Part shown: piece after piece, positions 1 through 32,000 of the stretch
How positions within the stretch are numbered: the stretch's first letter is position 1
Layout of the letters: every line of letters begins with the position of its first letter
Assembly: GCA_942493105.1 (NCBI GenBank)
Contig: OW818668.1
Location: 240,001 to 272,000 of the forward strand
Length of the DNA: 32,000 nt
Direction: 5' to 3'
Origin: an uncultured Erysipelotrichaceae bacterium
Lineage (GTDB): Bacteria > Bacillota_I > Bacilli_A > Erysipelotrichales > Erysipelotrichaceae
Position numbers and translations under genes: made by a program
Notes under the pieces: model-generated
The model's database searches: none
Seen by the model: the letters and a program-made list of their open reading frames with translations, nothing else
What the model was told of the DNA's origin: nothing

Positions 1-727
1 GATTAGAAGATTTATGATAACATAAGACAGTCCCATCTTCATTCAGGTAAGTACCGCCGACAATATACCCTTCATGATCATAGTCAGGTTTGATTCGTTC
101 ATGCTTTATAGGAAAAGAGTAAAACTTTCTGTATACATTGATAATCTCAACCTTGGTTTCGTTGTAGGTTAGGGTATAGTAATTGAAATTACAGTCATTT
201 TCATTTATATTCTTAAATCTTGTTCTTATCTCATCTTTCAACTCCCCTCTCCAATCCTCTAGTACTCCATAACTGATCATCTTTCCTTCACTATCAAATT
301 TTGATAGTGAAAATTGAATGATTTTGTTCACATAGATATTTCCATGAAACACAAAAGACCATTCGACTTCGCCTTCTCGAAAGAAAAACTCTGTTACTTT
401 AATATCTTCTTTGCCCCATAAATGATGATGAGTCGTACGAATTAGAATGTTATTCGAATCAAAATCGTGAACAAATACATCATCAAGTATCTTAGGTACC
501 CTACTTAACTTTCTTCCCAAGTCAAGGTTAGTTACCTGTATTTTCATGAAAGGTACTTTTTGGTAGTATCCGCCAATTTCAGATTTACATCTAGAATACT
601 CTTTTTTGACTGTCCTCTTGTCAAATTCAGCATAAAGTTCATTTATGTCCCTTGTTAAGGCATCAAAATTCTTTGAATTGGCGATTATATCAAGCATATG
701 TCTTAATTCATCATTATATTCGTTCAT
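1..727 (-). CDS. hypothetical cassette protein, C-terminal part lies beyond window start
   Basis: Hand translation of the minus strand from ATG at 727 (GGGGG RBS 5 nt upstream) stays open to position 2, at least 242 codons (MNEYNDELRHMLDIIANSK...). It is absent from the ORF track because it has no stop inside the window. No domain recognised. Confidence 0.6.
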   Translation of the reverse strand, partial: MNEYNDELRHMLDIIANSKNFDALTRDINELYAEFDKRTVKKEYSRCKSEIGGYYQKVPFMKIQVTNLDLGRKLSRVPKILDDVFVHDFDSNNILIRTTHHHLWGKEDIKVTEFFFREGEVEWSFVFHGNIYVNKIIQFSLSKFDSEGKMISYGVLEDWRGELKDEIRTRFKNINENDCNFNYYTLTYNETKVEIINVYRKFYSFPIKHERIKPDYDHEGYIVGGTYLNEDGTVLCYHKSSN

Positions 728-807
728 CTTGACCCCCATTAAGTTATGTTACTTAAGATAGTTTGTCCTTTACAAAGCACCTATAATGCAGCTTGACTCT
801 TGATTTC

Positions 808-836
808 ATTATCCCTTTTCTTCATCTATTAGTTTA
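808..836 (-). promoter_or_regulatory. conserved cassette promoter-like module (TAAACT-17-GATAAT)
   Basis: Minus strand reads TAAACT, a 17-nt spacer, then GATAAT. It belongs to the recurring ~40-nt module CTAA..GATGAATAAAAGGGATAATG and lies between repeat ICR1 and the ORF starting at 727. Confidence 0.45.
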
Positions 837-855
837 CTTCAATTCATCTAATCCC

Positions 856-970
856 AGAACTCACCACGGTCTTCGTATTCGCTCCATATGGAGCATTCCC
901 CACAATCTAGTATGAACGCTTAGGCACACCCAATCGTGTCCCACAGTGAGTTTGCCAAGACCGTGGTCTG
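856..970. repeat. ~115-nt inter-cassette repeat, copy 1 (ICR1)
   Basis: AGAAC flank. Terminal inverted repeat ACCACGGTCTT (863-873) / AAGACCGTGGT (957-967). Internal palindrome GCTCCATATGGAGC. Same orientation as the other six copies. Confidence 0.9.
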
Positions 971-998
971 CATCGCAATCTAAAACCAGTATTTCTGT

Positions 999-1628
999 TT
1001 ACTTGTACTGATTTGATTTTTCCTCATATTCTGTTGCTTTAACCAGATCCCCTAAACGTTTATAAAACAAGGATTCGAATTTGTAGCCAAATCGTTTAAT
1101 ATCATCATAATCATATTCTGTGATGATTTTCTCAATCATCTCTATACTCCAGGTCAAAACTTCAGTGGTTGCATCGCTATCTTGTTGGATCAAAGTAAAA
1201 GGAGCTAGTATACTTAAATAATCTGAAGAGGCTATGAGTAATTTATATCGCATCTCAAATGCTTCCTTAAATTCGGAAATTTGATCTAATTGATAAAGTG
1301 CAAAAAGGTATTCAATATAGAAAATCTCATAGTCTTGTTCTGTCATGTTAGTTGGTTTGTTTTCTATTGCTAAATAATAGTATTTTGCTTTTTCTTTATA
1401 TTGACCTTCAACCTTAAGCAGAGATTTTATGAGGTTTACCAAACTGTTATCAGAATGGTAAAAATCATATTCTCGTTCATACCATATAACCGCTTCGCTA
1501 TAATTACTCCTAGATACATAAAAGTCTCCAATTTGTCTTGAAAAAACATTTAAACTGAGACCTAGAACTATCGTTAATCCAATAGCAGAGGCAAATATAA
1601 TCAACAGAACTTTTATTGGCTTTTTCAT
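999..1628 (-). CDS. N-terminally membrane-anchored helical protein, paralog of 7356..8018
   Basis: 209-aa ORF with RBS GGAAAGGGGA. One N-terminal TM helix (VLLIIFASAIGLTIVLGLSL). The stretch RQIGDFYVSRSNYSEAVIWYEREYDFYHSDNSL aligns by eye with KRIGDSYYKAGKWGESLFWYQVNYEIFRSNESL of the 220-aa ORF. Confidence 0.7.
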   Translation of the reverse strand: MKKPIKVLLIIFASAIGLTIVLGLSLNVFSRQIGDFYVSRSNYSEAVIWYEREYDFYHSDNSLVNLIKSLLKVEGQYKEKAKYYYLAIENKPTNMTEQDYEIFYIEYLFALYQLDQISEFKEAFEMRYKLLIASSDYLSILAPFTLIQQDSDATTEVLTWSIEMIEKIITEYDYDDIKRFGYKFESLFYKRLGDLVKATEYEEKSNQYK

Positions 1629-1649
1629 TCTATCCCCTTTCCATTAGTT

Positions 1650-1764
1650 AGAGCGCACCACGGTCTTCGTATCCGCTCCAGGTGGAGCATTCTCCACACT
1701 CGAGTATGAATGCTTAGGCACAGCCAATCGTATCCCACGGTGAGTTTGCCAAGACCGTGGTCTG
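1650..1764. repeat. ~115-nt inter-cassette repeat, copy 2 (ICR2)
   Basis: ACCACGGTCTT 1657-1667, AAGACCGTGGT 1751-1761, GCTCCAGGTGGAGC. The left flank is diverged (GAGCG instead of AGAAC). Confidence 0.9.
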
Positions 1765-1826
1765 AGTGCTCAGGGGCTCATACTACTTTAACATTTCGAA
1801 TCTGCAAAAATCGACCTGTTCCACTA

Positions 1827-3755
1827 TTACTTGGTCACATTGTAATAATATTCGATGTCGCTTAGACCAATTGTCTGTGTAGTCCCATCTGAATATTCGA
1901 CAATGATTTCGCTAATTGTCGATGAGTCGTAAGAATAGCTGTAAAAAAGTGTAGTATTTCTTTTGTAAGAAGATGTTGCACCTGCAGCTAATGGTCCTGT
2001 GTATTTCAATCTAGTATAGTTTTTCCCGTCTATATAATCGTAAACTAAATCACCTACAGAATTGAAGTTATACCATTGAATAACAACATAATTGATTTTT
2101 TTAGAAGTATTATTCTTAATTCTGAAATTCCATTCTATACCACCAAACATGTCAGATGTATAATGCCAATTAAGTAGTGTTACAGGGGATAGTTGCTTAA
2201 CAAAAAACTCGCATGTAGCCACTTTTCCATTTGATGATGTTGCTGTTATTGTTGCAATACCATATGTATGAGCGGTAACAATTCCGTTTGAAACAGATAT
2301 TACATTACTATTTGAGCTCGTCCATACAACAGATTTAACAGTTGTGTTTGATGGCAATACTGTTGCTTTTAGTAGCAAACTATTGCCCACTTTTAAGTCA
2401 TAAGTAATATAATTCAAAGAAATTGAATCTGCTAACACTTCAGTAACAGTGACTGTTATGTTAGCCTTTACCCCATTGACAGCAGTGGCAGAGACCGTAA
2501 CTGTCCCGGTTTTTACTGCTGTGATTTTTCCATTTTCAACTGAAGCAACTGATGGGTCCGAAGAAGTCCAAGTTAGTAAATTATCTTTAGCTTCAACAGG
2601 CAGGATTGATACAGTTAGAATAGCAGTTTTGAGTCTCTCCAGAGATAATGTTTCAATGCCTAACGTAATTGATGCTACCTCATAATATGTAGAAACAACT
2701 ACACTCGAACTTACCCCATTTTTGGTGGTAGCAGTAATCGTAGTTGATCCTTTTGACATAGCCGACATTACTCCATTTTGATCGACAGAGATAACTGACG
2801 GATTTGACGATTCCCAGACTACCTTTTTTTCCGTAGCATTCAAAGGGAAATAATCTGCTGTTAAAGAGCCTGTTTTGCCAACGATTACGGATGTTGGCCC
2901 CTGCAAAGTTACGGAGCTTACATCAACATACCTAATATGAACGACTATTGAATCCATAATATTTTTACTACCAAGGACTTTTATGGTTACGTCGCCTTCT
3001 GACAATCCTATGATGACACCATCTTTAATTGTAGCTATTGACTCGTCTGAGGATTCCCAAGCAAGTTTTTTTATATCATAATCTATCGGATCAGTAATCA
3101 CAGTTATTGTTGCTGTATCGCCAATCGCTACTGTAACTACTGCATTTTGGATTTCTACATTAGTTATTGGATCACTTGGTGGAAACATTCCTATAAGTAA
3201 CATAAACACTATAGGAGTGATAATTGGGACCAACTTCAACAATTTAGTTTTTGATGGGTCTTCTCCAAATTTCTTCTTTAATGGTATATAAACTAATGGA
3301 GTTAGTGAAATCCCTAAGAAGATAAAAATCAACCCAGATATCTGATTTATAGAAATTAATCCACTCAGAATGAATATGACACCAAAGAAATATCGTGCTA
3401 CTGAACTAATCTTCTTGCGGGATTTAGGCTCACTTCTTGGCTTTTGGGCATTAATAGGTTTTGCTGAAAAGTTTGTTTTCGCCTGTTGAGTTTGCTTTAT
3501 TGGTTTACTAAAGTCACTTTGAAATAGTGGTCTATCGCTTTCCCTTTGAGACGCTTTGAATAAATGTTGCCCATCTTCAATGGGTACCGTATTCGTATTT
3601 TCAATAGTCGAATCTACAATTTCAGGATCCTTTTTTTGTGTTTCAGGCGCAACAAAGGATTTTTGAATTTCGTTCTTTATAGCGCTTCCACATGAACTGC
3701 AAAACTTCTCACTACCTGTTAGTGGTCTTCCACATGTCGAACAGAACTTTGCCAT
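1827..3755 (-). CDS. zinc-ribbon / transmembrane / 4x Big_2 (bacterial Ig-like) repeat surface protein
   Basis: 642-aa ORF with RBS AAGGGGGGG. N-terminal CxxC..CxxC motif (FCSTCGRPLTGSEKFCSSCG). Hydrophobic segments around aa 120-190. Four repeats carrying W(E/T)SS(D/N)xS(V/I) Big_2-like signatures, plus a distinct C-terminal beta-rich domain. Confidence 0.8.
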   Translation of the reverse strand: MAKFCSTCGRPLTGSEKFCSSCGSAIKNEIQKSFVAPETQKKDPEIVDSTIENTNTVPIEDGQHLFKASQRESDRPLFQSDFSKPIKQTQQAKTNFSAKPINAQKPRSEPKSRKKISSVARYFFGVIFILSGLISINQISGLIFIFLGISLTPLVYIPLKKKFGEDPSKTKLLKLVPIITPIVFMLLIGMFPPSDPITNVEIQNAVVTVAIGDTATITVITDPIDYDIKKLAWESSDESIATIKDGVIIGLSEGDVTIKVLGSKNIMDSIVVHIRYVDVSSVTLQGPTSVIVGKTGSLTADYFPLNATEKKVVWESSNPSVISVDQNGVMSAMSKGSTTITATTKNGVSSSVVVSTYYEVASITLGIETLSLERLKTAILTVSILPVEAKDNLLTWTSSDPSVASVENGKITAVKTGTVTVSATAVNGVKANITVTVTEVLADSISLNYITYDLKVGNSLLLKATVLPSNTTVKSVVWTSSNSNVISVSNGIVTAHTYGIATITATSSNGKVATCEFFVKQLSPVTLLNWHYTSDMFGGIEWNFRIKNNTSKKINYVVIQWYNFNSVGDLVYDYIDGKNYTRLKYTGPLAAGATSSYKRNTTLFYSYSYDSSTISEIIVEYSDGTTQTIGLSDIEYYYNVTK

Positions 3756-3764
3756 AACCCCCCC

Positions 3765-4235
3765 TTAATACTCTAGGTATTTTGCATAATATTTGAATAA
3801 AAAACTATTTGTCTTAACTGTCACAGTTTTTTTTCTTCCATTACTATAAATCAACAAAAACGTCGATTCTTTCTTATTCTTACCGCTTATAGCTCCTCCT
3901 AGTAGACCAACTGGACCTAATAATGCTCCACCTATAGCTCCACGAACTATTGAACTTGTAGCTGATTTTCTTGAATCGTTCCCAACAATTATTGTCTTAA
4001 CAATATATGGTCGAGTTGCTTTTTTAACAGTAGGATTAATTGTTCTGGTCTGAAAGTTTGATTTCTGTTCTTCAAAAAACGCATTTATCTTTTGATCATC
4101 ACTAAACTCATCATCAATATCCTCATCAGTAACCCTCTCTGATTCGTACTCGGTCTGTATCTGAACTTTAAAACCACATTTAGAACAAAATTTTGCATCA
4201 TCACTCATTTTAGAGCCACAGTTTGTGCAGAACAT
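3765..4235 (-). CDS. small zinc-ribbon protein with glycine-zipper segment
   Basis: Start moved to ATG 4235 (RBS GAAAGGA, 8 nt spacing), giving MFCTNCGSKMSDDAKFCSKCG. GAIGGALLGPVGLLGGAISG glycine-zipper. Stop lies 9 nt before the next gene, so it is probably co-transcribed with 1827..3755. Confidence 0.7.
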   Translation of the reverse strand: MFCTNCGSKMSDDAKFCSKCGFKVQIQTEYESERVTDEDIDDEFSDDQKINAFFEEQKSNFQTRTINPTVKKATRPYIVKTIIVGNDSRKSATSSIVRGAIGGALLGPVGLLGGAISGKNKKESTFLLIYSNGRKKTVTVKTNSFLFKYYAKYLEY

Positions 4236-4417
4236 ATTGATCATCCTTTCTAAGTTCAAAAAAGTGGAACGATAATTTAACATCCATTTTCATTAATCTG
4301 AAATATATCTAGTAGATATCGCATTTAATGATTCTAATTCTCTAAAGTAGATACTTATGAATGTTCTTGCTCAAAATTGTTCTAAACCTGAATTAATGCT
4401 TCAAACCCATTATTGCT

Positions 4418-4446
4418 ATTATCTCTTTTATTTATCTGTTAGTCTA
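4418..4446 (-). promoter_or_regulatory. conserved cassette promoter-like module (TAGACT-17-GATAAT)
   Basis: Minus strand reads TAGACT aacagataaataaaaga GATAAT, upstream of the zinc-ribbon gene pair. Confidence 0.45.
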
Positions 4447-4636
4447 CCTATTATGCGTCTGATTTGTTGACAAATCAATACAGTTAGTTTCTCCCCTCTG
4501 TCAATCCGGGACACTTAGTGATGTGTATTGCATAAGGGAGTATTAGCTTAAGGGCAAGAAGGCGTATTCGTGTCTGTGCCTAATTTAATCAATACATGAT
4601 ATTGAGTTATGAAGTCGTAAATTCCGTCTCATCTGT

Positions 4637-5173
4637 TTACTGGATAAATGCCTGTATAAAGAAAATTTTCGATATTACACAGTAGTAAACGTACTCATCA
4701 ATGCTAAACGTTCCATCATCATTTATAGTTGCACTGAAATTAGGATAATAGCTATTTTCGGAGCTAAAAGACAACTGAACCTTCTTACCAACTTGAGATG
4801 ATTCAGTTTTTCCGGTAATAATGAAATGCACTTTATAAGGAGCAGCTCCTGGATCATCATATAGGTACCCATCAGTTGAACGATTTTTATCTTGATTTAC
4901 TGACTCAAATGACACATTTTTAATCTCAGTTGTTATCGATTTGATATGAATAACGATGTCTGTCCCTGTTACAATCCAGTCAAAAGATTTTGATGGGTAA
5001 AGATCTAGCGAAGACCCATCTGGGTAATTTTTAATTAAACTCGCAATTTTCTCAGACACTTTGATATCAACTAAATCATTGATCTCTTGTTCAGTAAGAG
5101 TTTTTGTCCCTCCATCACCACTGCACCCAGAAACTAACAGCAAAAATACTAACACTGTAATTATCTTTTTCAT
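4637..5173 (-). CDS. lipoprotein of unknown function
   Basis: Start moved to ATG 5173 (RBS AAAGGGGA). Signal peptide with lipobox MKKIITVLVFLLLVSGC. Confidence 0.75.
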   Translation of the reverse strand: MKKIITVLVFLLLVSGCSGDGGTKTLTEQEINDLVDIKVSEKIASLIKNYPDGSSLDLYPSKSFDWIVTGTDIVIHIKSITTEIKNVSFESVNQDKNRSTDGYLYDDPGAAPYKVHFIITGKTESSQVGKKVQLSFSSENSYYPNFSATINDDGTFSIDEYVYYCVISKIFFIQAFIQ

Positions 5174-5310
5174 AAATCCCCTTTGACTGAAATTATACAA
5201 TATTTATTCTTTCAAATTCGTCCTAGTTTTTACTAGTCCGCTTTTATGGTCATCATATAAAGATGCCTTTCCCCTAAATTGTTCCAAAACAGAATTATCT
5301 CTTCAATCTT

Positions 5311-5348
5311 ATTATCCCCATTTTCCCTTATATTCATCCGATAGTCTA
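5311..5348 (-). promoter_or_regulatory. conserved cassette promoter-like module with 9-nt insertion (TAGACT-17-GAAAAT, then GATAAT)
   Basis: Minus strand reads TAGACT atcggatgaatataagg GAAAAT ggg GATAAT, upstream of the lipoprotein gene. Confidence 0.4.
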
Positions 5349-5401
5349 CCTACTATACGTGTATTTTTGGTTCATATTTGAAGTGGCATAGTCCAGTTCT
5401 C

Positions 5402-5517
5402 ATAACGCACCACGGTCTTCGTATTCGCTCCAGGTGGAGCATTCTCACTCTTCTAGTATAAACCGCTTAGGCACACCCAATCGTGTCCCACGGTCGGCTA
5501 TTTAAGACCGTGGTCAG
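5402..5517. repeat. ~115-nt inter-cassette repeat, copy 3 (ICR3), platform-type right end
   Basis: ACCACGGTCTT 5409-5419, AAGACCGTGGT 5504-5514. The 9 nt between CCCACGGT and AAGACCGTGGT read CGGCTATTT instead of GAGTTTGCC, and the right flank is CAGCGTTGTC, as in ICR7. Confidence 0.9.
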
Positions 5518-5669
5518 CGTTGTCTTTTCTCAGTCAAACTGCTCTTGTTATTCAACTTTCATAATCATTCTGTCTCATTCATTCTACCCTATTTTAGAGC
5601 TATATATATCACTAATTTAGTGTTCATTTTCTTATTATTTCGGTTCTCTTTTAAAAAGAAATCTCAAAA
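5518..5669. repeat. ~152-nt conserved platform spacer between ICR3 and att repeat DR1
   Basis: Aligns by eye with 10879-11030 at about 15 mismatches in 152 nt. Non-coding. Contains CTAAAATAGGGTAGAATG (minus strand), which resembles the cassette promoter module. Confidence 0.8.
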
Positions 5670-5760
5670 TCCGTTACACTTTTGTTACACTTGGACAAAG
5701 TGACCTGCAAAAAAGCCTTATAGAATAAGGCTTCGTGAAGTCATGGTGCCATCACCGAGA
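5670..5760. repeat. 91-nt direct repeat DR1: tRNA-Thr 3' fragment plus downstream sequence (att-like)
   Basis: Identical by eye to 11031-11121 and 16807-16897. Ends with TGGTGCCATCACCGAGA, the complement of the last 17 nt of tRNA-Thr. Contains a terminator hairpin copy and GTTACACTTTTGTTACAC (5673-5690). Confidence 0.9.
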
Positions 5761-5972
5761 GCAGAATTTATGCGTATTTTTAGGTGTCAGTTATGATAAA
5801 AAACTTAAAAAACAAGCCTTTTAGTCGATTTTTATCGAATTAAGTTGGATTAAATCGGAATAAAACAGAAAATCCGTTACACATTTGTTACACTTCGGAA
5901 AGACTATTTCAGCCACCATGTTAATCAACAAAAGACTTCACTTTTCTCAACACACCTGAATTTACTCAACAT
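5761..5972. other. non-coding arm region adjacent to DR1, diverged homolog of 11122-11368
   Basis: Shared blocks with 11122-11368: TATTTAGGT, TTATGATAAAAA, a tandem GTTAC repeat, and TTTTCTCAAC. No ORF. Confidence 0.6.
5876..5893. repeat. tandem GTTACAC direct repeat (candidate arm-type recombinase site)
   Basis: GTTACACATTTGTTACAC with 11-nt periodicity. The ~35-nt context AAAATCCGTTACACnTTTGTTACACTT duplicates the left end of DR1, 203 nt away. Confidence 0.55.
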
Positions 5973-6494
5973 TCACTTCTTACTGTTTTTCCATCGTTCT
6001 TCTTCATACCAAGCTTTTCCGGAATATTCGTCCCACTTCGCGATGAATGTCCTATATGATATGTTAAGATTGTAAATTCCAACATGACCATCAAGACAGA
6101 TACTGATTCTATATCTTCCATCATTTGTTTCGGGCAATGCTGATAAATCTTGGATACGACACCAGGATTTCATGGTTTCTTCAAGAATAGTCGCAAATTC
6201 AGAAGGATCTACGTTTCTTGCTGGTTCAGATTTTATTAAGTTCCAGTTTTCGTCAAACTGCGAGTTGGCACAGAATATGATTTCGTCAACTTGAACATCT
6301 TCAAACTCAATGATGCATCCCAGAATACGCATGTCTTCAGTTAATTTATTCTGAGAGTTTTCTGTAGTCGCATTGATATCATCTACGATCCAATGCATTG
6401 TATGTTCCTTAATGGAAAACGACGTGATTTCAGCATCATGGTATGAGAAGTGGCTTATTTCATTAATGGCTTTGTATTTCATGTGATTTATCAC
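5973..6494 (-). CDS. hypothetical cytoplasmic protein
   Basis: 173-aa ORF (GTG 6494 or ATG 6482; the start is uncertain because AGGGAG sits 1 or 13 nt upstream). Acidic, no TM segment, no domain recognised. Confidence 0.6.
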   Translation of the reverse strand: MINHMKYKAINEISHFSYHDAEITSFSIKEHTMHWIVDDINATTENSQNKLTEDMRILGCIIEFEDVQVDEIIFCANSQFDENWNLIKSEPARNVDPSEFATILEETMKSWCRIQDLSALPETNDGRYRISICLDGHVGIYNLNISYRTFIAKWDEYSGKAWYEEERWKNSKK

Positions 6495-6565
6495 ACTCCC
6501 TGTTTGTTCATTCCAATTAAACGAATAGCTTCATGATTAACTATATGCCTAGTTATTATGTTTCT

Positions 6566-6680
6566 AGAACACACCACGGTCTTCGTATTCGCTCCAGGTG
6601 GAGTATTCCCCACAGTCTAGTATGAACGCTTAGGCACATGCAGTCGTGTCCTACGGTGAGTTTGCTAAGACCGTGGTCTG
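6566..6680. repeat. ~115-nt inter-cassette repeat, copy 4 (ICR4)
   Basis: AGAAC 6566-6570, ACCACGGTCTT 6573-6583, AAGACCGTGGT 6667-6677. The most diverged interior of the seven (CACATGCAGTCGTGTCCTACGG). Confidence 0.9.
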
Positions 6681-6732
6681 ATTCAATATTACCGAATACC
6701 AAACATTCCACTATCATAACTGCAGTCATCTA

Positions 6733-7212
6733 TTAATTTACCTTTTCAATAATGGCACCGATCTTACTATGTGGATAATAAATAACTTTAAATCGATCGC
6801 CAATCCTTATTGGATAATAATAAGCCGTAAAACTAAACTCTTCATCTGAAACAACACTTTTTATCACTACTCCTCTTATCTCTATGACATCTTCAGGTCC
6901 AGCACTACTTGGGCTTATTACTACACATTCATCCAAAACATATTCCTTTCTGACAACATTGGGTATATCTGCTAAAACATTAGAGGAAGACAAAACATTA
7001 ACTAGTATTATTATCAAAAAGAAAGAGTAAAGCACAATATGAACTATGGAGTTCATTTTCTCATAGTTAACATTACTCGTAAAGACATTTTGAATTTTGG
7101 TTCTGCTTAAAAATACAATTGCAATAACACATACAATTGGGATAATAAGCACGCCTTGAAGTGAAGCAAAGTATAACTGCGACATTTTGGATAATTGATC
7201 TGAATAATTCAT
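6733..7212 (-). CDS. small two-TM membrane protein
   Basis: 159-aa ORF. Hydrophobic helices GVLIIPIVCVIAIVFL and IVHIVLYSFFLIIILVNVL. Confidence 0.65.
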   Translation of the reverse strand: MNYSDQLSKMSQLYFASLQGVLIIPIVCVIAIVFLSRTKIQNVFTSNVNYEKMNSIVHIVLYSFFLIIILVNVLSSSNVLADIPNVVRKEYVLDECVVISPSSAGPEDVIEIRGVVIKSVVSDEEFSFTAYYYPIRIGDRFKVIYYPHSKIGAIIEKVN

Positions 7213-7274
7213 AATTGTGCCATTACCCCTAACTTGCTACAAATCAGAACTAACTCTTTATTCTTATTAATCTC

Positions 7275-7303
7275 ATTATCCCTTTTATTCATCCGTTAGT
7301 CTA
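7275..7303 (-). promoter_or_regulatory. conserved cassette promoter-like module (TAGACT-17-GATAAT)
   Basis: Minus strand reads TAGACT aacggatgaataaaagg GATAAT, about 60 nt upstream of ATG 7212. Confidence 0.45.
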
Positions 7304-7355
7304 CCTACTATAAGGATATTTAAGGCTCTACTATAAATCGCTGTGGTCCAATCAC

Positions 7356-8018
7356 TCAATTAATTCCATCCTGTAACTCTTGCTTAACTTGCTCATATTG
7401 TTCAATTAGTTTGTCATGCATCTCTGTGTTTCCAAGTTTCTGGTAAATAAGTGATTGGCTATAATAAATAGGTAATTTGAAGATGTTCTTTTGGTTATTT
7501 ACCTCTAGGATATAATCACCTATTTCTATCGCAAACAACAGAGTGTCATTGCTGGCTGAATTATCAAGAGAAATATAGCTTAGAGGTTGAGTGGTATCAA
7601 TGTTTCCAACAAAATCATTAATGCTTTCACGATATACTGTCCTGAATTCTTCTGTATCACCGTTGTCATATAAGGCTTCAATATACTGGATTGTCAAACC
7701 CAAAAGATCATCTTCTTGGAGGATATTTTTTTCTAGCAAAATTGGTGTATATTCGATGGTGATTTTTGTGTTGTTTACTAATAAAGCAGTGAAACACAAT
7801 TCTTTTAAGCTTTCATTACTTCTAAATATCTCGTAGTTTACTTGGTACCAGAAAAGTGATTCCCCCCACTTACCAGCTTTATAATATGAATCACCTATTC
7901 GTTTCGAAATTGAGATAGTACCCGCAACTATTAAACCAATCAATAAAATAAAACTCAATGCTAATTTCTTAAATACTGCAGAGCGTTTTTTTCTTTGGTT
8001 AAATGTCGATTGCGTCAT
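7356..8018 (-). CDS. N-terminally membrane-anchored helical protein, paralog of 999..1628
   Basis: 220-aa ORF with RBS GAGGGGTAGG. One TM helix (LALSFILLIGLIVAGTISI). Similar to the 209-aa ORF along its length. Confidence 0.7.
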   Translation of the reverse strand: MTQSTFNQRKKRSAVFKKLALSFILLIGLIVAGTISISKRIGDSYYKAGKWGESLFWYQVNYEIFRSNESLKELCFTALLVNNTKITIEYTPILLEKNILQEDDLLGLTIQYIEALYDNGDTEEFRTVYRESINDFVGNIDTTQPLSYISLDNSASNDTLLFAIEIGDYILEVNNQKNIFKLPIYYSQSLIYQKLGNTEMHDKLIEQYEQVKQELQDGIN

Positions 8019-8162
8019 ATTACCTACCCCTCAGTGAATTGACCGTCTTTCCTCTAAACTGTATGCATACTCGACTATCCCCCAATGATGCTATTTAAAT
8101 TCATTACTATAAGTATCTGCAATCCACTATCAATCAAGATCAAATAAACTTATGTATGGAAA

Positions 8163-8723
8163 TCAACTTAATATGTTGGTGAAGTAAGTACCTATAGCAG
8201 ATTCGATAGGCATTACGTGAACTAGATTACTTTCGCTATTAACTGGTTTAGGTTTAAATTCAGAGTTCGGTTCACTCATTGATAATGAATAGACTGATAA
8301 TGAATAAAATGCTTGTACTGTCAGATCATCCGGACTCTTTTTGTATGCCTTTTCGATCATTTCATGACCCAGTATAATCAACTCGTCAGGTGAAGTGAAG
8401 TCTTTATTTAGGAGATAATATGGCATTACATACATCATATATCCAAAATAGGTATTGAAATAAATGTTATCCGGAAATTTTTCATTTCCATAGGTATAAA
8501 CTGATTGGAACTTCGATTGAAGCTCATTAAAATCCAAATGTTTAGCATTCTTTAAATGTCCTATACTGTAATTCAATATATACCAAAGTTCCAGTGCATA
8601 GCATAGGTAGTTGTTTAGGTTTCTAGGCTCACTTTTCCATGCCGTATGTAAAAAATCGAGAGCCTTTTCCCACTCATTTTGTGCCTCTAGTTCGACGACC
8701 TTTGGATTATAGATTACTGTCAT
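8163..8723 (-). CDS. hypothetical cytoplasmic helical protein
   Basis: Start moved to ATG 8723 (RBS GGGGGA, 9 nt spacing), giving MTVIYNPKVVELEAQNEWEKALDFLH.... The track's 24-codon N-terminal extension would run into the promoter module. Confidence 0.65.
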   Translation of the reverse strand: MTVIYNPKVVELEAQNEWEKALDFLHTAWKSEPRNLNNYLCYALELWYILNYSIGHLKNAKHLDFNELQSKFQSVYTYGNEKFPDNIYFNTYFGYMMYVMPYYLLNKDFTSPDELIILGHEMIEKAYKKSPDDLTVQAFYSLSVYSLSMSEPNSEFKPKPVNSESNLVHVMPIESAIGTYFTNILS

Positions 8724-8793
8724 ATTTCTTATTCCCCCTAAGTTTACTGAACATATTTCGATGTGACTAAGATATTTTATAATCTCTATTCCC

Positions 8794-8822
8794 ATTATCC
8801 CTTTTATTCATCCTTTAGTCTG
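8794..8822 (-). promoter_or_regulatory. conserved cassette promoter-like module (CAGACT-17-GATAAT)
   Basis: Minus strand reads CAGACT aaaggatgaataaaagg GATAAT, directly after ICR5. Confidence 0.45.
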
Positions 8823-8842
8823 CCTTCTATACATCTAATCCC

Positions 8843-8957
8843 AGAACACACCACGGTCTTCGTATTAGCTCCAGGTGGAGCATTCTCCTCATCCTAATAT
8901 GAACGCTTAGGCACACCCAATCGTGTCCCACGGTGAGTTTGCCAAGACCGTGGTCTG
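8843..8957. repeat. ~115-nt inter-cassette repeat, copy 5 (ICR5)
   Basis: AGAAC 8843-8847, ACCACGGTCTT 8850-8860, AAGACCGTGGT 8944-8954, GCTCCAGGTGGAGC. Confidence 0.9.
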
Positions 8958-9028
8958 TGTCAATGTACTCTACGAAAGAATACTGGACTCTCTAACAGAT
9001 CTACCGCAATATAATATTCCGTTTGCTA

Positions 9029-9814
9029 TTAATTTGCTTTAAATGATTCTGCTAAATTCATTAGTATCGAAGAATCTATGTGAGGTGCAACCTGCAAAAG
9101 CATCTTTCCAAGACTGTCTAACCGAAGTTGAACAATACTGTGCTGTGATTCTATCCCACCTTGACTTGTTTTTAATACTTTGAAAATGCAGCCGTTTCCA
9201 AAAGCCACTTCGTCTATGACCTCTTCAACAACCAATTCTCCAGTTAAAGGGTGGTTGATTATTTTCTTTGAATTTCTAATATCAAATTCGAATTCGACAA
9301 GTTGGACCTCATTACCGCTTGTATAACATCTGATGATTTTAGAGTAACCGGTATCATCAAACTCAATTATCCAATCAATTGGTACCATATATGAACCGAA
9401 ATCATCACTGACTGTCTTGAATGAGTGCTCCAAAAAATAACTTTCTGTATCATCATATTTGAAACGAAATTGGAGTAATATTTCCGGCCTATCTAGTATT
9501 GCGTCAGTGCTTCGAAGTTCGTTGAGCATCATTTTGTTTATCTCATATTTATCTGCTATTTCCAGGGGAGGACTGTACGTCCGATTTGACCAAGAAAAAG
9601 GTATTCGCGGATCTATTATATTTATACCAACTGATTCCAATTCTCCAGCTTCAATTCTCAATGTGAAAACAGACATTTGTTTTAGTAACAAAAATACAAT
9701 ATCTTGTCCTATTTTAGCTGATGCATACACTTCAAATAACATTCCATCATAAGCAGAGTGCCAATTACCAAATTTCTTTTCAAATCTTTCTTTACTAATA
9801 ATCTGAAGGATCAT
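9029..9814 (-). CDS. hypothetical cytoplasmic protein
   Basis: Start moved from GTG 9823 to ATG 9814 (RBS AGGGTGGA, 6 nt spacing). 261 aa, no domain recognised. Confidence 0.65.
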   Translation of the reverse strand: MILQIISKERFEKKFGNWHSAYDGMLFEVYASAKIGQDIVFLLLKQMSVFTLRIEAGELESVGINIIDPRIPFSWSNRTYSPPLEIADKYEINKMMLNELRSTDAILDRPEILLQFRFKYDDTESYFLEHSFKTVSDDFGSYMVPIDWIIEFDDTGYSKIIRCYTSGNEVQLVEFEFDIRNSKKIINHPLTGELVVEEVIDEVAFGNGCIFKVLKTSQGGIESQHSIVQLRLDSLGKMLLQVAPHIDSSILMNLAESFKAN

Positions 9815-9849
9815 TATATCCACCCTAACACTAACATCTTGTTAAAACC

Positions 9850-9878
9850 ATTATACCTTATCGTATCACTCATATTTA
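9850..9878 (-). promoter_or_regulatory. diverged copy of cassette promoter-like module (TAAATA-17-TATAAT)
   Basis: Minus strand reads GTCTAAATATGAGTGATACGATAAGGTATAATG. The -10 is consensus, the -35 is weak, and the CTAA...AAGGnATAATG skeleton of the module is shared. Confidence 0.35.
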
Positions 9879-9924
9879 GACAAAAGATCCATAAAGAAAT
9901 AGAAACAATTTTAAGTTCATTCCT

Positions 9925-10039
9925 AGAACTCACCACGGTCTTCGTATGCGCTCCAGGTGGAGCATTCTCCTCATTCTAGTATTAACGCTTAGGCACACCC
10001 AATCATGTCCCACGGTGAGACTGCCAAGACCGTGGTCTA
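9925..10039. repeat. ~115-nt inter-cassette repeat, copy 6 (ICR6)
   Basis: AGAAC 9925-9929, ACCACGGTCTT 9932-9942, AAGACCGTGGT 10026-10036. Confidence 0.9.
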
Positions 10040-10123
10040 AGTCAATATTATGATCTCTACTGTTACTACTTATGCTTATGGACTTTGGATTTCTCAACTC
10101 ATCACTACTCTCTCAAACAAATT

Positions 10124-10675
10124 TCACTCAACTTTTAACCATTCGATGATGAATTGATAAGCTTCAAAATCATCTTGTTTCCAGGGTGTACACGAGTACA
10201 AGATTTTAGTATCATTCAATATTGTCTTTCGCATAGCAAGAACCTCGTATGAGTCACTTGTTGCATTTACCAAAGATTTCGCCACCATAATGAAATGCGT
10301 ATATTGTATTCTAACCAATCCATTTTGTGAACATAAGTCGAATTCAATTATCGGTTTTTCTTGGGTCAGTTCAACCTTAACTCCTTGGTACTTTTTCGGA
10401 TCTCCAACTTGGGTGATAGTTCCCTTACCTCTAACACATGAAAATCCTGTTTGAAAATCTTGACTTGATTTCTTACCAAAAAGCGATATCTTTACATGAT
10501 ATGTGATTCTTGGTTGGACACTCAGAATATCAAAAGACAACGCATTCTCACCGAAATCCGGGTTATAGGCTGGATTGGATTGTAGCCACCACTTTTCCTC
10601 GGGATTCAGTTTCTCGCCTTTTCTAATTCTAGTTAATAGTTCACTACAATAAGCAACATTTTGATGGTAGTTCAT
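10124..10675 (-). CDS. hypothetical cytoplasmic protein
   Basis: The track ORF starts at TTG 10735. ATG 10675 (MNYHQNVAYCSELL...) is preferred, with a weak GGGAAA RBS. No domain recognised. Confidence 0.6.
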   Translation of the reverse strand: MNYHQNVAYCSELLTRIRKGEKLNPEEKWWLQSNPAYNPDFGENALSFDILSVQPRITYHVKISLFGKKSSQDFQTGFSCVRGKGTITQVGDPKKYQGVKVELTQEKPIIEFDLCSQNGLVRIQYTHFIMVAKSLVNATSDSYEVLAMRKTILNDTKILYSCTPWKQDDFEAYQFIIEWLKVE

Positions 10676-10762
10676 TTTATTTTCCCATTTAGTTAATATA
10701 GAAATAATTGCTGTTATTTTAATTGTAGCATCCAAATAATGTGTTATGAAATCGTTTATTCT

Positions 10763-10878
10763 CAGAACTCACCATGGTCTTCGTAGTCGCTCCATGTGGA
10801 GCATTCCTGCTCATCTAGTATCAACATATTAGCCCATGTAATCGTGTCCCACGGTCGTCCGTTTAAGACCGTGGTCAG
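10763..10878. repeat. ~115-nt inter-cassette repeat, copy 7 (ICR7), platform-type right end
   Basis: ACCATGGTCTT 10770-10780 (one C>T), AAGACCGTGGT 10865-10875. The inter-motif 9 nt read CGTCCGTTT and the right flank is CAGCGTTGTC, as in ICR3. Confidence 0.9.
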
Positions 10879-11030
10879 CGTTGTCTTTTCTCAGTCAAAC
10901 AACCTACATTATTCGACTTTCATCATCATTCTGTCTCATTCATTCTACCTTATTTTAGAGCTACAAACATCACTAATTTAGTGTTCATTTTCTCATTATT
11001 TCGGTTCTCTTTTAAAAAGAAATCTCAAAT
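10879..11030. repeat. ~152-nt conserved platform spacer between ICR7 and att repeat DR2
   Basis: Second copy of 5518-5669 (about 15 mismatches by eye). Non-coding. The 61-aa plus-strand track ORF here is rejected. Confidence 0.8.
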
Positions 11031-11121
11031 TCCGTTACACTTTTGTTACACTTGGACAAAGTGACCTGCAAAAAAGCCTTATAGAATAAGGCTTCGTGAA
11101 GTCATGGTGCCATCACCGAGA
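11031..11121. repeat. 91-nt direct repeat DR2: tRNA-Thr 3' fragment plus downstream sequence (att-like)
   Basis: Identical by eye to DR1 and DR3. tRNA 3' fragment at 11105-11121. GTTACACTTTTGTTACAC at 11034-11051. Confidence 0.9.
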
Positions 11122-11368
11122 AACAAGGTATTTAGGTTAATCGGTTCATTTTAAGATAATATATGCTTATTTATGATAAAAATGACGATTTTAGAGCTAT
11201 ATAAATAATTAGATATTGATTTCTATGAGAATTATGTTACGATTTTGTTACGATTTTTTACAGGTCTTTTTATGCATTGTATTAGACTCGTTAGATTCTA
11301 AATTGGTTATTTGCACTACAATGACATATTCCAAATGGACTTTGTTTTCTCAACTTACCCCAAGTACT
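11122..11368. other. non-coding arm region adjacent to DR2, diverged homolog of 5761-5972
   Basis: Shared sequence blocks in the same order as 5761-5972. No ORF. Confidence 0.55.
11236..11254. repeat. tandem GTTACGA direct repeat (variant arm-type site)
   Basis: GTTACGATTTTGTTACGAT. It has the same 11-nt periodicity and the same position relative to the tRNA fragment as 5876-5893. Confidence 0.5.
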
Positions 11369-11767
11369 TCATAGATGAGGTTTAATGATATTGCTAAAAT
11401 ATTCCTTTTTGCCTGAAAGAAAATCTTCATATAAATTCTGTTTTTCATCAATAAATACTATACTATCTTGGAGCAGCTCAATTTTCTTCTGTAGATCCTC
11501 TTTTTGTTTTTGAAGCAATTGCTTTCGAAGCTGAATAGAAGGCTTACCTAATAAACACAGATCTACATATTGCTTCATTTGTTCAATAGTCATTCCACAT
11601 CGTTTTAAGCATAACAAGCTTTTGATCCAGGCAACATCATGATCATCGAAGATTCTGTAGTCGTTTTGATCTCTTTTCACATTCGGAATTAATCCTTGAT
11701 TGCAGTAATACTTCAATGTTTGATAACTTAAGCCAACCTTTTGGCCAGTTTCTTTCATGGAATACAT
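11369..11767 (-). CDS. MerR-family transcriptional regulator
   Basis: 132 aa. N-terminal winged HTH (ETGQKVGLSYQTLKYYCNQGLIP), a coiled-coil dimerisation helix, and cysteines in the C-terminal half. Divergent from an AKR gene across a 19-bp-spacer promoter. Confidence 0.85.
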   Translation of the reverse strand: MYSMKETGQKVGLSYQTLKYYCNQGLIPNVKRDQNDYRIFDDHDVAWIKSLLCLKRCGMTIEQMKQYVDLCLLGKPSIQLRKQLLQKQKEDLQKKIELLQDSIVFIDEKQNLYEDFLSGKKEYFSNIIKPHL

Positions 11768-11786
11768 CTTTTTTCTCCAATGGGTG

Positions 11787-11817
11787 TTGACCGATAGTAA
11801 CTATCGGCATCTATAAT
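11787..11817 (+). promoter_or_regulatory. MerR-type promoter/operator (TTGACC-19 bp-TATAAT)
   Basis: -35 at 11787-11792, -10 at 11812-11817, 19-bp spacer. The spacer contains the perfect palindrome CCGATAG-TAA-CTATCGG (11791-11807). Confidence 0.75.
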
Positions 11818-11856
11818 GGTATTATACATCAAATGTAACATTTGAAAAGGAGAGAG

Positions 11857-12711
11857 ATGGAATATACAACATTAAGAAATGGACTAGAAATACCGATGTT
11901 GGGATTTGGAGTCTTTCAGATGTCCAATGAGGAAACTGAGAAGTGTGTTCTTGAAGCCATTGAAGCGGGTTATCGATTGATTGATACCGCTCAGAGTTAT
12001 CGCAACGAAGATGGGGTTGGTAACGCCATCTTGAAATGCGGACTGTCTAGGGAAGAACTCATTATCTCAACGAAAGTTTGGTATGATAACTATGGATACG
12101 AGAAAACCAAAGCATCTTTGATTGAATCTTTGAAGAAACTGAAAACAGATTATATTGATATTGTTTTACTTCATCAGCCATTCAATGATACCTATGGTGC
12201 TTATCGTGCTTTGGAAGAATTCTACAAAGAAGGGAAAATCAAAGCGATTGGGGTCAGTAATTTCTATCCTGATCGTTTAAGTGATATTTGTGCCTTTACT
12301 GAGATTGCCCCGCTCATCAATCAAGTTGAAGTCAATGTTTTTAATCAACAAATTTCAGCTCAAGCAAACATGATTAAGAATGGTGTACAAATACAAGCAT
12401 GGGCACCTTTTGGAGAAGGCCGCAATAATATGTTCACAAATCCCACGCTTAAGGAAATTGGTGAAAGACATCATAAGTCGATTGCTCAAATTATCTTAAG
12501 ATGGTTACTTCAAAGAAAGGTCATTTCATTAGCTAAGACGGTCAATAAGGAAAGAATGATCGAAAATCTGAATATCTTTGATTTCGATCTTTCTGTTGAA
12601 GATATGGTGCTTATAGAGAGCTTGGATACCAAAGAGAGCTTGTTCTTTAATCATCAAAGTGTTGAAGCGGTTGAACGATTTGTTGAATTGGCTAAAAAAA
12701 GACGTGATTAA
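11857..12711 (+). CDS. aldo/keto reductase (DkgA/YtbE-like, ~284 aa)
   Basis: Start moved to ATG 11857 after AAAGGAGAGAG. AKR hallmarks include LIDTAQSYRNE, ISTKVW, DIVLLHQP and VSNF. Confidence 0.9.
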   Translation: MEYTTLRNGLEIPMLGFGVFQMSNEETEKCVLEAIEAGYRLIDTAQSYRNEDGVGNAILKCGLSREELIISTKVWYDNYGYEKTKASLIESLKKLKTDYIDIVLLHQPFNDTYGAYRALEEFYKEGKIKAIGVSNFYPDRLSDICAFTEIAPLINQVEVNVFNQQISAQANMIKNGVQIQAWAPFGEGRNNMFTNPTLKEIGERHHKSIAQIILRWLLQRKVISLAKTVNKERMIENLNIFDFDLSVEDMVLIESLDTKESLFFNHQSVEAVERFVELAKKRRD

Positions 12712-12735
12712 CATAAATCGTATTTAATACTTAAC

Positions 12736-12759
12736 AAGAAGCCTTGAAAAGGGCTTCTT
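12736..12759 (+). terminator. hairpin after AKR gene
   Basis: AAGAAGCC-ttgaaaag-GGCTTCTT followed by ATTTAT. The T-tract is weak. Confidence 0.5.
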
Positions 12760-12802
12760 ATTTATAATCCAATAATCATGAATTGAAATTTCTCATATAA
12801 AA

Positions 12803-12825
12803 AAAGGCTTTATAAACAAGCCTTT
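12803..12825 (-). terminator. Rho-independent terminator of 12879..13874
   Basis: AAAGGCTT-tataaac-AAGCCTTT. On the minus strand it is followed by a run of T. Confidence 0.65.
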
Positions 12826-12878
12826 GTAGAAACAACAGTAGATAAGCATATGTCCTTATATTCGACGCTTCCACATTC

Positions 12879-13874
12879 TTAATCAACAGGATTAGGCAAA
12901 GCTCCTACTATACTGTGTGAAGTATAAGGTTCTTCCAAGTATTTGATTTCTTCTTGAGTAAGTTTGATATTCATAGCAGCAACGGCTTCATCCACGTGTG
13001 ATATTTTGGTAGCCCCAATGATGGGTGCTACAACCGGTTTTTTGTTCCATAGCCAAGCCAATGCAATCTGTGATCTTAACACTTGATGTTTTGTTGCGAG
13101 TTCTCCCACTCGATCAAGGATTTCACGATCCATTTCTTCGGCTTTGTCATATTTTGATTTAGCGATTTGATCTGTATCACTTCGAAGACTTTTTTCACCA
13201 GGATTGCGTGATAAACGACCTGAAGCCAAAGGACTGTAAGGAGTCGAAGCTACACCCGTATCAATACAATATGGATTCATTTCTCGCTCTTCTTCACGAT
13301 AAATCAAATTATAGTGATTTTGCATCGATATGAATTTAGTCCAACCATGTTTTTCGGCTACGTTTTGTGCCTTTTGAAATTGCCAAGCATACATAGCACT
13401 GGCTCCAATATATCTTACCTTTCCGCTTTTGATCAAATCATGCAAAGCCTCCATTGTTTCTTCGATTGGGGTATTATAATCCCAACGGTGAATGATGTAT
13501 AAATCGATGTAATCTACGCCTAATCGTTTTAAACTTTGTTCACATTCGTAAAAGATTTCTTTTCTTGATAAGCCGCCCCCATTTGGAACCTTTCTCATCG
13601 TCTGATTTACTTTTGTAGCAATAACAATTTCTTCACGTTTAGCGAAATCTTTAAGTGCTCTGCCTAAATAGAGTTCGCTTTCGCCCAAAGAATAGACATT
13701 GGCTGTATCAAAAAAGTTGATACCTAAATCTAAAGCGTGTTTGATGACTTGACGACTTTCTTCTTCATTAATGACCCATAAGTGAGATCTCTTGGCAGGA
13801 TCACCAAAACCCATGCAGCCTAAAGCAATCTTTGATACTTCTAATCCGGAATTTCCTAATCGTGTATATTCCAT
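12879..13874 (-). CDS. aldo/keto reductase (Tas/YajO-like, 331 aa)
   Basis: MEYTRLGNSGLEVSKIALGCMGFG, FFDTANVYS, DLYIIHRWD. Full-length AKR fold pattern. Confidence 0.9.
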   Translation of the reverse strand: MEYTRLGNSGLEVSKIALGCMGFGDPAKRSHLWVINEEESRQVIKHALDLGINFFDTANVYSLGESELYLGRALKDFAKREEIVIATKVNQTMRKVPNGGGLSRKEIFYECEQSLKRLGVDYIDLYIIHRWDYNTPIEETMEALHDLIKSGKVRYIGASAMYAWQFQKAQNVAEKHGWTKFISMQNHYNLIYREEEREMNPYCIDTGVASTPYSPLASGRLSRNPGEKSLRSDTDQIAKSKYDKAEEMDREILDRVGELATKHQVLRSQIALAWLWNKKPVVAPIIGATKISHVDEAVAAMNIKLTQEEIKYLEEPYTSHSIVGALPNPVD

Positions 13875-13897
13875 AGGTTATCCTCTCTTTCACTTTA

Positions 13898-13928
13898 AGC
13901 ATAAACCTTGGAGTTGACTCTAAGTCAA
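13898..13928 (-). promoter_or_regulatory. MerR-type promoter/operator (TTGACT-19 bp-TATGCT) for 12879..13874
   Basis: On the minus strand, -35 is at 13928-13923 and -10 at 13903-13898, with a 19-bp spacer. The spacer carries the operator CTTGGAGT-tg-ACTCTAAG (13907-13924). Confidence 0.7.
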
Positions 13929-13955
13929 GCAATAATCATTTATTTTCATAAAGAC

Positions 13956-13986
13956 TTGACTTGGAGTTAACTCTAAGTGTTATTGT
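13956..13986 (+). promoter_or_regulatory. MerR-type promoter/operator (TTGACT-19 bp-TATTGT) for flavodoxin-merR operon
   Basis: -35 at 13956-13961, -10 at 13981-13986, 19-bp spacer. Same operator arms, CTTGGAGT-ta-ACTCTAAG. Confidence 0.7.
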
Positions 13987-14089
13987 TGTAATGGAAATGT
14001 ATATTGAGGTTTCTTGAGATCCAACATATAGAACCTATATTAATAAGTATTGTATTAACACATTCCTCGATCATTCAAAGGAGAAAGCA

Positions 14090-14617
14090 ATGACAAAGCA
14101 TAAAACACTCATCGTCTATACTTCACGTAAAGGACAGAATTATTTCGAAGGGAAAATCCATGATCTTAAAATTGGAAATACGGCTCAAGTTGCACAATGG
14201 ATCAGTGAGACATGTGGCATTGATTTGTTTGAGATAGAGACCATAAAAGATTATCCACTAGGTTATGAAGAATGCACCGAGGTATCAAAGCATGAGAAAC
14301 AAACACATGCTCGTCCTCAACTCAAAAGAAACATCGATATTTCATCCTATGATACAATCATCCTTGGATATCCCAATTGGTGGTCAACCGCACCGATGAG
14401 TATTTTCACTTTTTTAGAATCACAAGATTTTTCTTCAAAAACCATTATCCCCTTCTGTACGCATGAAGGAACAGAATTAGGACAAAGTGAAAACGACATC
14501 AAAAAGAGTTGTCCAAATTCAATTGTGCTCAAAGGATTGGCTATACAAGGATCTAAGATCAATGAATCAAAAATGATTATTCGAGAATGGCTTAAGTCAA
14601 ACCAACTTATAGATTAA
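14090..14617 (+). CDS. flavodoxin-family protein
   Basis: 175 aa with RBS AAAGGAGAAAG. N-terminal TLIVYTSRKGQN FMN-loop-like motif and GYPNWW motif. Confidence 0.8.
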   Translation: MTKHKTLIVYTSRKGQNYFEGKIHDLKIGNTAQVAQWISETCGIDLFEIETIKDYPLGYEECTEVSKHEKQTHARPQLKRNIDISSYDTIILGYPNWWSTAPMSIFTFLESQDFSSKTIIPFCTHEGTELGQSENDIKKSCPNSIVLKGLAIQGSKINESKMIIREWLKSNQLID

Positions 14618-14642
14618 TTTTCAAACCTCAAGGAGCATGCTT

Positions 14643-15044
14643 ATGACCATTTCTGAAGTATGTAAGAAGTATGATTTAAGTGCAGATACATTAAGATATT
14701 ACGAGAGAATTGGCTTATTGCCTAATGTGACACGCTCTCAGAGTGGAATTCGTCATTATTCTGAAGAAGATTGTCGCTGGGTAGAGTTTATCAAATGTAT
14801 GCGTAGTGCAGGTCTTACCATTGAGTTTTTACATGAATATATCACATTATTCAGACAAGGCAATGACACATTTGAAGCACGCAGAGCTTTGCTGATTGAA
14901 CAGAAATCTTTATTGGTTGATAAGATGGCAGAGATGCAAAAGACACTTGATCGACTTGAAAGAAAGATCAATGTATATGATTCGGTTGTTAAAGACAGAG
15001 AAGAGAAGTTAAAATCTAAAAGTGATCAAGAACTATTAGGTTAA
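14643..15044 (+). CDS. MerR-family transcriptional regulator
   Basis: Start at ATG 14643 (AAGGAG, 7 nt spacing). HTH ISEVCKKYDLSADTLRYYERIGLLP, conserved Cys residues, and a C-terminal coiled coil. Confidence 0.85.
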   Translation: MTISEVCKKYDLSADTLRYYERIGLLPNVTRSQSGIRHYSEEDCRWVEFIKCMRSAGLTIEFLHEYITLFRQGNDTFEARRALLIEQKSLLVDKMAEMQKTLDRLERKINVYDSVVKDREEKLKSKSDQELLG

Positions 15045-15175
15045 TCTTTTATACACTTTCGTTTATATCGGTTATTATGTATCGAGTTTTAAGACAAAGA
15101 CGGCTTTTGATTCAAAGAATCAAATTCCCCAATTAATACTCGACACGCCAGGAACACAGTACATACAGATAATAA

Positions 15176-15196
15176 AAAGGCTTAAAACAAGCCTTT
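15176..15196 (-). terminator. Rho-independent terminator of 15246..15806
   Basis: AAAGGCTT-aaaac-AAGCCTTT. The minus strand continues TTTTTATT. Confidence 0.6.
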
Positions 15197-15245
15197 AGTT
15201 GATTCTTTAGAATCTAATCTGACTAAATCAAAGTTAAACAGGAAA

Positions 15246-15806
15246 TTATTTTGTAAGCGAGAAACCACCAGTCCATCCAATCTTTTCACGAATAGCCAGA
15301 GTTATTTGTAAGAAACCCAATGCTTCTAGTTCACGAGCACGTTTTAAAGATCCAGCATCAACAACAACCAAACCACTTCCATCTAAAGCAGAGGTAAGTG
15401 TAGCTTTTGCTTCTTCATCACTAGAGGCCAGTAAAACACTTGTCTCACCATCTCCGGCTAGAGTAGAAGCGAAATTCGTATTAAATGCTTTAATGACTTT
15501 TGCTGTTAAAACAGTGTTTGCAATCACTTCGCTGGCTGAACTGTCTGCAGAAACAAGCAGACCATCCATGGTAGCGAAATTTACAGGATTTGTAATATCT
15601 ACGATAATCTTACCTTCTAATTCTTTCTTATTTGCTTCAAGGATTGATGCTACTGCGCCATATGGAACAGCCAAAACAACGATATCCCCCAAGACTCCAA
15701 CTTCGTCTTTGGATCCTAACAGTGACACTGTGTTTCCAGCTTTCGTAAAACGTTCAGCGATGACTTTAGCCATATTGCCTTTCCCAAAGATTGTAATTTT
15801 TTTCAT
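15246..15806 (-). CDS. NAD(P)-binding oxidoreductase (NADPH-dependent F420 reductase NpdG-like fold)
   Basis: 186 aa. N-terminal Rossmann motif KITIFGKGNMAKVIA. The size and pattern match small NpdG/ProC-like reductases that are often paired with HxlR regulators. Confidence 0.75.
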   Translation of the reverse strand: MKKITIFGKGNMAKVIAERFTKAGNTVSLLGSKDEVGVLGDIVVLAVPYGAVASILEANKKELEGKIIVDITNPVNFATMDGLLVSADSSASEVIANTVLTAKVIKAFNTNFASTLAGDGETSVLLASSDEEAKATLTSALDGSGLVVVDAGSLKRARELEALGFLQITLAIREKIGWTGGFSLTK

Positions 15807-15905
15807 ATTTTATTCCTTCTTTCTTTGATGCTTGTGTTTTTATGTGCATCTGCTATAATTATATCAGTACTATTACATATGTATAGTATGCACTTTTTTG
15901 TTATA

Positions 15906-15925
15906 TAGTATCTTTATAGATACTA
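15906..15925. promoter_or_regulatory. perfect 8-4-8 palindrome, candidate HxlR operator
   Basis: TAGTATCT-TTAT-AGATACTA, in the divergent intergenic region between 15246..15806 and the HxlR gene. Confidence 0.6.
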
Positions 15926-15950
15926 TATATTTGTGCCAAAGGAGAATATT

Positions 15951-16280
15951 GTGGAAATGACACATATTATTGAATGTCCAGTTGAAGTGACATTAAGTCT
16001 ATTATCAAGTAAATGGAAGATTTTGATTATCCGTGAATTGTTGACAGGAACAAAGCGTTTCAGTCAAATCAAACGCACATTGCCTGGTGTGACTCAAAAA
16101 ATGCTTACCCAAAGCTTAAGGGGACTAGAGGAAGATGGCTTGATCGACCGAAAAGTTTACCCTGTTGTACCACCTAAAGTAGAGTACAGTTTATCAAAAT
16201 TAGGATGGGATTTAGCCCCGGTTATAGATACGATGAGAAAATTTGGCACTCATTATCAAAGTATCGAAAAACGTTCATAA
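15951..16280 (+). CDS. HxlR-family (winged-helix) transcriptional regulator
   Basis: CPVEVTLSLLSSKWKILIIRELL..RFSQIKRTLPGVTQKMLTQSLRGLEEDGLI is the typical HxlR signature. Start is GTG 15951 (6 nt after AAGGAGAA) or ATG 15957. Confidence 0.85.
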   Translation: MEMTHIIECPVEVTLSLLSSKWKILIIRELLTGTKRFSQIKRTLPGVTQKMLTQSLRGLEEDGLIDRKVYPVVPPKVEYSLSKLGWDLAPVIDTMRKFGTHYQSIEKRS

Positions 16281-16538
16281 CAAAATTATCTCATCTTGAT
16301 AAATTTTCGAAATTCGATTATTCATTCTTCTATTAAAGGGGATTTTATACTTGTTTATTACGATTCTAGATAAATCAATCAATATCCATTACACTTCGGT
16401 GCGATCAAATTGTACTCTATGATAACTAGTCAAAGAACTGTTGTTTTTCTCATCACAGCACATGACATATTGTCATCCTTTTGTACTGATACGACTTTAA
16501 CATCGTGACTCACCAAAAGTCGACCTATTCCATAATCT

Positions 16539-16706
16539 TTACTTCTGATTTTCTGAGAGTTTAACCAATGTGTAGCACAAGTAATTTATACCCATAAAGA
16601 CTATTGAACCACCCATAACTTCTGGGATTGGCATAATCCAACCTGTAATAAACACACTCACAAACCATACCGCAAAACCAATTAGAAACACTTTAATTGC
16701 TTTCAT
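16539..16706 (-). CDS. small (55 aa) two-TM membrane peptide
   Basis: Start at ATG 16706 (GGGGGA, 7 nt spacing), giving MKAIKVFLIGFAVWFVSVFITGW.... Short, so uncertain. Confidence 0.45.
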   Translation of the reverse strand: MKAIKVFLIGFAVWFVSVFITGWIMPIPEVMGGSIVFMGINYLCYTLVKLSENQK

Positions 16707-16806
16707 AATCATATCCCCCTGTTCATTCAAATTGTACCGTTTATCCTCCATGTTTACTATACAAAAAATCACTTTTATTCGCTTTTTTTAATTCGTTTTT
16801 TATAAA

Positions 16807-16897
16807 TCCGTTACACTTTTGTTACACTTGGACAAAGTGACCTGCAAAAAAGCCTTATAGAATAAGGCTTCGTGAAGTCATGGTGCCATCACCGAGA
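16807..16897. repeat. 91-nt direct repeat DR3, overlapping the 3' end of the intact tRNA-Thr (att-like)
   Basis: Identical by eye to DR1 and DR2. Positions 16881-16897 are the last 17 nt of the tRNA. GTTACACTTTTGTTACAC at 16810-16827. Confidence 0.9.
16845..16870 (-). terminator. Rho-independent terminator downstream of tRNA-Thr
   Basis: Minus strand reads AAGCCTTAT-tct-ATAAGGCTT followed by TTTTTT. Copies inside DR1 (about 5708-5733) and DR2 (about 11069-11094). Confidence 0.7.
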
Positions 16898-16954
16898 ATC
16901 GAACTCAGAACTGAGCATTACCATTGCTCCGTTTTACCACTGAACTATGATGGC
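16881..16954 (-). tRNA. tRNA-Thr (anticodon GGU), CCA encoded
   Basis: Minus strand reads GCCATCATAGTTCAGTGGTAAAACGGAGCAATGGTAATGCTCAGTTCTGAGTTCGATTCTCGGTGATGGCACCA. 7-bp acceptor stem, anticodon stem GAGCA/TGCTC with loop AT-GGT-AA, T-loop TTCGATT. Confidence 0.9.
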
Positions 16955-17001
16955 GTCGCCTAAATATAATAACTAAATTCAGGCAATTATGCAAGTATTA
17001 A

Positions 17002-17688
17002 TCACTGTAATTCTTGCTGAGGGTTTGAGGCTAAATATAATGCATATTCTGTTTGGATCTTATACATGGAAACCAAGAATAAGATCTTAAAAATGACAAA
17101 TGTTACTAAAAGACCAAACATAAGGATTGCCCATAAAATCAACATCCCCATGACCGGCATAAAGAAATTCAAAACTAAATCCATGATTTCTTTAGAATTA
17201 CCAGTGCCTGTTACTTCTTGAATTTGTTTAGACCAAACCGCGAATTCAGACCAAGGCAACGATGAAAGTGTCAAAATAAACATTATGATACTGACTGAAA
17301 CCATTGACCCAATCAAGATATAGGTCATTCTCCATCTTTTAAATAACTTAATGGGTTGTTTCTTATCTATCAATTTATCTGTATAGACTTGAATGCCTTT
17401 GATGAGACTGACAAAAACAATGATATCGATGATGAATGCTACAAAATTAAACAATCCACTAATCCCTGCTCTTGAAGCTGAGAAGATAAAAAATGCCCCA
17501 TTGAGTCCCATCAAAACATATAGTAAATTCTTTGTTTTATTGAAATAAGGATTCTCTTTGTCTACCTTTGCGATCCCCAAAGAAATAAGATAATAAGCAC
17601 CTATCGCCAACAGTGCTCCTATTTGAACTCTATCGGTTCCTAGAAACCTAAATGCCAACAACAGAAATCCATAAAAGATCAACTCCAT
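17002..17688 (-). CDS. polytopic membrane protein of unknown function
   Basis: 228 aa with RBS AAAGGGAGAA. At least six hydrophobic helices. Confidence 0.7.
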   Translation of the reverse strand: MELIFYGFLLLAFRFLGTDRVQIGALLAIGAYYLISLGIAKVDKENPYFNKTKNLLYVLMGLNGAFFIFSASRAGISGLFNFVAFIIDIIVFVSLIKGIQVYTDKLIDKKQPIKLFKRWRMTYILIGSMVSVSIIMFILTLSSLPWSEFAVWSKQIQEVTGTGNSKEIMDLVLNFFMPVMGMLILWAILMFGLLVTFVIFKILFLVSMYKIQTEYALYLASNPQQELQ

Positions 17689-17736
17689 ATTATTCTCCCT
17701 TTCGTCGTTAGACTTTCTTTTTAAACAACACTTCTC

Positions 17737-18306
17737 TTAACTTCCACCATCCATCAATCGTAAACGACGGCTGACTTCCGCAATCGGTAGACCCATGATC
17801 GTATAATAATCTCCAGATATCGATTTGATAAACAAAGTCCCTCTGTCTTGGATCCCATAAGCCCCTGCTTTATCCATGGGTAGTTTTGAAGCGACATAGC
17901 TTTTGATCATGGCTTCAGTAAGTGGATAGAATGTTACTTTTGCGATGGAATGAAAGACAACTTTTTGTTTGTCACTGATCATACAGACCCCAGTGATGAC
18001 TTTATGTGTTTGTCCTGATAATAACTCTAACATACGAATCGCATCTTCATCATCTTGTGGTTTACCTAAGACGACATCATCAACGACAACGACTGTATCT
18101 GAACCAATGACGATGGCGTGCGGATGACGTTGAAATACATCTTGTGCTTTATCGATGGCTATTTTTTCAATGGCTTTAGCTAAAGGTAAAGAAGGATCCA
18201 GTTCTTCTTCGATTTGTGGATTCTCCGAACTAAAAGGCAGATTCAGTAACAGCATTAATTCTCTTCTGCGTGGGCTTTGACTAGCCAAGACGATTGATTT
18301 TAACAT
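17737..18306 (-). CDS. maf: Maf-like nucleoside triphosphate pyrophosphatase
   Basis: Start moved to ATG 18306 (GGGGAG RBS). Motifs ASQSPRRRELM, GSDTVV and DKAGAYGIQ. Confidence 0.9.
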   Translation of the reverse strand: MLKSIVLASQSPRRRELMLLLNLPFSSENPQIEEELDPSLPLAKAIEKIAIDKAQDVFQRHPHAIVIGSDTVVVVDDVVLGKPQDDEDAIRMLELLSGQTHKVITGVCMISDKQKVVFHSIAKVTFYPLTEAMIKSYVASKLPMDKAGAYGIQDRGTLFIKSISGDYYTIMGLPIAEVSRRLRLMDGGS

Positions 18307-18368
18307 ATTGTTTCTCCCCTTGAAAACAGAAGCATTATAACATGAGTTTTTCATGAAAAAAAGGGTTC

Positions 18369-18965
18369 TTAGAACAAACCCTCTTCTAGTATTTTCATGA
18401 CTTCATCGACTGCGTGATCAACATCTTGACGGTCACTAAACATGACCCAATTCAGTCCGATAAAATTTGAGATTCCCATCAACATATACGCCACCACTTC
18501 CGGATCATAATCTTTCATCTGACCGATCCCAATGGCCTCTTCGATATGATGGGCATAATTCTTCGCAAAATCCGTATAATACTCTACAAATAATCGCTTA
18601 TCGATGTATAAGGATTCCCAGATGATGTTGTACATGCTTTTGTGTTCACTGATGAATTCCAAGAAAGATCTAAGACCAATACGCTCAGCATCTTTACGAT
18701 TGGTTACATTGGACTCTTTGATGCGTAAGGCAATGTGCATACGGATCTCATGAGAATAGCTCACCAAGAGATATTTATAGATGTTGATCTTATCAGAGAA
18801 GTAAATATAAAACGTACCAGGCGCTACTTTCGCTCTAGAGGTGATATCGTTGATCGAGGTGGCATAATACCCTTGTTTATAAAACAATTGCTCAGCGGCT
18901 TTGCAGAGGCGATCAAGAGTAGCTTGACCTCGTTTGGTCTTAGGTTGATTTACAAAACGGTTCAT
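18369..18965 (-). CDS. TetR/AcrR-family transcriptional regulator
   Basis: 198 aa. N-terminal HTH YYATSINDITSRAKVAPGTFYIYFSDK. Confidence 0.85.
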   Translation of the reverse strand: MNRFVNQPKTKRGQATLDRLCKAAEQLFYKQGYYATSINDITSRAKVAPGTFYIYFSDKINIYKYLLVSYSHEIRMHIALRIKESNVTNRKDAERIGLRSFLEFISEHKSMYNIIWESLYIDKRLFVEYYTDFAKNYAHHIEEAIGIGQMKDYDPEVVAYMLMGISNFIGLNWVMFSDRQDVDHAVDEVMKILEEGLF

Positions 18966-18987
18966 AGATTTTCCATGTTTTGATATA

Positions 18988-19800
18988 TTATATCACATCT
19001 TCAAGTTTGGTATTGTTGGTAAAACCTAAGACCAAGGAACTAAATAAGATGGGTTTCTCATACATCAACGCATGACCTGAATCGGGAACATAGACCAATT
19101 GAGCTTGTGGAATTTCCTTGGCAATAAATTGTTGATTTGCGAAAGGTGTGATGATGTCTTGTTCACAGCCTACGACCAAGGTAGGACACTTGATTTCTTG
19201 AAGACGAGCTCTTTCATCTAAGTCATTGGCACTGTTGGTCAGTCGAATCATCGCTTGAATGAAAACCGGATTCGCAAAAACCGTCAGTAGCATTTCTTTG
19301 CGTCTGTTCATCCACTCAATGTGTTTCTCATAAAACTTTTGCGAGTAAATAACAGGAATCGTTGTGGAATAATAGGCTGCAGGATCACTGGCTGCTTTGT
19401 TCCAAGCACTGCCAATTTCTTGTAGCCATGAAGATGTATGTGAAGTCGTATTAAACAGCAACAATCTTTCAACAAGCTCGGGATATGCAATGGTCAACTT
19501 AATGGCCACTTCTCCACCATATGAAATCCCAAAGACTGCTAAGTCTTTAAAATCTTGAGCTTTAATAAAATGAGCCAGCATTTCAACTTGGATGTCTTGG
19601 TTGTAGGTTTGTCCATCTAATTTAGATGACTTGCCTTGATCCAAAAGATCGATCAAGATCAAGCAATTGTCTTTAGAGAATGCCTCAATAAAAGGTTTCC
19701 AACTTAAGGTCGACATCATGATCCCGTTTAAGATCAGGATCGGTTTTCCAGTCCCATAGGTTTCATAATAAACTGTATGGTTTTGATACGTGAATTCCAT
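18988..19800 (-). CDS. alpha/beta hydrolase
   Basis: 270 aa. Nucleophile elbow GISYGG, C-terminal DSGHA. Start overlaps the upstream stop (TAATG). Confidence 0.85.
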   Translation of the reverse strand: MEFTYQNHTVYYETYGTGKPILILNGIMMSTLSWKPFIEAFSKDNCLILIDLLDQGKSSKLDGQTYNQDIQVEMLAHFIKAQDFKDLAVFGISYGGEVAIKLTIAYPELVERLLLFNTTSHTSSWLQEIGSAWNKAASDPAAYYSTTIPVIYSQKFYEKHIEWMNRRKEMLLTVFANPVFIQAMIRLTNSANDLDERARLQEIKCPTLVVGCEQDIITPFANQQFIAKEIPQAQLVYVPDSGHALMYEKPILFSSLVLGFTNNTKLEDVI

Positions 19801-21104
19801 TAGATGATGCCTAGTTCTTTGGCTTGGCGATAGAGTTCTTCTCTGAACTTCGGATGTGCGATCGCAATGATCCGATCGACGCGTTCATTCACATTGGTTC
19901 CCTTTAATGCAGCAACGCCATATTCGGTGACGAGATGATCAACGTCATTGCGGGATAAAGAAACAATGGCGCCTGGTTTTAAGAAAGGAACGATTTTGGA
20001 TTGTTCAGTGCGTTCACCGGTGATTGGATCTTTGATCATGGCGGTTGAATATAAGGCAATAAATGATTTCCCATTTTTAGATTTTTGAGCACCGGTGGCA
20101 GTATCTGATTGACCACCTGTCCCACTAAATTGCATCGTCCCAATGGATTCCGAAGCACATTGACCTGTTAAATCGACTTCTAAAGTTGTATTGATGGAGA
20201 CCATATTATCGTTTAAACCAATGATATGAGGATCATTGACATACGCACCATTGAGAATATTGACGGCTGGATTATGATCTAGGAATTCATAAAGCTCGGC
20301 TGTCCCCATCGCAAAGGTACAAATCATCTTGCCTTTTTGCATTTGTTTCTTTTTGCCGGTAATAACACCCATTTTCGCAAGCTTCATAAGGCCTGTCGTC
20401 ATCATCTCAGTATGAACACCTAAATCTTTTTTATGGGTCAAAGAAGCAGCTACCGCATTGGGAATACCACCAATACCTAATTGTAGACAAGACCCATCTT
20501 GAATATGTTCAGCGATGAATTTTCCGATCATTTCATCTTTTTCATTAAAATCACCTTCTGGTAATACAGGGGGCATATAGTTGGATTCAATCAAATAATC
20601 GACTTCATTAAGACTCAGTTCAAGATCACCATAGGTATAAGGAAAGTTTGGATTGATCTCTAATATGACAATATCCGCATCTTCAATGACCTGTTTTTCA
20701 TAGGTATTGCTTAAAGATAAAGAAACATATCCGTGTTTATCTGGCATTGAGGCAGATCCAACATAAATATTGGTATGAACATGAGCCAATCTTTTGGTTC
20801 CGGCCAAATGTAAATGATTGGGGATGAATGAACAGTTCCCGTTCTTATGTGCTTTGCGTAAGGTTGGTGAATAAAACCACCCATCGATATGAAAAGAATC
20901 TTTATATTCACCAGTCAAAAATTGTTGATCCGACATGGGTAGACAGTTGGTGACAGTGACCTTGGTTACATCTTGAGCAATCGTGTGTAAGGCCGATAAA
21001 AAATCGCGTCCTTCAGCACCTGCCATTCCAGTCACGATCATGTCTCCGCTTTTAACAAGTTTAACGGCATCTTGAGCACTGATTATTTTATGTGAATAGT
21101 CCAT
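19800..21104 (-). CDS. acetyl-CoA hydrolase/transferase family protein (4-hydroxybutyrate CoA-transferase-like)
   Basis: 434 aa with RBS AGGAGG. Family-typical GMAGAEG, LGIGGIPNAV and SGTGGQSD segments. Confidence 0.85.
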   Translation of the reverse strand: MDYSHKIISAQDAVKLVKSGDMIVTGMAGAEGRDFLSALHTIAQDVTKVTVTNCLPMSDQQFLTGEYKDSFHIDGWFYSPTLRKAHKNGNCSFIPNHLHLAGTKRLAHVHTNIYVGSASMPDKHGYVSLSLSNTYEKQVIEDADIVILEINPNFPYTYGDLELSLNEVDYLIESNYMPPVLPEGDFNEKDEMIGKFIAEHIQDGSCLQLGIGGIPNAVAASLTHKKDLGVHTEMMTTGLMKLAKMGVITGKKKQMQKGKMICTFAMGTAELYEFLDHNPAVNILNGAYVNDPHIIGLNDNMVSINTTLEVDLTGQCASESIGTMQFSGTGGQSDTATGAQKSKNGKSFIALYSTAMIKDPITGERTEQSKIVPFLKPGAIVSLSRNDVDHLVTEYGVAALKGTNVNERVDRIIAIAHPKFREELYRQAKELGII

Positions 21105-21125
21105 AGGGCCTCCTAGAGATAAATA

Positions 21126-21148
21126 CAGGGGAGGAAGAACCTCCCCTG
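21126..21148 (-). terminator. intra-operon hairpin after the binding-protein gene (attenuator/terminator)
   Basis: CAGGGGAGG-5 nt-CCTCCCCTG, followed on the minus strand by TATTTAT. The U-tract is weak. Confidence 0.45.
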
Positions 21149-21163
21149 TTTATGATACATCAA

Positions 21164-22399
21164 TTATTTTAAAATGGATTCAATGGATTCTAAATCTTTA
21201 ACGTTGGTCCAGATTCCAGCATATAAGTTGGTTTCTGCATTCAAAGCACCGAGTGAAGCTTTGGAAAGATTCATTTCCATGGTACCTAAACGTTGACCGT
21301 TTTTGAAGTCGATGACGCCACCAAAAGGATTGACGATTGGAGCGGATTCCATAGCGACTCTGAAGTTATCCCAGTTGAGGGTCTTCTTGTCTACGCGTTT
21401 TAAGCCTTCTACGAAGTAATAAGCAGCGATCCAACCTGTAATGGCATAAGCATTAGCAGCATATTGGGCATCGATGTTGGCAACGTATAAGTCTAATGCT
21501 GCTTTGTGTGCAGCATCGAAAGCGACCCAGCCGTTTCCATAGACATCAAATTTGCCTTGGATTTCATTGATGAATAAACTTGCATAAGCAGGTGCTACGT
21601 TGACATAAGTCGTAATAACATCTTTGTTGACGGATTGAGCAGCCAATTCTTTAATGATGGTTGCGATCGTAACTTGATTGGAAGCTGCGATGATGAAGTC
21701 AACTTCAGCATTCTTAATCGCTGTAACAGCGGCTGATACATCGGTTGAACCATAAGCAACTTGTTGTTCAATTAAGGTAACGCCTGTCAAAGCAGCAACT
21801 TGAGTCTTAGCTCCAGCCAACAAATCTTTACCAGCATCATCATTGGTATAGATGATCCCGATCTTCTTAGCATTGAAATCCCCTACTGCACGAGCAACCA
21901 TGATTCTGCCTTCAGTCTTATAAATCGGCTGAACTGGGAATAGATTATAGTTGCCTTCTTCTTCAGTGGCTTTTTCATCATACAATTGGCCAATACCTGT
22001 TGCGAAATAAACAGCAGGAACGCCAGTTTCTTTCAACAAGTTCATGGTAGCACCGACTGTCGGTGTTCCGAAATGTCCAACGAGTGCAAATACTTTGTTA
22101 TCATTGATCATTTCTTGTGTACAAGCTAAGCCTGCTTCAGCGACGAAGCCGTCATCTTTATGCACGAATTTGATTTTACGTCCAGCAACACCACCGGCAT
22201 CATTGACGTATTTCAGATAGGCTTCCAAACCTGCAACGAACGGTCCGCCGACGTTGGCAAGGTTTCCGGAAGTAGCGGCACAGTTACCGATCAACACTTC
22301 TGTTTTGGTAACCCCTTGAGATACAACTTCTTTTTTGCAGGATGTTAAACTTAAGGTCAACATCAATGCAGACAACACAACAACTAAAATCTTCTTCAT
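21164..22399 (-). CDS. ABC transporter substrate-binding lipoprotein (Liv/type I PBP family)
   Basis: Start moved to ATG 22399 (AAGGAGGAAAG). Lipobox LTLSLTSC. Leu/Ile/Val-binding-protein-like sequence pattern. Confidence 0.85.
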   Translation of the reverse strand: MKKILVVVLSALMLTLSLTSCKKEVVSQGVTKTEVLIGNCAATSGNLANVGGPFVAGLEAYLKYVNDAGGVAGRKIKFVHKDDGFVAEAGLACTQEMINDNKVFALVGHFGTPTVGATMNLLKETGVPAVYFATGIGQLYDEKATEEEGNYNLFPVQPIYKTEGRIMVARAVGDFNAKKIGIIYTNDDAGKDLLAGAKTQVAALTGVTLIEQQVAYGSTDVSAAVTAIKNAEVDFIIAASNQVTIATIIKELAAQSVNKDVITTYVNVAPAYASLFINEIQGKFDVYGNGWVAFDAAHKAALDLYVANIDAQYAANAYAITGWIAAYYFVEGLKRVDKKTLNWDNFRVAMESAPIVNPFGGVIDFKNGQRLGTMEMNLSKASLGALNAETNLYAGIWTNVKDLESIESILK

Positions 22400-22431
22400 T
22401 CTTTCCTCCTTATAATAATGTTTGAGCATTA

Positions 22432-23160
22432 TTAGCCTTGTTTGTGTGATCCTAAGTAAGCTTGAATTAATTTTGGATCATGAATTAATTCAGAGGCGGG
22501 ACCCTGCATCGTCAGGTTACCGACTTCTAAGACATAGGCATAATCTGCAATTTTCAGTGTTTGGGCGGCATTTTGTTCAACGATGATGACTGTAGTACCT
22601 TCTTCACTGATTTCTTTAACGATTTTCATGATGCTTTGTACGATGAGTGGGGCTAAACCCAGTGATGGTTCATCTAGCAGTAAGACTTTAGGACTGCTCA
22701 TCAAGGCTCTGCCGATGGCCAACATTTGTTGTTCACCCCCAGATAAAGTGGATGAAACTTGATTTTTGCGCTCTTTTAGAACAGGGAAGTAACCATAGAC
22801 TCGTTCGAAATTGGCTTTGATTTGCTTCCTGTTTTTCACTGTAAATGCACCGACTCTTAAATTTTCTTCAACAGTCAGATCTTTAAAGACTTGACGTCCT
22901 TCTGGACTTTGAGCGATCCCCAATCGGGCAATCTGTTCAACATCCAGTTTGTGAATGGGTTTCCCAAAGAATTCGATGGTGCCTGAAGCAGCTTCAACCA
23001 AACCCGAAATGGTTCTTAAGGTCGTTGATTTACCGGCTCCATTGGCTCCAAGCAAGGCTACGATGGTTCCTTCATTGGCATACAGATCGATGCCTTTGAT
23101 GGCTTCTATGGCGCCATAGCGAACTTTTAAACCGGTTATTTTTAAGGCAACGGTTTTCAT
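22432..23160 (-). CDS. ABC transporter ATP-binding protein (LivF-like)
   Basis: Walker A GANGAGKST, signature LSGGEQQ, Walker B LLLDEPS. Confidence 0.9.
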   Translation of the reverse strand: MKTVALKITGLKVRYGAIEAIKGIDLYANEGTIVALLGANGAGKSTTLRTISGLVEAASGTIEFFGKPIHKLDVEQIARLGIAQSPEGRQVFKDLTVEENLRVGAFTVKNRKQIKANFERVYGYFPVLKERKNQVSSTLSGGEQQMLAIGRALMSSPKVLLLDEPSLGLAPLIVQSIMKIVKEISEEGTTVIIVEQNAAQTLKIADYAYVLEVGNLTMQGPASELIHDPKLIQAYLGSHKQG

Positions 23161-23960
23161 AATGGATTCTCCGTTCCTAGGTAGGCAGACTGTACTGCAG
23201 GGCTCTTTTGAATTTGACCTGGAGTTCCTATCGCTAAGAATTTCCCAAAGTTGATGGCACAGATTCGATCACATACATCCATGACAAGACGCATGTCATG
23301 TTCAACCAGTAAGATCGAACAGTGGTAGCGCTCACGTATGGTACGAATGACTTTCGCAAAGTCTAATGTCTCTAAATCATTAAGGCCGGCTGCCGGTTCA
23401 TCCAAGATGATCAACTTTGGTTTACACATTAAGGATCTAGCCAATTCTATTTTCTTGAGGATGCCATAAGGTTGTCCATACACCAGCCAATCCTTGCGAT
23501 CAACGATCCCTAAGAAAGTCAGGATCTCGATGGCTTCTTGGCGATACAATGCTTCTTCAGCTTTACTCTTTTTTGTATTAAAAGCTTGACTTATAAAACT
23601 AGTTTTAAAATCAATGTGTCCACCAATCATGACGTTATCCAATATAGATAATTCTTTGATCAGTTCAACATTTTGGAAAGTACGAACCAAACCATATCCT
23701 ATGACTTCATGAACTTTATGCGTGGTCAATTCAATGGTCTTTCCTTGTTTAGATTTGAAACGGATTGAGCCATGATTGGGTTTGTAGAACTGCGTAATAC
23801 AATTAAATACGGTGGTTTTACCTGCTCCATTTGGACCAATGAGTCCAAAGATTTCACCTTCTTCAACATCAAACGATAAATGATCAACGGCCTTGATGCC
23901 TCCAAATGAGATGGAGAGGTCTTGGATACTCAAGACTGTTTTGTTTTGAAGTTCATCCAT
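23157..23960 (-). CDS. ABC transporter ATP-binding protein (LivG-like)
   Basis: Walker [10 protein letters not shown], Walker [10 protein letters not shown], LivG-type C-terminal extension. 4-nt overlap with the downstream gene. Confidence 0.9.
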
Positions 23961-23962
23961 GG

Positions 23963-25006
23963 TTAGATCCTCCCCTTGATCTTGGCGACCAATTTCTTTA
24001 GATCAGATCCAACCCTGATGAGTCCATACGGATAATACAGAATGATCAAGATGATCAAGATGCCATTAAACATCAATGCGAAGTTTGGATTTTGGGCAAA
24101 ATATGGAATCTGAGCCAATACCATATCCTTGGTTGCCACTACGATAAACACTCCTAATATGGTCCCATAGATATTACGAACACCACCAATGATGATTGCA
24201 GCCACTAAGTTAAGCGAGAGTGCCAATAACCAACGATCAGGATTGGTATAACGGTTATAGTGCACATAGAGCACACCAGCCAAGGATGCCGTCGCACTGG
24301 CAAATCCAAAGGCAAACAAGCGATACTTCAAGAGATTGATTCCCATGGCCTGAGCTGCCGCTTCAGAGCCGCGTAAGGCATTCAGAGCCCTTCCTACTTG
24401 ACCTTTCATCAGATTGTGAACGATGATCATAACCGCAACCAAGAAGAGGACAATGATCAGATACAACAAGGTTTCAAAGATTTTTAGATCCGCTCGTGTA
24501 TATTTATAGAAAAAGAAGAGGGTTGGATAGGAGATGGGTTTACCACTAGCTCCACCAGTGAAGGGATCAAAAACTTCAAAGGTTTTTCTTAAAATCTCAG
24601 CGACTGCCAATGTAGCGATCGCCAAATAGATACCTTCGATTCTCAGTGAGATATAACCTACCAAGACCCCAAGCAATGTCGATACAACAACTGCAGTGAC
24701 CAAAGCTATTTCAAAGGGTAAATGCATATTGAAGGTAATGTAGGCTGAGATATAAGCAGCCAAGCCCATAAATCCAGCTGTTCCCAGTGAAATAAGTCCT
24801 GTCCATCCTAGTAGTACATTCAACCCCAAAGCTGCGATAGAGTAATAAATAACCGAAGCAATGATCGTGACATAACTGCTTTTGATGAGACCTAAATAAC
24901 CAAACAAAGGCATCAAAGCTAAGAATAGTCCAAACAAGGCATAAGATACATATGGATTCTTAATGAGGGGTGAACCCTTTTTAAATGATGTTAATTTCTT
25001 TATCAT
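23963..25006 (-). CDS. branched-chain-type ABC transporter permease (LivM-like)
   Basis: 347 aa, polytopic, with LivM-like pattern. Confidence 0.85.
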   Translation of the reverse strand: MIKKLTSFKKGSPLIKNPYVSYALFGLFLALMPLFGYLGLIKSSYVTIIASVIYYSIAALGLNVLLGWTGLISLGTAGFMGLAAYISAYITFNMHLPFEIALVTAVVVSTLLGVLVGYISLRIEGIYLAIATLAVAEILRKTFEVFDPFTGGASGKPISYPTLFFFYKYTRADLKIFETLLYLIIVLFLVAVMIIVHNLMKGQVGRALNALRGSEAAAQAMGINLLKYRLFAFGFASATASLAGVLYVHYNRYTNPDRWLLALSLNLVAAIIIGGVRNIYGTILGVFIVVATKDMVLAQIPYFAQNPNFALMFNGILIILIILYYPYGLIRVGSDLKKLVAKIKGRI

Positions 25007-25008
25007 AA

Positions 25009-25872
25009 CTAGACCTTCTTAACGATCTTTCTTCCAATGATGCCGTTGGGTTTAAAGATGATGAAGATCAAGACTGCGATCAACACCAATTGTTCAGCCC
25101 ACACATCAGACCAATAGAAACTCATCAGGTTTTTAGCAATCGCTAAGATATAGGCACCAATGATGGGTCCATGGAAACTTTGAAAGCCACCTAGAACACA
25201 AGCCACCAAAGCACTGATCTGAACAGCATCCAACATCCCGGCATCCACACGATTGAGCGGAGCATACATAACCCCTGCCAAAACCCCTAAGACCCCGGCC
25301 AAAGCCCATGCGATCATGGTGACATTTCGAGTAGGAACACCCATTAAACGTGCTGTAAACTCATTGGATGCGGTCGTCCTAACGGCTAAACCCCATTTGG
25401 TTTTCTGCAAGATCACAAATAAGATGCTCATGAGAACCAAACCAAAACCGATATTGAAGAGACCATTGATTGAGATGGAAGCTCCAGCAATCATGACGTC
25501 TCCCTTTGGGAAAAGCTTAGGTAAGATAAAGGGATCTAATCCAAAAGAAACAGCCGTGACCCCGACGATAACCAAGACCATGCCTAAAGTAATGATTTGC
25601 TTGGCAATCGGAGCTATTTTCTTAGCTCTTCGGATGATGACGTAATCCACCATCAAGCCCATCACAAAAGCAGTTAAGATCCCAGCCAAGATCGCCGCCC
25701 ATAAAGGAAAACGATAATTGGTGAATAAAATGGCCACAACAAAAGTGTTAAATGTACCTAAAGCACCTTGTGCAAAGTGAGTGATGTTTGAGGTCCTGAA
25801 AACAATGATGATCCCTAATGCGGCAAGCGCATAGATACTTCCTGTTTCCAAACTCCTCAAAAACAATTGCAT
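25009..25872 (-). CDS. branched-chain-type ABC transporter permease (LivH-like)
   Basis: Start moved to ATG 25872 (MQLFLRSLETGSIYAL...). The track's 26-codon extension would overlap the upstream KASIII-like gene. Confidence 0.8.
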   Translation of the reverse strand: MQLFLRSLETGSIYALAALGIIIVFRTSNITHFAQGALGTFNTFVVAILFTNYRFPLWAAILAGILTAFVMGLMVDYVIIRRAKKIAPIAKQIITLGMVLVIVGVTAVSFGLDPFILPKLFPKGDVMIAGASISINGLFNIGFGLVLMSILFVILQKTKWGLAVRTTASNEFTARLMGVPTRNVTMIAWALAGVLGVLAGVMYAPLNRVDAGMLDAVQISALVACVLGGFQSFHGPIIGAYILAIAKNLMSFYWSDVWAEQLVLIAVLIFIIFKPNGIIGRKIVKKV

Positions 25873-25883
25873 GAAGGTCGACA

Positions 25884-26906
25884 CTAGGCTTTTCCCCACT
25901 TCACGATATTGGCAGCCCAGACATATCCAATGCCAGCTGCAATCATGCATACAACAGACCCATCTTTAACTTTGCCTGATTCTAAACCAAGAACCAAAGA
26001 TAGGATCTGATCGACTTGGCCCATATGACCATAGTTTTCTAAGTAAACGGTTTGATCTTCATTGAGTCCTAGGTCATGTAACATGCCTAAATGACCTGAA
26101 CGTTTGATATGCAAGATATCAAGATAAGTAATATCTTTCTTAGTGAGCTTTGATTTTTCCAGAGCCTTATCGATACATGTCATCCAATTTGAACTAGAGA
26201 CTTCATTGAGACGATTCTTCATACGTTCTGGATCCATGAGTCTTAAGGATTTAAACGCAACATTTAAGTTTTCACAGGTGATCGGATTGACTGTCCCACC
26301 GATTTCAACACCGGCCGTTCTTGCTAAAGACCCATCTGAAATCAAATGTGTGCCCAATAATAAATTATGATCCATGCCTTTGCGTAAGATTAGAGCTCCT
26401 CCACCTGCCGCAAGGTTATACATCATCGACATATTTTTATCACTATAATCTACAAAATCCCCATTACGATAGCCTCCACACACTAAAACTGTCGAGATAC
26501 ACTCATCAGCAATCAGCATATCTTTCGCTATTTTCATGGCTGTAACTGATGTGCAGCAACGATTTTGAACATCAACGCCCCAAGCATTGATGGCTCCTAT
26601 ACGATCTTGAATATACAAAGCTGAGGTGGTCAAAGGATATTCTTTCCATTCTTCACCAAAGCATAAGATAACATCGATTTCTTTGGGATCGATCTTGGCA
26701 TTCTTAATGGCTTCAATGGAAGCTAATGCACCCATTTCTTGAGTTCCGTCTAAGGGTCCTGGAATTGGTTTTTGAAGAATGCCTAATTTTTCTTGAATGG
26801 CAGTTTCAGTCCATACCCCATTGGTTTTTGCGGCAATTTCAGCTGCACTCATGACTGTTTTTGGGATATAGATCCCCAGTCCTAATATTCCTATATTCTC
26901 TTTCAT
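25884..26906 (-). CDS. 3-oxoacyl-ACP synthase III (FabH)-like condensing enzyme
   Basis: 340 aa, thiolase-fold pattern. Candidate active-site Cys in NRCCTSV. His and Asn regions (NYGHMG, AAGIGY). Confidence 0.75.
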   Translation of the reverse strand: MKENIGILGLGIYIPKTVMSAAEIAAKTNGVWTETAIQEKLGILQKPIPGPLDGTQEMGALASIEAIKNAKIDPKEIDVILCFGEEWKEYPLTTSALYIQDRIGAINAWGVDVQNRCCTSVTAMKIAKDMLIADECISTVLVCGGYRNGDFVDYSDKNMSMMYNLAAGGGALILRKGMDHNLLLGTHLISDGSLARTAGVEIGGTVNPITCENLNVAFKSLRLMDPERMKNRLNEVSSSNWMTCIDKALEKSKLTKKDITYLDILHIKRSGHLGMLHDLGLNEDQTVYLENYGHMGQVDQILSLVLGLESGKVKDGSVVCMIAAGIGYVWAANIVKWGKA

Positions 26907-26907
26907 A

Positions 26908-27801
26908 TCAATTCAAATGTGCTTTCAAAAGTGAAACAAATAAATCCAAATCATCGGTAACACAAGAATGTCCAATGCCTTCTAATGGGATCAAGGTAGC
27001 CTGATCGCCAAAAGCAGCTTTCATTTCTTGCGCATAAGCAAAAGGAACGACCATATCTGTGGTTCCATGAAGAATGACGACAGGACATTTTATGAGATCG
27101 ATTCGACCACTGCCTTGACCTGCTAAACTGACTTCATGGGTCATGTTGAAATGAACCAAACTGTAATCAACATCGACTAAATTACGCTGTTTGATCATCG
27201 CATCTAAGTAAAGATCATAATCGGCTTCATTGGGTTGAACTTTGTTATAAATAACCGCATTCCAAATCGCTTTCAACATTGCTTTGTCTTTGTTGGCATA
27301 AGCCATTAGGATAGGTACGACTTGAACCAAGTCCACTTTGATGTCTACTTTGGTTGTGATGGGTTGGGTTAAAATGGGCTGATAATCAGGTCCCATTTTA
27401 AACATCGGATAACCTTTGATCCCAACTGAATCCAGTAAAATAACTTTTTTAACTTGAGCAGGCAAATCAGCAGCCATCTCAAGGACAACACCACCACCAG
27501 TAGACCAACCCACTAAACTAAATTGATCCAAACCAATGATTTTAGCCCAAGCTTCGATATCCAAGGCGAAATCACGTAAACTATTAAGCTCTTTAAGATA
27601 AGAACTATCCCCAAAGCCTCTTAAATCAACCGCATATACTTTAAATTCATGTTCAAGTTTTTCCATGGTGGTTTGAAAATGAACCGAAGAACTCATATTG
27701 CCATGAACCAAGACGACCACATCTTTGCCTTGACCACATTCACGATAAGCAATGGTTTCTCCAGAAGGAATCTGGATTGTTTTTAGAGCGTATTGTCTCA
27801 T
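26908..27801 (-). CDS. alpha/beta hydrolase
   Basis: 297 aa. HGNMSS oxyanion region, nucleophile elbow GWSTGG, C-terminal GIGHS. Confidence 0.85.
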   Translation of the reverse strand: MRQYALKTIQIPSGETIAYRECGQGKDVVVLVHGNMSSSVHFQTTMEKLEHEFKVYAVDLRGFGDSSYLKELNSLRDFALDIEAWAKIIGLDQFSLVGWSTGGGVVLEMAADLPAQVKKVILLDSVGIKGYPMFKMGPDYQPILTQPITTKVDIKVDLVQVVPILMAYANKDKAMLKAIWNAVIYNKVQPNEADYDLYLDAMIKQRNLVDVDYSLVHFNMTHEVSLAGQGSGRIDLIKCPVVILHGTTDMVVPFAYAQEMKAAFGDQATLIPLEGIGHSCVTDDLDLFVSLLKAHLN

Positions 27802-28517
27802 AGTCTCATGCCTCCATTGGCTTCTAAGACATGTCCTGTAACATAAGACGCTTCTTCAGAAGCTAAGAATAATGCAACATTAGCGATTTCAATGGGTTGA
27901 CCTAAACGGCCAATCATGGTCATCGATGCGAACTTATCCAATAAATCCTGGGGAACTGTTTTTAAGATATCGGTCATGACATAACCCGGAGCGATCGCAT
28001 TGACGCGAACATTGCCGCCTTTGGCCGCAAATTCACGCGCCCAAGTTTTGGTCAACCCAATGATACCTGCTTTAGAAGCCGCATAATTAGCTTGACCATA
28101 GTTACCATAAACCCCTACGATCGAAGAGATATTGATGATGGATCCACTTTTTTGATCTTGCATAAAAGGTCCAACATAACGGGTTAAATTGAAGACGCCT
28201 TTTAAATTGACATTGATGACTGAATCCCATTGTTCATCCGTCATTTTACGTGTTGTGGTATCGCGTGTGATTCCAGCATTGTTGACCAAAATATCGATCT
28301 TTCCATATTTTGCAACGACTTCATCAAAGAATACTTTACACGCTGCCGCATCGGCAACATTGAGCTTATAGCCTTCTACTTGAGGATGACTGTAACTTAA
28401 ATCTCCCATATCTGCCGCAATGACTTTGGCACCTTCTTCTACGAAACGTTCTGCCATGGCTTGTCCTAAGCCTTTGGCACCCCCAGTGATGATGGCTACT
28501 TTTCCTTCAAGTCTCAT
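27798..28517 (-). CDS. short-chain dehydrogenase, 3-oxoacyl-ACP / acetoacetyl-CoA reductase type
   Basis: TGGAKGLG, NNAG, and the YAASK catalytic motif. 239 aa. Confidence 0.9.
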   Translation of the reverse strand: MRLEGKVAIITGGAKGLGQAMAERFVEEGAKVIAADMGDLSYSHPQVEGYKLNVADAAACKVFFDEVVAKYGKIDILVNNAGITRDTTTRKMTDEQWDSVINVNLKGVFNLTRYVGPFMQDQKSGSIINISSIVGVYGNYGQANYAASKAGIIGLTKTWAREFAAKGGNVRVNAIAPGYVMTDILKTVPQDLLDKFASMTMIGRLGQPIEIANVALFLASEEASYVTGHVLEANGGMRL

Positions 28518-28529
28518 GTTTTTTCCTCT

Positions 28530-29738
28530 TTAGTTCACTTTCTTTAAGATGACAGCGGTACCCATACCGCCTCCGATACATAAGGATGCCAATCCATAAT
28601 TCAAATCTTTTCTTAACATTTCATGGACCAAGGTCACAATGATACGATTGCCGCTGGCCCCGACTGGATGACCTAAAGCGATGGCGCCTCCATTAGGATT
28701 GGTCTTATTTAAGATGCTTTCTTCTGATACGTTATATTCTTGAGCCAATTCACGAACTACCCCTAAGGATTGGGCCGCAAAAGCTTCATTAAGTTCAAAG
28801 AGTTCAATTTGATCGATTTTTAATCCGGCATGTTTCAAGGCTTGTCGAATCGCTGGGGTTGGACCTAGTCCCATCAGCGATGGCTCAACACCGCCTTGTC
28901 CAATCCCCACCAATTCAACAAGAGGGATTAATGAGTATTTCTCGATGGCTTCTTCAGAAGCCAGAAGGATTACACTTGCACCATCATTGATACCGGATGA
29001 TGTACCGGCTGTAACTGACCCATCTTTAACAAACGCAGGTCTTAACGTCGCTAATTTTGCAGGATCTGTTTTACGATTAGGATATTCGTCATTCTCAAAT
29101 ATGATTTCTTCTTTACCCACTTTAATCGTTAAAGGAACGATTTCATTTTTAAAGACACCGGAGTCTACTGCTTTGATGGCTTTGGTTTGCGAAGCAAACG
29201 CAAAGGCTTCTTGTGTTTCTCTGGATATGTTATATTTTTGAGCAATATTTTCAGCCGTGACACCCATATGTTGGCCATCAAAGGCATCCCACAGGGCATC
29301 TGTCAGCATATGATCATTCATCGTGATCGGACCCATCTTCGTTCCTGTACGAACTTCTTTAGGAACCAAATAAGGAGCTGCCGACATATTTTCAACTCCA
29401 CCTGCGACGACCACATTGTGTAAACCAGCTTTGATGGAGGTATAGCCCAACATCACACTTTTCATACCGCTGCCACACACCATATTGACCCCATAAGCAG
29501 GCACAGTAACCGGAACTCCAGCTTTTAGTGAAGCTTGTCTAGCAACACCTTGGCCTTGTCCTGCAGGCAAGATATTGCCCATGATGACCTCATCGATCAC
29601 ACTTGGATCAAGTTTGGTTTCTGATAAAACAGCTTTGATGACACTTGCGCCTAATTCACCAGCAGGCACAGTTTTGAGTGCCCCTAAGAAAGATCCAAGT
29701 GCTGTTCGTTTAGCACTTACGACAAATACTCTTGACAT
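28530..29738 (-). CDS. acetyl-CoA C-acetyltransferase (thiolase II)
   Basis: 402 aa. Active-site NMVCGSGMKS, NPNGGAIALGHPVGASG, CIGGGMG. Confidence 0.9.
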   Translation of the reverse strand: MSRVFVVSAKRTALGSFLGALKTVPAGELGASVIKAVLSETKLDPSVIDEVIMGNILPAGQGQGVARQASLKAGVPVTVPAYGVNMVCGSGMKSVMLGYTSIKAGLHNVVVAGGVENMSAAPYLVPKEVRTGTKMGPITMNDHMLTDALWDAFDGQHMGVTAENIAQKYNISRETQEAFAFASQTKAIKAVDSGVFKNEIVPLTIKVGKEEIIFENDEYPNRKTDPAKLATLRPAFVKDGSVTAGTSSGINDGASVILLASEEAIEKYSLIPLVELVGIGQGGVEPSLMGLGPTPAIRQALKHAGLKIDQIELFELNEAFAAQSLGVVRELAQEYNVSEESILNKTNPNGGAIALGHPVGASGNRIIVTLVHEMLRKDLNYGLASLCIGGGMGTAVILKKVN

Positions 29739-29795
29739 GGTTTCTCCCCAAATGGTGATCTTTCAAACATGAATACTGATTCACCTTACATATTC

Positions 29796-29824
29796 AATAT
29801 ATAGGATAGAGAGATGCTTGTCAA
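29796..29824 (-). promoter_or_regulatory. sigma-A type promoter of the thiolase operon (TTGACA-17-TATATT)
   Basis: On the minus strand, -35 is at 29824-29819 and -10 at 29801-29796, with a 17-nt spacer. It lies about 55 nt upstream of ATG 29738. Confidence 0.6.
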
Positions 29825-29864
29825 CGAAATTTGTAAGCGTTTACTTAATTTTATTTTTTAGGCA

Positions 29865-29888
29865 ATAAAAAACCGGAATATTCCGGTT
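29865..29888 (-). terminator. Rho-independent terminator of the SWIM-domain gene
   Basis: AACCGGAATATTCCGGTT palindrome, followed on the minus strand by TTTTTT. Confidence 0.7.
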
Positions 29889-29976
29889 AACAGTCTTGTT
29901 TAGATGACATCCATCGATTACAAATAGGTCAAGAATCAATTAGATTTCAACTTGATCAAAAGTTTGTCAAAACACT

Positions 29977-30531
29977 TTAGGATAAAAAATCTTTAGCTTG
30001 GGTTTGACGTTCCCCTTTATACCATAGGTAAGCCATGACGACGAGTCGGATATCTTCGCTTTCTTCGAGGTAATGTCCAATGAAGCCTAAGAGTTGTTCA
30101 CGATCTTGAGAAGCCAAGAATTGAAATAAATCAAAATACTTATCATTGTTGATTTCAGTAATGAGCTCTTTAAGTACCAAGTCTTCTTCATTCTCTTCAT
30201 CGATATCTGCATCATTGAAGTGATATTCACTGCTTTTGATCGATTTAGGATCAAACCCTTTGTCAACCAAAAGCTGTAAAAGACTGGCTGCAGTATGTTT
30301 GCATAGACCTACACCGCGATATGGACAGTCACAATGGGTAAATACGACTTCTTCATCACGAAAACGGATCTCGACACGATAGATCCCTCCTCGGTTGTTT
30401 TGGACATGACTTTGAGCATGATCTTCATCATGATCTAGAAGCAATACCCCTTGATGATCGACCAAATCGATGGCTCTTTGTAGAACCAAAGCTCTGGTAC
30501 GCGCTGTGAAGTTTCTAAGTTTAAAGGGCAT
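29977..30531 (-). CDS. SWIM zinc-finger domain protein
   Basis: 184 aa. CDCPYRGVGLCKHTAA matches the CxCx(n)CxH SWIM signature. Confidence 0.75.
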   Translation of the reverse strand: MPFKLRNFTARTRALVLQRAIDLVDHQGVLLLDHDEDHAQSHVQNNRGGIYRVEIRFRDEEVVFTHCDCPYRGVGLCKHTAASLLQLLVDKGFDPKSIKSSEYHFNDADIDEENEEDLVLKELITEINNDKYFDLFQFLASQDREQLLGFIGHYLEESEDIRLVVMAYLWYKGERQTQAKDFLS

Positions 30532-30560
30532 GGTTTTACCTTGCCCTTATTTTAGCATAT

Positions 30561-30977
30561 TTATTCAAAGAGTGCCTTGTATTGGCCATATCCTTGTTCC
30601 TCAAGCTGTTCTTTGGGAATGAAACGCAAAGATGCCCCATTGATACAAAAGCGAGGTAATCCCCGAGGACCATCATCAAAGACATGACCTAAATGACTAT
30701 CCGCTTCTTTAGATCTCACTTCAACCCGAATCATCCCAAAAGAAACATCGCGTTTGGATACAACTTGAGCAGGATCGATGGGTTTTGTAAAACTTGGCCA
30801 TCCGCAACCGCTGTCAAATTTATCTTTGGATGAAAAGAGCGCTTCTCCCGAAACGATATCCACATAGATCCCATCTTTGAAAAGATGATCATATGGATTT
30901 GAAAAGGGTCTTTCGGTTGCCCCTTTTTGGGTTACTTCATACTGTAAAGGCGTTAGTTGACTTAGATCAAATTTCAT
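30561..30977 (-). CDS. msrB: peptide-methionine (R)-S-oxide reductase
   Basis: Start moved to ATG 30977 ([25 protein letters not shown]). GCGWPSF motif and catalytic RFCINGASL. Confidence 0.9.
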
Positions 30978-31230
30978 AGGGATTAACCTACCTTTCAATA
31001 AATGTTTATGGAAACAATCACAACTCATCTTTTGACTCAGCATATGAATCATTTTGATCTTCGATGATATAAAGACACAGATCATGATCATTTAAGCTCA
31101 AAAGATTTGTGTGACTATCCTATCATGAACTCTTTAATGGGTAAACATAAATGCACATAAATGCTCAGCAGAAACTCATCAAATAATTTCTCTGCTCAAG
31201 TTCATATATCAGCTATTTTTTTACAGCTCA

Positions 31231-31260
31231 TAAAAAAGCCGATCTGCTTGAGATCGGCTT
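31231..31260 (-). terminator. Rho-independent terminator of 31280..32000
   Basis: AAGCCGATCT-gcttg-AGATCGGCTT, followed on the minus strand by TTTTTT. Confidence 0.7.
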
Positions 31261-31279
31261 ATAAAATTATTTACATCAC

Positions 31280-32000
31280 TTAGATAAATAGGGTTGTCCC
31301 AACGTTTTCGTTGTGGGAGATGTAGGTCCCTACGCCACCCAATTCTACCCCATCGATCAATTCTGCAGCTTTGATGCCCATAAGATCCATACTCATTGTA
31401 CAGGCAATGAACTTGACCCCTAGATCAGCACAGCTCTTCATCATCAAATCCAATGAATCTACATTCTTTTGTTTCATGATCATCTTGATCATTTCAGGAC
31501 CCATACCCATCATATTCATACTGGATAAAGGTAAGTGCTTGGTTCCACGAGGCATCATGAATCCAAACATCTTCTCAATGAAATTTTTCTTGACTGAGAC
31601 ATGAGTTGATTTACGTAAAACATTTAATCCCCAGAAGGTGAAGAAGATGGTGACTTTTTTGCCTTGAGCAGCTGCACCTTGGGCAATGATCATGGATGCC
31701 AATGCTTTATCCAGTTCGCCTGAGAATAAGACGATGGTTGCATTTTCTTGATTCAAAGCACCTGTGCTTAATTTTGCTTGGGATTTTTGTCCCTTCACGA
31801 TTTCAGCGATGTATTTGTTGCCTTCAAGATTGAGGGAAACTAAAGTATGACCATTACTCTTACACCAATTTTCAACATCACTGGAGAAGCCTGGATCGGT
31901 TGCGATGATACGTACACCATCGCCCTCATTGGCATTCTGAATAGCTTTATAAAGCGATAATAAAGGTCCTGGGCATTGCATCCCTGTTACGTCGACTACT
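31280..32000 (-). CDS. TusA-like (CPxP) plus DsrE/DsrF-like sulfur-relay fusion protein, N-terminus beyond window end
   Basis: The frame stays open upstream of the track's Met (VVDVTGMQCPGPLL...), so the gene is 5'-truncated by the window. CPGP TusA motif, then a DsrE-like C-terminal half. Confidence 0.7.
   Translation of the reverse strand, partial: VVDVTGMQCPGPLLSLYKAIQNANEGDGVRIIATDPGFSSDVENWCKSNGHTLVSLNLEGNKYIAEIVKGQKSQAKLSTGALNQENATIVLFSGELDKALASMIIAQGAAAQGKKVTIFFTFWGLNVLRKSTHVSVKKNFIEKMFGFMMPRGTKHLPLSSMNMMGMGPEMIKMIMKQKNVDSLDLMMKSCADLGVKFIACTMSMDLMGIKAAELIDGVELGGVGTYISHNENVGTTLFI

Follow-up and report, generated by a model that had tools for sequence, protein, structure and literature searches.

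A structured ~115-nt repeat as a candidate boundary module for exchangeable gene cassettes nested in tRNA-Thr mini-islands of uncultured Erysipelotrichaceae

We analyzed a 32,000-nt stretch of DNA (the window; positions are counted from its first letter) in which a ~115-nt element, termed E, punctuates an array of small orphan genes. The copy number and orientation of E, its restriction to such arrays, the exchange of cassettes ending at E, and the homogenization of E copies within an array were observed directly. We tentatively propose that E is a boundary and recombination module for cassette exchange; that recombination at E is the means of this exchange, and which enzyme acts there, we infer. 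The window contains seven copies of E in a single orientation (minus strand), with a mean column identity of 83% in the alignment of these copies, as well as a type-2 relative:

856..970, minus strand: E copy 1, 145.9 bits with the covariance model, 31 nt past the stop codon of ORF 999-1628
1650..1764, minus strand: E copy 2, 138.6 bits with the covariance model; the ORF starting at 1628 begins ~22 nt beyond E
5402..5517, minus strand: E copy 3, platform-joined variant, core ACCACGGTCTT AAATAG CCGACCGTGGG
6566..6680, minus strand: E copy 4, from alignment and covariance model
8843..8957, minus strand: E copy 5, 148.1 bits with the covariance model
9925..10039, minus strand: E copy 6, from alignment and covariance model
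10763..10878, minus strand: E copy 7, platform-joined variant; the distal arm, in gene-sense orientation, has a C>T
4480..4570, minus strand: type-2 relative of E, common part GACACGA..GCC(C)TAAGC..ATACT, end ..GTCCCGGATTGACAGAGGG

A sequence-only reading of the same DNA had reported seven co-oriented ~115-nt copies at these positions, and both the alignment and the covariance model reproduced them. The terminal 11-nt repeat ACCACGGTCTT, allowing at most one mismatch, occurs 14 times (0.20 expected from shuffles); the occurrences form seven inverted pairs, all in E, with none elsewhere in the 32 kb. The ends of E are ACCACGGTCTT and AAGACCGTGGT, and the inverted repeat is perfect in six of the seven copies, copy 7 carrying the C>T, exactly as had been described. 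Read in the gene direction (minus strand), copy 1 consists of a first arm ACCACGGTCTT, a 6-nt centre, a second arm CTCACTGTGGG and the body, followed by the hairpin GCTCCATATGGAGC and the distal arm AAGACCGTGGT. E holds three copies of a 7-11-nt motif resembling a protein-binding site (the CCACGGT arms). Two combine into a 28-bp dyad (ACCACGGTCTT-6-CTCACCGTGGG), and the third, inverted and ~90 nt from the dyad, could close the whole element as a stem-junction structure. Some details of the earlier description required correction. The internal palindrome, said to be kept in every copy, is imperfect in copy 4, which reads GCTCCAGGTGGAGT. The final ~30 nt in copies 3 and 7 depart from the single consensus, being CGGCTATTTAAG and CGTCCGTTTAAG where the remaining copies have GAGTTTGCCAAG; these ends diverge because from about CCCACGGT on they belong to a 282-nt repeat. 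The terminal repeat was correctly recognized, but conserved sequence runs beyond both proposed ends of E (TAGAAC-N-C on one side, CTGAGTCAAT... on the other). The reported absence of E from 11.1-32 kb was confirmed: the covariance model found no additional copy in 11-32 kb of the window, the next-best match scoring only 10.5 bits.

The terminal repeat and the hairpin stems of E are conserved, and variation falls in the loops and in one 8-nt patch. In the stems, 94.5% of the pair cells are paired, compared to 33-49% with the partners slid. Both strands fold about equally well (z about -4), and the RNA of the sense strand has a predicted folding energy of -43 to -49 kcal/mol (z -2.5 to -3.8). 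Only 9 cells show a compensatory change, and G-U pairs accommodate stem transitions chiefly on the antisense strand (34 vs 13, constitutive U-G excluded), a wobble bias suggestive of the strand antisense to the genes being the folded one. The gene-sense strand is G-rich, and a sequence scan found neither a promoter nor an intrinsic terminator in E. Copies from one array have the otherwise variable 8-mer in common (CACCACAT in both copies of locus L017; window copies 5 and 6 are also identical), a pattern suggesting gene conversion or homologous recombination. Hybrid elements, namely window copies 3 and 7, L012:257, L011:1022 and the type-2 elements, switch partner at or adjoining GACACGATT, just past the dyad. 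Truncated copies break at the core/body boundary, inside the hairpin or in the distal arm, and therefore no single crossover site is evident.

The genes between the E copies are eleven co-oriented ORFs (minus strand, 1..10735), most of them without a family. The ORF list bears out their previously proposed division into blocks of one to three genes, and the comparison of repeats revealed a conserved promoter-like module:

1-730 (partial), 999-1628, 1827-3755, 3765-4283, 4637-5200, minus strand: cassette ORFs 1-5
5973-6494, 6733-7212, 7356-8018, minus strand: cassette ORFs 6-8
8163-8795, 9029-9823, 10124-10735, minus strand: cassette ORFs 9-11
7275..7303, minus strand: conserved promoter-like module TAGACT-17-GATAAT
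808-836, 4418-4446, 5320-5348, 8794-8822: further copies of the promoter-like module

All E copies are intergenic, as had been claimed: E is always preceded by a stop codon, at a median distance of 74 nt (minimum 22), and followed by the next promoter module or start codon. Four Big_2 domains and a zinc ribbon were identified in a 642-aa cassette protein, one cassette ORF of the window encodes a lipoprotein, and the best fold match of a 173-aa cassette protein, a weak one, is the immunity protein PIM7. A domain search assigned no toxin-immunity family to the window cassettes. The cargo of sister arrays (DUF4279, DUF4304, DUF5071, DUF2691, DUF1871, YxiG-like, Imm32) belongs, by domain assignment, to polymorphic-toxin immunity families, and the orphan cassette genes are probably of toxin-immunity type. 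The array has a GC content of 0.34-0.36, versus 0.40-0.43 in the neighbouring core genes, and its genes are co-oriented with replication; the guess of a low-GC Gram-positive host was correct.

A covariance-model search, which the sequence-only reading had proposed, gave 38 matches besides the seven of the window, all from Erysipelotrichaceae MAGs and metagenome contigs. Among the 45 matches overall (window, two MAGs, metagenome contigs; some represent one place in overlapping contigs), E has a single orientation per contig, which is antisense to the genes on either side. Nearly all matches lie in arrays of small variable genes immediately downstream of tRNA-Thr, and the arrays begin just 3' of this gene in the window, L007, L015 and L003/L017. 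The scatter in both orientations with target-site duplications that would have counted against a cassette array was not observed among the 45 matches; target-site duplications were not found at E, and conservation of the flanks continues past the inverted repeat. The confinement of E to the variable gene array holds for nearly all copies but not for a solitary one outside any array (L004), which follows a GGDEF/HD gene and is missing from the nearest orthologous contig (88% protein identity). The X3 MAG has only ~5 perfect-repeat copies, 4 of them in tRNA-Thr arrays, and some related arrays (L021, L030) are without any type-1 E. Searches of plasmid, phage and viral contigs gave no match to E. 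None of the 4,227 families of Rfam 15 matched any copy, either at the gathering threshold or at an E-value <=10, consistent with the earlier failure to recognize a named RNA or repeat family.

Comparison between genomes, likewise suggested by that reading, demonstrated that blocks differ exactly at E. A 209-aa cassette at window 869-1767 shares 94.5% identity with L017 9862-10750, with different genes on both sides, and with two others it makes three cassettes that recur in other arrays with other neighbours, the homology ending at an E. Whole cassettes are 81-95% identical between genomes, and their recent horizontal spread, judged from these identities, is real. Synteny between L007 and the window on the Maf/TetR side, at 79% over 2.6 kb, contrasts with cassettes that all differ. 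An E lies before one particular gene in L016 but not in L012. The E copies flanking the common 209-aa cassette have no derived variants in common with their counterparts in the other genome; therefore, the crossover point is unmappable for this cassette. Neither a single-cassette circle nor an empty-site product was seen.

The arrays have a second layer of organization, composed of ~300-nt attP-like modules (tRNA 3' end, terminator, two GTGTAAC arms) that divide them into integrase-less islands of 2-5 kb arranged in tandem:

16881..16954, minus strand: tRNA-Thr(GGU), anchor of the island array, from tRNA/RNA family search
16804..16897, minus strand: att module copy 1, with the last 17 nt of the tRNA, terminator and GTGTAAC-N4-GTGTAAC arm
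10840..11121, minus strand: att module copy 2 plus ~190-nt platform reaching into E copy 7 (282-nt repeat D3)
5479..5960, minus strand: complete attP-like junction of two tandem islands, from repeat and module alignment; outer parts, P arm with two GTGTAAC (5876-5893) and tRNA-end core (5744-5760); inner parts, terminator, P' arm (5673-5690) and platform reaching into E copy 3

The two occurrences of the 282-nt repeat (5479-5760 vs 10840-11121) are 94% identical, and a 94-nt repeat (D4) occurs three times, each with the 17-nt tRNA end. The att-module layer and the 282-nt repeat had both been overlooked in the sequence-only reading. The islands are tandemly accreted and found in more than one species, and those examined encode no integrase, relaxase or replication gene. 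Each island has at least one E (one 5.3-kb island has four, the next at least three); E and the att modules have no sequence in common. One island was assembled as a 3,028-bp circular contig joined at a tRNA-type att module. The circular form anticipated by the earlier reading does exist, but as a whole island rather than a single cassette, and direct evidence of mobility exists for no unit other than the whole mini-island bounded by tRNA-Thr att modules. In L027, the IS110/IS3 genes adjoin the att arm and not E.

The scan for recombinases, which covered the window ORFs and the related loci examined, detected none of any kind, the left end of the window still lying inside the array; one complete distal array end, abutting an AraC-type chromosomal gene, has none either. 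No transposase associated with E was found. The absence of intI from the window, stated previously, agrees with the lack of a recombinase domain in the scanned ORFs, and the absence of RYYYAAC/GTTRRRY cores with a motif scan that found none inside the seven copies or in the 15-30 nt around them. E as an integron attC was rejected, its ends carrying no such cores. What remains of the original cassette-array reading is the structured, co-oriented boundary and the exchange ending at E, but with no recombinase found and no single crossover site evident.

Under the favoured interpretation, a cassette system is nested in small mobile islands that would accumulate in tandem behind tRNA-Thr in one Erysipelotrichaceae clade. 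Each cassette would comprise one to three orphan genes, then E 20-130 nt past the stop codon. Since the end of every cassette is one ~115-nt sequence in one orientation, cassettes could be deleted, duplicated or swapped between arrays via E-E recombination, by either an unlinked site-specific recombinase recognizing the CCACGGT arms or RecA acting on the ~90% identical repeats. A more far-reaching version, which we regard as rather unlikely, is that E is the attC-equivalent of an integron-independent Gram-positive cassette capture system. The 11-nt arms would then close E into a folded single-strand site that carries the 28-bp dyad and at which an unlinked putative recombinase inserts and excises immunity-gene cassettes; the integrase-less tRNA-Thr mini-islands would be moved in trans, giving two stacked levels of gene capture.

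Alternatively, E could act as an RNA, being co-transcribed in a 3' UTR or between cistrons as a junction closed by 11 bp that blocks 3' exonucleases or directs polycistron processing, like REP/BIME, ERIC or Correia elements. The invariable location after a stop codon and before the next promoter module or start codon, shared by the solitary copy after the GGDEF/HD gene, the stable predicted fold of the sense strand, and the retention of stems with variable loops are consistent with this role, and read-through is expected because E has neither promoter nor intrinsic terminator. However, the empty Rfam search, the scarcity of compensatory changes, the G-U tolerance mostly on the antisense strand (the wrong one for an mRNA element) and the restriction to a single type of locus, unusual in a general mRNA stabilizer, make us doubt this explanation. 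We consider it quite improbable that E inserts itself downstream of genes as a non-autonomous mobile element of small size, either a MITE or a hairpin type moved by a HUH/RAYT-type enzyme, with the shared orientation resulting from strand-specific single-strand insertion coupled to replication. Its length, its perfect terminal inverted repeat, the G-rich gene-sense strand, the gene with E before it in L016 but not in L012, and the solitary copy after a housekeeping-type gene, absent from the nearest ortholog contig, would fit; moreover, the hairpin with a recurrent junction 7-9 nt further on resembles, by analogy, HUH substrates as known from IS200/IS605 ends and oriT sites. Such an element is difficult to reconcile with the lack of target-site duplications, the conserved flanks, the absence of an opposite-orientation copy from every contig, the low copy number and array bias in the X3 MAG, and the lack of an E-associated transposase, the IS110/IS3 genes of L027 adjoining the att arm.

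E might also serve island maintenance instead of bounding cassettes, as a cis site for helper-driven island movement (an origin-of-transfer mimic or single-strand origin). The islands are mobile (circular contig, tandem accretion, interspecies sharing) yet have no integrase, relaxase or replication gene, every island has an E, and E is orientation-specific, foldable as single-stranded DNA and skewed to one strand in wobble tolerance. Nevertheless, several E copies per island are more than needed, some arrays have no E, and no similarity to plasmid sequences was detected, so that this role appears remote. Finally, E could be functionless, a hitch-hiking scar or spacer copied with cassettes and alike through recent island spread, as the high identity of cassettes between genomes and the many truncated or degenerate copies might suggest. 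Because the flanking genes are unrelated, E was not spread by segmental duplication. The patterned conservation, with stems and three CCACGGT motifs kept and loops free, argues against a lack of function, which would also leave the strict orientation and position unexplained; we judge it very unlikely.

To our knowledge, integrons, which are essentially Gram-negative, offer the only well-understood case of cassette arrays that have dedicated boundary sites; one Bacteroidales analogue, rAID-1, has been described. If true, the proposed role of E would represent an independent Bacillota solution, having a structured site of its own and lacking a linked recombinase, implying that this architecture evolved repeatedly and serves the stockpiling of orphan, probably immunity-type genes, and leaving a new pair of recombination site and enzyme to seek. 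Sedentary chromosomal integrons and CALINs contain attC arrays, such as the ~120-nt repeats of Vibrio cholerae. Similar to these, the arrays described here consist of small orphan ORFs on one strand, mostly promoterless or self-promoted and co-oriented with replication, each ORF followed by a ~115-nt species-homogeneous imperfect palindrome in one orientation; cassette content varies between relatives, and the wobble pattern hints at a folded strand antisense to the genes. In contrast to integrons, E has no RYYYAAC/GTTRRRY cores and an interior multi-hairpin body instead of one bulged stem, the E-bounded blocks often comprise 2-3 genes with their own promoters, no intI or tyrosine recombinase was found nearby, and the host is a Bacillota lineage.

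The rAID-1 (recombinase-associated acquired interbacterial defence) clusters of Bacteroidales, which have been called integron-like, are defined by a 5' XerD-like recombinase gene, the criterion being an array-heading XerD-like tyrosine recombinase with >44% identity to BF9343_RS08045 (bioRxiv 10.1101/471110). The arrays resemble rAID-1 in their co-directional low-GC orphan immunity-type genes, repetitive intergenic sequence and horizontal mobility; where rAID-1 calls for at least two co-directional low-GC genes with intergenic repeats, eleven are present here, with immunity families in sister arrays. Unlike rAID-1, they have no heading XerD-like recombinase and start at tRNA-Thr and an att module, and they belong to another phylum, carry other repeats and are nested in tRNA-Thr att-bounded mini-islands. 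REP/BIME, ERIC, Correia and BOX elements are about as long as E, also have inverted termini, lie between genes in co-transcribed positions and, like E with its types 1 and 2, come in modular variants, but they occur genome-wide in both orientations with tens to hundreds of copies, whereas E is few-copy, in one orientation and essentially limited to one kind of locus. E has the terminal inverted repeats of a MITE, but neither target-site duplications nor dispersal in both orientations. Islands that target tRNA genes and CIMEs (cis-mobilisable elements) form by tandem accretion, as in ICESt1/3. The island layer (D3/D4) follows this model, with borders that are direct repeats of the tRNA 3' end, an attP-like junction between tandem islands and, as in CIMEs, no integrase of their own, but the model does not cover E inside the islands. 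At 2-5 kb, without mobility genes and forming a circle in assembly, the tRNA-Thr mini-islands are an unusually minimal mobile element.

We recovered the seven co-oriented copies of the ~115-nt repeat E (copies 1-7, left to right, 856-10878) by a repeat search of the window, at the positions where a sequence-only reading had placed them. The copies have a mean column identity of 83% in a MAFFT alignment. Allowing at most one mismatch, we counted 14 matches to the 11-mer ACCACGGTCTT across the window, against an expectation of 0.20 in shuffled sequence; all of them belong to seven inverted pairs with a spacing of ~83 nt. R1, a covariance model built from the E copies, scored the seven at 120-148 bits, and nothing else in the 32 kb scored above 10.5 bits. 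The eleven ORFs of at least 60 aa across 1-10.9 kb all lie on the minus strand and, as had been proposed, are split by E into blocks of 1-3 genes (cassettes). Some details of that description required correction. The internal palindrome is intact in every copy except copy 4, which has one G-T mismatch; copies 3 and 7 deviate from the others over their last ~30 nt, because from about CCCACGGT onward both lie within a 282-nt repeat; and conservation continues 10-25 nt past both of the ends originally assigned. E is a real, structured and previously undescribed boundary element of a cassette array, composed of the following parts.

Parts of E, 5' to 3' in gene direction
1, 5' extension, (A)TTGACTCAG
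2, arm1, ACCACGGTCTT
3, centre of 6 nt, GGCAAA
4, arm2, CTCACCGTGGG
5, GACACGATT
6, small hairpin, ACAC/GTGT
7, GCCTAAGCG-TTCATACTAGA
8, variable patch of 8 nt
9, GAAT
10, hairpin, GCTCCA-NN-TGGAGC
11, GAATACG
12, distal arm, AAGACCGTGGT, an inverted copy of arm1
13, G-N-GTTCTA

Arm1, centre and arm2 form a 28-bp dyad. The distal arm can pair with arm1 and so close the whole of E, with arm2 as a competitor for this pairing. Both strands fold well, whether taken as DNA or RNA (z about -4). Across 30 aligned copies, pairing is kept in 94.5% of pair cells, compared with 33-49% when the partners are slid, and only 9 pair cells are compensatory. Stem transitions that give G-U number 34 on the gene-antisense strand and 13 on the sense strand, one constitutive U-G being left out; this bias is a suggestive hint that is not independent of shared ancestry. 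E follows the preceding stop codon at a median distance of 74 nt (minimum 22), and the promoter-like module, where present, comes after E. In copy 2, an ATG within E (AATGCTCC) opens a 21-codon frame (1628-1700, minus strand) that ends in a TGA overlapping the start codon of the 209-aa gene (ATGA). As a general micro-ORF this frame was dropped, given a Shine-Dalgarno spacing of ~1 nt, and it is probably fortuitous because copy 4 has lost the start and the frame length differs among copies.

The genomic setting of the array was assessed from the following features, which include a second layer of repeats that the sequence-only reading had not noticed.

Features of the window other than E
16881-16954, minus strand, tRNA-Thr(GGU)
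5667-5760, 11028-11121 and 16804-16897, 94-nt direct repeat (three copies)
5479-5760 and 10840-11121, 282-nt repeat
5667-5960, complete P-core-P' junction, attP-like (5761-5960 lies beyond the 94-nt repeat)
808-836, 4418-4446, 5320-5348, 7275-7303 and 8794-8822, minus strand, promoter-like module TAGACT-17-GGGATAAT

To the right of the tRNA lie ordinary core genes for Maf, TetR, a hydrolase, an acetyl-CoA transferase, a Liv-type ABC transporter, a thiolase and DsrE/TusA. On the Maf/TetR side, L007, a locus from a related MAG, is syntenic with the window (79% identity over 2.6 kb, same tRNA); beyond the tRNA all of its genes are unlike those of the window, yet E is present. The same layout recurs with tRNA-Thr GGU in L015 and with tRNA-Thr CGU in L003 and L017, and the GC content is 0.34-0.36 in the arrays vs 0.40-0.43 in the core genes. 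The E array sits in a hypervariable locus behind tRNA-Thr.

Three parts make up the 94-nt repeat: the 3'-terminal 17 nt of the tRNA, its terminator and a direct repeat, GTGTAAC-N4-GTGTAAC. Alignment with other arrays shows it to be part of a recurrent ~300-nt module. This module runs from a GTGTAAC x2 arm through ~130 nt, a pseudo-tRNA 3' end (..GGCACCA) and a terminator to another GTGTAAC x2 arm and the conserved promoter-like TAGACT-17-GATAAT, and has the anatomy of an attP-type site. These modules divide the arrays into tandem islands of 2-5 kb. Given the three tRNA-end repeats, the 282-nt repeat and the attP-like junction, the region is therefore a series of tandem islands without an integrase behind tRNA-Thr. 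The contig L018 (ENA ERZ27284375 k119_484691, 1-3147) corresponds to about 8712-11740 of L017, a single island, and its ends overlap by exactly 119 nt, the k of the assembler; it therefore represents a 3,028-bp circle closed at the att module, which could be an excised island or else a tandem repeat that was collapsed. No integrase is encoded by any island examined. It is for the island that there is direct evidence of mobility, and the island must therefore be moved in trans. The 5.7 kb at 11122-16803, encoding two MerR regulators, two aldo-keto reductases, a flavodoxin, an F420-type oxidoreductase and HxlR, is flanked by the same tRNA-end repeats, contains neither integrase nor E, and is missing from the syntenic L007.

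The promoter-like module precedes many cassette genes in all arrays (L003, L005, L007, L012, L014-L017, L021, L023 and L030), and conservation extends to its spacer (..GGATGAAGAAAAGG..), which suggests that the genes may share a regulator or sigma factor. Directly after the tRNA-proximal att arm, a 77-aa ORF of no family (16539-16772, minus strand) has a conserved counterpart with 86% nucleotide identity in another MAG (L005, 3047-3339). Three unrelated viral contigs from IMG/VR (L024, about 8850-8880; L025, 196-225; L026, 2860-3210) contain GTGTAAC/GTTACAC iterons in runs, at the same spacing of 11 nt; only the GTGTAAC motif is common to them and the att modules.

We scanned 185,579 species-representative genomes with both terminal arms of E. 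Genuine homologues were found only in two Erysipelotrichaceae MAGs, WSYG01 (L003, L004, L005, L008) and JAAXXT01 (L007), and the remaining matches were rejected as high-GC chance matches. A metagenome scan with an internal E pattern added six contigs (L011-L016). R1 found 30 copies in the MAG and metagenome loci together with the window, and additional ones in contigs found by way of cassette proteins; the total of 45 matches does not equal 45 separate places, because some loci overlap one another. Orientation is uniform within every contig, E as originally written being antisense to the flanking genes. A blastn search with E against plasmid and phage sequences was negative, viral contigs contained nothing related to the patterns for the E body, E core and att modules, a literature string search with E motifs returned only chance primer matches, and exact-protein look-ups gave no record for the window proteins. 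In the short metagenome contig L013 (1022-1923), two E copies (GC about 37%) are joined to a GC-rich fragment that, from sequence alone, resembles archaeal-type ribosomal protein L3; this contig is probably a chimeric assembly.

The window cassettes could not be assigned to a family in Pfam, NCBIfam or PADLOC, apart from a lipoprotein, a membrane protein with a zinc ribbon, and a surface-type protein with a zinc ribbon and four Big_2 domains. In sister arrays we found the families DUF4279, DUF4304, DUF5071, DUF2691, DUF1871, DUF7336, YxiG-like and Imm32, which are characteristic of poly-immunity arrays at polymorphic-toxin loci. For the 173-aa cassette protein, modelled with AlphaFold (pLDDT 78), the best PDB match was PIM7, an immunity protein of a Bacillus cereus polymorphic toxin, although the match is weak (E 0.014, TM 0.33/0.5).

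Blocks vary at E boundaries, where the sequence-only reading had regarded invariance as an argument against its cassette array, because shared blocks have different neighbours at E. The block of E, 209-aa gene and E at 869-1767 is 94.5% identical to 9862-10750 of L017, with different neighbours on both sides. The terminal 173-aa gene with its upstream E (5983-6681) matches 3593-4288 of L014, and the upstream genes differ; in L014 and L027 this gene adjoins an AraC-type chromosomal gene via a P arm. Likewise, 1914-2963 of L007 matches 11738-12788 of L017 (a gene with the E that follows it), beyond which the two loci carry different genes. The evidence on the manner of exchange is mixed. The "variable" 8-mer is common to both L017 copies, and to copies 5 and 6 of the window, which indicates gene conversion or homologous recombination among E copies within an array. 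The E copies beside the 209-aa cassette have flank-specific bases in common with their counterparts and no derived variants inside E, so that no crossover point can be mapped there; a table of informative sites for a switch point within E held too few such sites.

A second intergenic repeat, a relative of E termed type-2, ends in ..GTCCCGGATTGACAGAGGGAATGA and has in common with E the dyad and/or the GACACGA..GCCTAAGC..ATACT part (also GCC(C)TAAGC), followed by a different continuation. In the L021 and L030 arrays it is present and E proper (type-1) is absent.

Positions of type-2 repeats
window, 4480-4570
L021, 1-30, 1168-1256 and 2801-2889
L023, 1959-2070, 3184-3295 and 4817-4928
L030, 47-139, 2337-2429 and 3119-3211

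Several E hybrids change partner at or beside GACACGATT, where the dyad has just ended. Up to this point copies 3 and 7 of the window do not differ from each other, whereas beyond it they are divergent; the copies at L012:257 and L011:1022 lack the dyad and start at AGACACGATT, and the changed continuation of the type-2 repeats is a further case. Such switches would favour a defined site. Truncations elsewhere, within the hairpin in L027 (3809-3886) or with the distal arm missing (L017:10655, L011:2909, L012:1952), would speak against a single one.

Among the window ORFs scanned, which reach left to position 1, none has a tyrosine, serine, DDE or HUH recombinase domain; the genes of related loci have none either, except for transposases in L027 and L028. 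In these two contigs (54-2973 and 44-2963, respectively) an IS110-family (DEDD) transposase gene and an IS3-type (rve-domain) transposase gene lie directly against the P' arm of an att module, not in E, and the tRNA-end/terminator part is replaced. The contexts L017-L031, obtained through homologues of two cassette proteins, otherwise contained no recombinase, a 387-aa ORF in L021 having no family; the context of P0009 in this search was unrelated.

We consider it most probable, while holding the view tentatively, that E is a recombination module for cassette exchange. A role as RNA seems unlikely; E had no Rfam match at the gathering threshold or at E<=10. A promoter and terminator scan listed no sigma-70-type promoter or intrinsic terminator inside any E copy, its counts being no higher than in shuffled sequence. 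Somewhat more doubtful than the RNA role is autonomous mobility of E. In its favour, a solitary copy in L004 (2810-2933, WSYG01000003.1) lies outside any array, 54 nt 3' of an SBP_bac_3/HD/GGDEF gene and upstream of BlaI/BlaR-like genes, and some independent mobility stays possible because this copy is absent from the nearest orthologous contig (L032, 88% identical orthologue), where the intergenic DNA is too diverged to set insertion borders. However, MITE-like behaviour is mostly not seen, as there are no target duplications, the orientation is single and the copies are few. It is improbable that E, with its conserved pairing, is a functionless passenger of the cassettes. Least credible is E as a site of island mobilisation.

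Among known systems, a DGR or retron was dropped (no RT, no adenine-specific variation), as were a CRISPR-like array, whose spacers here would be genes, and a dif/Xer module (no sequence similarity, co-oriented sites). The proposed integron analogy holds for layout, in which E resembles the attC repeats of a sedentary chromosomal integron; membership is unsupported, since E lacks R''/R' cores and there is no intI, and the mechanism is unproven. The closest published concept to the E arrays is the Bacteroidales rAID-1 cluster, which combines a XerD-like recombinase, absent here though defining there, with an orphan-immunity array and integron-like intergenic repeats (bioRxiv 10.1101/471110). 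The island layer, in turn, matches tRNA-targeting islands and CIMEs without an integrase.

Follow-up and report, generated by a model that had tools for sequence, protein, structure and literature searches.

The window, the whole stretch of 32,000 nt of DNA analysed here, comes from an uncultured Erysipelotrichaceae bacterium. Its first 11.3 kb hold small genes on the minus strand, among which lie seven copies of a repeat of about 116 nt (ICR) that share a single orientation (Table 1). The repeat carries the motif CCACGGT, of which the window contains 18 occurrences compared with 1.05 expected, a number reached in 0 of 100 shuffles. Its ends form 11-nt terminal inverted repeats (ACCACGGTCTT ... 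AAGACCGTGGT), with CCCACGGT inside, and canonical copies are 87–97% identical to the consensus (22 canonical copies from several genomes). A 9-mer ahead of the third motif sets two copies apart: it reads CGGCTATTT in ICR3 and CGTCCGTTT in ICR7, and GAGTTTGCC or a close variant in the other five. ICR3 and ICR7 are also followed by an identical right flank, CAGCGTTGTCTTTTCTCAGTCAAAC. The repeat positions, 9-mers and shared flank had been reported in a first-pass annotation, together with two inverted motifs 12 nt apart, and all of these sequences are present as described. The same annotation gave the flank of the remaining copies as CTGnnTCAAT, which holds for ICR4–6 and not for the others.

Table 1. 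Repeats, attachment-type junctions, islets and promoter-like modules in the window
Feature	Position	Strand	Content
ICR1	855–970	+	Canonical repeat
ICR2	1649–1764	+	Canonical repeat
ICR3	5402–5517	+	Chimera: canonical-type 5402–5494, platform-lineage 9-mer 5495–5503, motif 3 5504–5514, platform flank
ICR4	6565–6680	+	Canonical repeat
ICR5	8842–8957	+	Canonical repeat
ICR6	9924–10039	+	Canonical repeat
ICR7	10763–10878	+	Full-length, divergent platform-lineage repeat; 9-mer at 10856–10864
Intact tRNA-Thr(GGT) gene, terminator and box	16803–16954 (gene 16881–16954)	-	Chromosomal attachment site, attL-type end of the stack
T3	5667–5760	-	Last 17 nt of tRNA-Thr(GGT), terminator, GTGTAAC-N4-GTGTAAC box (5667–5692); putative core and P' arm
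T2	11028–11121	-	Same content as T3
P-arm box GTGTAACAAATGTGTAAC	5859–5895 (box 5870–5891)	-	203 nt from the P'-arm box
P-arm box of the T2 junction	11230–11251		TCGTAAC variant
Spacer	5518–5666; second copy 10879–11027	-	Putative distal part of the P' arm; copies 94% identical
Islet 1	11122–16802	-	Between T1 and T2; no ICR, no integrase
Islet B	5761–11027	-	P' arm, ICR7, six small genes split by ICR6, ICR5, D4 and ICR4; then P arm
Islet A	1–5666, cut by the window start	-	P' arm, ICR3, then genes
D4 module	7257–7312; repeats at 790–845, 4400–4455, 5302–5357 and 8776–8831	-	Promoter-like TAGACT-17-GATAAT and leader

The array is divided by partial tRNA genes. The 3' end of tRNA-Thr(GGT), its terminator and a box occur three times, at 16803–16897, 11028–11121 and 5667–5760; the intact gene stands at one end, and the two inner copies, identical in sequence to the region that follows the real tRNA gene, start from 17-nt tRNA fragments (11105–11121 and 5744–5760). 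The box after the terminator of the intact gene is AAGTGTAACAAAAGTGTAACGG, and GTGTAAC-N4-GTGTAAC boxes form pairs around each core, about 200 nt apart. By eye, the tRNA core resembles the CCACGGT motifs, although the similarity is very short. L002, L010, L016 and L009 have junctions of the same design, in which the last 17 nt come from tRNA-Thr(CGT) and a P arm of about 170 nt is conserved. The L016 array also has a distal attR-type end, at which the arm, a tRNA fragment and half a terminator are followed by chromosomal genes, and in L024 one islet stands alone, with the tRNA on one side and conserved chromosomal genes on the other. In L005, L018, L029, L030 and L034, arrays begin at tRNA-Thr(GGT). 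The repeated tRNA 3' ends, the paired boxes, the end of the L016 array and the L024 islet are signatures of repeated integrase-mediated insertion at a tRNA gene.

The GTGTAAC boxes fit the WalR consensus TGTWAH-N5-TGTWAH, and a WalR-type operator was considered; we ranked that reading below an arm-type site once the boxes had been seen in the context of phage integrases. A box search of viral contigs matched 26 loci, in two of which (L042 and L054) a box pair with a spacing of 158–160 nt directly follows a gene that encodes a Phage_integrase domain. Homologues of this tyrosine integrase led to two more phage contigs (L067 and L068), in which the arrangement is the same and the spacing 168 nt. 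Because the box pairs directly follow phage tyrosine integrase genes, we interpret them as putative arm-type integrase sites.

ICR3 and ICR7 each continue into a common conserved spacer and then into tRNA-derived sequence, as the first-pass annotation had described; the duplicate (5479–5760 and 10840–11121) spans the right part of the two repeats onward, with 94% identity over its 282 nt. Despite this closeness, the platform copies precede different genes. The spacer includes a diverged copy of the D4 promoter-like module, with a promoter-like match, GAGACA-18-AATAAT, at 10937–10908 in the second copy. Another genome carries the platform ahead of different DNA: in a related metagenome scaffold (L034), tRNA-Thr, terminator, box, spacer and repeat are laid out in the same way, and the sequence then diverges. 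The alignment of L034 with the window platforms begins at the tRNA and extends to the end of the repeat, including the region between box and repeat that corresponds to the spacer; in the other array loci, BLAST detected no homologue of the spacer. Its platform repeat has a CG-type 9-mer (CGTTCATTT), and all three of its motifs are degenerate. We read the platform, or 'tRNA-derived repeat plus spacer', as the core plus the P' arm in a junction of attP type.

No integrase or other recombinase was found among these genes: the cassette and flanking open reading frames of the window have no recombinase domain, and there is none in L024, L029 and L030 (precomputed Pfam annotations) or in the other array loci. 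The only transposase in the arrays examined is an IS110 copy in L024. From its translations, by eye, the cargo of islet 1 comprises two MerR regulators, two aldo-keto reductases, a flavodoxin-like protein, an HxlR-like regulator and others. Islet A encodes a lipoprotein and a TPR-like membrane protein, a pair of zinc-ribbon proteins of which one has Big_2 domains, and the product of one other gene. The last gene of islet B recurs with ICR4 as the cassette at the end of the L016 array, and the 183-aa first gene of the same islet has no relative but itself among 5.8 billion proteins. The window cassettes are generally ORFan-like (TPR-like membrane proteins, lipoprotein, zinc-ribbon/Big_2 proteins); most are without a family match, and none matches an immunity family. 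Cassettes of the relatives encode DUF4279, DUF5071, DUF4304, DUF2691, DUF1871 and LRR proteins, and DUF4279 has been described as the immunity family FdL-Imm5 (PMC9424270). One islet in L029/L030 carries a 1,936-aa Rhs/YD-shell toxin and a small gene downstream. The cargo of the relatives thus resembles poly-immunity arrays.

The D4 module is a second kind of portable intergenic module. In the relatives it lies directly after the box in P' arms, and many cassette boundaries hold D4 only, or nothing. The arm of tRNA, box and D4 is 96% identical between L005 and L018, which have different first genes right after D4 and no ICR there, and L005 differs from L010 by one gene that is bounded by D4 copies.

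To determine the distribution of ICR, we scanned the genome and metagenome collections once each with a pattern for the right end of the repeat, and followed this with a profile search. Matches in these scans came only from Erysipelotrichaceae-type assemblies and related metagenome contigs. The profile search brought the total to 36 copies, all of which lie within small-gene arrays and are antisense to the neighbouring genes (36/36). The 15 kb of housekeeping DNA that the window contains and about 60 kb of flanks from the relatives are free of copies, as are the phage and plasmid collections and viral contigs searched. Between genomes, canonical copies are 84–95% identical, where the housekeeping flanks are 78–88% identical at the DNA level. 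An invertible promoter, as in the mpl genes of Mycoplasma penetrans, was considered and rejected, as 0 of the 36 copies are inverted relative to their flanks.

The central proposal of the first-pass annotation was that ICR3 and ICR7 are a pair of hybrids produced by a crossover between the second and third motifs, both matching the other copies as far as CCCACGGT and then switching sharply. For ICR3 this description stands. Compared with the canonical consensus, it matches at 80 of 88 positions to the left of the 9-mer, which is within the canonical range, at 2 of 9 within the 9-mer and at 12 of 12 in motif 3; on its sequence, ICR3 is a true chimera, with the junction placed between the variable middle and the 9-mer, at or in the second CCACGGT. 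ICR7, by contrast, matches at only 67 of 87 positions, with the differences concentrated in its middle part (20 of 36 matching), so its divergence extends across most of its length and there is no sharp switch. In its middle part, ICR7 is closest to the L034 platform copy, with a score of 12 where the next best reaches 7 and the median lies at about 2. This closeness argues that the platform carries a whole, old and divergent repeat and not a half-site, and ICR7 belongs to this full-length platform lineage and is not a hybrid. The comparison of the platform with a fixed half-site such as attI is therefore not upheld, as the platform bears a complete repeat and appears to be the arm of an integrase attachment site. 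The platform-type right end, which had been tied to the conserved spacer, also recurs in part elsewhere: L018_4847, a degenerate internal copy (80% identity in the comparison between genomes), has a CG-type 9-mer (CGAAAATAT) and an ordinary inter-cassette flank, which by the annotation's own standard speaks in part against it.

These observations lead us to the following explanation. Positions 1–16900 of the window would consist of small islets without integrases, stacked one by one into the 3' end of tRNA-Thr(GGT), probably by a phage-type tyrosine integrase acting in trans, which is suggested by the phage analogues and was not found in this genome. Each junction would be attP-like, with a P-arm box, 17 nt of tRNA, a terminator, a P'-arm box and a promoter-like module. 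In this lineage of islets, the P' arm would end in a full-length 116-nt repeat of its own, from the old, divergent platform lineage represented by ICR7 and L034. ICR3 would then derive from one exchange in which a platform copy recombined with a canonical repeat located farther along the array, an event that would have removed or replaced the first gene or genes and been resolved inside AATCGTGTCCCACGGT. The simplest mechanism would be homologous recombination or gene conversion between direct repeats. The ICR3 junction abuts the right edge of AATCGTGTCCCACGGT, which at 16 nt is the longest stretch that the two lineages have in common, and homologous exchange would place the junction there too. 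Such exchange is also favoured by the D4-associated differences among L005, L018 and L010 and by the lack of a recombinase in the array loci. More broadly, the ICRs, D4 promoter modules and tRNA-derived modules may serve as portable homology by which immunity-type genes are reshuffled. We consider homologous exchange between repeat copies to be the most economical origin of ICR3 and give it about an even chance.

Two observations count against an explanation by homology only. It leaves unexplained how each unrelated gene acquired a repeat, and it does not account for the strict antisense orientation of all 36 copies. ICR7 also retains the GCTCC/GGAGC hairpin stems and, apart from one change in motif 1 (CCATGGT), the CCACGGT blocks. 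The survival of these elements in so divergent a copy suggests that the repeat is under selection, most likely as a protein-bound or structured element with a putative role; that the CCACGGT blocks are kept while the rest drifts argues for a site recognised by a protein.

A fixed integron-style crossover point at the platform is possible. Under such a scheme, ICR would be attC-like and the platform copy attI-like, an unlinked recombinase would bind the inverted CCACGGT half-sites, and cassettes would be inserted and excised downstream of the platform promoter by crossover between motifs 2 and 3; we regard both the assignment of sites and the crossover model as unlikely, yet as the strongest of the rivals. 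In ICR3 the change of lineage follows the second motif exactly, ICR7 retains the motifs despite its divergence, and the platform is conserved in L034 ahead of different DNA. L008_2034 and L009_4407 share an odd third motif, AAGATCGTAGT, together with the flank to its right, although the rest of the repeat differs between them. The uniform orientation of all copies, the 11-nt inverted-repeat ends and the strong folding on either strand would suit a recombination site as well, and integrons offer a precedent, as do rAID-1 arrays, whose intergenic sequences are repetitive (10.1101/471110). Against this, no recombinase adjoins any array or platform examined, ICR7 is not a hybrid, and a CG-type 9-mer occurs internally without a platform (L018_4847). 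The centres of the three platform 9-mers all differ (GCTA, TCCG and TTCA), which is awkward for an overlap region that has to match its partner, and the motifs of the L034 platform are all degenerate. Many cassette boundaries, moreover, have D4 only or nothing.

Evidence from the other copies is mixed. Among informative sites in the left 94 nt of the repeat, 185 of 406 site pairs are incompatible in a four-gamete test, and internal variants are associated with neither the left nor the right flank; both results favour homologous exchange. In repeats as mosaic as these, mapping of crossovers by linkage in pairs of copies that share a flank was uninformative. Partial copies break at 14/15 (twice), 32, 71, 79, ~92, ~107 and ~110, so that truncation points are scattered and do not converge on one position as the attC/attI-like model would have it, and no reciprocal hybrid was seen among the copies. 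L002_7479 and L008_2034 are independent left truncations at the same place, in or just after the first CCACGGT, against non-homologous DNA, and L009_3458 is a fusion of motif 1 to motif 2. The two truncations and the fusion fit both motif-directed cutting and microhomology, and count among the signs of a genuine site. Strand-specific folding of the kind expected for attC was dropped as a line of argument, as the alignment fold favours the plus strand and the folds of single copies slightly favour the gene strand.

The recombination-site model has a wider form, in which genes are captured at two levels. An undescribed integron-like system of Erysipelotrichaceae, with an unlinked recombinase that recognises the CCACGGT triplet, would insert single immunity-type cassettes behind the islet promoter, and the islets themselves would be moved by phage integrases, entering tRNA-Thr with the help of these borrowed enzymes. 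We judge it rather improbable that such a system exists, and equally so that the arrays were built in these two steps.

It is also conceivable that the repeat does not recombine at all and acts in cis, as a structured or protein-bound element that forms a hairpin of RNA or DNA between the genes of a polycistron. The stems would then be CCACGGT(C) and (G)ACCGTGG, with the 9-mer as the free loop that joins them, and the CG- and GAG-type copies would have diverged vertically. Several features of the repeat would suit this reading: it is an imperfect palindrome with a terminal stem of 10–11 bp and inner hairpins, its G+C content is 50–55% compared with 35% for the array, and canonical copies and ICR3 fold with z = −4.3 to −4.9 on either strand (ICR7 is weaker, at z = −2.8). 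Four CG-type loops all differ while their stems are kept, and the orientation relative to the genes is strict. In two genomes the repeat lies 20 nt 5' of the start codon of a 209-aa gene, and must therefore be transcribed there. The consensus fold has an energy of −29.5 kcal/mol, but covariation support is absent (terms of 0.06 and 0.41 kcal/mol); the alignment has few compensatory changes, and these come mainly from CG-type copies. In Rfam, only the tRNA passes the gathering score and the repeat is without a match even at E ≤ 10, and there is no conserved sigma-70-like promoter pair or terminator-like U tract inside it. The main difficulty lies in ICR3, the left part of which is canonical, whereas its right part and flank are 94–100% identical to ICR7; vertical descent of two platforms cannot produce this combination. 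Both the cis-element role without recombination and the loop model that goes with it therefore seem to us quite improbable. Least probable by far is repeated insertion of a MITE- or REP-like element, with ICR3 and ICR7 as copies that landed in the platform arm: the 11-nt terminal inverted repeats, the length of about 116 nt and the high identity of copies across genomes, 87–95%, would suit it, but all 36 copies are co-oriented and confined to tRNA-Thr arrays, no target-site duplication is apparent in the flanks shown, there are no phage, plasmid or viral matches, and the platform copy is syntenic in two genomes.

The locus combines known kinds of element, namely islets in tandem at a tRNA gene and arrays of immunity genes whose repeats are integron-like. 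Elements that lack an integrase and are flanked by att sites accumulate in tandem at tRNA genes in the case of CIMEs (cis-mobilizable elements) and of tycheposon-type islands with repeated partial tRNAs. The stack described here shares with them the 17-nt tRNA 3' ends as borders, the attP-like junctions with two putative arms and cargo without an integrase. It differs in that the islets are very small (2–6 kb), that the P' arm contains a conserved promoter module and that an internal repeat family, ICR, subdivides the cargo.

Sedentary chromosomal integrons and CALINs carry attC arrays, such as the VCRs of Vibrio. Like these, the window array has unrelated small genes in one orientation, highly similar imperfect palindromic repeats of about 120 nt, a head that bears a promoter and cargo that is mostly ORFan. 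Unlike integrons, it is without IntI and without the R''/L''-L'/R' architecture and GTTRRRY, and no GTTRRRY/RYYYAAC pair is visible in an alignment of 23 copies of the repeat. Furthermore, the repeat lies 5' of the gene and not 3', many cassettes have their own promoter, and some boundaries are free of repeats.

Among immunity-type arrays, the closest described analogue appears to be rAID-1 of Bacteroidales (Ross et al., 10.1101/471110), in which orphan immunity genes form arrays with intergenic repeats 'reminiscent of integrons' and signs of horizontal origin, headed by a conserved XerD-family recombinase. Like rAID-1, the arrays studied here are long series of small genes with repetitive sequence between them, in this case ICR and D4, and immunity-type domains occur in the cassettes of the relatives. 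In contrast to rAID-1, the head of the arrays studied here consists of tRNA-Thr, a terminator, a box and a promoter module, with no XerD-family recombinase there; the arrays also belong to another phylum (in Erysipelotrichaceae) and lie within islets that target a tRNA gene.

If the repeat is a recombination site, these arrays would represent integron-like gene capture in Gram-positive-type bacteria, nested in islets that depend on foreign integrases, and the CCACGGT triplet and the platform arm would provide a sequence handle with which to find the enzyme. On the more conservative reading, immunity-type and ORFan genes are gathered and reshuffled behind a tRNA gene by stacked islets that have portable modules and no integrase. 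In addition, the GTGTAAC-N4-GTGTAAC box pair is now tied to a clade of phage tyrosine integrases; the same box motif also clusters beside primase and helicase genes in other viral contigs.

The stretch from the stop codon of the upstream gene to the inter-cassette repeat (ICR; ~116 nt, with CCACGGT motifs) is 35–65 nt long and falls into at least three conserved types, exemplified by ...CTTGGGCTCTC..CCACTGCAGTC, ...GTCAATGTACTC..GTGACT..CAAAAG and ...GCTATCTTTAATAAGACATATAAAGC... Because these flank types are common to ICR copies beside different genes, the repeated unit exceeds 116 nt. A minimal site in a related array locus, L009, has ACTCACCACGGT fused straight to GAGTTTGCAAAGACCGTGGTCTGAGT and lacks the 83 nt separating the first and second motif; either the intervening DNA was deleted between CCACGGT direct repeats, or the site is an ancestral hairpin that lacks the insert.

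Locations of the features discussed
Feature	Sequence	Positions	Strand
TPR-like cassette, 209 aa	window	999–1628	minus
TPR-like cassette, 220 aa	window	7356–8018	minus
First gene past ICR7; 183 aa counting from the ATG	window	10124–10675	minus
Islet 1, between intact tRNA and second junction	window	11122–16802	
ICR right flanks (examples)	window	8958–9005	
	L018	6214–6250	
	L016	9463–9500	
	L005	2028–2075	
Minimal ICR site	L009	3440–3490	
Boxes	window	5667–5692, 5870–5891, 11028–11053, 11230–11251, 16805–16830	
	L034		
	L009	~6400	
Rhs/YD-shell toxin	L029	11151–16961	
	L030	6028–11838	
tRNA-derived module with IS110-family element	L024	10789–12623	
DEDD transposase, 424 aa	L024	11191–12465	
Halves of tRNA-derived module	L024	10789–10839, 12579–12623	

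Islet 1, an integrase-less gene block stacked at tRNA-Thr, contains no ICR, and its cargo, judged by eye, is of redox/detoxification type (two MerR regulators, two aldo-keto reductases, a flavodoxin-like protein and an HxlR-like regulator), from which the same att system is predicted to move other kinds of cargo as well. For the first gene after ICR7, a search of 5.8 billion clustered proteins found no relatives; the only hit was the gene's own entry, derived from a 2.03-Mb NCBI contig. Two cassettes, located in separate islets, code for membrane-anchored TPR-like proteins that are paralogues of each other, and neither matched a family in a family search; the 209-aa cassette recurs in L002 at 94.5% DNA identity, between other neighbours. 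In a relative (L029/L030), the first islet past tRNA-Thr(GGT) includes a 180-aa gene and a gene for an Rhs/YD-shell toxin of 1936 aa with CBM96, RHS_repeat and TEN_YD-shell domains; the islet is bordered by the same tRNA-derived junction (tRNA-Thr 3′ end, terminator and box), and downstream lie small genes separated by ICRs or the promoter-like intergenic module D4.

The box (GTGTAAC-N4-GTGTAAC) is a putative arm-type integrase site. Within each box, the two 7-mers vary in concert (GTGTAAC/GTGTAAC, TCGTAAC/TCGTAAC or TGCTAAC/TGCTAAC in the window, L034 and L009), and this covariation suggests specificity variants of a protein. The motif is also compatible with the WalR consensus, TGTWAH-N5-TGTWAH. 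In six viral contigs (L039, L041, L044, L053, L061 and L064), GTGTAAC repeats cluster in the gap separating a ~175-aa gene from a ~1250-aa DUF5906 (D5-like helicase) gene, and a ssDNA-binding gene follows; the same motif may serve there as a replication origin or operator. In L024, an IS110-family element lies within the tRNA-derived module, separating its terminator from its box.

What the first reader, a model, noticed from the sequence alone, without database searches (positions are those of the whole stretch)
5670..16954. Three identical 91-nt copies of the tRNA-Thr 3' end plus downstream region: tandem accretion of integrase-less islands
The intact tRNA-Thr(GGU) lies at 16881-16954 on the minus strand. 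Its last 17 nt, together with the next 74 nt (terminator hairpin and a GTTACAC tandem repeat), recur at 11031-11121 and 5670-5760. By eye the three 91-nt copies are identical. Identity stops exactly inside the T-arm (ACCGAGA|), a classic integrase crossover location. The sequence just outside DR1 and DR2 (the 152-nt spacers) is only about 90 percent identical, and the arm regions 5761-5972 and 11122-11368 are more diverged. This suggests three related elements integrated successively into the regenerated tRNA end. The two intervals (about 5.4 and 5.8 kb) contain no integrase, excisionase or transfer genes. They therefore look like cis-mobilisable passengers that depend on a recombinase encoded elsewhere, possibly past window position 1.
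Basis: partly seen in the sequence, partly recalled or inferred. Interest (0 to 1): 0.7.

Follow-up and report, generated by a model that had tools for sequence, protein, structure and literature searches.

The report
Integrase-less islands stacked at tRNA-Thr
Downstream of a threonine tRNA gene, this Erysipelotrichaceae genome has stacked at least three small foreign DNA islands, each ending in a copy of the tRNA tail with matching recombination-site arms but no recombinase gene, and two of them are arrays of unknown genes separated by a conserved 120-base element.

Summary
A 94-nt direct repeat, made of the last 17 nt of tRNA-Thr(GGU) plus 77 nt downstream, occurs three times. Its 91-nt core is identical in all three copies.

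Each internal repeat is an attP-like junction. It has a double GTGTAAC-N4-GTGTAAC motif 131 nt upstream of the 17-nt core and another 72 nt downstream. The same geometry recurs in about 15 related Erysipelotrichaceae contigs and at a second gene, tRNA-Thr(CGU), where the core matches that tRNA instead. Distal ends lack the downstream arm and carry decayed cores, as attR sites would.

Island content differs between relatives. It includes a full RHS toxin island, a tiny HAD-hydrolase island and cassette arrays. Eight complete att-bounded islands contain no recombinase, and no recombinase-bearing partner or empty site was found.

Islands to the left of the redox island (11122-16803) are low-GC arrays of ORFan genes separated by a conserved, array-restricted ~120-nt element at which cassette homology breaks.

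Best reading: tandem site-specific accretion of cis-mobilisable islands served by a recombinase acting in trans. This is a new variant of a known kind. Trans-mobilisation and an immunity function for the cargo are inferred, not shown.

The parts
16881..16954 (-). Intact tRNA-Thr(GGU). Its last 17 nt (16881-16897) form the att core.
   Evidence: ARAGORN. Rfam tRNA, 60.7 bits.
16804..16897 (-). DR3, the attL-like site. It comprises the tRNA 3' core (16881-16897), the terminator hairpin (16846-16870) and the P' arm with GTGTAAC-N4-GTGTAAC (16810-16827).
11122..16803 (-). Island B (5.7 kb). Genes: small membrane ORF (16539-16772), HxlR (15933-16280), NADPH/F420-type oxidoreductase (15246-15806), MerR (14637-15044), flavodoxin (14090-14617), two aldo/keto reductases (12879-13874, 11842-12711) and MerR (11369-11767). 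No recombinase.
   Evidence: Pfam. GC 34-36% against 40-42% in the core flank.
11122..11368 (-). P arm of the DR2 junction. The variant double motif TCGTAAC-AAAA-TCGTAAC lies at 11236-11251, 130 nt upstream of the core. The arm starts with GTTGAGAAAA.
11028..11121 (-). DR2, an internal attP-like junction. Core at 11105-11121; P' motif at 11034-11051.
5761..11027 (-). Island A (5.3 kb). It is a co-oriented array of six ORFan genes (10124-10735, 9029-9823, 8163-8795, 7356-8018, 6733-7212, 5973-6494) with four inter-cassette elements. No recombinase.
   Evidence: ORFs. No Pfam, NCBIfam, PADLOC or PDB sequence match.
5761..5972 (-). P arm of the DR1 junction. GTGTAAC-AAAT-GTGTAAC lies at 5876-5893, 131 nt upstream of the core. 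The arm is 77-80% identical to the P arms in L003 and L037.
5667..5760 (-). DR1, an internal attP-like junction. Core at 5744-5760; P' motif at 5673-5690.
1..5666 (-). A third island, cut by the window edge. It is an array with a lipoprotein gene (4637-5200), a Zn-ribbon protein (3765-4283), a Zn-ribbon/TM/4xBig_2 protein (1827-3755), a TM+TPR-like protein (999-1628) and a partial ORF (2-727).
5479..5666 (-). Extension of the P' arm beyond the shared 94 nt. It is about 91% identical to 10840-11027. Its first ~45-70 nt are also conserved upstream of the RHS gene in L037.
   Evidence: (D3).
10840..11027 (-). Extension of the P' arm after DR2, the partner of 5479-5666.
   Evidence: (D3).
852..972 (-). 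Inter-cassette ~120-nt element, copy 1. The other copies are at 1646-1766, 5398-5519, 6562-6682, 8839-8959, 9921-10041 and 10760-10880, all on the minus strand.
   Evidence: D1/D2; alignments; nhmmer.
1646..1766 (-). Inter-cassette element, copy 2.
5398..5519 (-). Inter-cassette element, copy 3. It is the first after DR1 and belongs to a subtype with an altered first hairpin.
6562..6682 (-). Inter-cassette element, copy 4.
8839..8959 (-). Inter-cassette element, copy 5.
9921..10041 (-). Inter-cassette element, copy 6.
10760..10880 (-). Inter-cassette element, copy 7. It is the first after DR2 and has the same subtype as copy 3.
7223..7328 (-). Repeated promoter-like element (TAGACT-17 nt-GATAAT) just upstream of genes. 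Other copies are at 790-845, 4366-4471, 5268-5373 and 8776-8831.
   Evidence: D5/D6. Promoter scan hits at 7303-7275 and 4446-4418.

Best explanation
The segment from window position 1 to 16897 is a hotspot where small foreign islands have been inserted one after another into the 3' end of tRNA-Thr(GGU). Insertion was by site-specific recombination, most likely by an arm-binding tyrosine integrase.

Each island carries an attP of roughly 330-380 bp with four parts in order:
- a P arm that starts with GTTGAGAAAA and has a GTGTAAC-N4-GTGTAAC pair 131 nt upstream of the core;
- a core that copies the last 17 nt of the tRNA;
- the tRNA's terminator;
- a P' arm with a second GTGTAAC pair 72 nt downstream of the core start.

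Integration rebuilds the tRNA and gives an attL of tRNA plus P'. It pushes older islands outwards. Each junction between islands then looks like an attP (P, core, P'). The distal end is an attR (P, core, chromosomal flank).

The islands are 1.4-7 kb and encode no recombinase. They must therefore have been moved by an enzyme encoded elsewhere (inferred), and may still be. In that sense they are cis-mobilisable passengers.

Cargo is modular. In the window it comprises a redox/electrophile-response island and two arrays of co-oriented ORFan cassettes. In relatives, the same kind of island carries a complete RHS toxin. The arrays are therefore probably toxin-immunity or accessory cassettes (inferred, moderate confidence).

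Within arrays, cassettes are reshuffled by recombination at a conserved ~120-nt inter-cassette element. The mechanism of that recombination is unknown.
For: Shown in the window:
- Three direct repeats identical at 93-94 of 94 positions.
- Identity ends at the T-loop/T-stem boundary.
- The double motif occurs 4 times against 0.04 expected.

Shown across genomes:
- The motif pairs sit at -131/-132 and +72 from the core in every array. This holds for the Thr-GGU type (window, L003, L004, L017, L037) and the Thr-CGU type (L002/L006, L007, L012, L015). The core always matches the resident tRNA.
- Distal sites have a P arm and a core but no P'. The cores are mutated: L031 has TCTCGGTATTGGCACCA, and L015 and L019 have GGCACTA.
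- Content downstream of the same tRNA differs between relatives that share the core flank. L004 has different cassettes and no island B. L031 has a 70-aa ORF plus a HAD hydrolase. L037 has a 1936-aa RHS toxin island followed by an array.
- Eight complete att-bounded islands have no recombinase: window A and B, the L037 RHS island, the L003 terminal island, the L006 island, two islands in L015 and the L031 island.
- Islands have 34-36% GC against 40-42% in the flank.
- Repeat copies are more alike within a genome than between genomes.

Cassettes:
- Cassettes are shared between arrays in different orders, and between Thr-GGU and Thr-CGU arrays.
- Homology breaks inside or at the edge of the inter-cassette element.

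RHS link:
- L003 and L037 show direct adjacency to an RHS toxin.
- One array gene family also occurs in RHS-linked arrays in other bacteria, L040 and L041.
Against: - No integrase with this specificity was found in the window, in about 15 related contexts, in IMG/VR, or in the phage and plasmid collections.
- No truly empty attB and no excised circle was seen. L031, which first looked empty, has an IS110-family element inserted in the repeat and a small island behind it.
- All arrays but one are cut by contig or window ends, so a recombinase inside an unseen part of an array cannot be excluded.
- The window's own assembly could have mis-ordered islands across the 94-282-nt repeats.
- The immunity function rests on context only. 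Window cassettes have no family, PDB or defence-system match. No orphan rhs-CT motif occurs in the window. The one confidently modelled array family has no known fold match.
Confidence: 0.65

Rival explanations
1. Fossil accretion. The islands were once inserted by integrase-bearing elements whose integrase genes have since been lost. The att sites are now inert scars, and present-day variation comes only from homologous recombination and deletion.
For: - No recombinase in any island or flank.
- Distal att cores and motifs are visibly decayed in L031, L015, L019 and L017.
- L016 shows a deletion between the two GTGTAAC pairs.
Against: - Internal P arms, cores and P' arms keep exact spacing and sequence across genomes whose core genes are only about 79% identical.
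- Repeats are 87-94/94 identical within genomes.
- Closely related tRNA/DR regions (L004 and L017, 96% identical) are followed by different first cassettes.
- Inert scars would be expected to decay as the distal copies do.
Confidence: 0.2
2. Local duplication. The DR1 and DR2 regions (282 nt at 94%) and their first inter-cassette elements arose by unequal crossing-over or segmental duplication within one array. They did not arise by separate integration events.
For: - DR1 and DR2 share a further 188 nt and the same subtype of first inter-cassette element.
- Within-genome similarity of repeats exceeds between-genome similarity.
Against: - The sequences on the tRNA side of DR1 and DR2 (P arms) are different types, GTGTAAC against TCGTAAC.
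- The genes after DR1 and DR2 are unrelated.
- The same P-core-P' design exists at another tRNA with a matching core.
Confidence: 0.08
3. Integron-like platform. The main mobile unit is the single cassette, inserted and excised at the ~120-nt inter-cassette element by an unlinked recombinase. The tRNA-tail repeats mark only a higher-order packaging of arrays.
For: - Twenty-six distinct copies of the element at 89% identity, all co-oriented and found only in arrays.
- Tight cassette boundaries. The 5' half of the element travels with the upstream gene and the 3' half with the downstream gene.
- The element carries an 11-bp terminal inverted repeat and an inner site-like arrangement, CCACGGTCTT-6 nt-(C/G)ACCGTGG, whose central bases vary.
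Against: - No recombinase.
- No covariation or structural signal beyond sequence conservation.
- Breakpoints are not at one fixed position. In the L003/L017 pair the break is at the 5' edge, in others it is in the middle. That pattern fits homologous exchange as well.
- Some cassettes are joined without the element.
Confidence: 0.3
4. Assembly artefact. The repeats caused a short-read or MAG assembler to chain unrelated fragments after the tRNA.
For: - At least nine independent metagenome assemblies break at this tRNA, which shows the region is hard to assemble.
- The origin of the window is unknown.
Against: The same tandem layout, with different flanks at each repeat, appears in independent assemblies from four sources and in contigs up to 150 kb.
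Confidence: 0.04

Closest known systems
CIMEs (cis-mobilisable elements) and site-specific accretion with ICESt1/ICESt3 in Streptococcus thermophilus. The concept is reviewed in PMC5704250; details are from my own knowledge.
   Same: Islands are flanked by att sites, lack recombination and transfer genes, and are stacked in tandem at one integration site. Mobility is presumed to come from a related element's integrase.
   Different: No cognate ICE or IME was found here. The target is the tRNA-Thr 3' end rather than fda. The islands are much smaller (1.4-7 kb), recur at two tRNA genes, and carry cassette arrays.
Tycheposon-built genomic islands of Prochlorococcus (bioRxiv 10.1101/2020.12.28.424599)
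   Same: Hypervariable islands lie next to tRNA genes and are built by successive integrations separated by partial tRNA copies. New arrivals push older ones outwards, and cargo modules are adaptive.
   Different: Tycheposons carry their own tyrosine recombinase, and integrase-free pieces are described there as remnants. Here all eight complete islands lack a recombinase yet keep well-conserved arm sites. The host is a different phylum.
rAID-1 recombinase-associated immunity arrays of Bacteroidales (bioRxiv 10.1101/471110)
   Same: Long co-oriented, low-GC arrays of small genes carry repetitive intergenic sequences 'reminiscent of integrons' and are linked to interbacterial toxin defence.
   Different: rAID-1 is defined by a 5' XerD-like recombinase gene, which is absent here. 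The repeat sequences are unrelated. An immunity function is not demonstrated here. The host is Bacillota and the toxin context is RHS rather than T6SS.
Integrons (own knowledge)
   Same: Arrays of co-oriented cassettes are separated by a structured repeat with terminal inverted repeats. Each cassette appears to carry half of the repeat at each end. The first cassette sits next to a dedicated site.
   Different: There is no intI, attI or Pc. The element does not have the RYYYAAC/GTTRRRY cores. It is conserved in sequence (89%) rather than only in structure. Many cassettes have their own promoter-like element.
Rhs/CDI orphan toxin-immunity arrays (PMC3150448, PMC3482391)
   Same: In L037/L003 and L041, variable small-gene arrays lie downstream of a full-length RHS toxin.
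   Different: Window arrays have no rhs-CT fragments with the RYYDP..GRF motif. Exchange uses a non-coding element, not the conserved rhs coding core. The whole toxin gene is itself an att-bounded island.
pdif modules of Acinetobacter plasmids (own knowledge)
   Same: Small recombinase-less gene modules are bounded by recombination sites that a host-encoded enzyme serves.
   Different: The sites here are tRNA-derived with arm-type motifs, not 28-bp XerC/D dif-like sites. The location is chromosomal.

Membership tests
tRNA-integrated genomic island (integrase-mediated) | Lies next to an intact tRNA gene, with a direct repeat of the tRNA 3' end at the far boundary. | tested here: met
tRNA-integrated genomic island (integrase-mediated) | Integrase gene inside the island, usually next to an att end. 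| tested here: not met
   No Phage_integrase, Resolvase or Recombinase Pfam family in the window or in eight complete islands.
tRNA-integrated genomic island (integrase-mediated) | Atypical base composition and variable presence among relatives. | tested here: met
   GC 34-36% against 40-42%. Different content in L004, L017, L031 and L037.
tRNA-integrated genomic island (integrase-mediated) | An empty attB allele exists in relatives. | tested here: inconclusive
   No empty site was found. L031 has the smallest occupancy, a 1.4-kb island plus an IS110-family insertion. Many contigs end at the tRNA.
CIME / accretion partner of an ICE or IME | att sites on both sides and no recombination or conjugation module. 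| tested here: met
CIME / accretion partner of an ICE or IME | A cognate integrase-encoding element uses the same att site and can co-excise. | tested here: not met
   None found in any locus, in IMG/VR, or in the phage and plasmid collections. The search space was limited.
Integron | intI next to attI and a Pc promoter. | tested here: not met
   No recombinase in the window or related loci.
Integron | attC sites with R''/L''-L'/R' cores (RYYYAAC...GTTRRRY), conserved in structure rather than in sequence. | tested here: not met
   The element ends are ACCACGGTCTT / AAGACCGTGGT. The copies are 89% identical in sequence. There is no compensatory variation.
rAID-1 | [quoted passage not shown] | tested here: not met
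   Definition. Absent.
rAID-1 | Co-oriented low-GC array with repetitive intergenic sequences. | tested here: met
rAID-1 | Genes homologous to known immunity genes. | tested here: inconclusive
   Only DUF2691, DUF3825 and a sub-threshold Imm11 hit, all in relatives. Window genes have no hits.
Rhs orphan toxin/immunity array | Lies downstream of a full-length rhs gene. | tested here: inconclusive
   True in L037/L003. Not seen within the window, whose array runs off the left edge.
Rhs orphan toxin/immunity array | Orphan rhs-CT fragments that keep the conserved core motif. | tested here: not met
   The motif is found in L003, L037, L040 and L041 but not in the window.
MITE / IS-derived repeat (for the 120-nt element) | Terminal inverted repeats, target-site duplication, dispersed in either orientation. 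| tested here: not met
   An 11-bp inverted repeat is present. However, all copies are co-oriented and restricted to arrays, with none in 15 kb of core sequence or in island B. No duplication is evident.
Described RNA family (for the 120-nt element) | Match to an Rfam covariance model. | tested here: not met
   No hit at the gathering threshold or at E<=5.

The most novel reading that the evidence does not exclude
Erysipelotrichaceae possess a two-tier gene-capture system served entirely in trans. An unlinked arm-binding recombinase loads and unloads 1-7 kb recombinase-free micro-islands at tRNA-Thr genes through a conserved P-core-P' site. Inside those islands, a second, site-specific reaction at the ~120-nt inter-cassette element shuffles single gene cassettes, including RHS toxin-defence genes. 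This would be a Bacillota counterpart of integrons and rAID with a previously undescribed recombination site.
Probability: 0.25. Interest if true: 0.8.

Novelty: new variant of a known kind. Interest (0 to 1): 0.6.

Why it matters
Tandem islands at tRNA genes and integrase-less passengers are both known. This case is unusually clean in three respects:
- The att design is compact, well conserved and has fixed geometry.
- The same design is used at two tRNA-Thr genes in several uncultured Erysipelotrichaceae.
- It serves only recombinase-free islands. One carries a whole RHS toxin and others carry cassette arrays with their own conserved junction element.

If the sites are active, gene flow in this lineage, including interbacterial toxin and probable immunity genes, depends on one unlinked enzyme. 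That enzyme could be identified and tested.

Cassette arrays with integron-like logic would then exist in Bacillota, where integrons have not been reported (own knowledge).

The sites also give a simple marker, GTGTAAC-N4-GTGTAAC at -131 and +72 of a tRNA-Thr tail, for finding such islands in metagenomes.

Tried and rejected
- Exact-protein look-ups of window core proteins found nothing on record, so the window's own genome is not in the collection.
- The 120-nt element has no Rfam family.
- RNA structure for the element: the predicted fold is stable (z about -4). However, 26 copies give no covariation beyond shuffles. The RNA reading is therefore neither supported nor excluded.
- The sigma-70 scan finds no promoter in the element. 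It does find one in the second repeat family.
- Searches for a recombinase-bearing partner gave nothing useful:
  - The element pattern has no match in IMG/VR.
  - The P' motif in IMG/VR returned only clusters of GTGTAAC in phage intergenic regions next to primase-polymerase genes, with no tRNA core. I judged these coincidental.
  - The composite arm-core pattern returned only chance hits inside coding regions.
  - Two P-arm patterns returned nothing.
  - BLAST of arm plus DR against phages and plasmids found nothing.
- L031 first looked like an empty attB. It proved to be an IS110-family insertion inside the repeat with a small island behind it.
- The 387-aa ORF at the end of the L010 array was considered as a hidden recombinase. 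It has no Pfam hit and reads like a hydrolase, so I rejected it.
- Function of array genes: Pfam, NCBIfam, PADLOC and PDB sequence searches were all empty. An AlphaFold model of one array family was confident (pLDDT 91) but had no PDB fold match.
- A literature search for DUF2691 was uninformative.

Full report
**Observation.**
The window holds one tRNA gene, tRNA-Thr(GGT), at 16881-16954 on the minus strand. A 94-nt direct repeat occurs at 5667-5760, 11028-11121 and 16804-16897. On the gene strand the repeat reads as follows:
- TCTCGGTGATGGCACCA, the last 17 nt of the tRNA, starting at the T-loop/T-stem boundary;
- a terminator hairpin;
- GTGTAAC-AAAA-GTGTAAC.

DR1 and DR2 stay 94% identical over 282 nt. 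The sequences on their tRNA side are diverged. No recombinase, excisionase or transfer gene is detectable anywhere in the 32 kb. GC content is 34-36% from position 1 to about 17000 and 40-42% in the metabolic flank to the right.

**What lies between the repeats.**
Island B (11122-16803) encodes two MerR regulators, two aldo/keto reductases, a flavodoxin, an NADPH/F420-type oxidoreductase, an HxlR regulator and a small membrane protein. This looks like a redox or electrophile-response set.

Island A (5761-11027) and the region left of DR1 (1-5666) are arrays of minus-strand genes. These genes have no Pfam, NCBIfam, PADLOC or PDB sequence match. The exceptions are zinc-ribbon, Big_2 and lipoprotein signals.

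The arrays carry two repeat families:
- A ~120-nt element in seven copies (D1/D2).
- A promoter-like element, TAGACT-17 nt-GATAAT, in five copies (D5/D6).

**Relatives.**
A scan of species-representative genomes with the 120-nt element found five stretches, all in Erysipelotrichaceae MAGs. A metagenome scan found seven more. Protein-based look-ups added syntenic loci.

Loci at tRNA-Thr(GGT):
- L004 shares the window's right flank (Maf, TetR, hydrolase and others; 79% nucleotide identity) and the tRNA. It has a 91%-identical repeat but different array genes and no island B.
- L017 has a tRNA/repeat region 96% identical to that of L004, yet a different first cassette.
- L031 has a membrane-protein ortholog at 84% identity. 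It carries an IS110-family element inserted inside the repeat. Behind that is a 1.4-kb island with an ortholog of the window's 16539-16772 ORF plus a HAD hydrolase. Then come a P arm and a decayed core, followed by an unrelated operon.
- L037/L038 carry a 1936-aa RHS toxin and a membrane ORF directly after the tRNA and repeat. These are followed by a P arm, a second repeat and a cassette array. L003 is the same kind of locus.

Loci at tRNA-Thr(CGT): L002/L006, L007, L012 and L015 show the same layout downstream of this second gene.

**The att design.**
In every case a GTGTAAC-N4-GTGTAAC pair lies 131-132 nt upstream of the 17-nt core and another lies 72 nt downstream of the core start. The core copies the resident tRNA. 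It is TCTCGGTGATGGCACCA at Thr-GGT sites and TCCTGTTGTCGGCACCA at Thr-CGT sites.

P arms begin with a conserved GTTGAGAAAA about 190-230 nt upstream of the core. P' conservation continues 45-70 nt beyond the motif. The conserved module is therefore about 330-380 bp, the size range of arm-type tyrosine-integrase attP sites (own knowledge).

Three kinds of site occur:
- tRNA plus P', which is attL-like.
- P, core and P' between islands, which looks like an attP.
- P, core and an unrelated flank at the far end, which is attR-like. These have mutated cores in L031, L015 and L019.

This is the pattern expected from repeated integration into a tRNA 3' end. It is hard to obtain by duplication alone. 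Repeat copies are more similar within a genome (87-94/94) than between genomes, which suggests continuing exchange at these sites (inference).

**No recombinase.**
Eight islands are complete between two att sites: window A and B, the L037 RHS island, the L003 terminal island, one in L006, two in L015 and one in L031. None encodes a recognisable recombinase, nor do the flanks seen at attL or attR ends.

Searches for an integrase-bearing partner in IMG/VR, phage and plasmid collections failed. The enzyme is therefore unknown. That it acts in trans is an inference. Most arrays are truncated by contig ends, and at least nine assemblies break at this tRNA.

**Cassettes and the 120-nt element.**
Twenty-six distinct copies of the element average 89% identity. 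All are co-oriented with the genes and all lie in arrays.

The element folds into an 11-bp closing stem (ACCACGGTCTT/AAGACCGTGGT) with two inner hairpins. Variation gives no compensatory signal, so the conservation is at the sequence level.

Cassettes are shared between arrays in different orders and between the two tRNA sites:
- L004/L006 at 89% identity.
- L003/L017 at 96%.
- L016/L003 at 96%.
- Window/L002 at 95%.
- Window/L015 at 81%.

High-identity blocks end at or inside the element. In the window/L002 and L016/L003 pairs, the 5' half of the element goes with the upstream gene and the 3' half with the downstream gene. In L003/L017 the break is at the 5' edge of the element and just after the promoter-like element. 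This resembles integron cassettes, but it is also compatible with homologous exchange between conserved linkers.

**Cargo function.**
The link to polymorphic toxins rests on context:
- An RHS toxin island sits at the same site in L037/L003.
- One array family (found in L019, L005, L013 and L018) has homologs in co-oriented arrays downstream of a 2481-aa RHS toxin (L041). It also occurs in an array with orphan rhs-CT fragments (L040).
- Relatives carry DUF2691, DUF3825 and a weak Imm11 hit.

The window arrays contain no rhs-CT motif. The one family modelled with confidence (pLDDT 91) has no PDB fold match. An immunity function is a reasonable guess, not a result.

**Comparison with known systems.**
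This works like accretion of cis-mobilisable elements next to ICEs (PMC5704250). It also works like the tRNA-side islands built by tycheposons, where elements are separated by partial tRNAs and older ones are pushed outwards. The arrays resemble rAID-1 immunity arrays with integron-like intergenic repeats.

It fails the membership tests that require a linked recombinase (integron, rAID-1, classical island) or a known partner element (CIME). I rate it a new variant of a known kind.

**Verdict.**
- The accretion reading is well supported.
- Trans-mobilisation and immunity function are inferred.
- The cassette-junction element is the most novel and least understood part.

Noticed in passing
window 852-972, 1646-1766, 5398-5519, 6562-6682, 8839-8959, 9921-10041, 10760-10880 (minus strand): A ~120-nt conserved inter-cassette element restricted to the arrays. 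It has an 11-bp terminal inverted repeat, three copies of the motif ACCACGGT/ACCGTGG and the palindrome GCTCCAnnTGGAGC. There is no Rfam match and no covariation. Cassette homology breaks inside it.
   Followed up: partly
window ~870-905 and the equivalent position in each element copy: The best-conserved part of the element reads as an 11-codon ORF, ATG CTC CAC CTG GAG CGA ATA CGA AGA CCG TGG (MLHLERIRRPW). The ATG is lost in 3 of 26 copies and the Shine-Dalgarno spacing is poor, so it is probably not a real uORF.
   Followed up: partly
window 790-845, 4366-4471, 5268-5373, 7223-7328, 8776-8831: A second repeated element with a sigma-70-like TAGACT-17 nt-GATAAT lies just upstream of array genes. 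It lies downstream of the 120-nt element where both are present.
   Followed up: partly
L031 10840-12578: An IS110-family element (DEDD_Tnp_IS110 + Transposase_20) is inserted precisely in the T-run after the tRNA terminator, inside the direct repeat. It splits the core and terminator from the P' arm. Several sister contigs end inside it.
   Followed up: partly
L003 6697-6760 and L015 3340-3270 (minus strand): Two distal att sites belong to different tRNA-Thr types. Both leave the P' sequence inside the terminator loop, and both share the next 12 nt, GAGTCTGYTCAT. Unexplained.
   Followed up: no
L032, L033, L034, L036, L043-L048 (contig ends): At least nine independent metagenome assemblies end within about 40-170 nt after tRNA-Thr(GGT) or its neighbouring membrane-protein gene. 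This is as expected for a repeat or a strain-variable region immediately downstream.
   Followed up: no
window 11369-15044: Island B contains two MerR regulators (11369-11767, 14637-15044) and two aldo/keto reductases (11842-12711, 12879-13874). These are paralogous pairs in a roughly mirror-image arrangement around a flavodoxin gene.
   Followed up: no
L020, L025, L027 (IMG/VR contigs): Dense clusters of GTGTAAC/GTTACAC repeats lie in phage intergenic regions between a ~180-aa gene and a 1318-aa primase-polymerase-like gene. They have no tRNA core and no relation to the islands. They are probably an origin or operator array of an unrelated phage group.
   Followed up: partly
L041 3869-10539; L040 5503-9416: RHS-linked arrays in other bacteria have their own unrelated intergenic repeats. 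L041 has a 72-nt repeat in four copies. L040 has orphan rhs-CT stubs that keep the RYYDP..RF motif. The general design therefore recurs with different junction sequences.
   Followed up: no
P0025-P0048 (family of L019 12363-12866): This ~160-aa array protein family has invariant W, PEDICF and HE motifs. The AlphaFold model is confident (pLDDT 91, pTM 0.87), with no PDB fold match at E<=0.001 and no Pfam family.
   Followed up: yes
L035 2447-2535; L017 ~900-960; window 11236-11251: A second flavour of the arm motif, TCGTAAC-AAAA-TCGTAAC, occurs with a different terminator (AAGGCCTTAGAAATAAGGCTT). It is found at Thr-GGT sites and in the window's island B P arm. GTAAC-N6-GTAAC may therefore be the essential part, or two recombinase specificities may coexist.
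   Followed up: no
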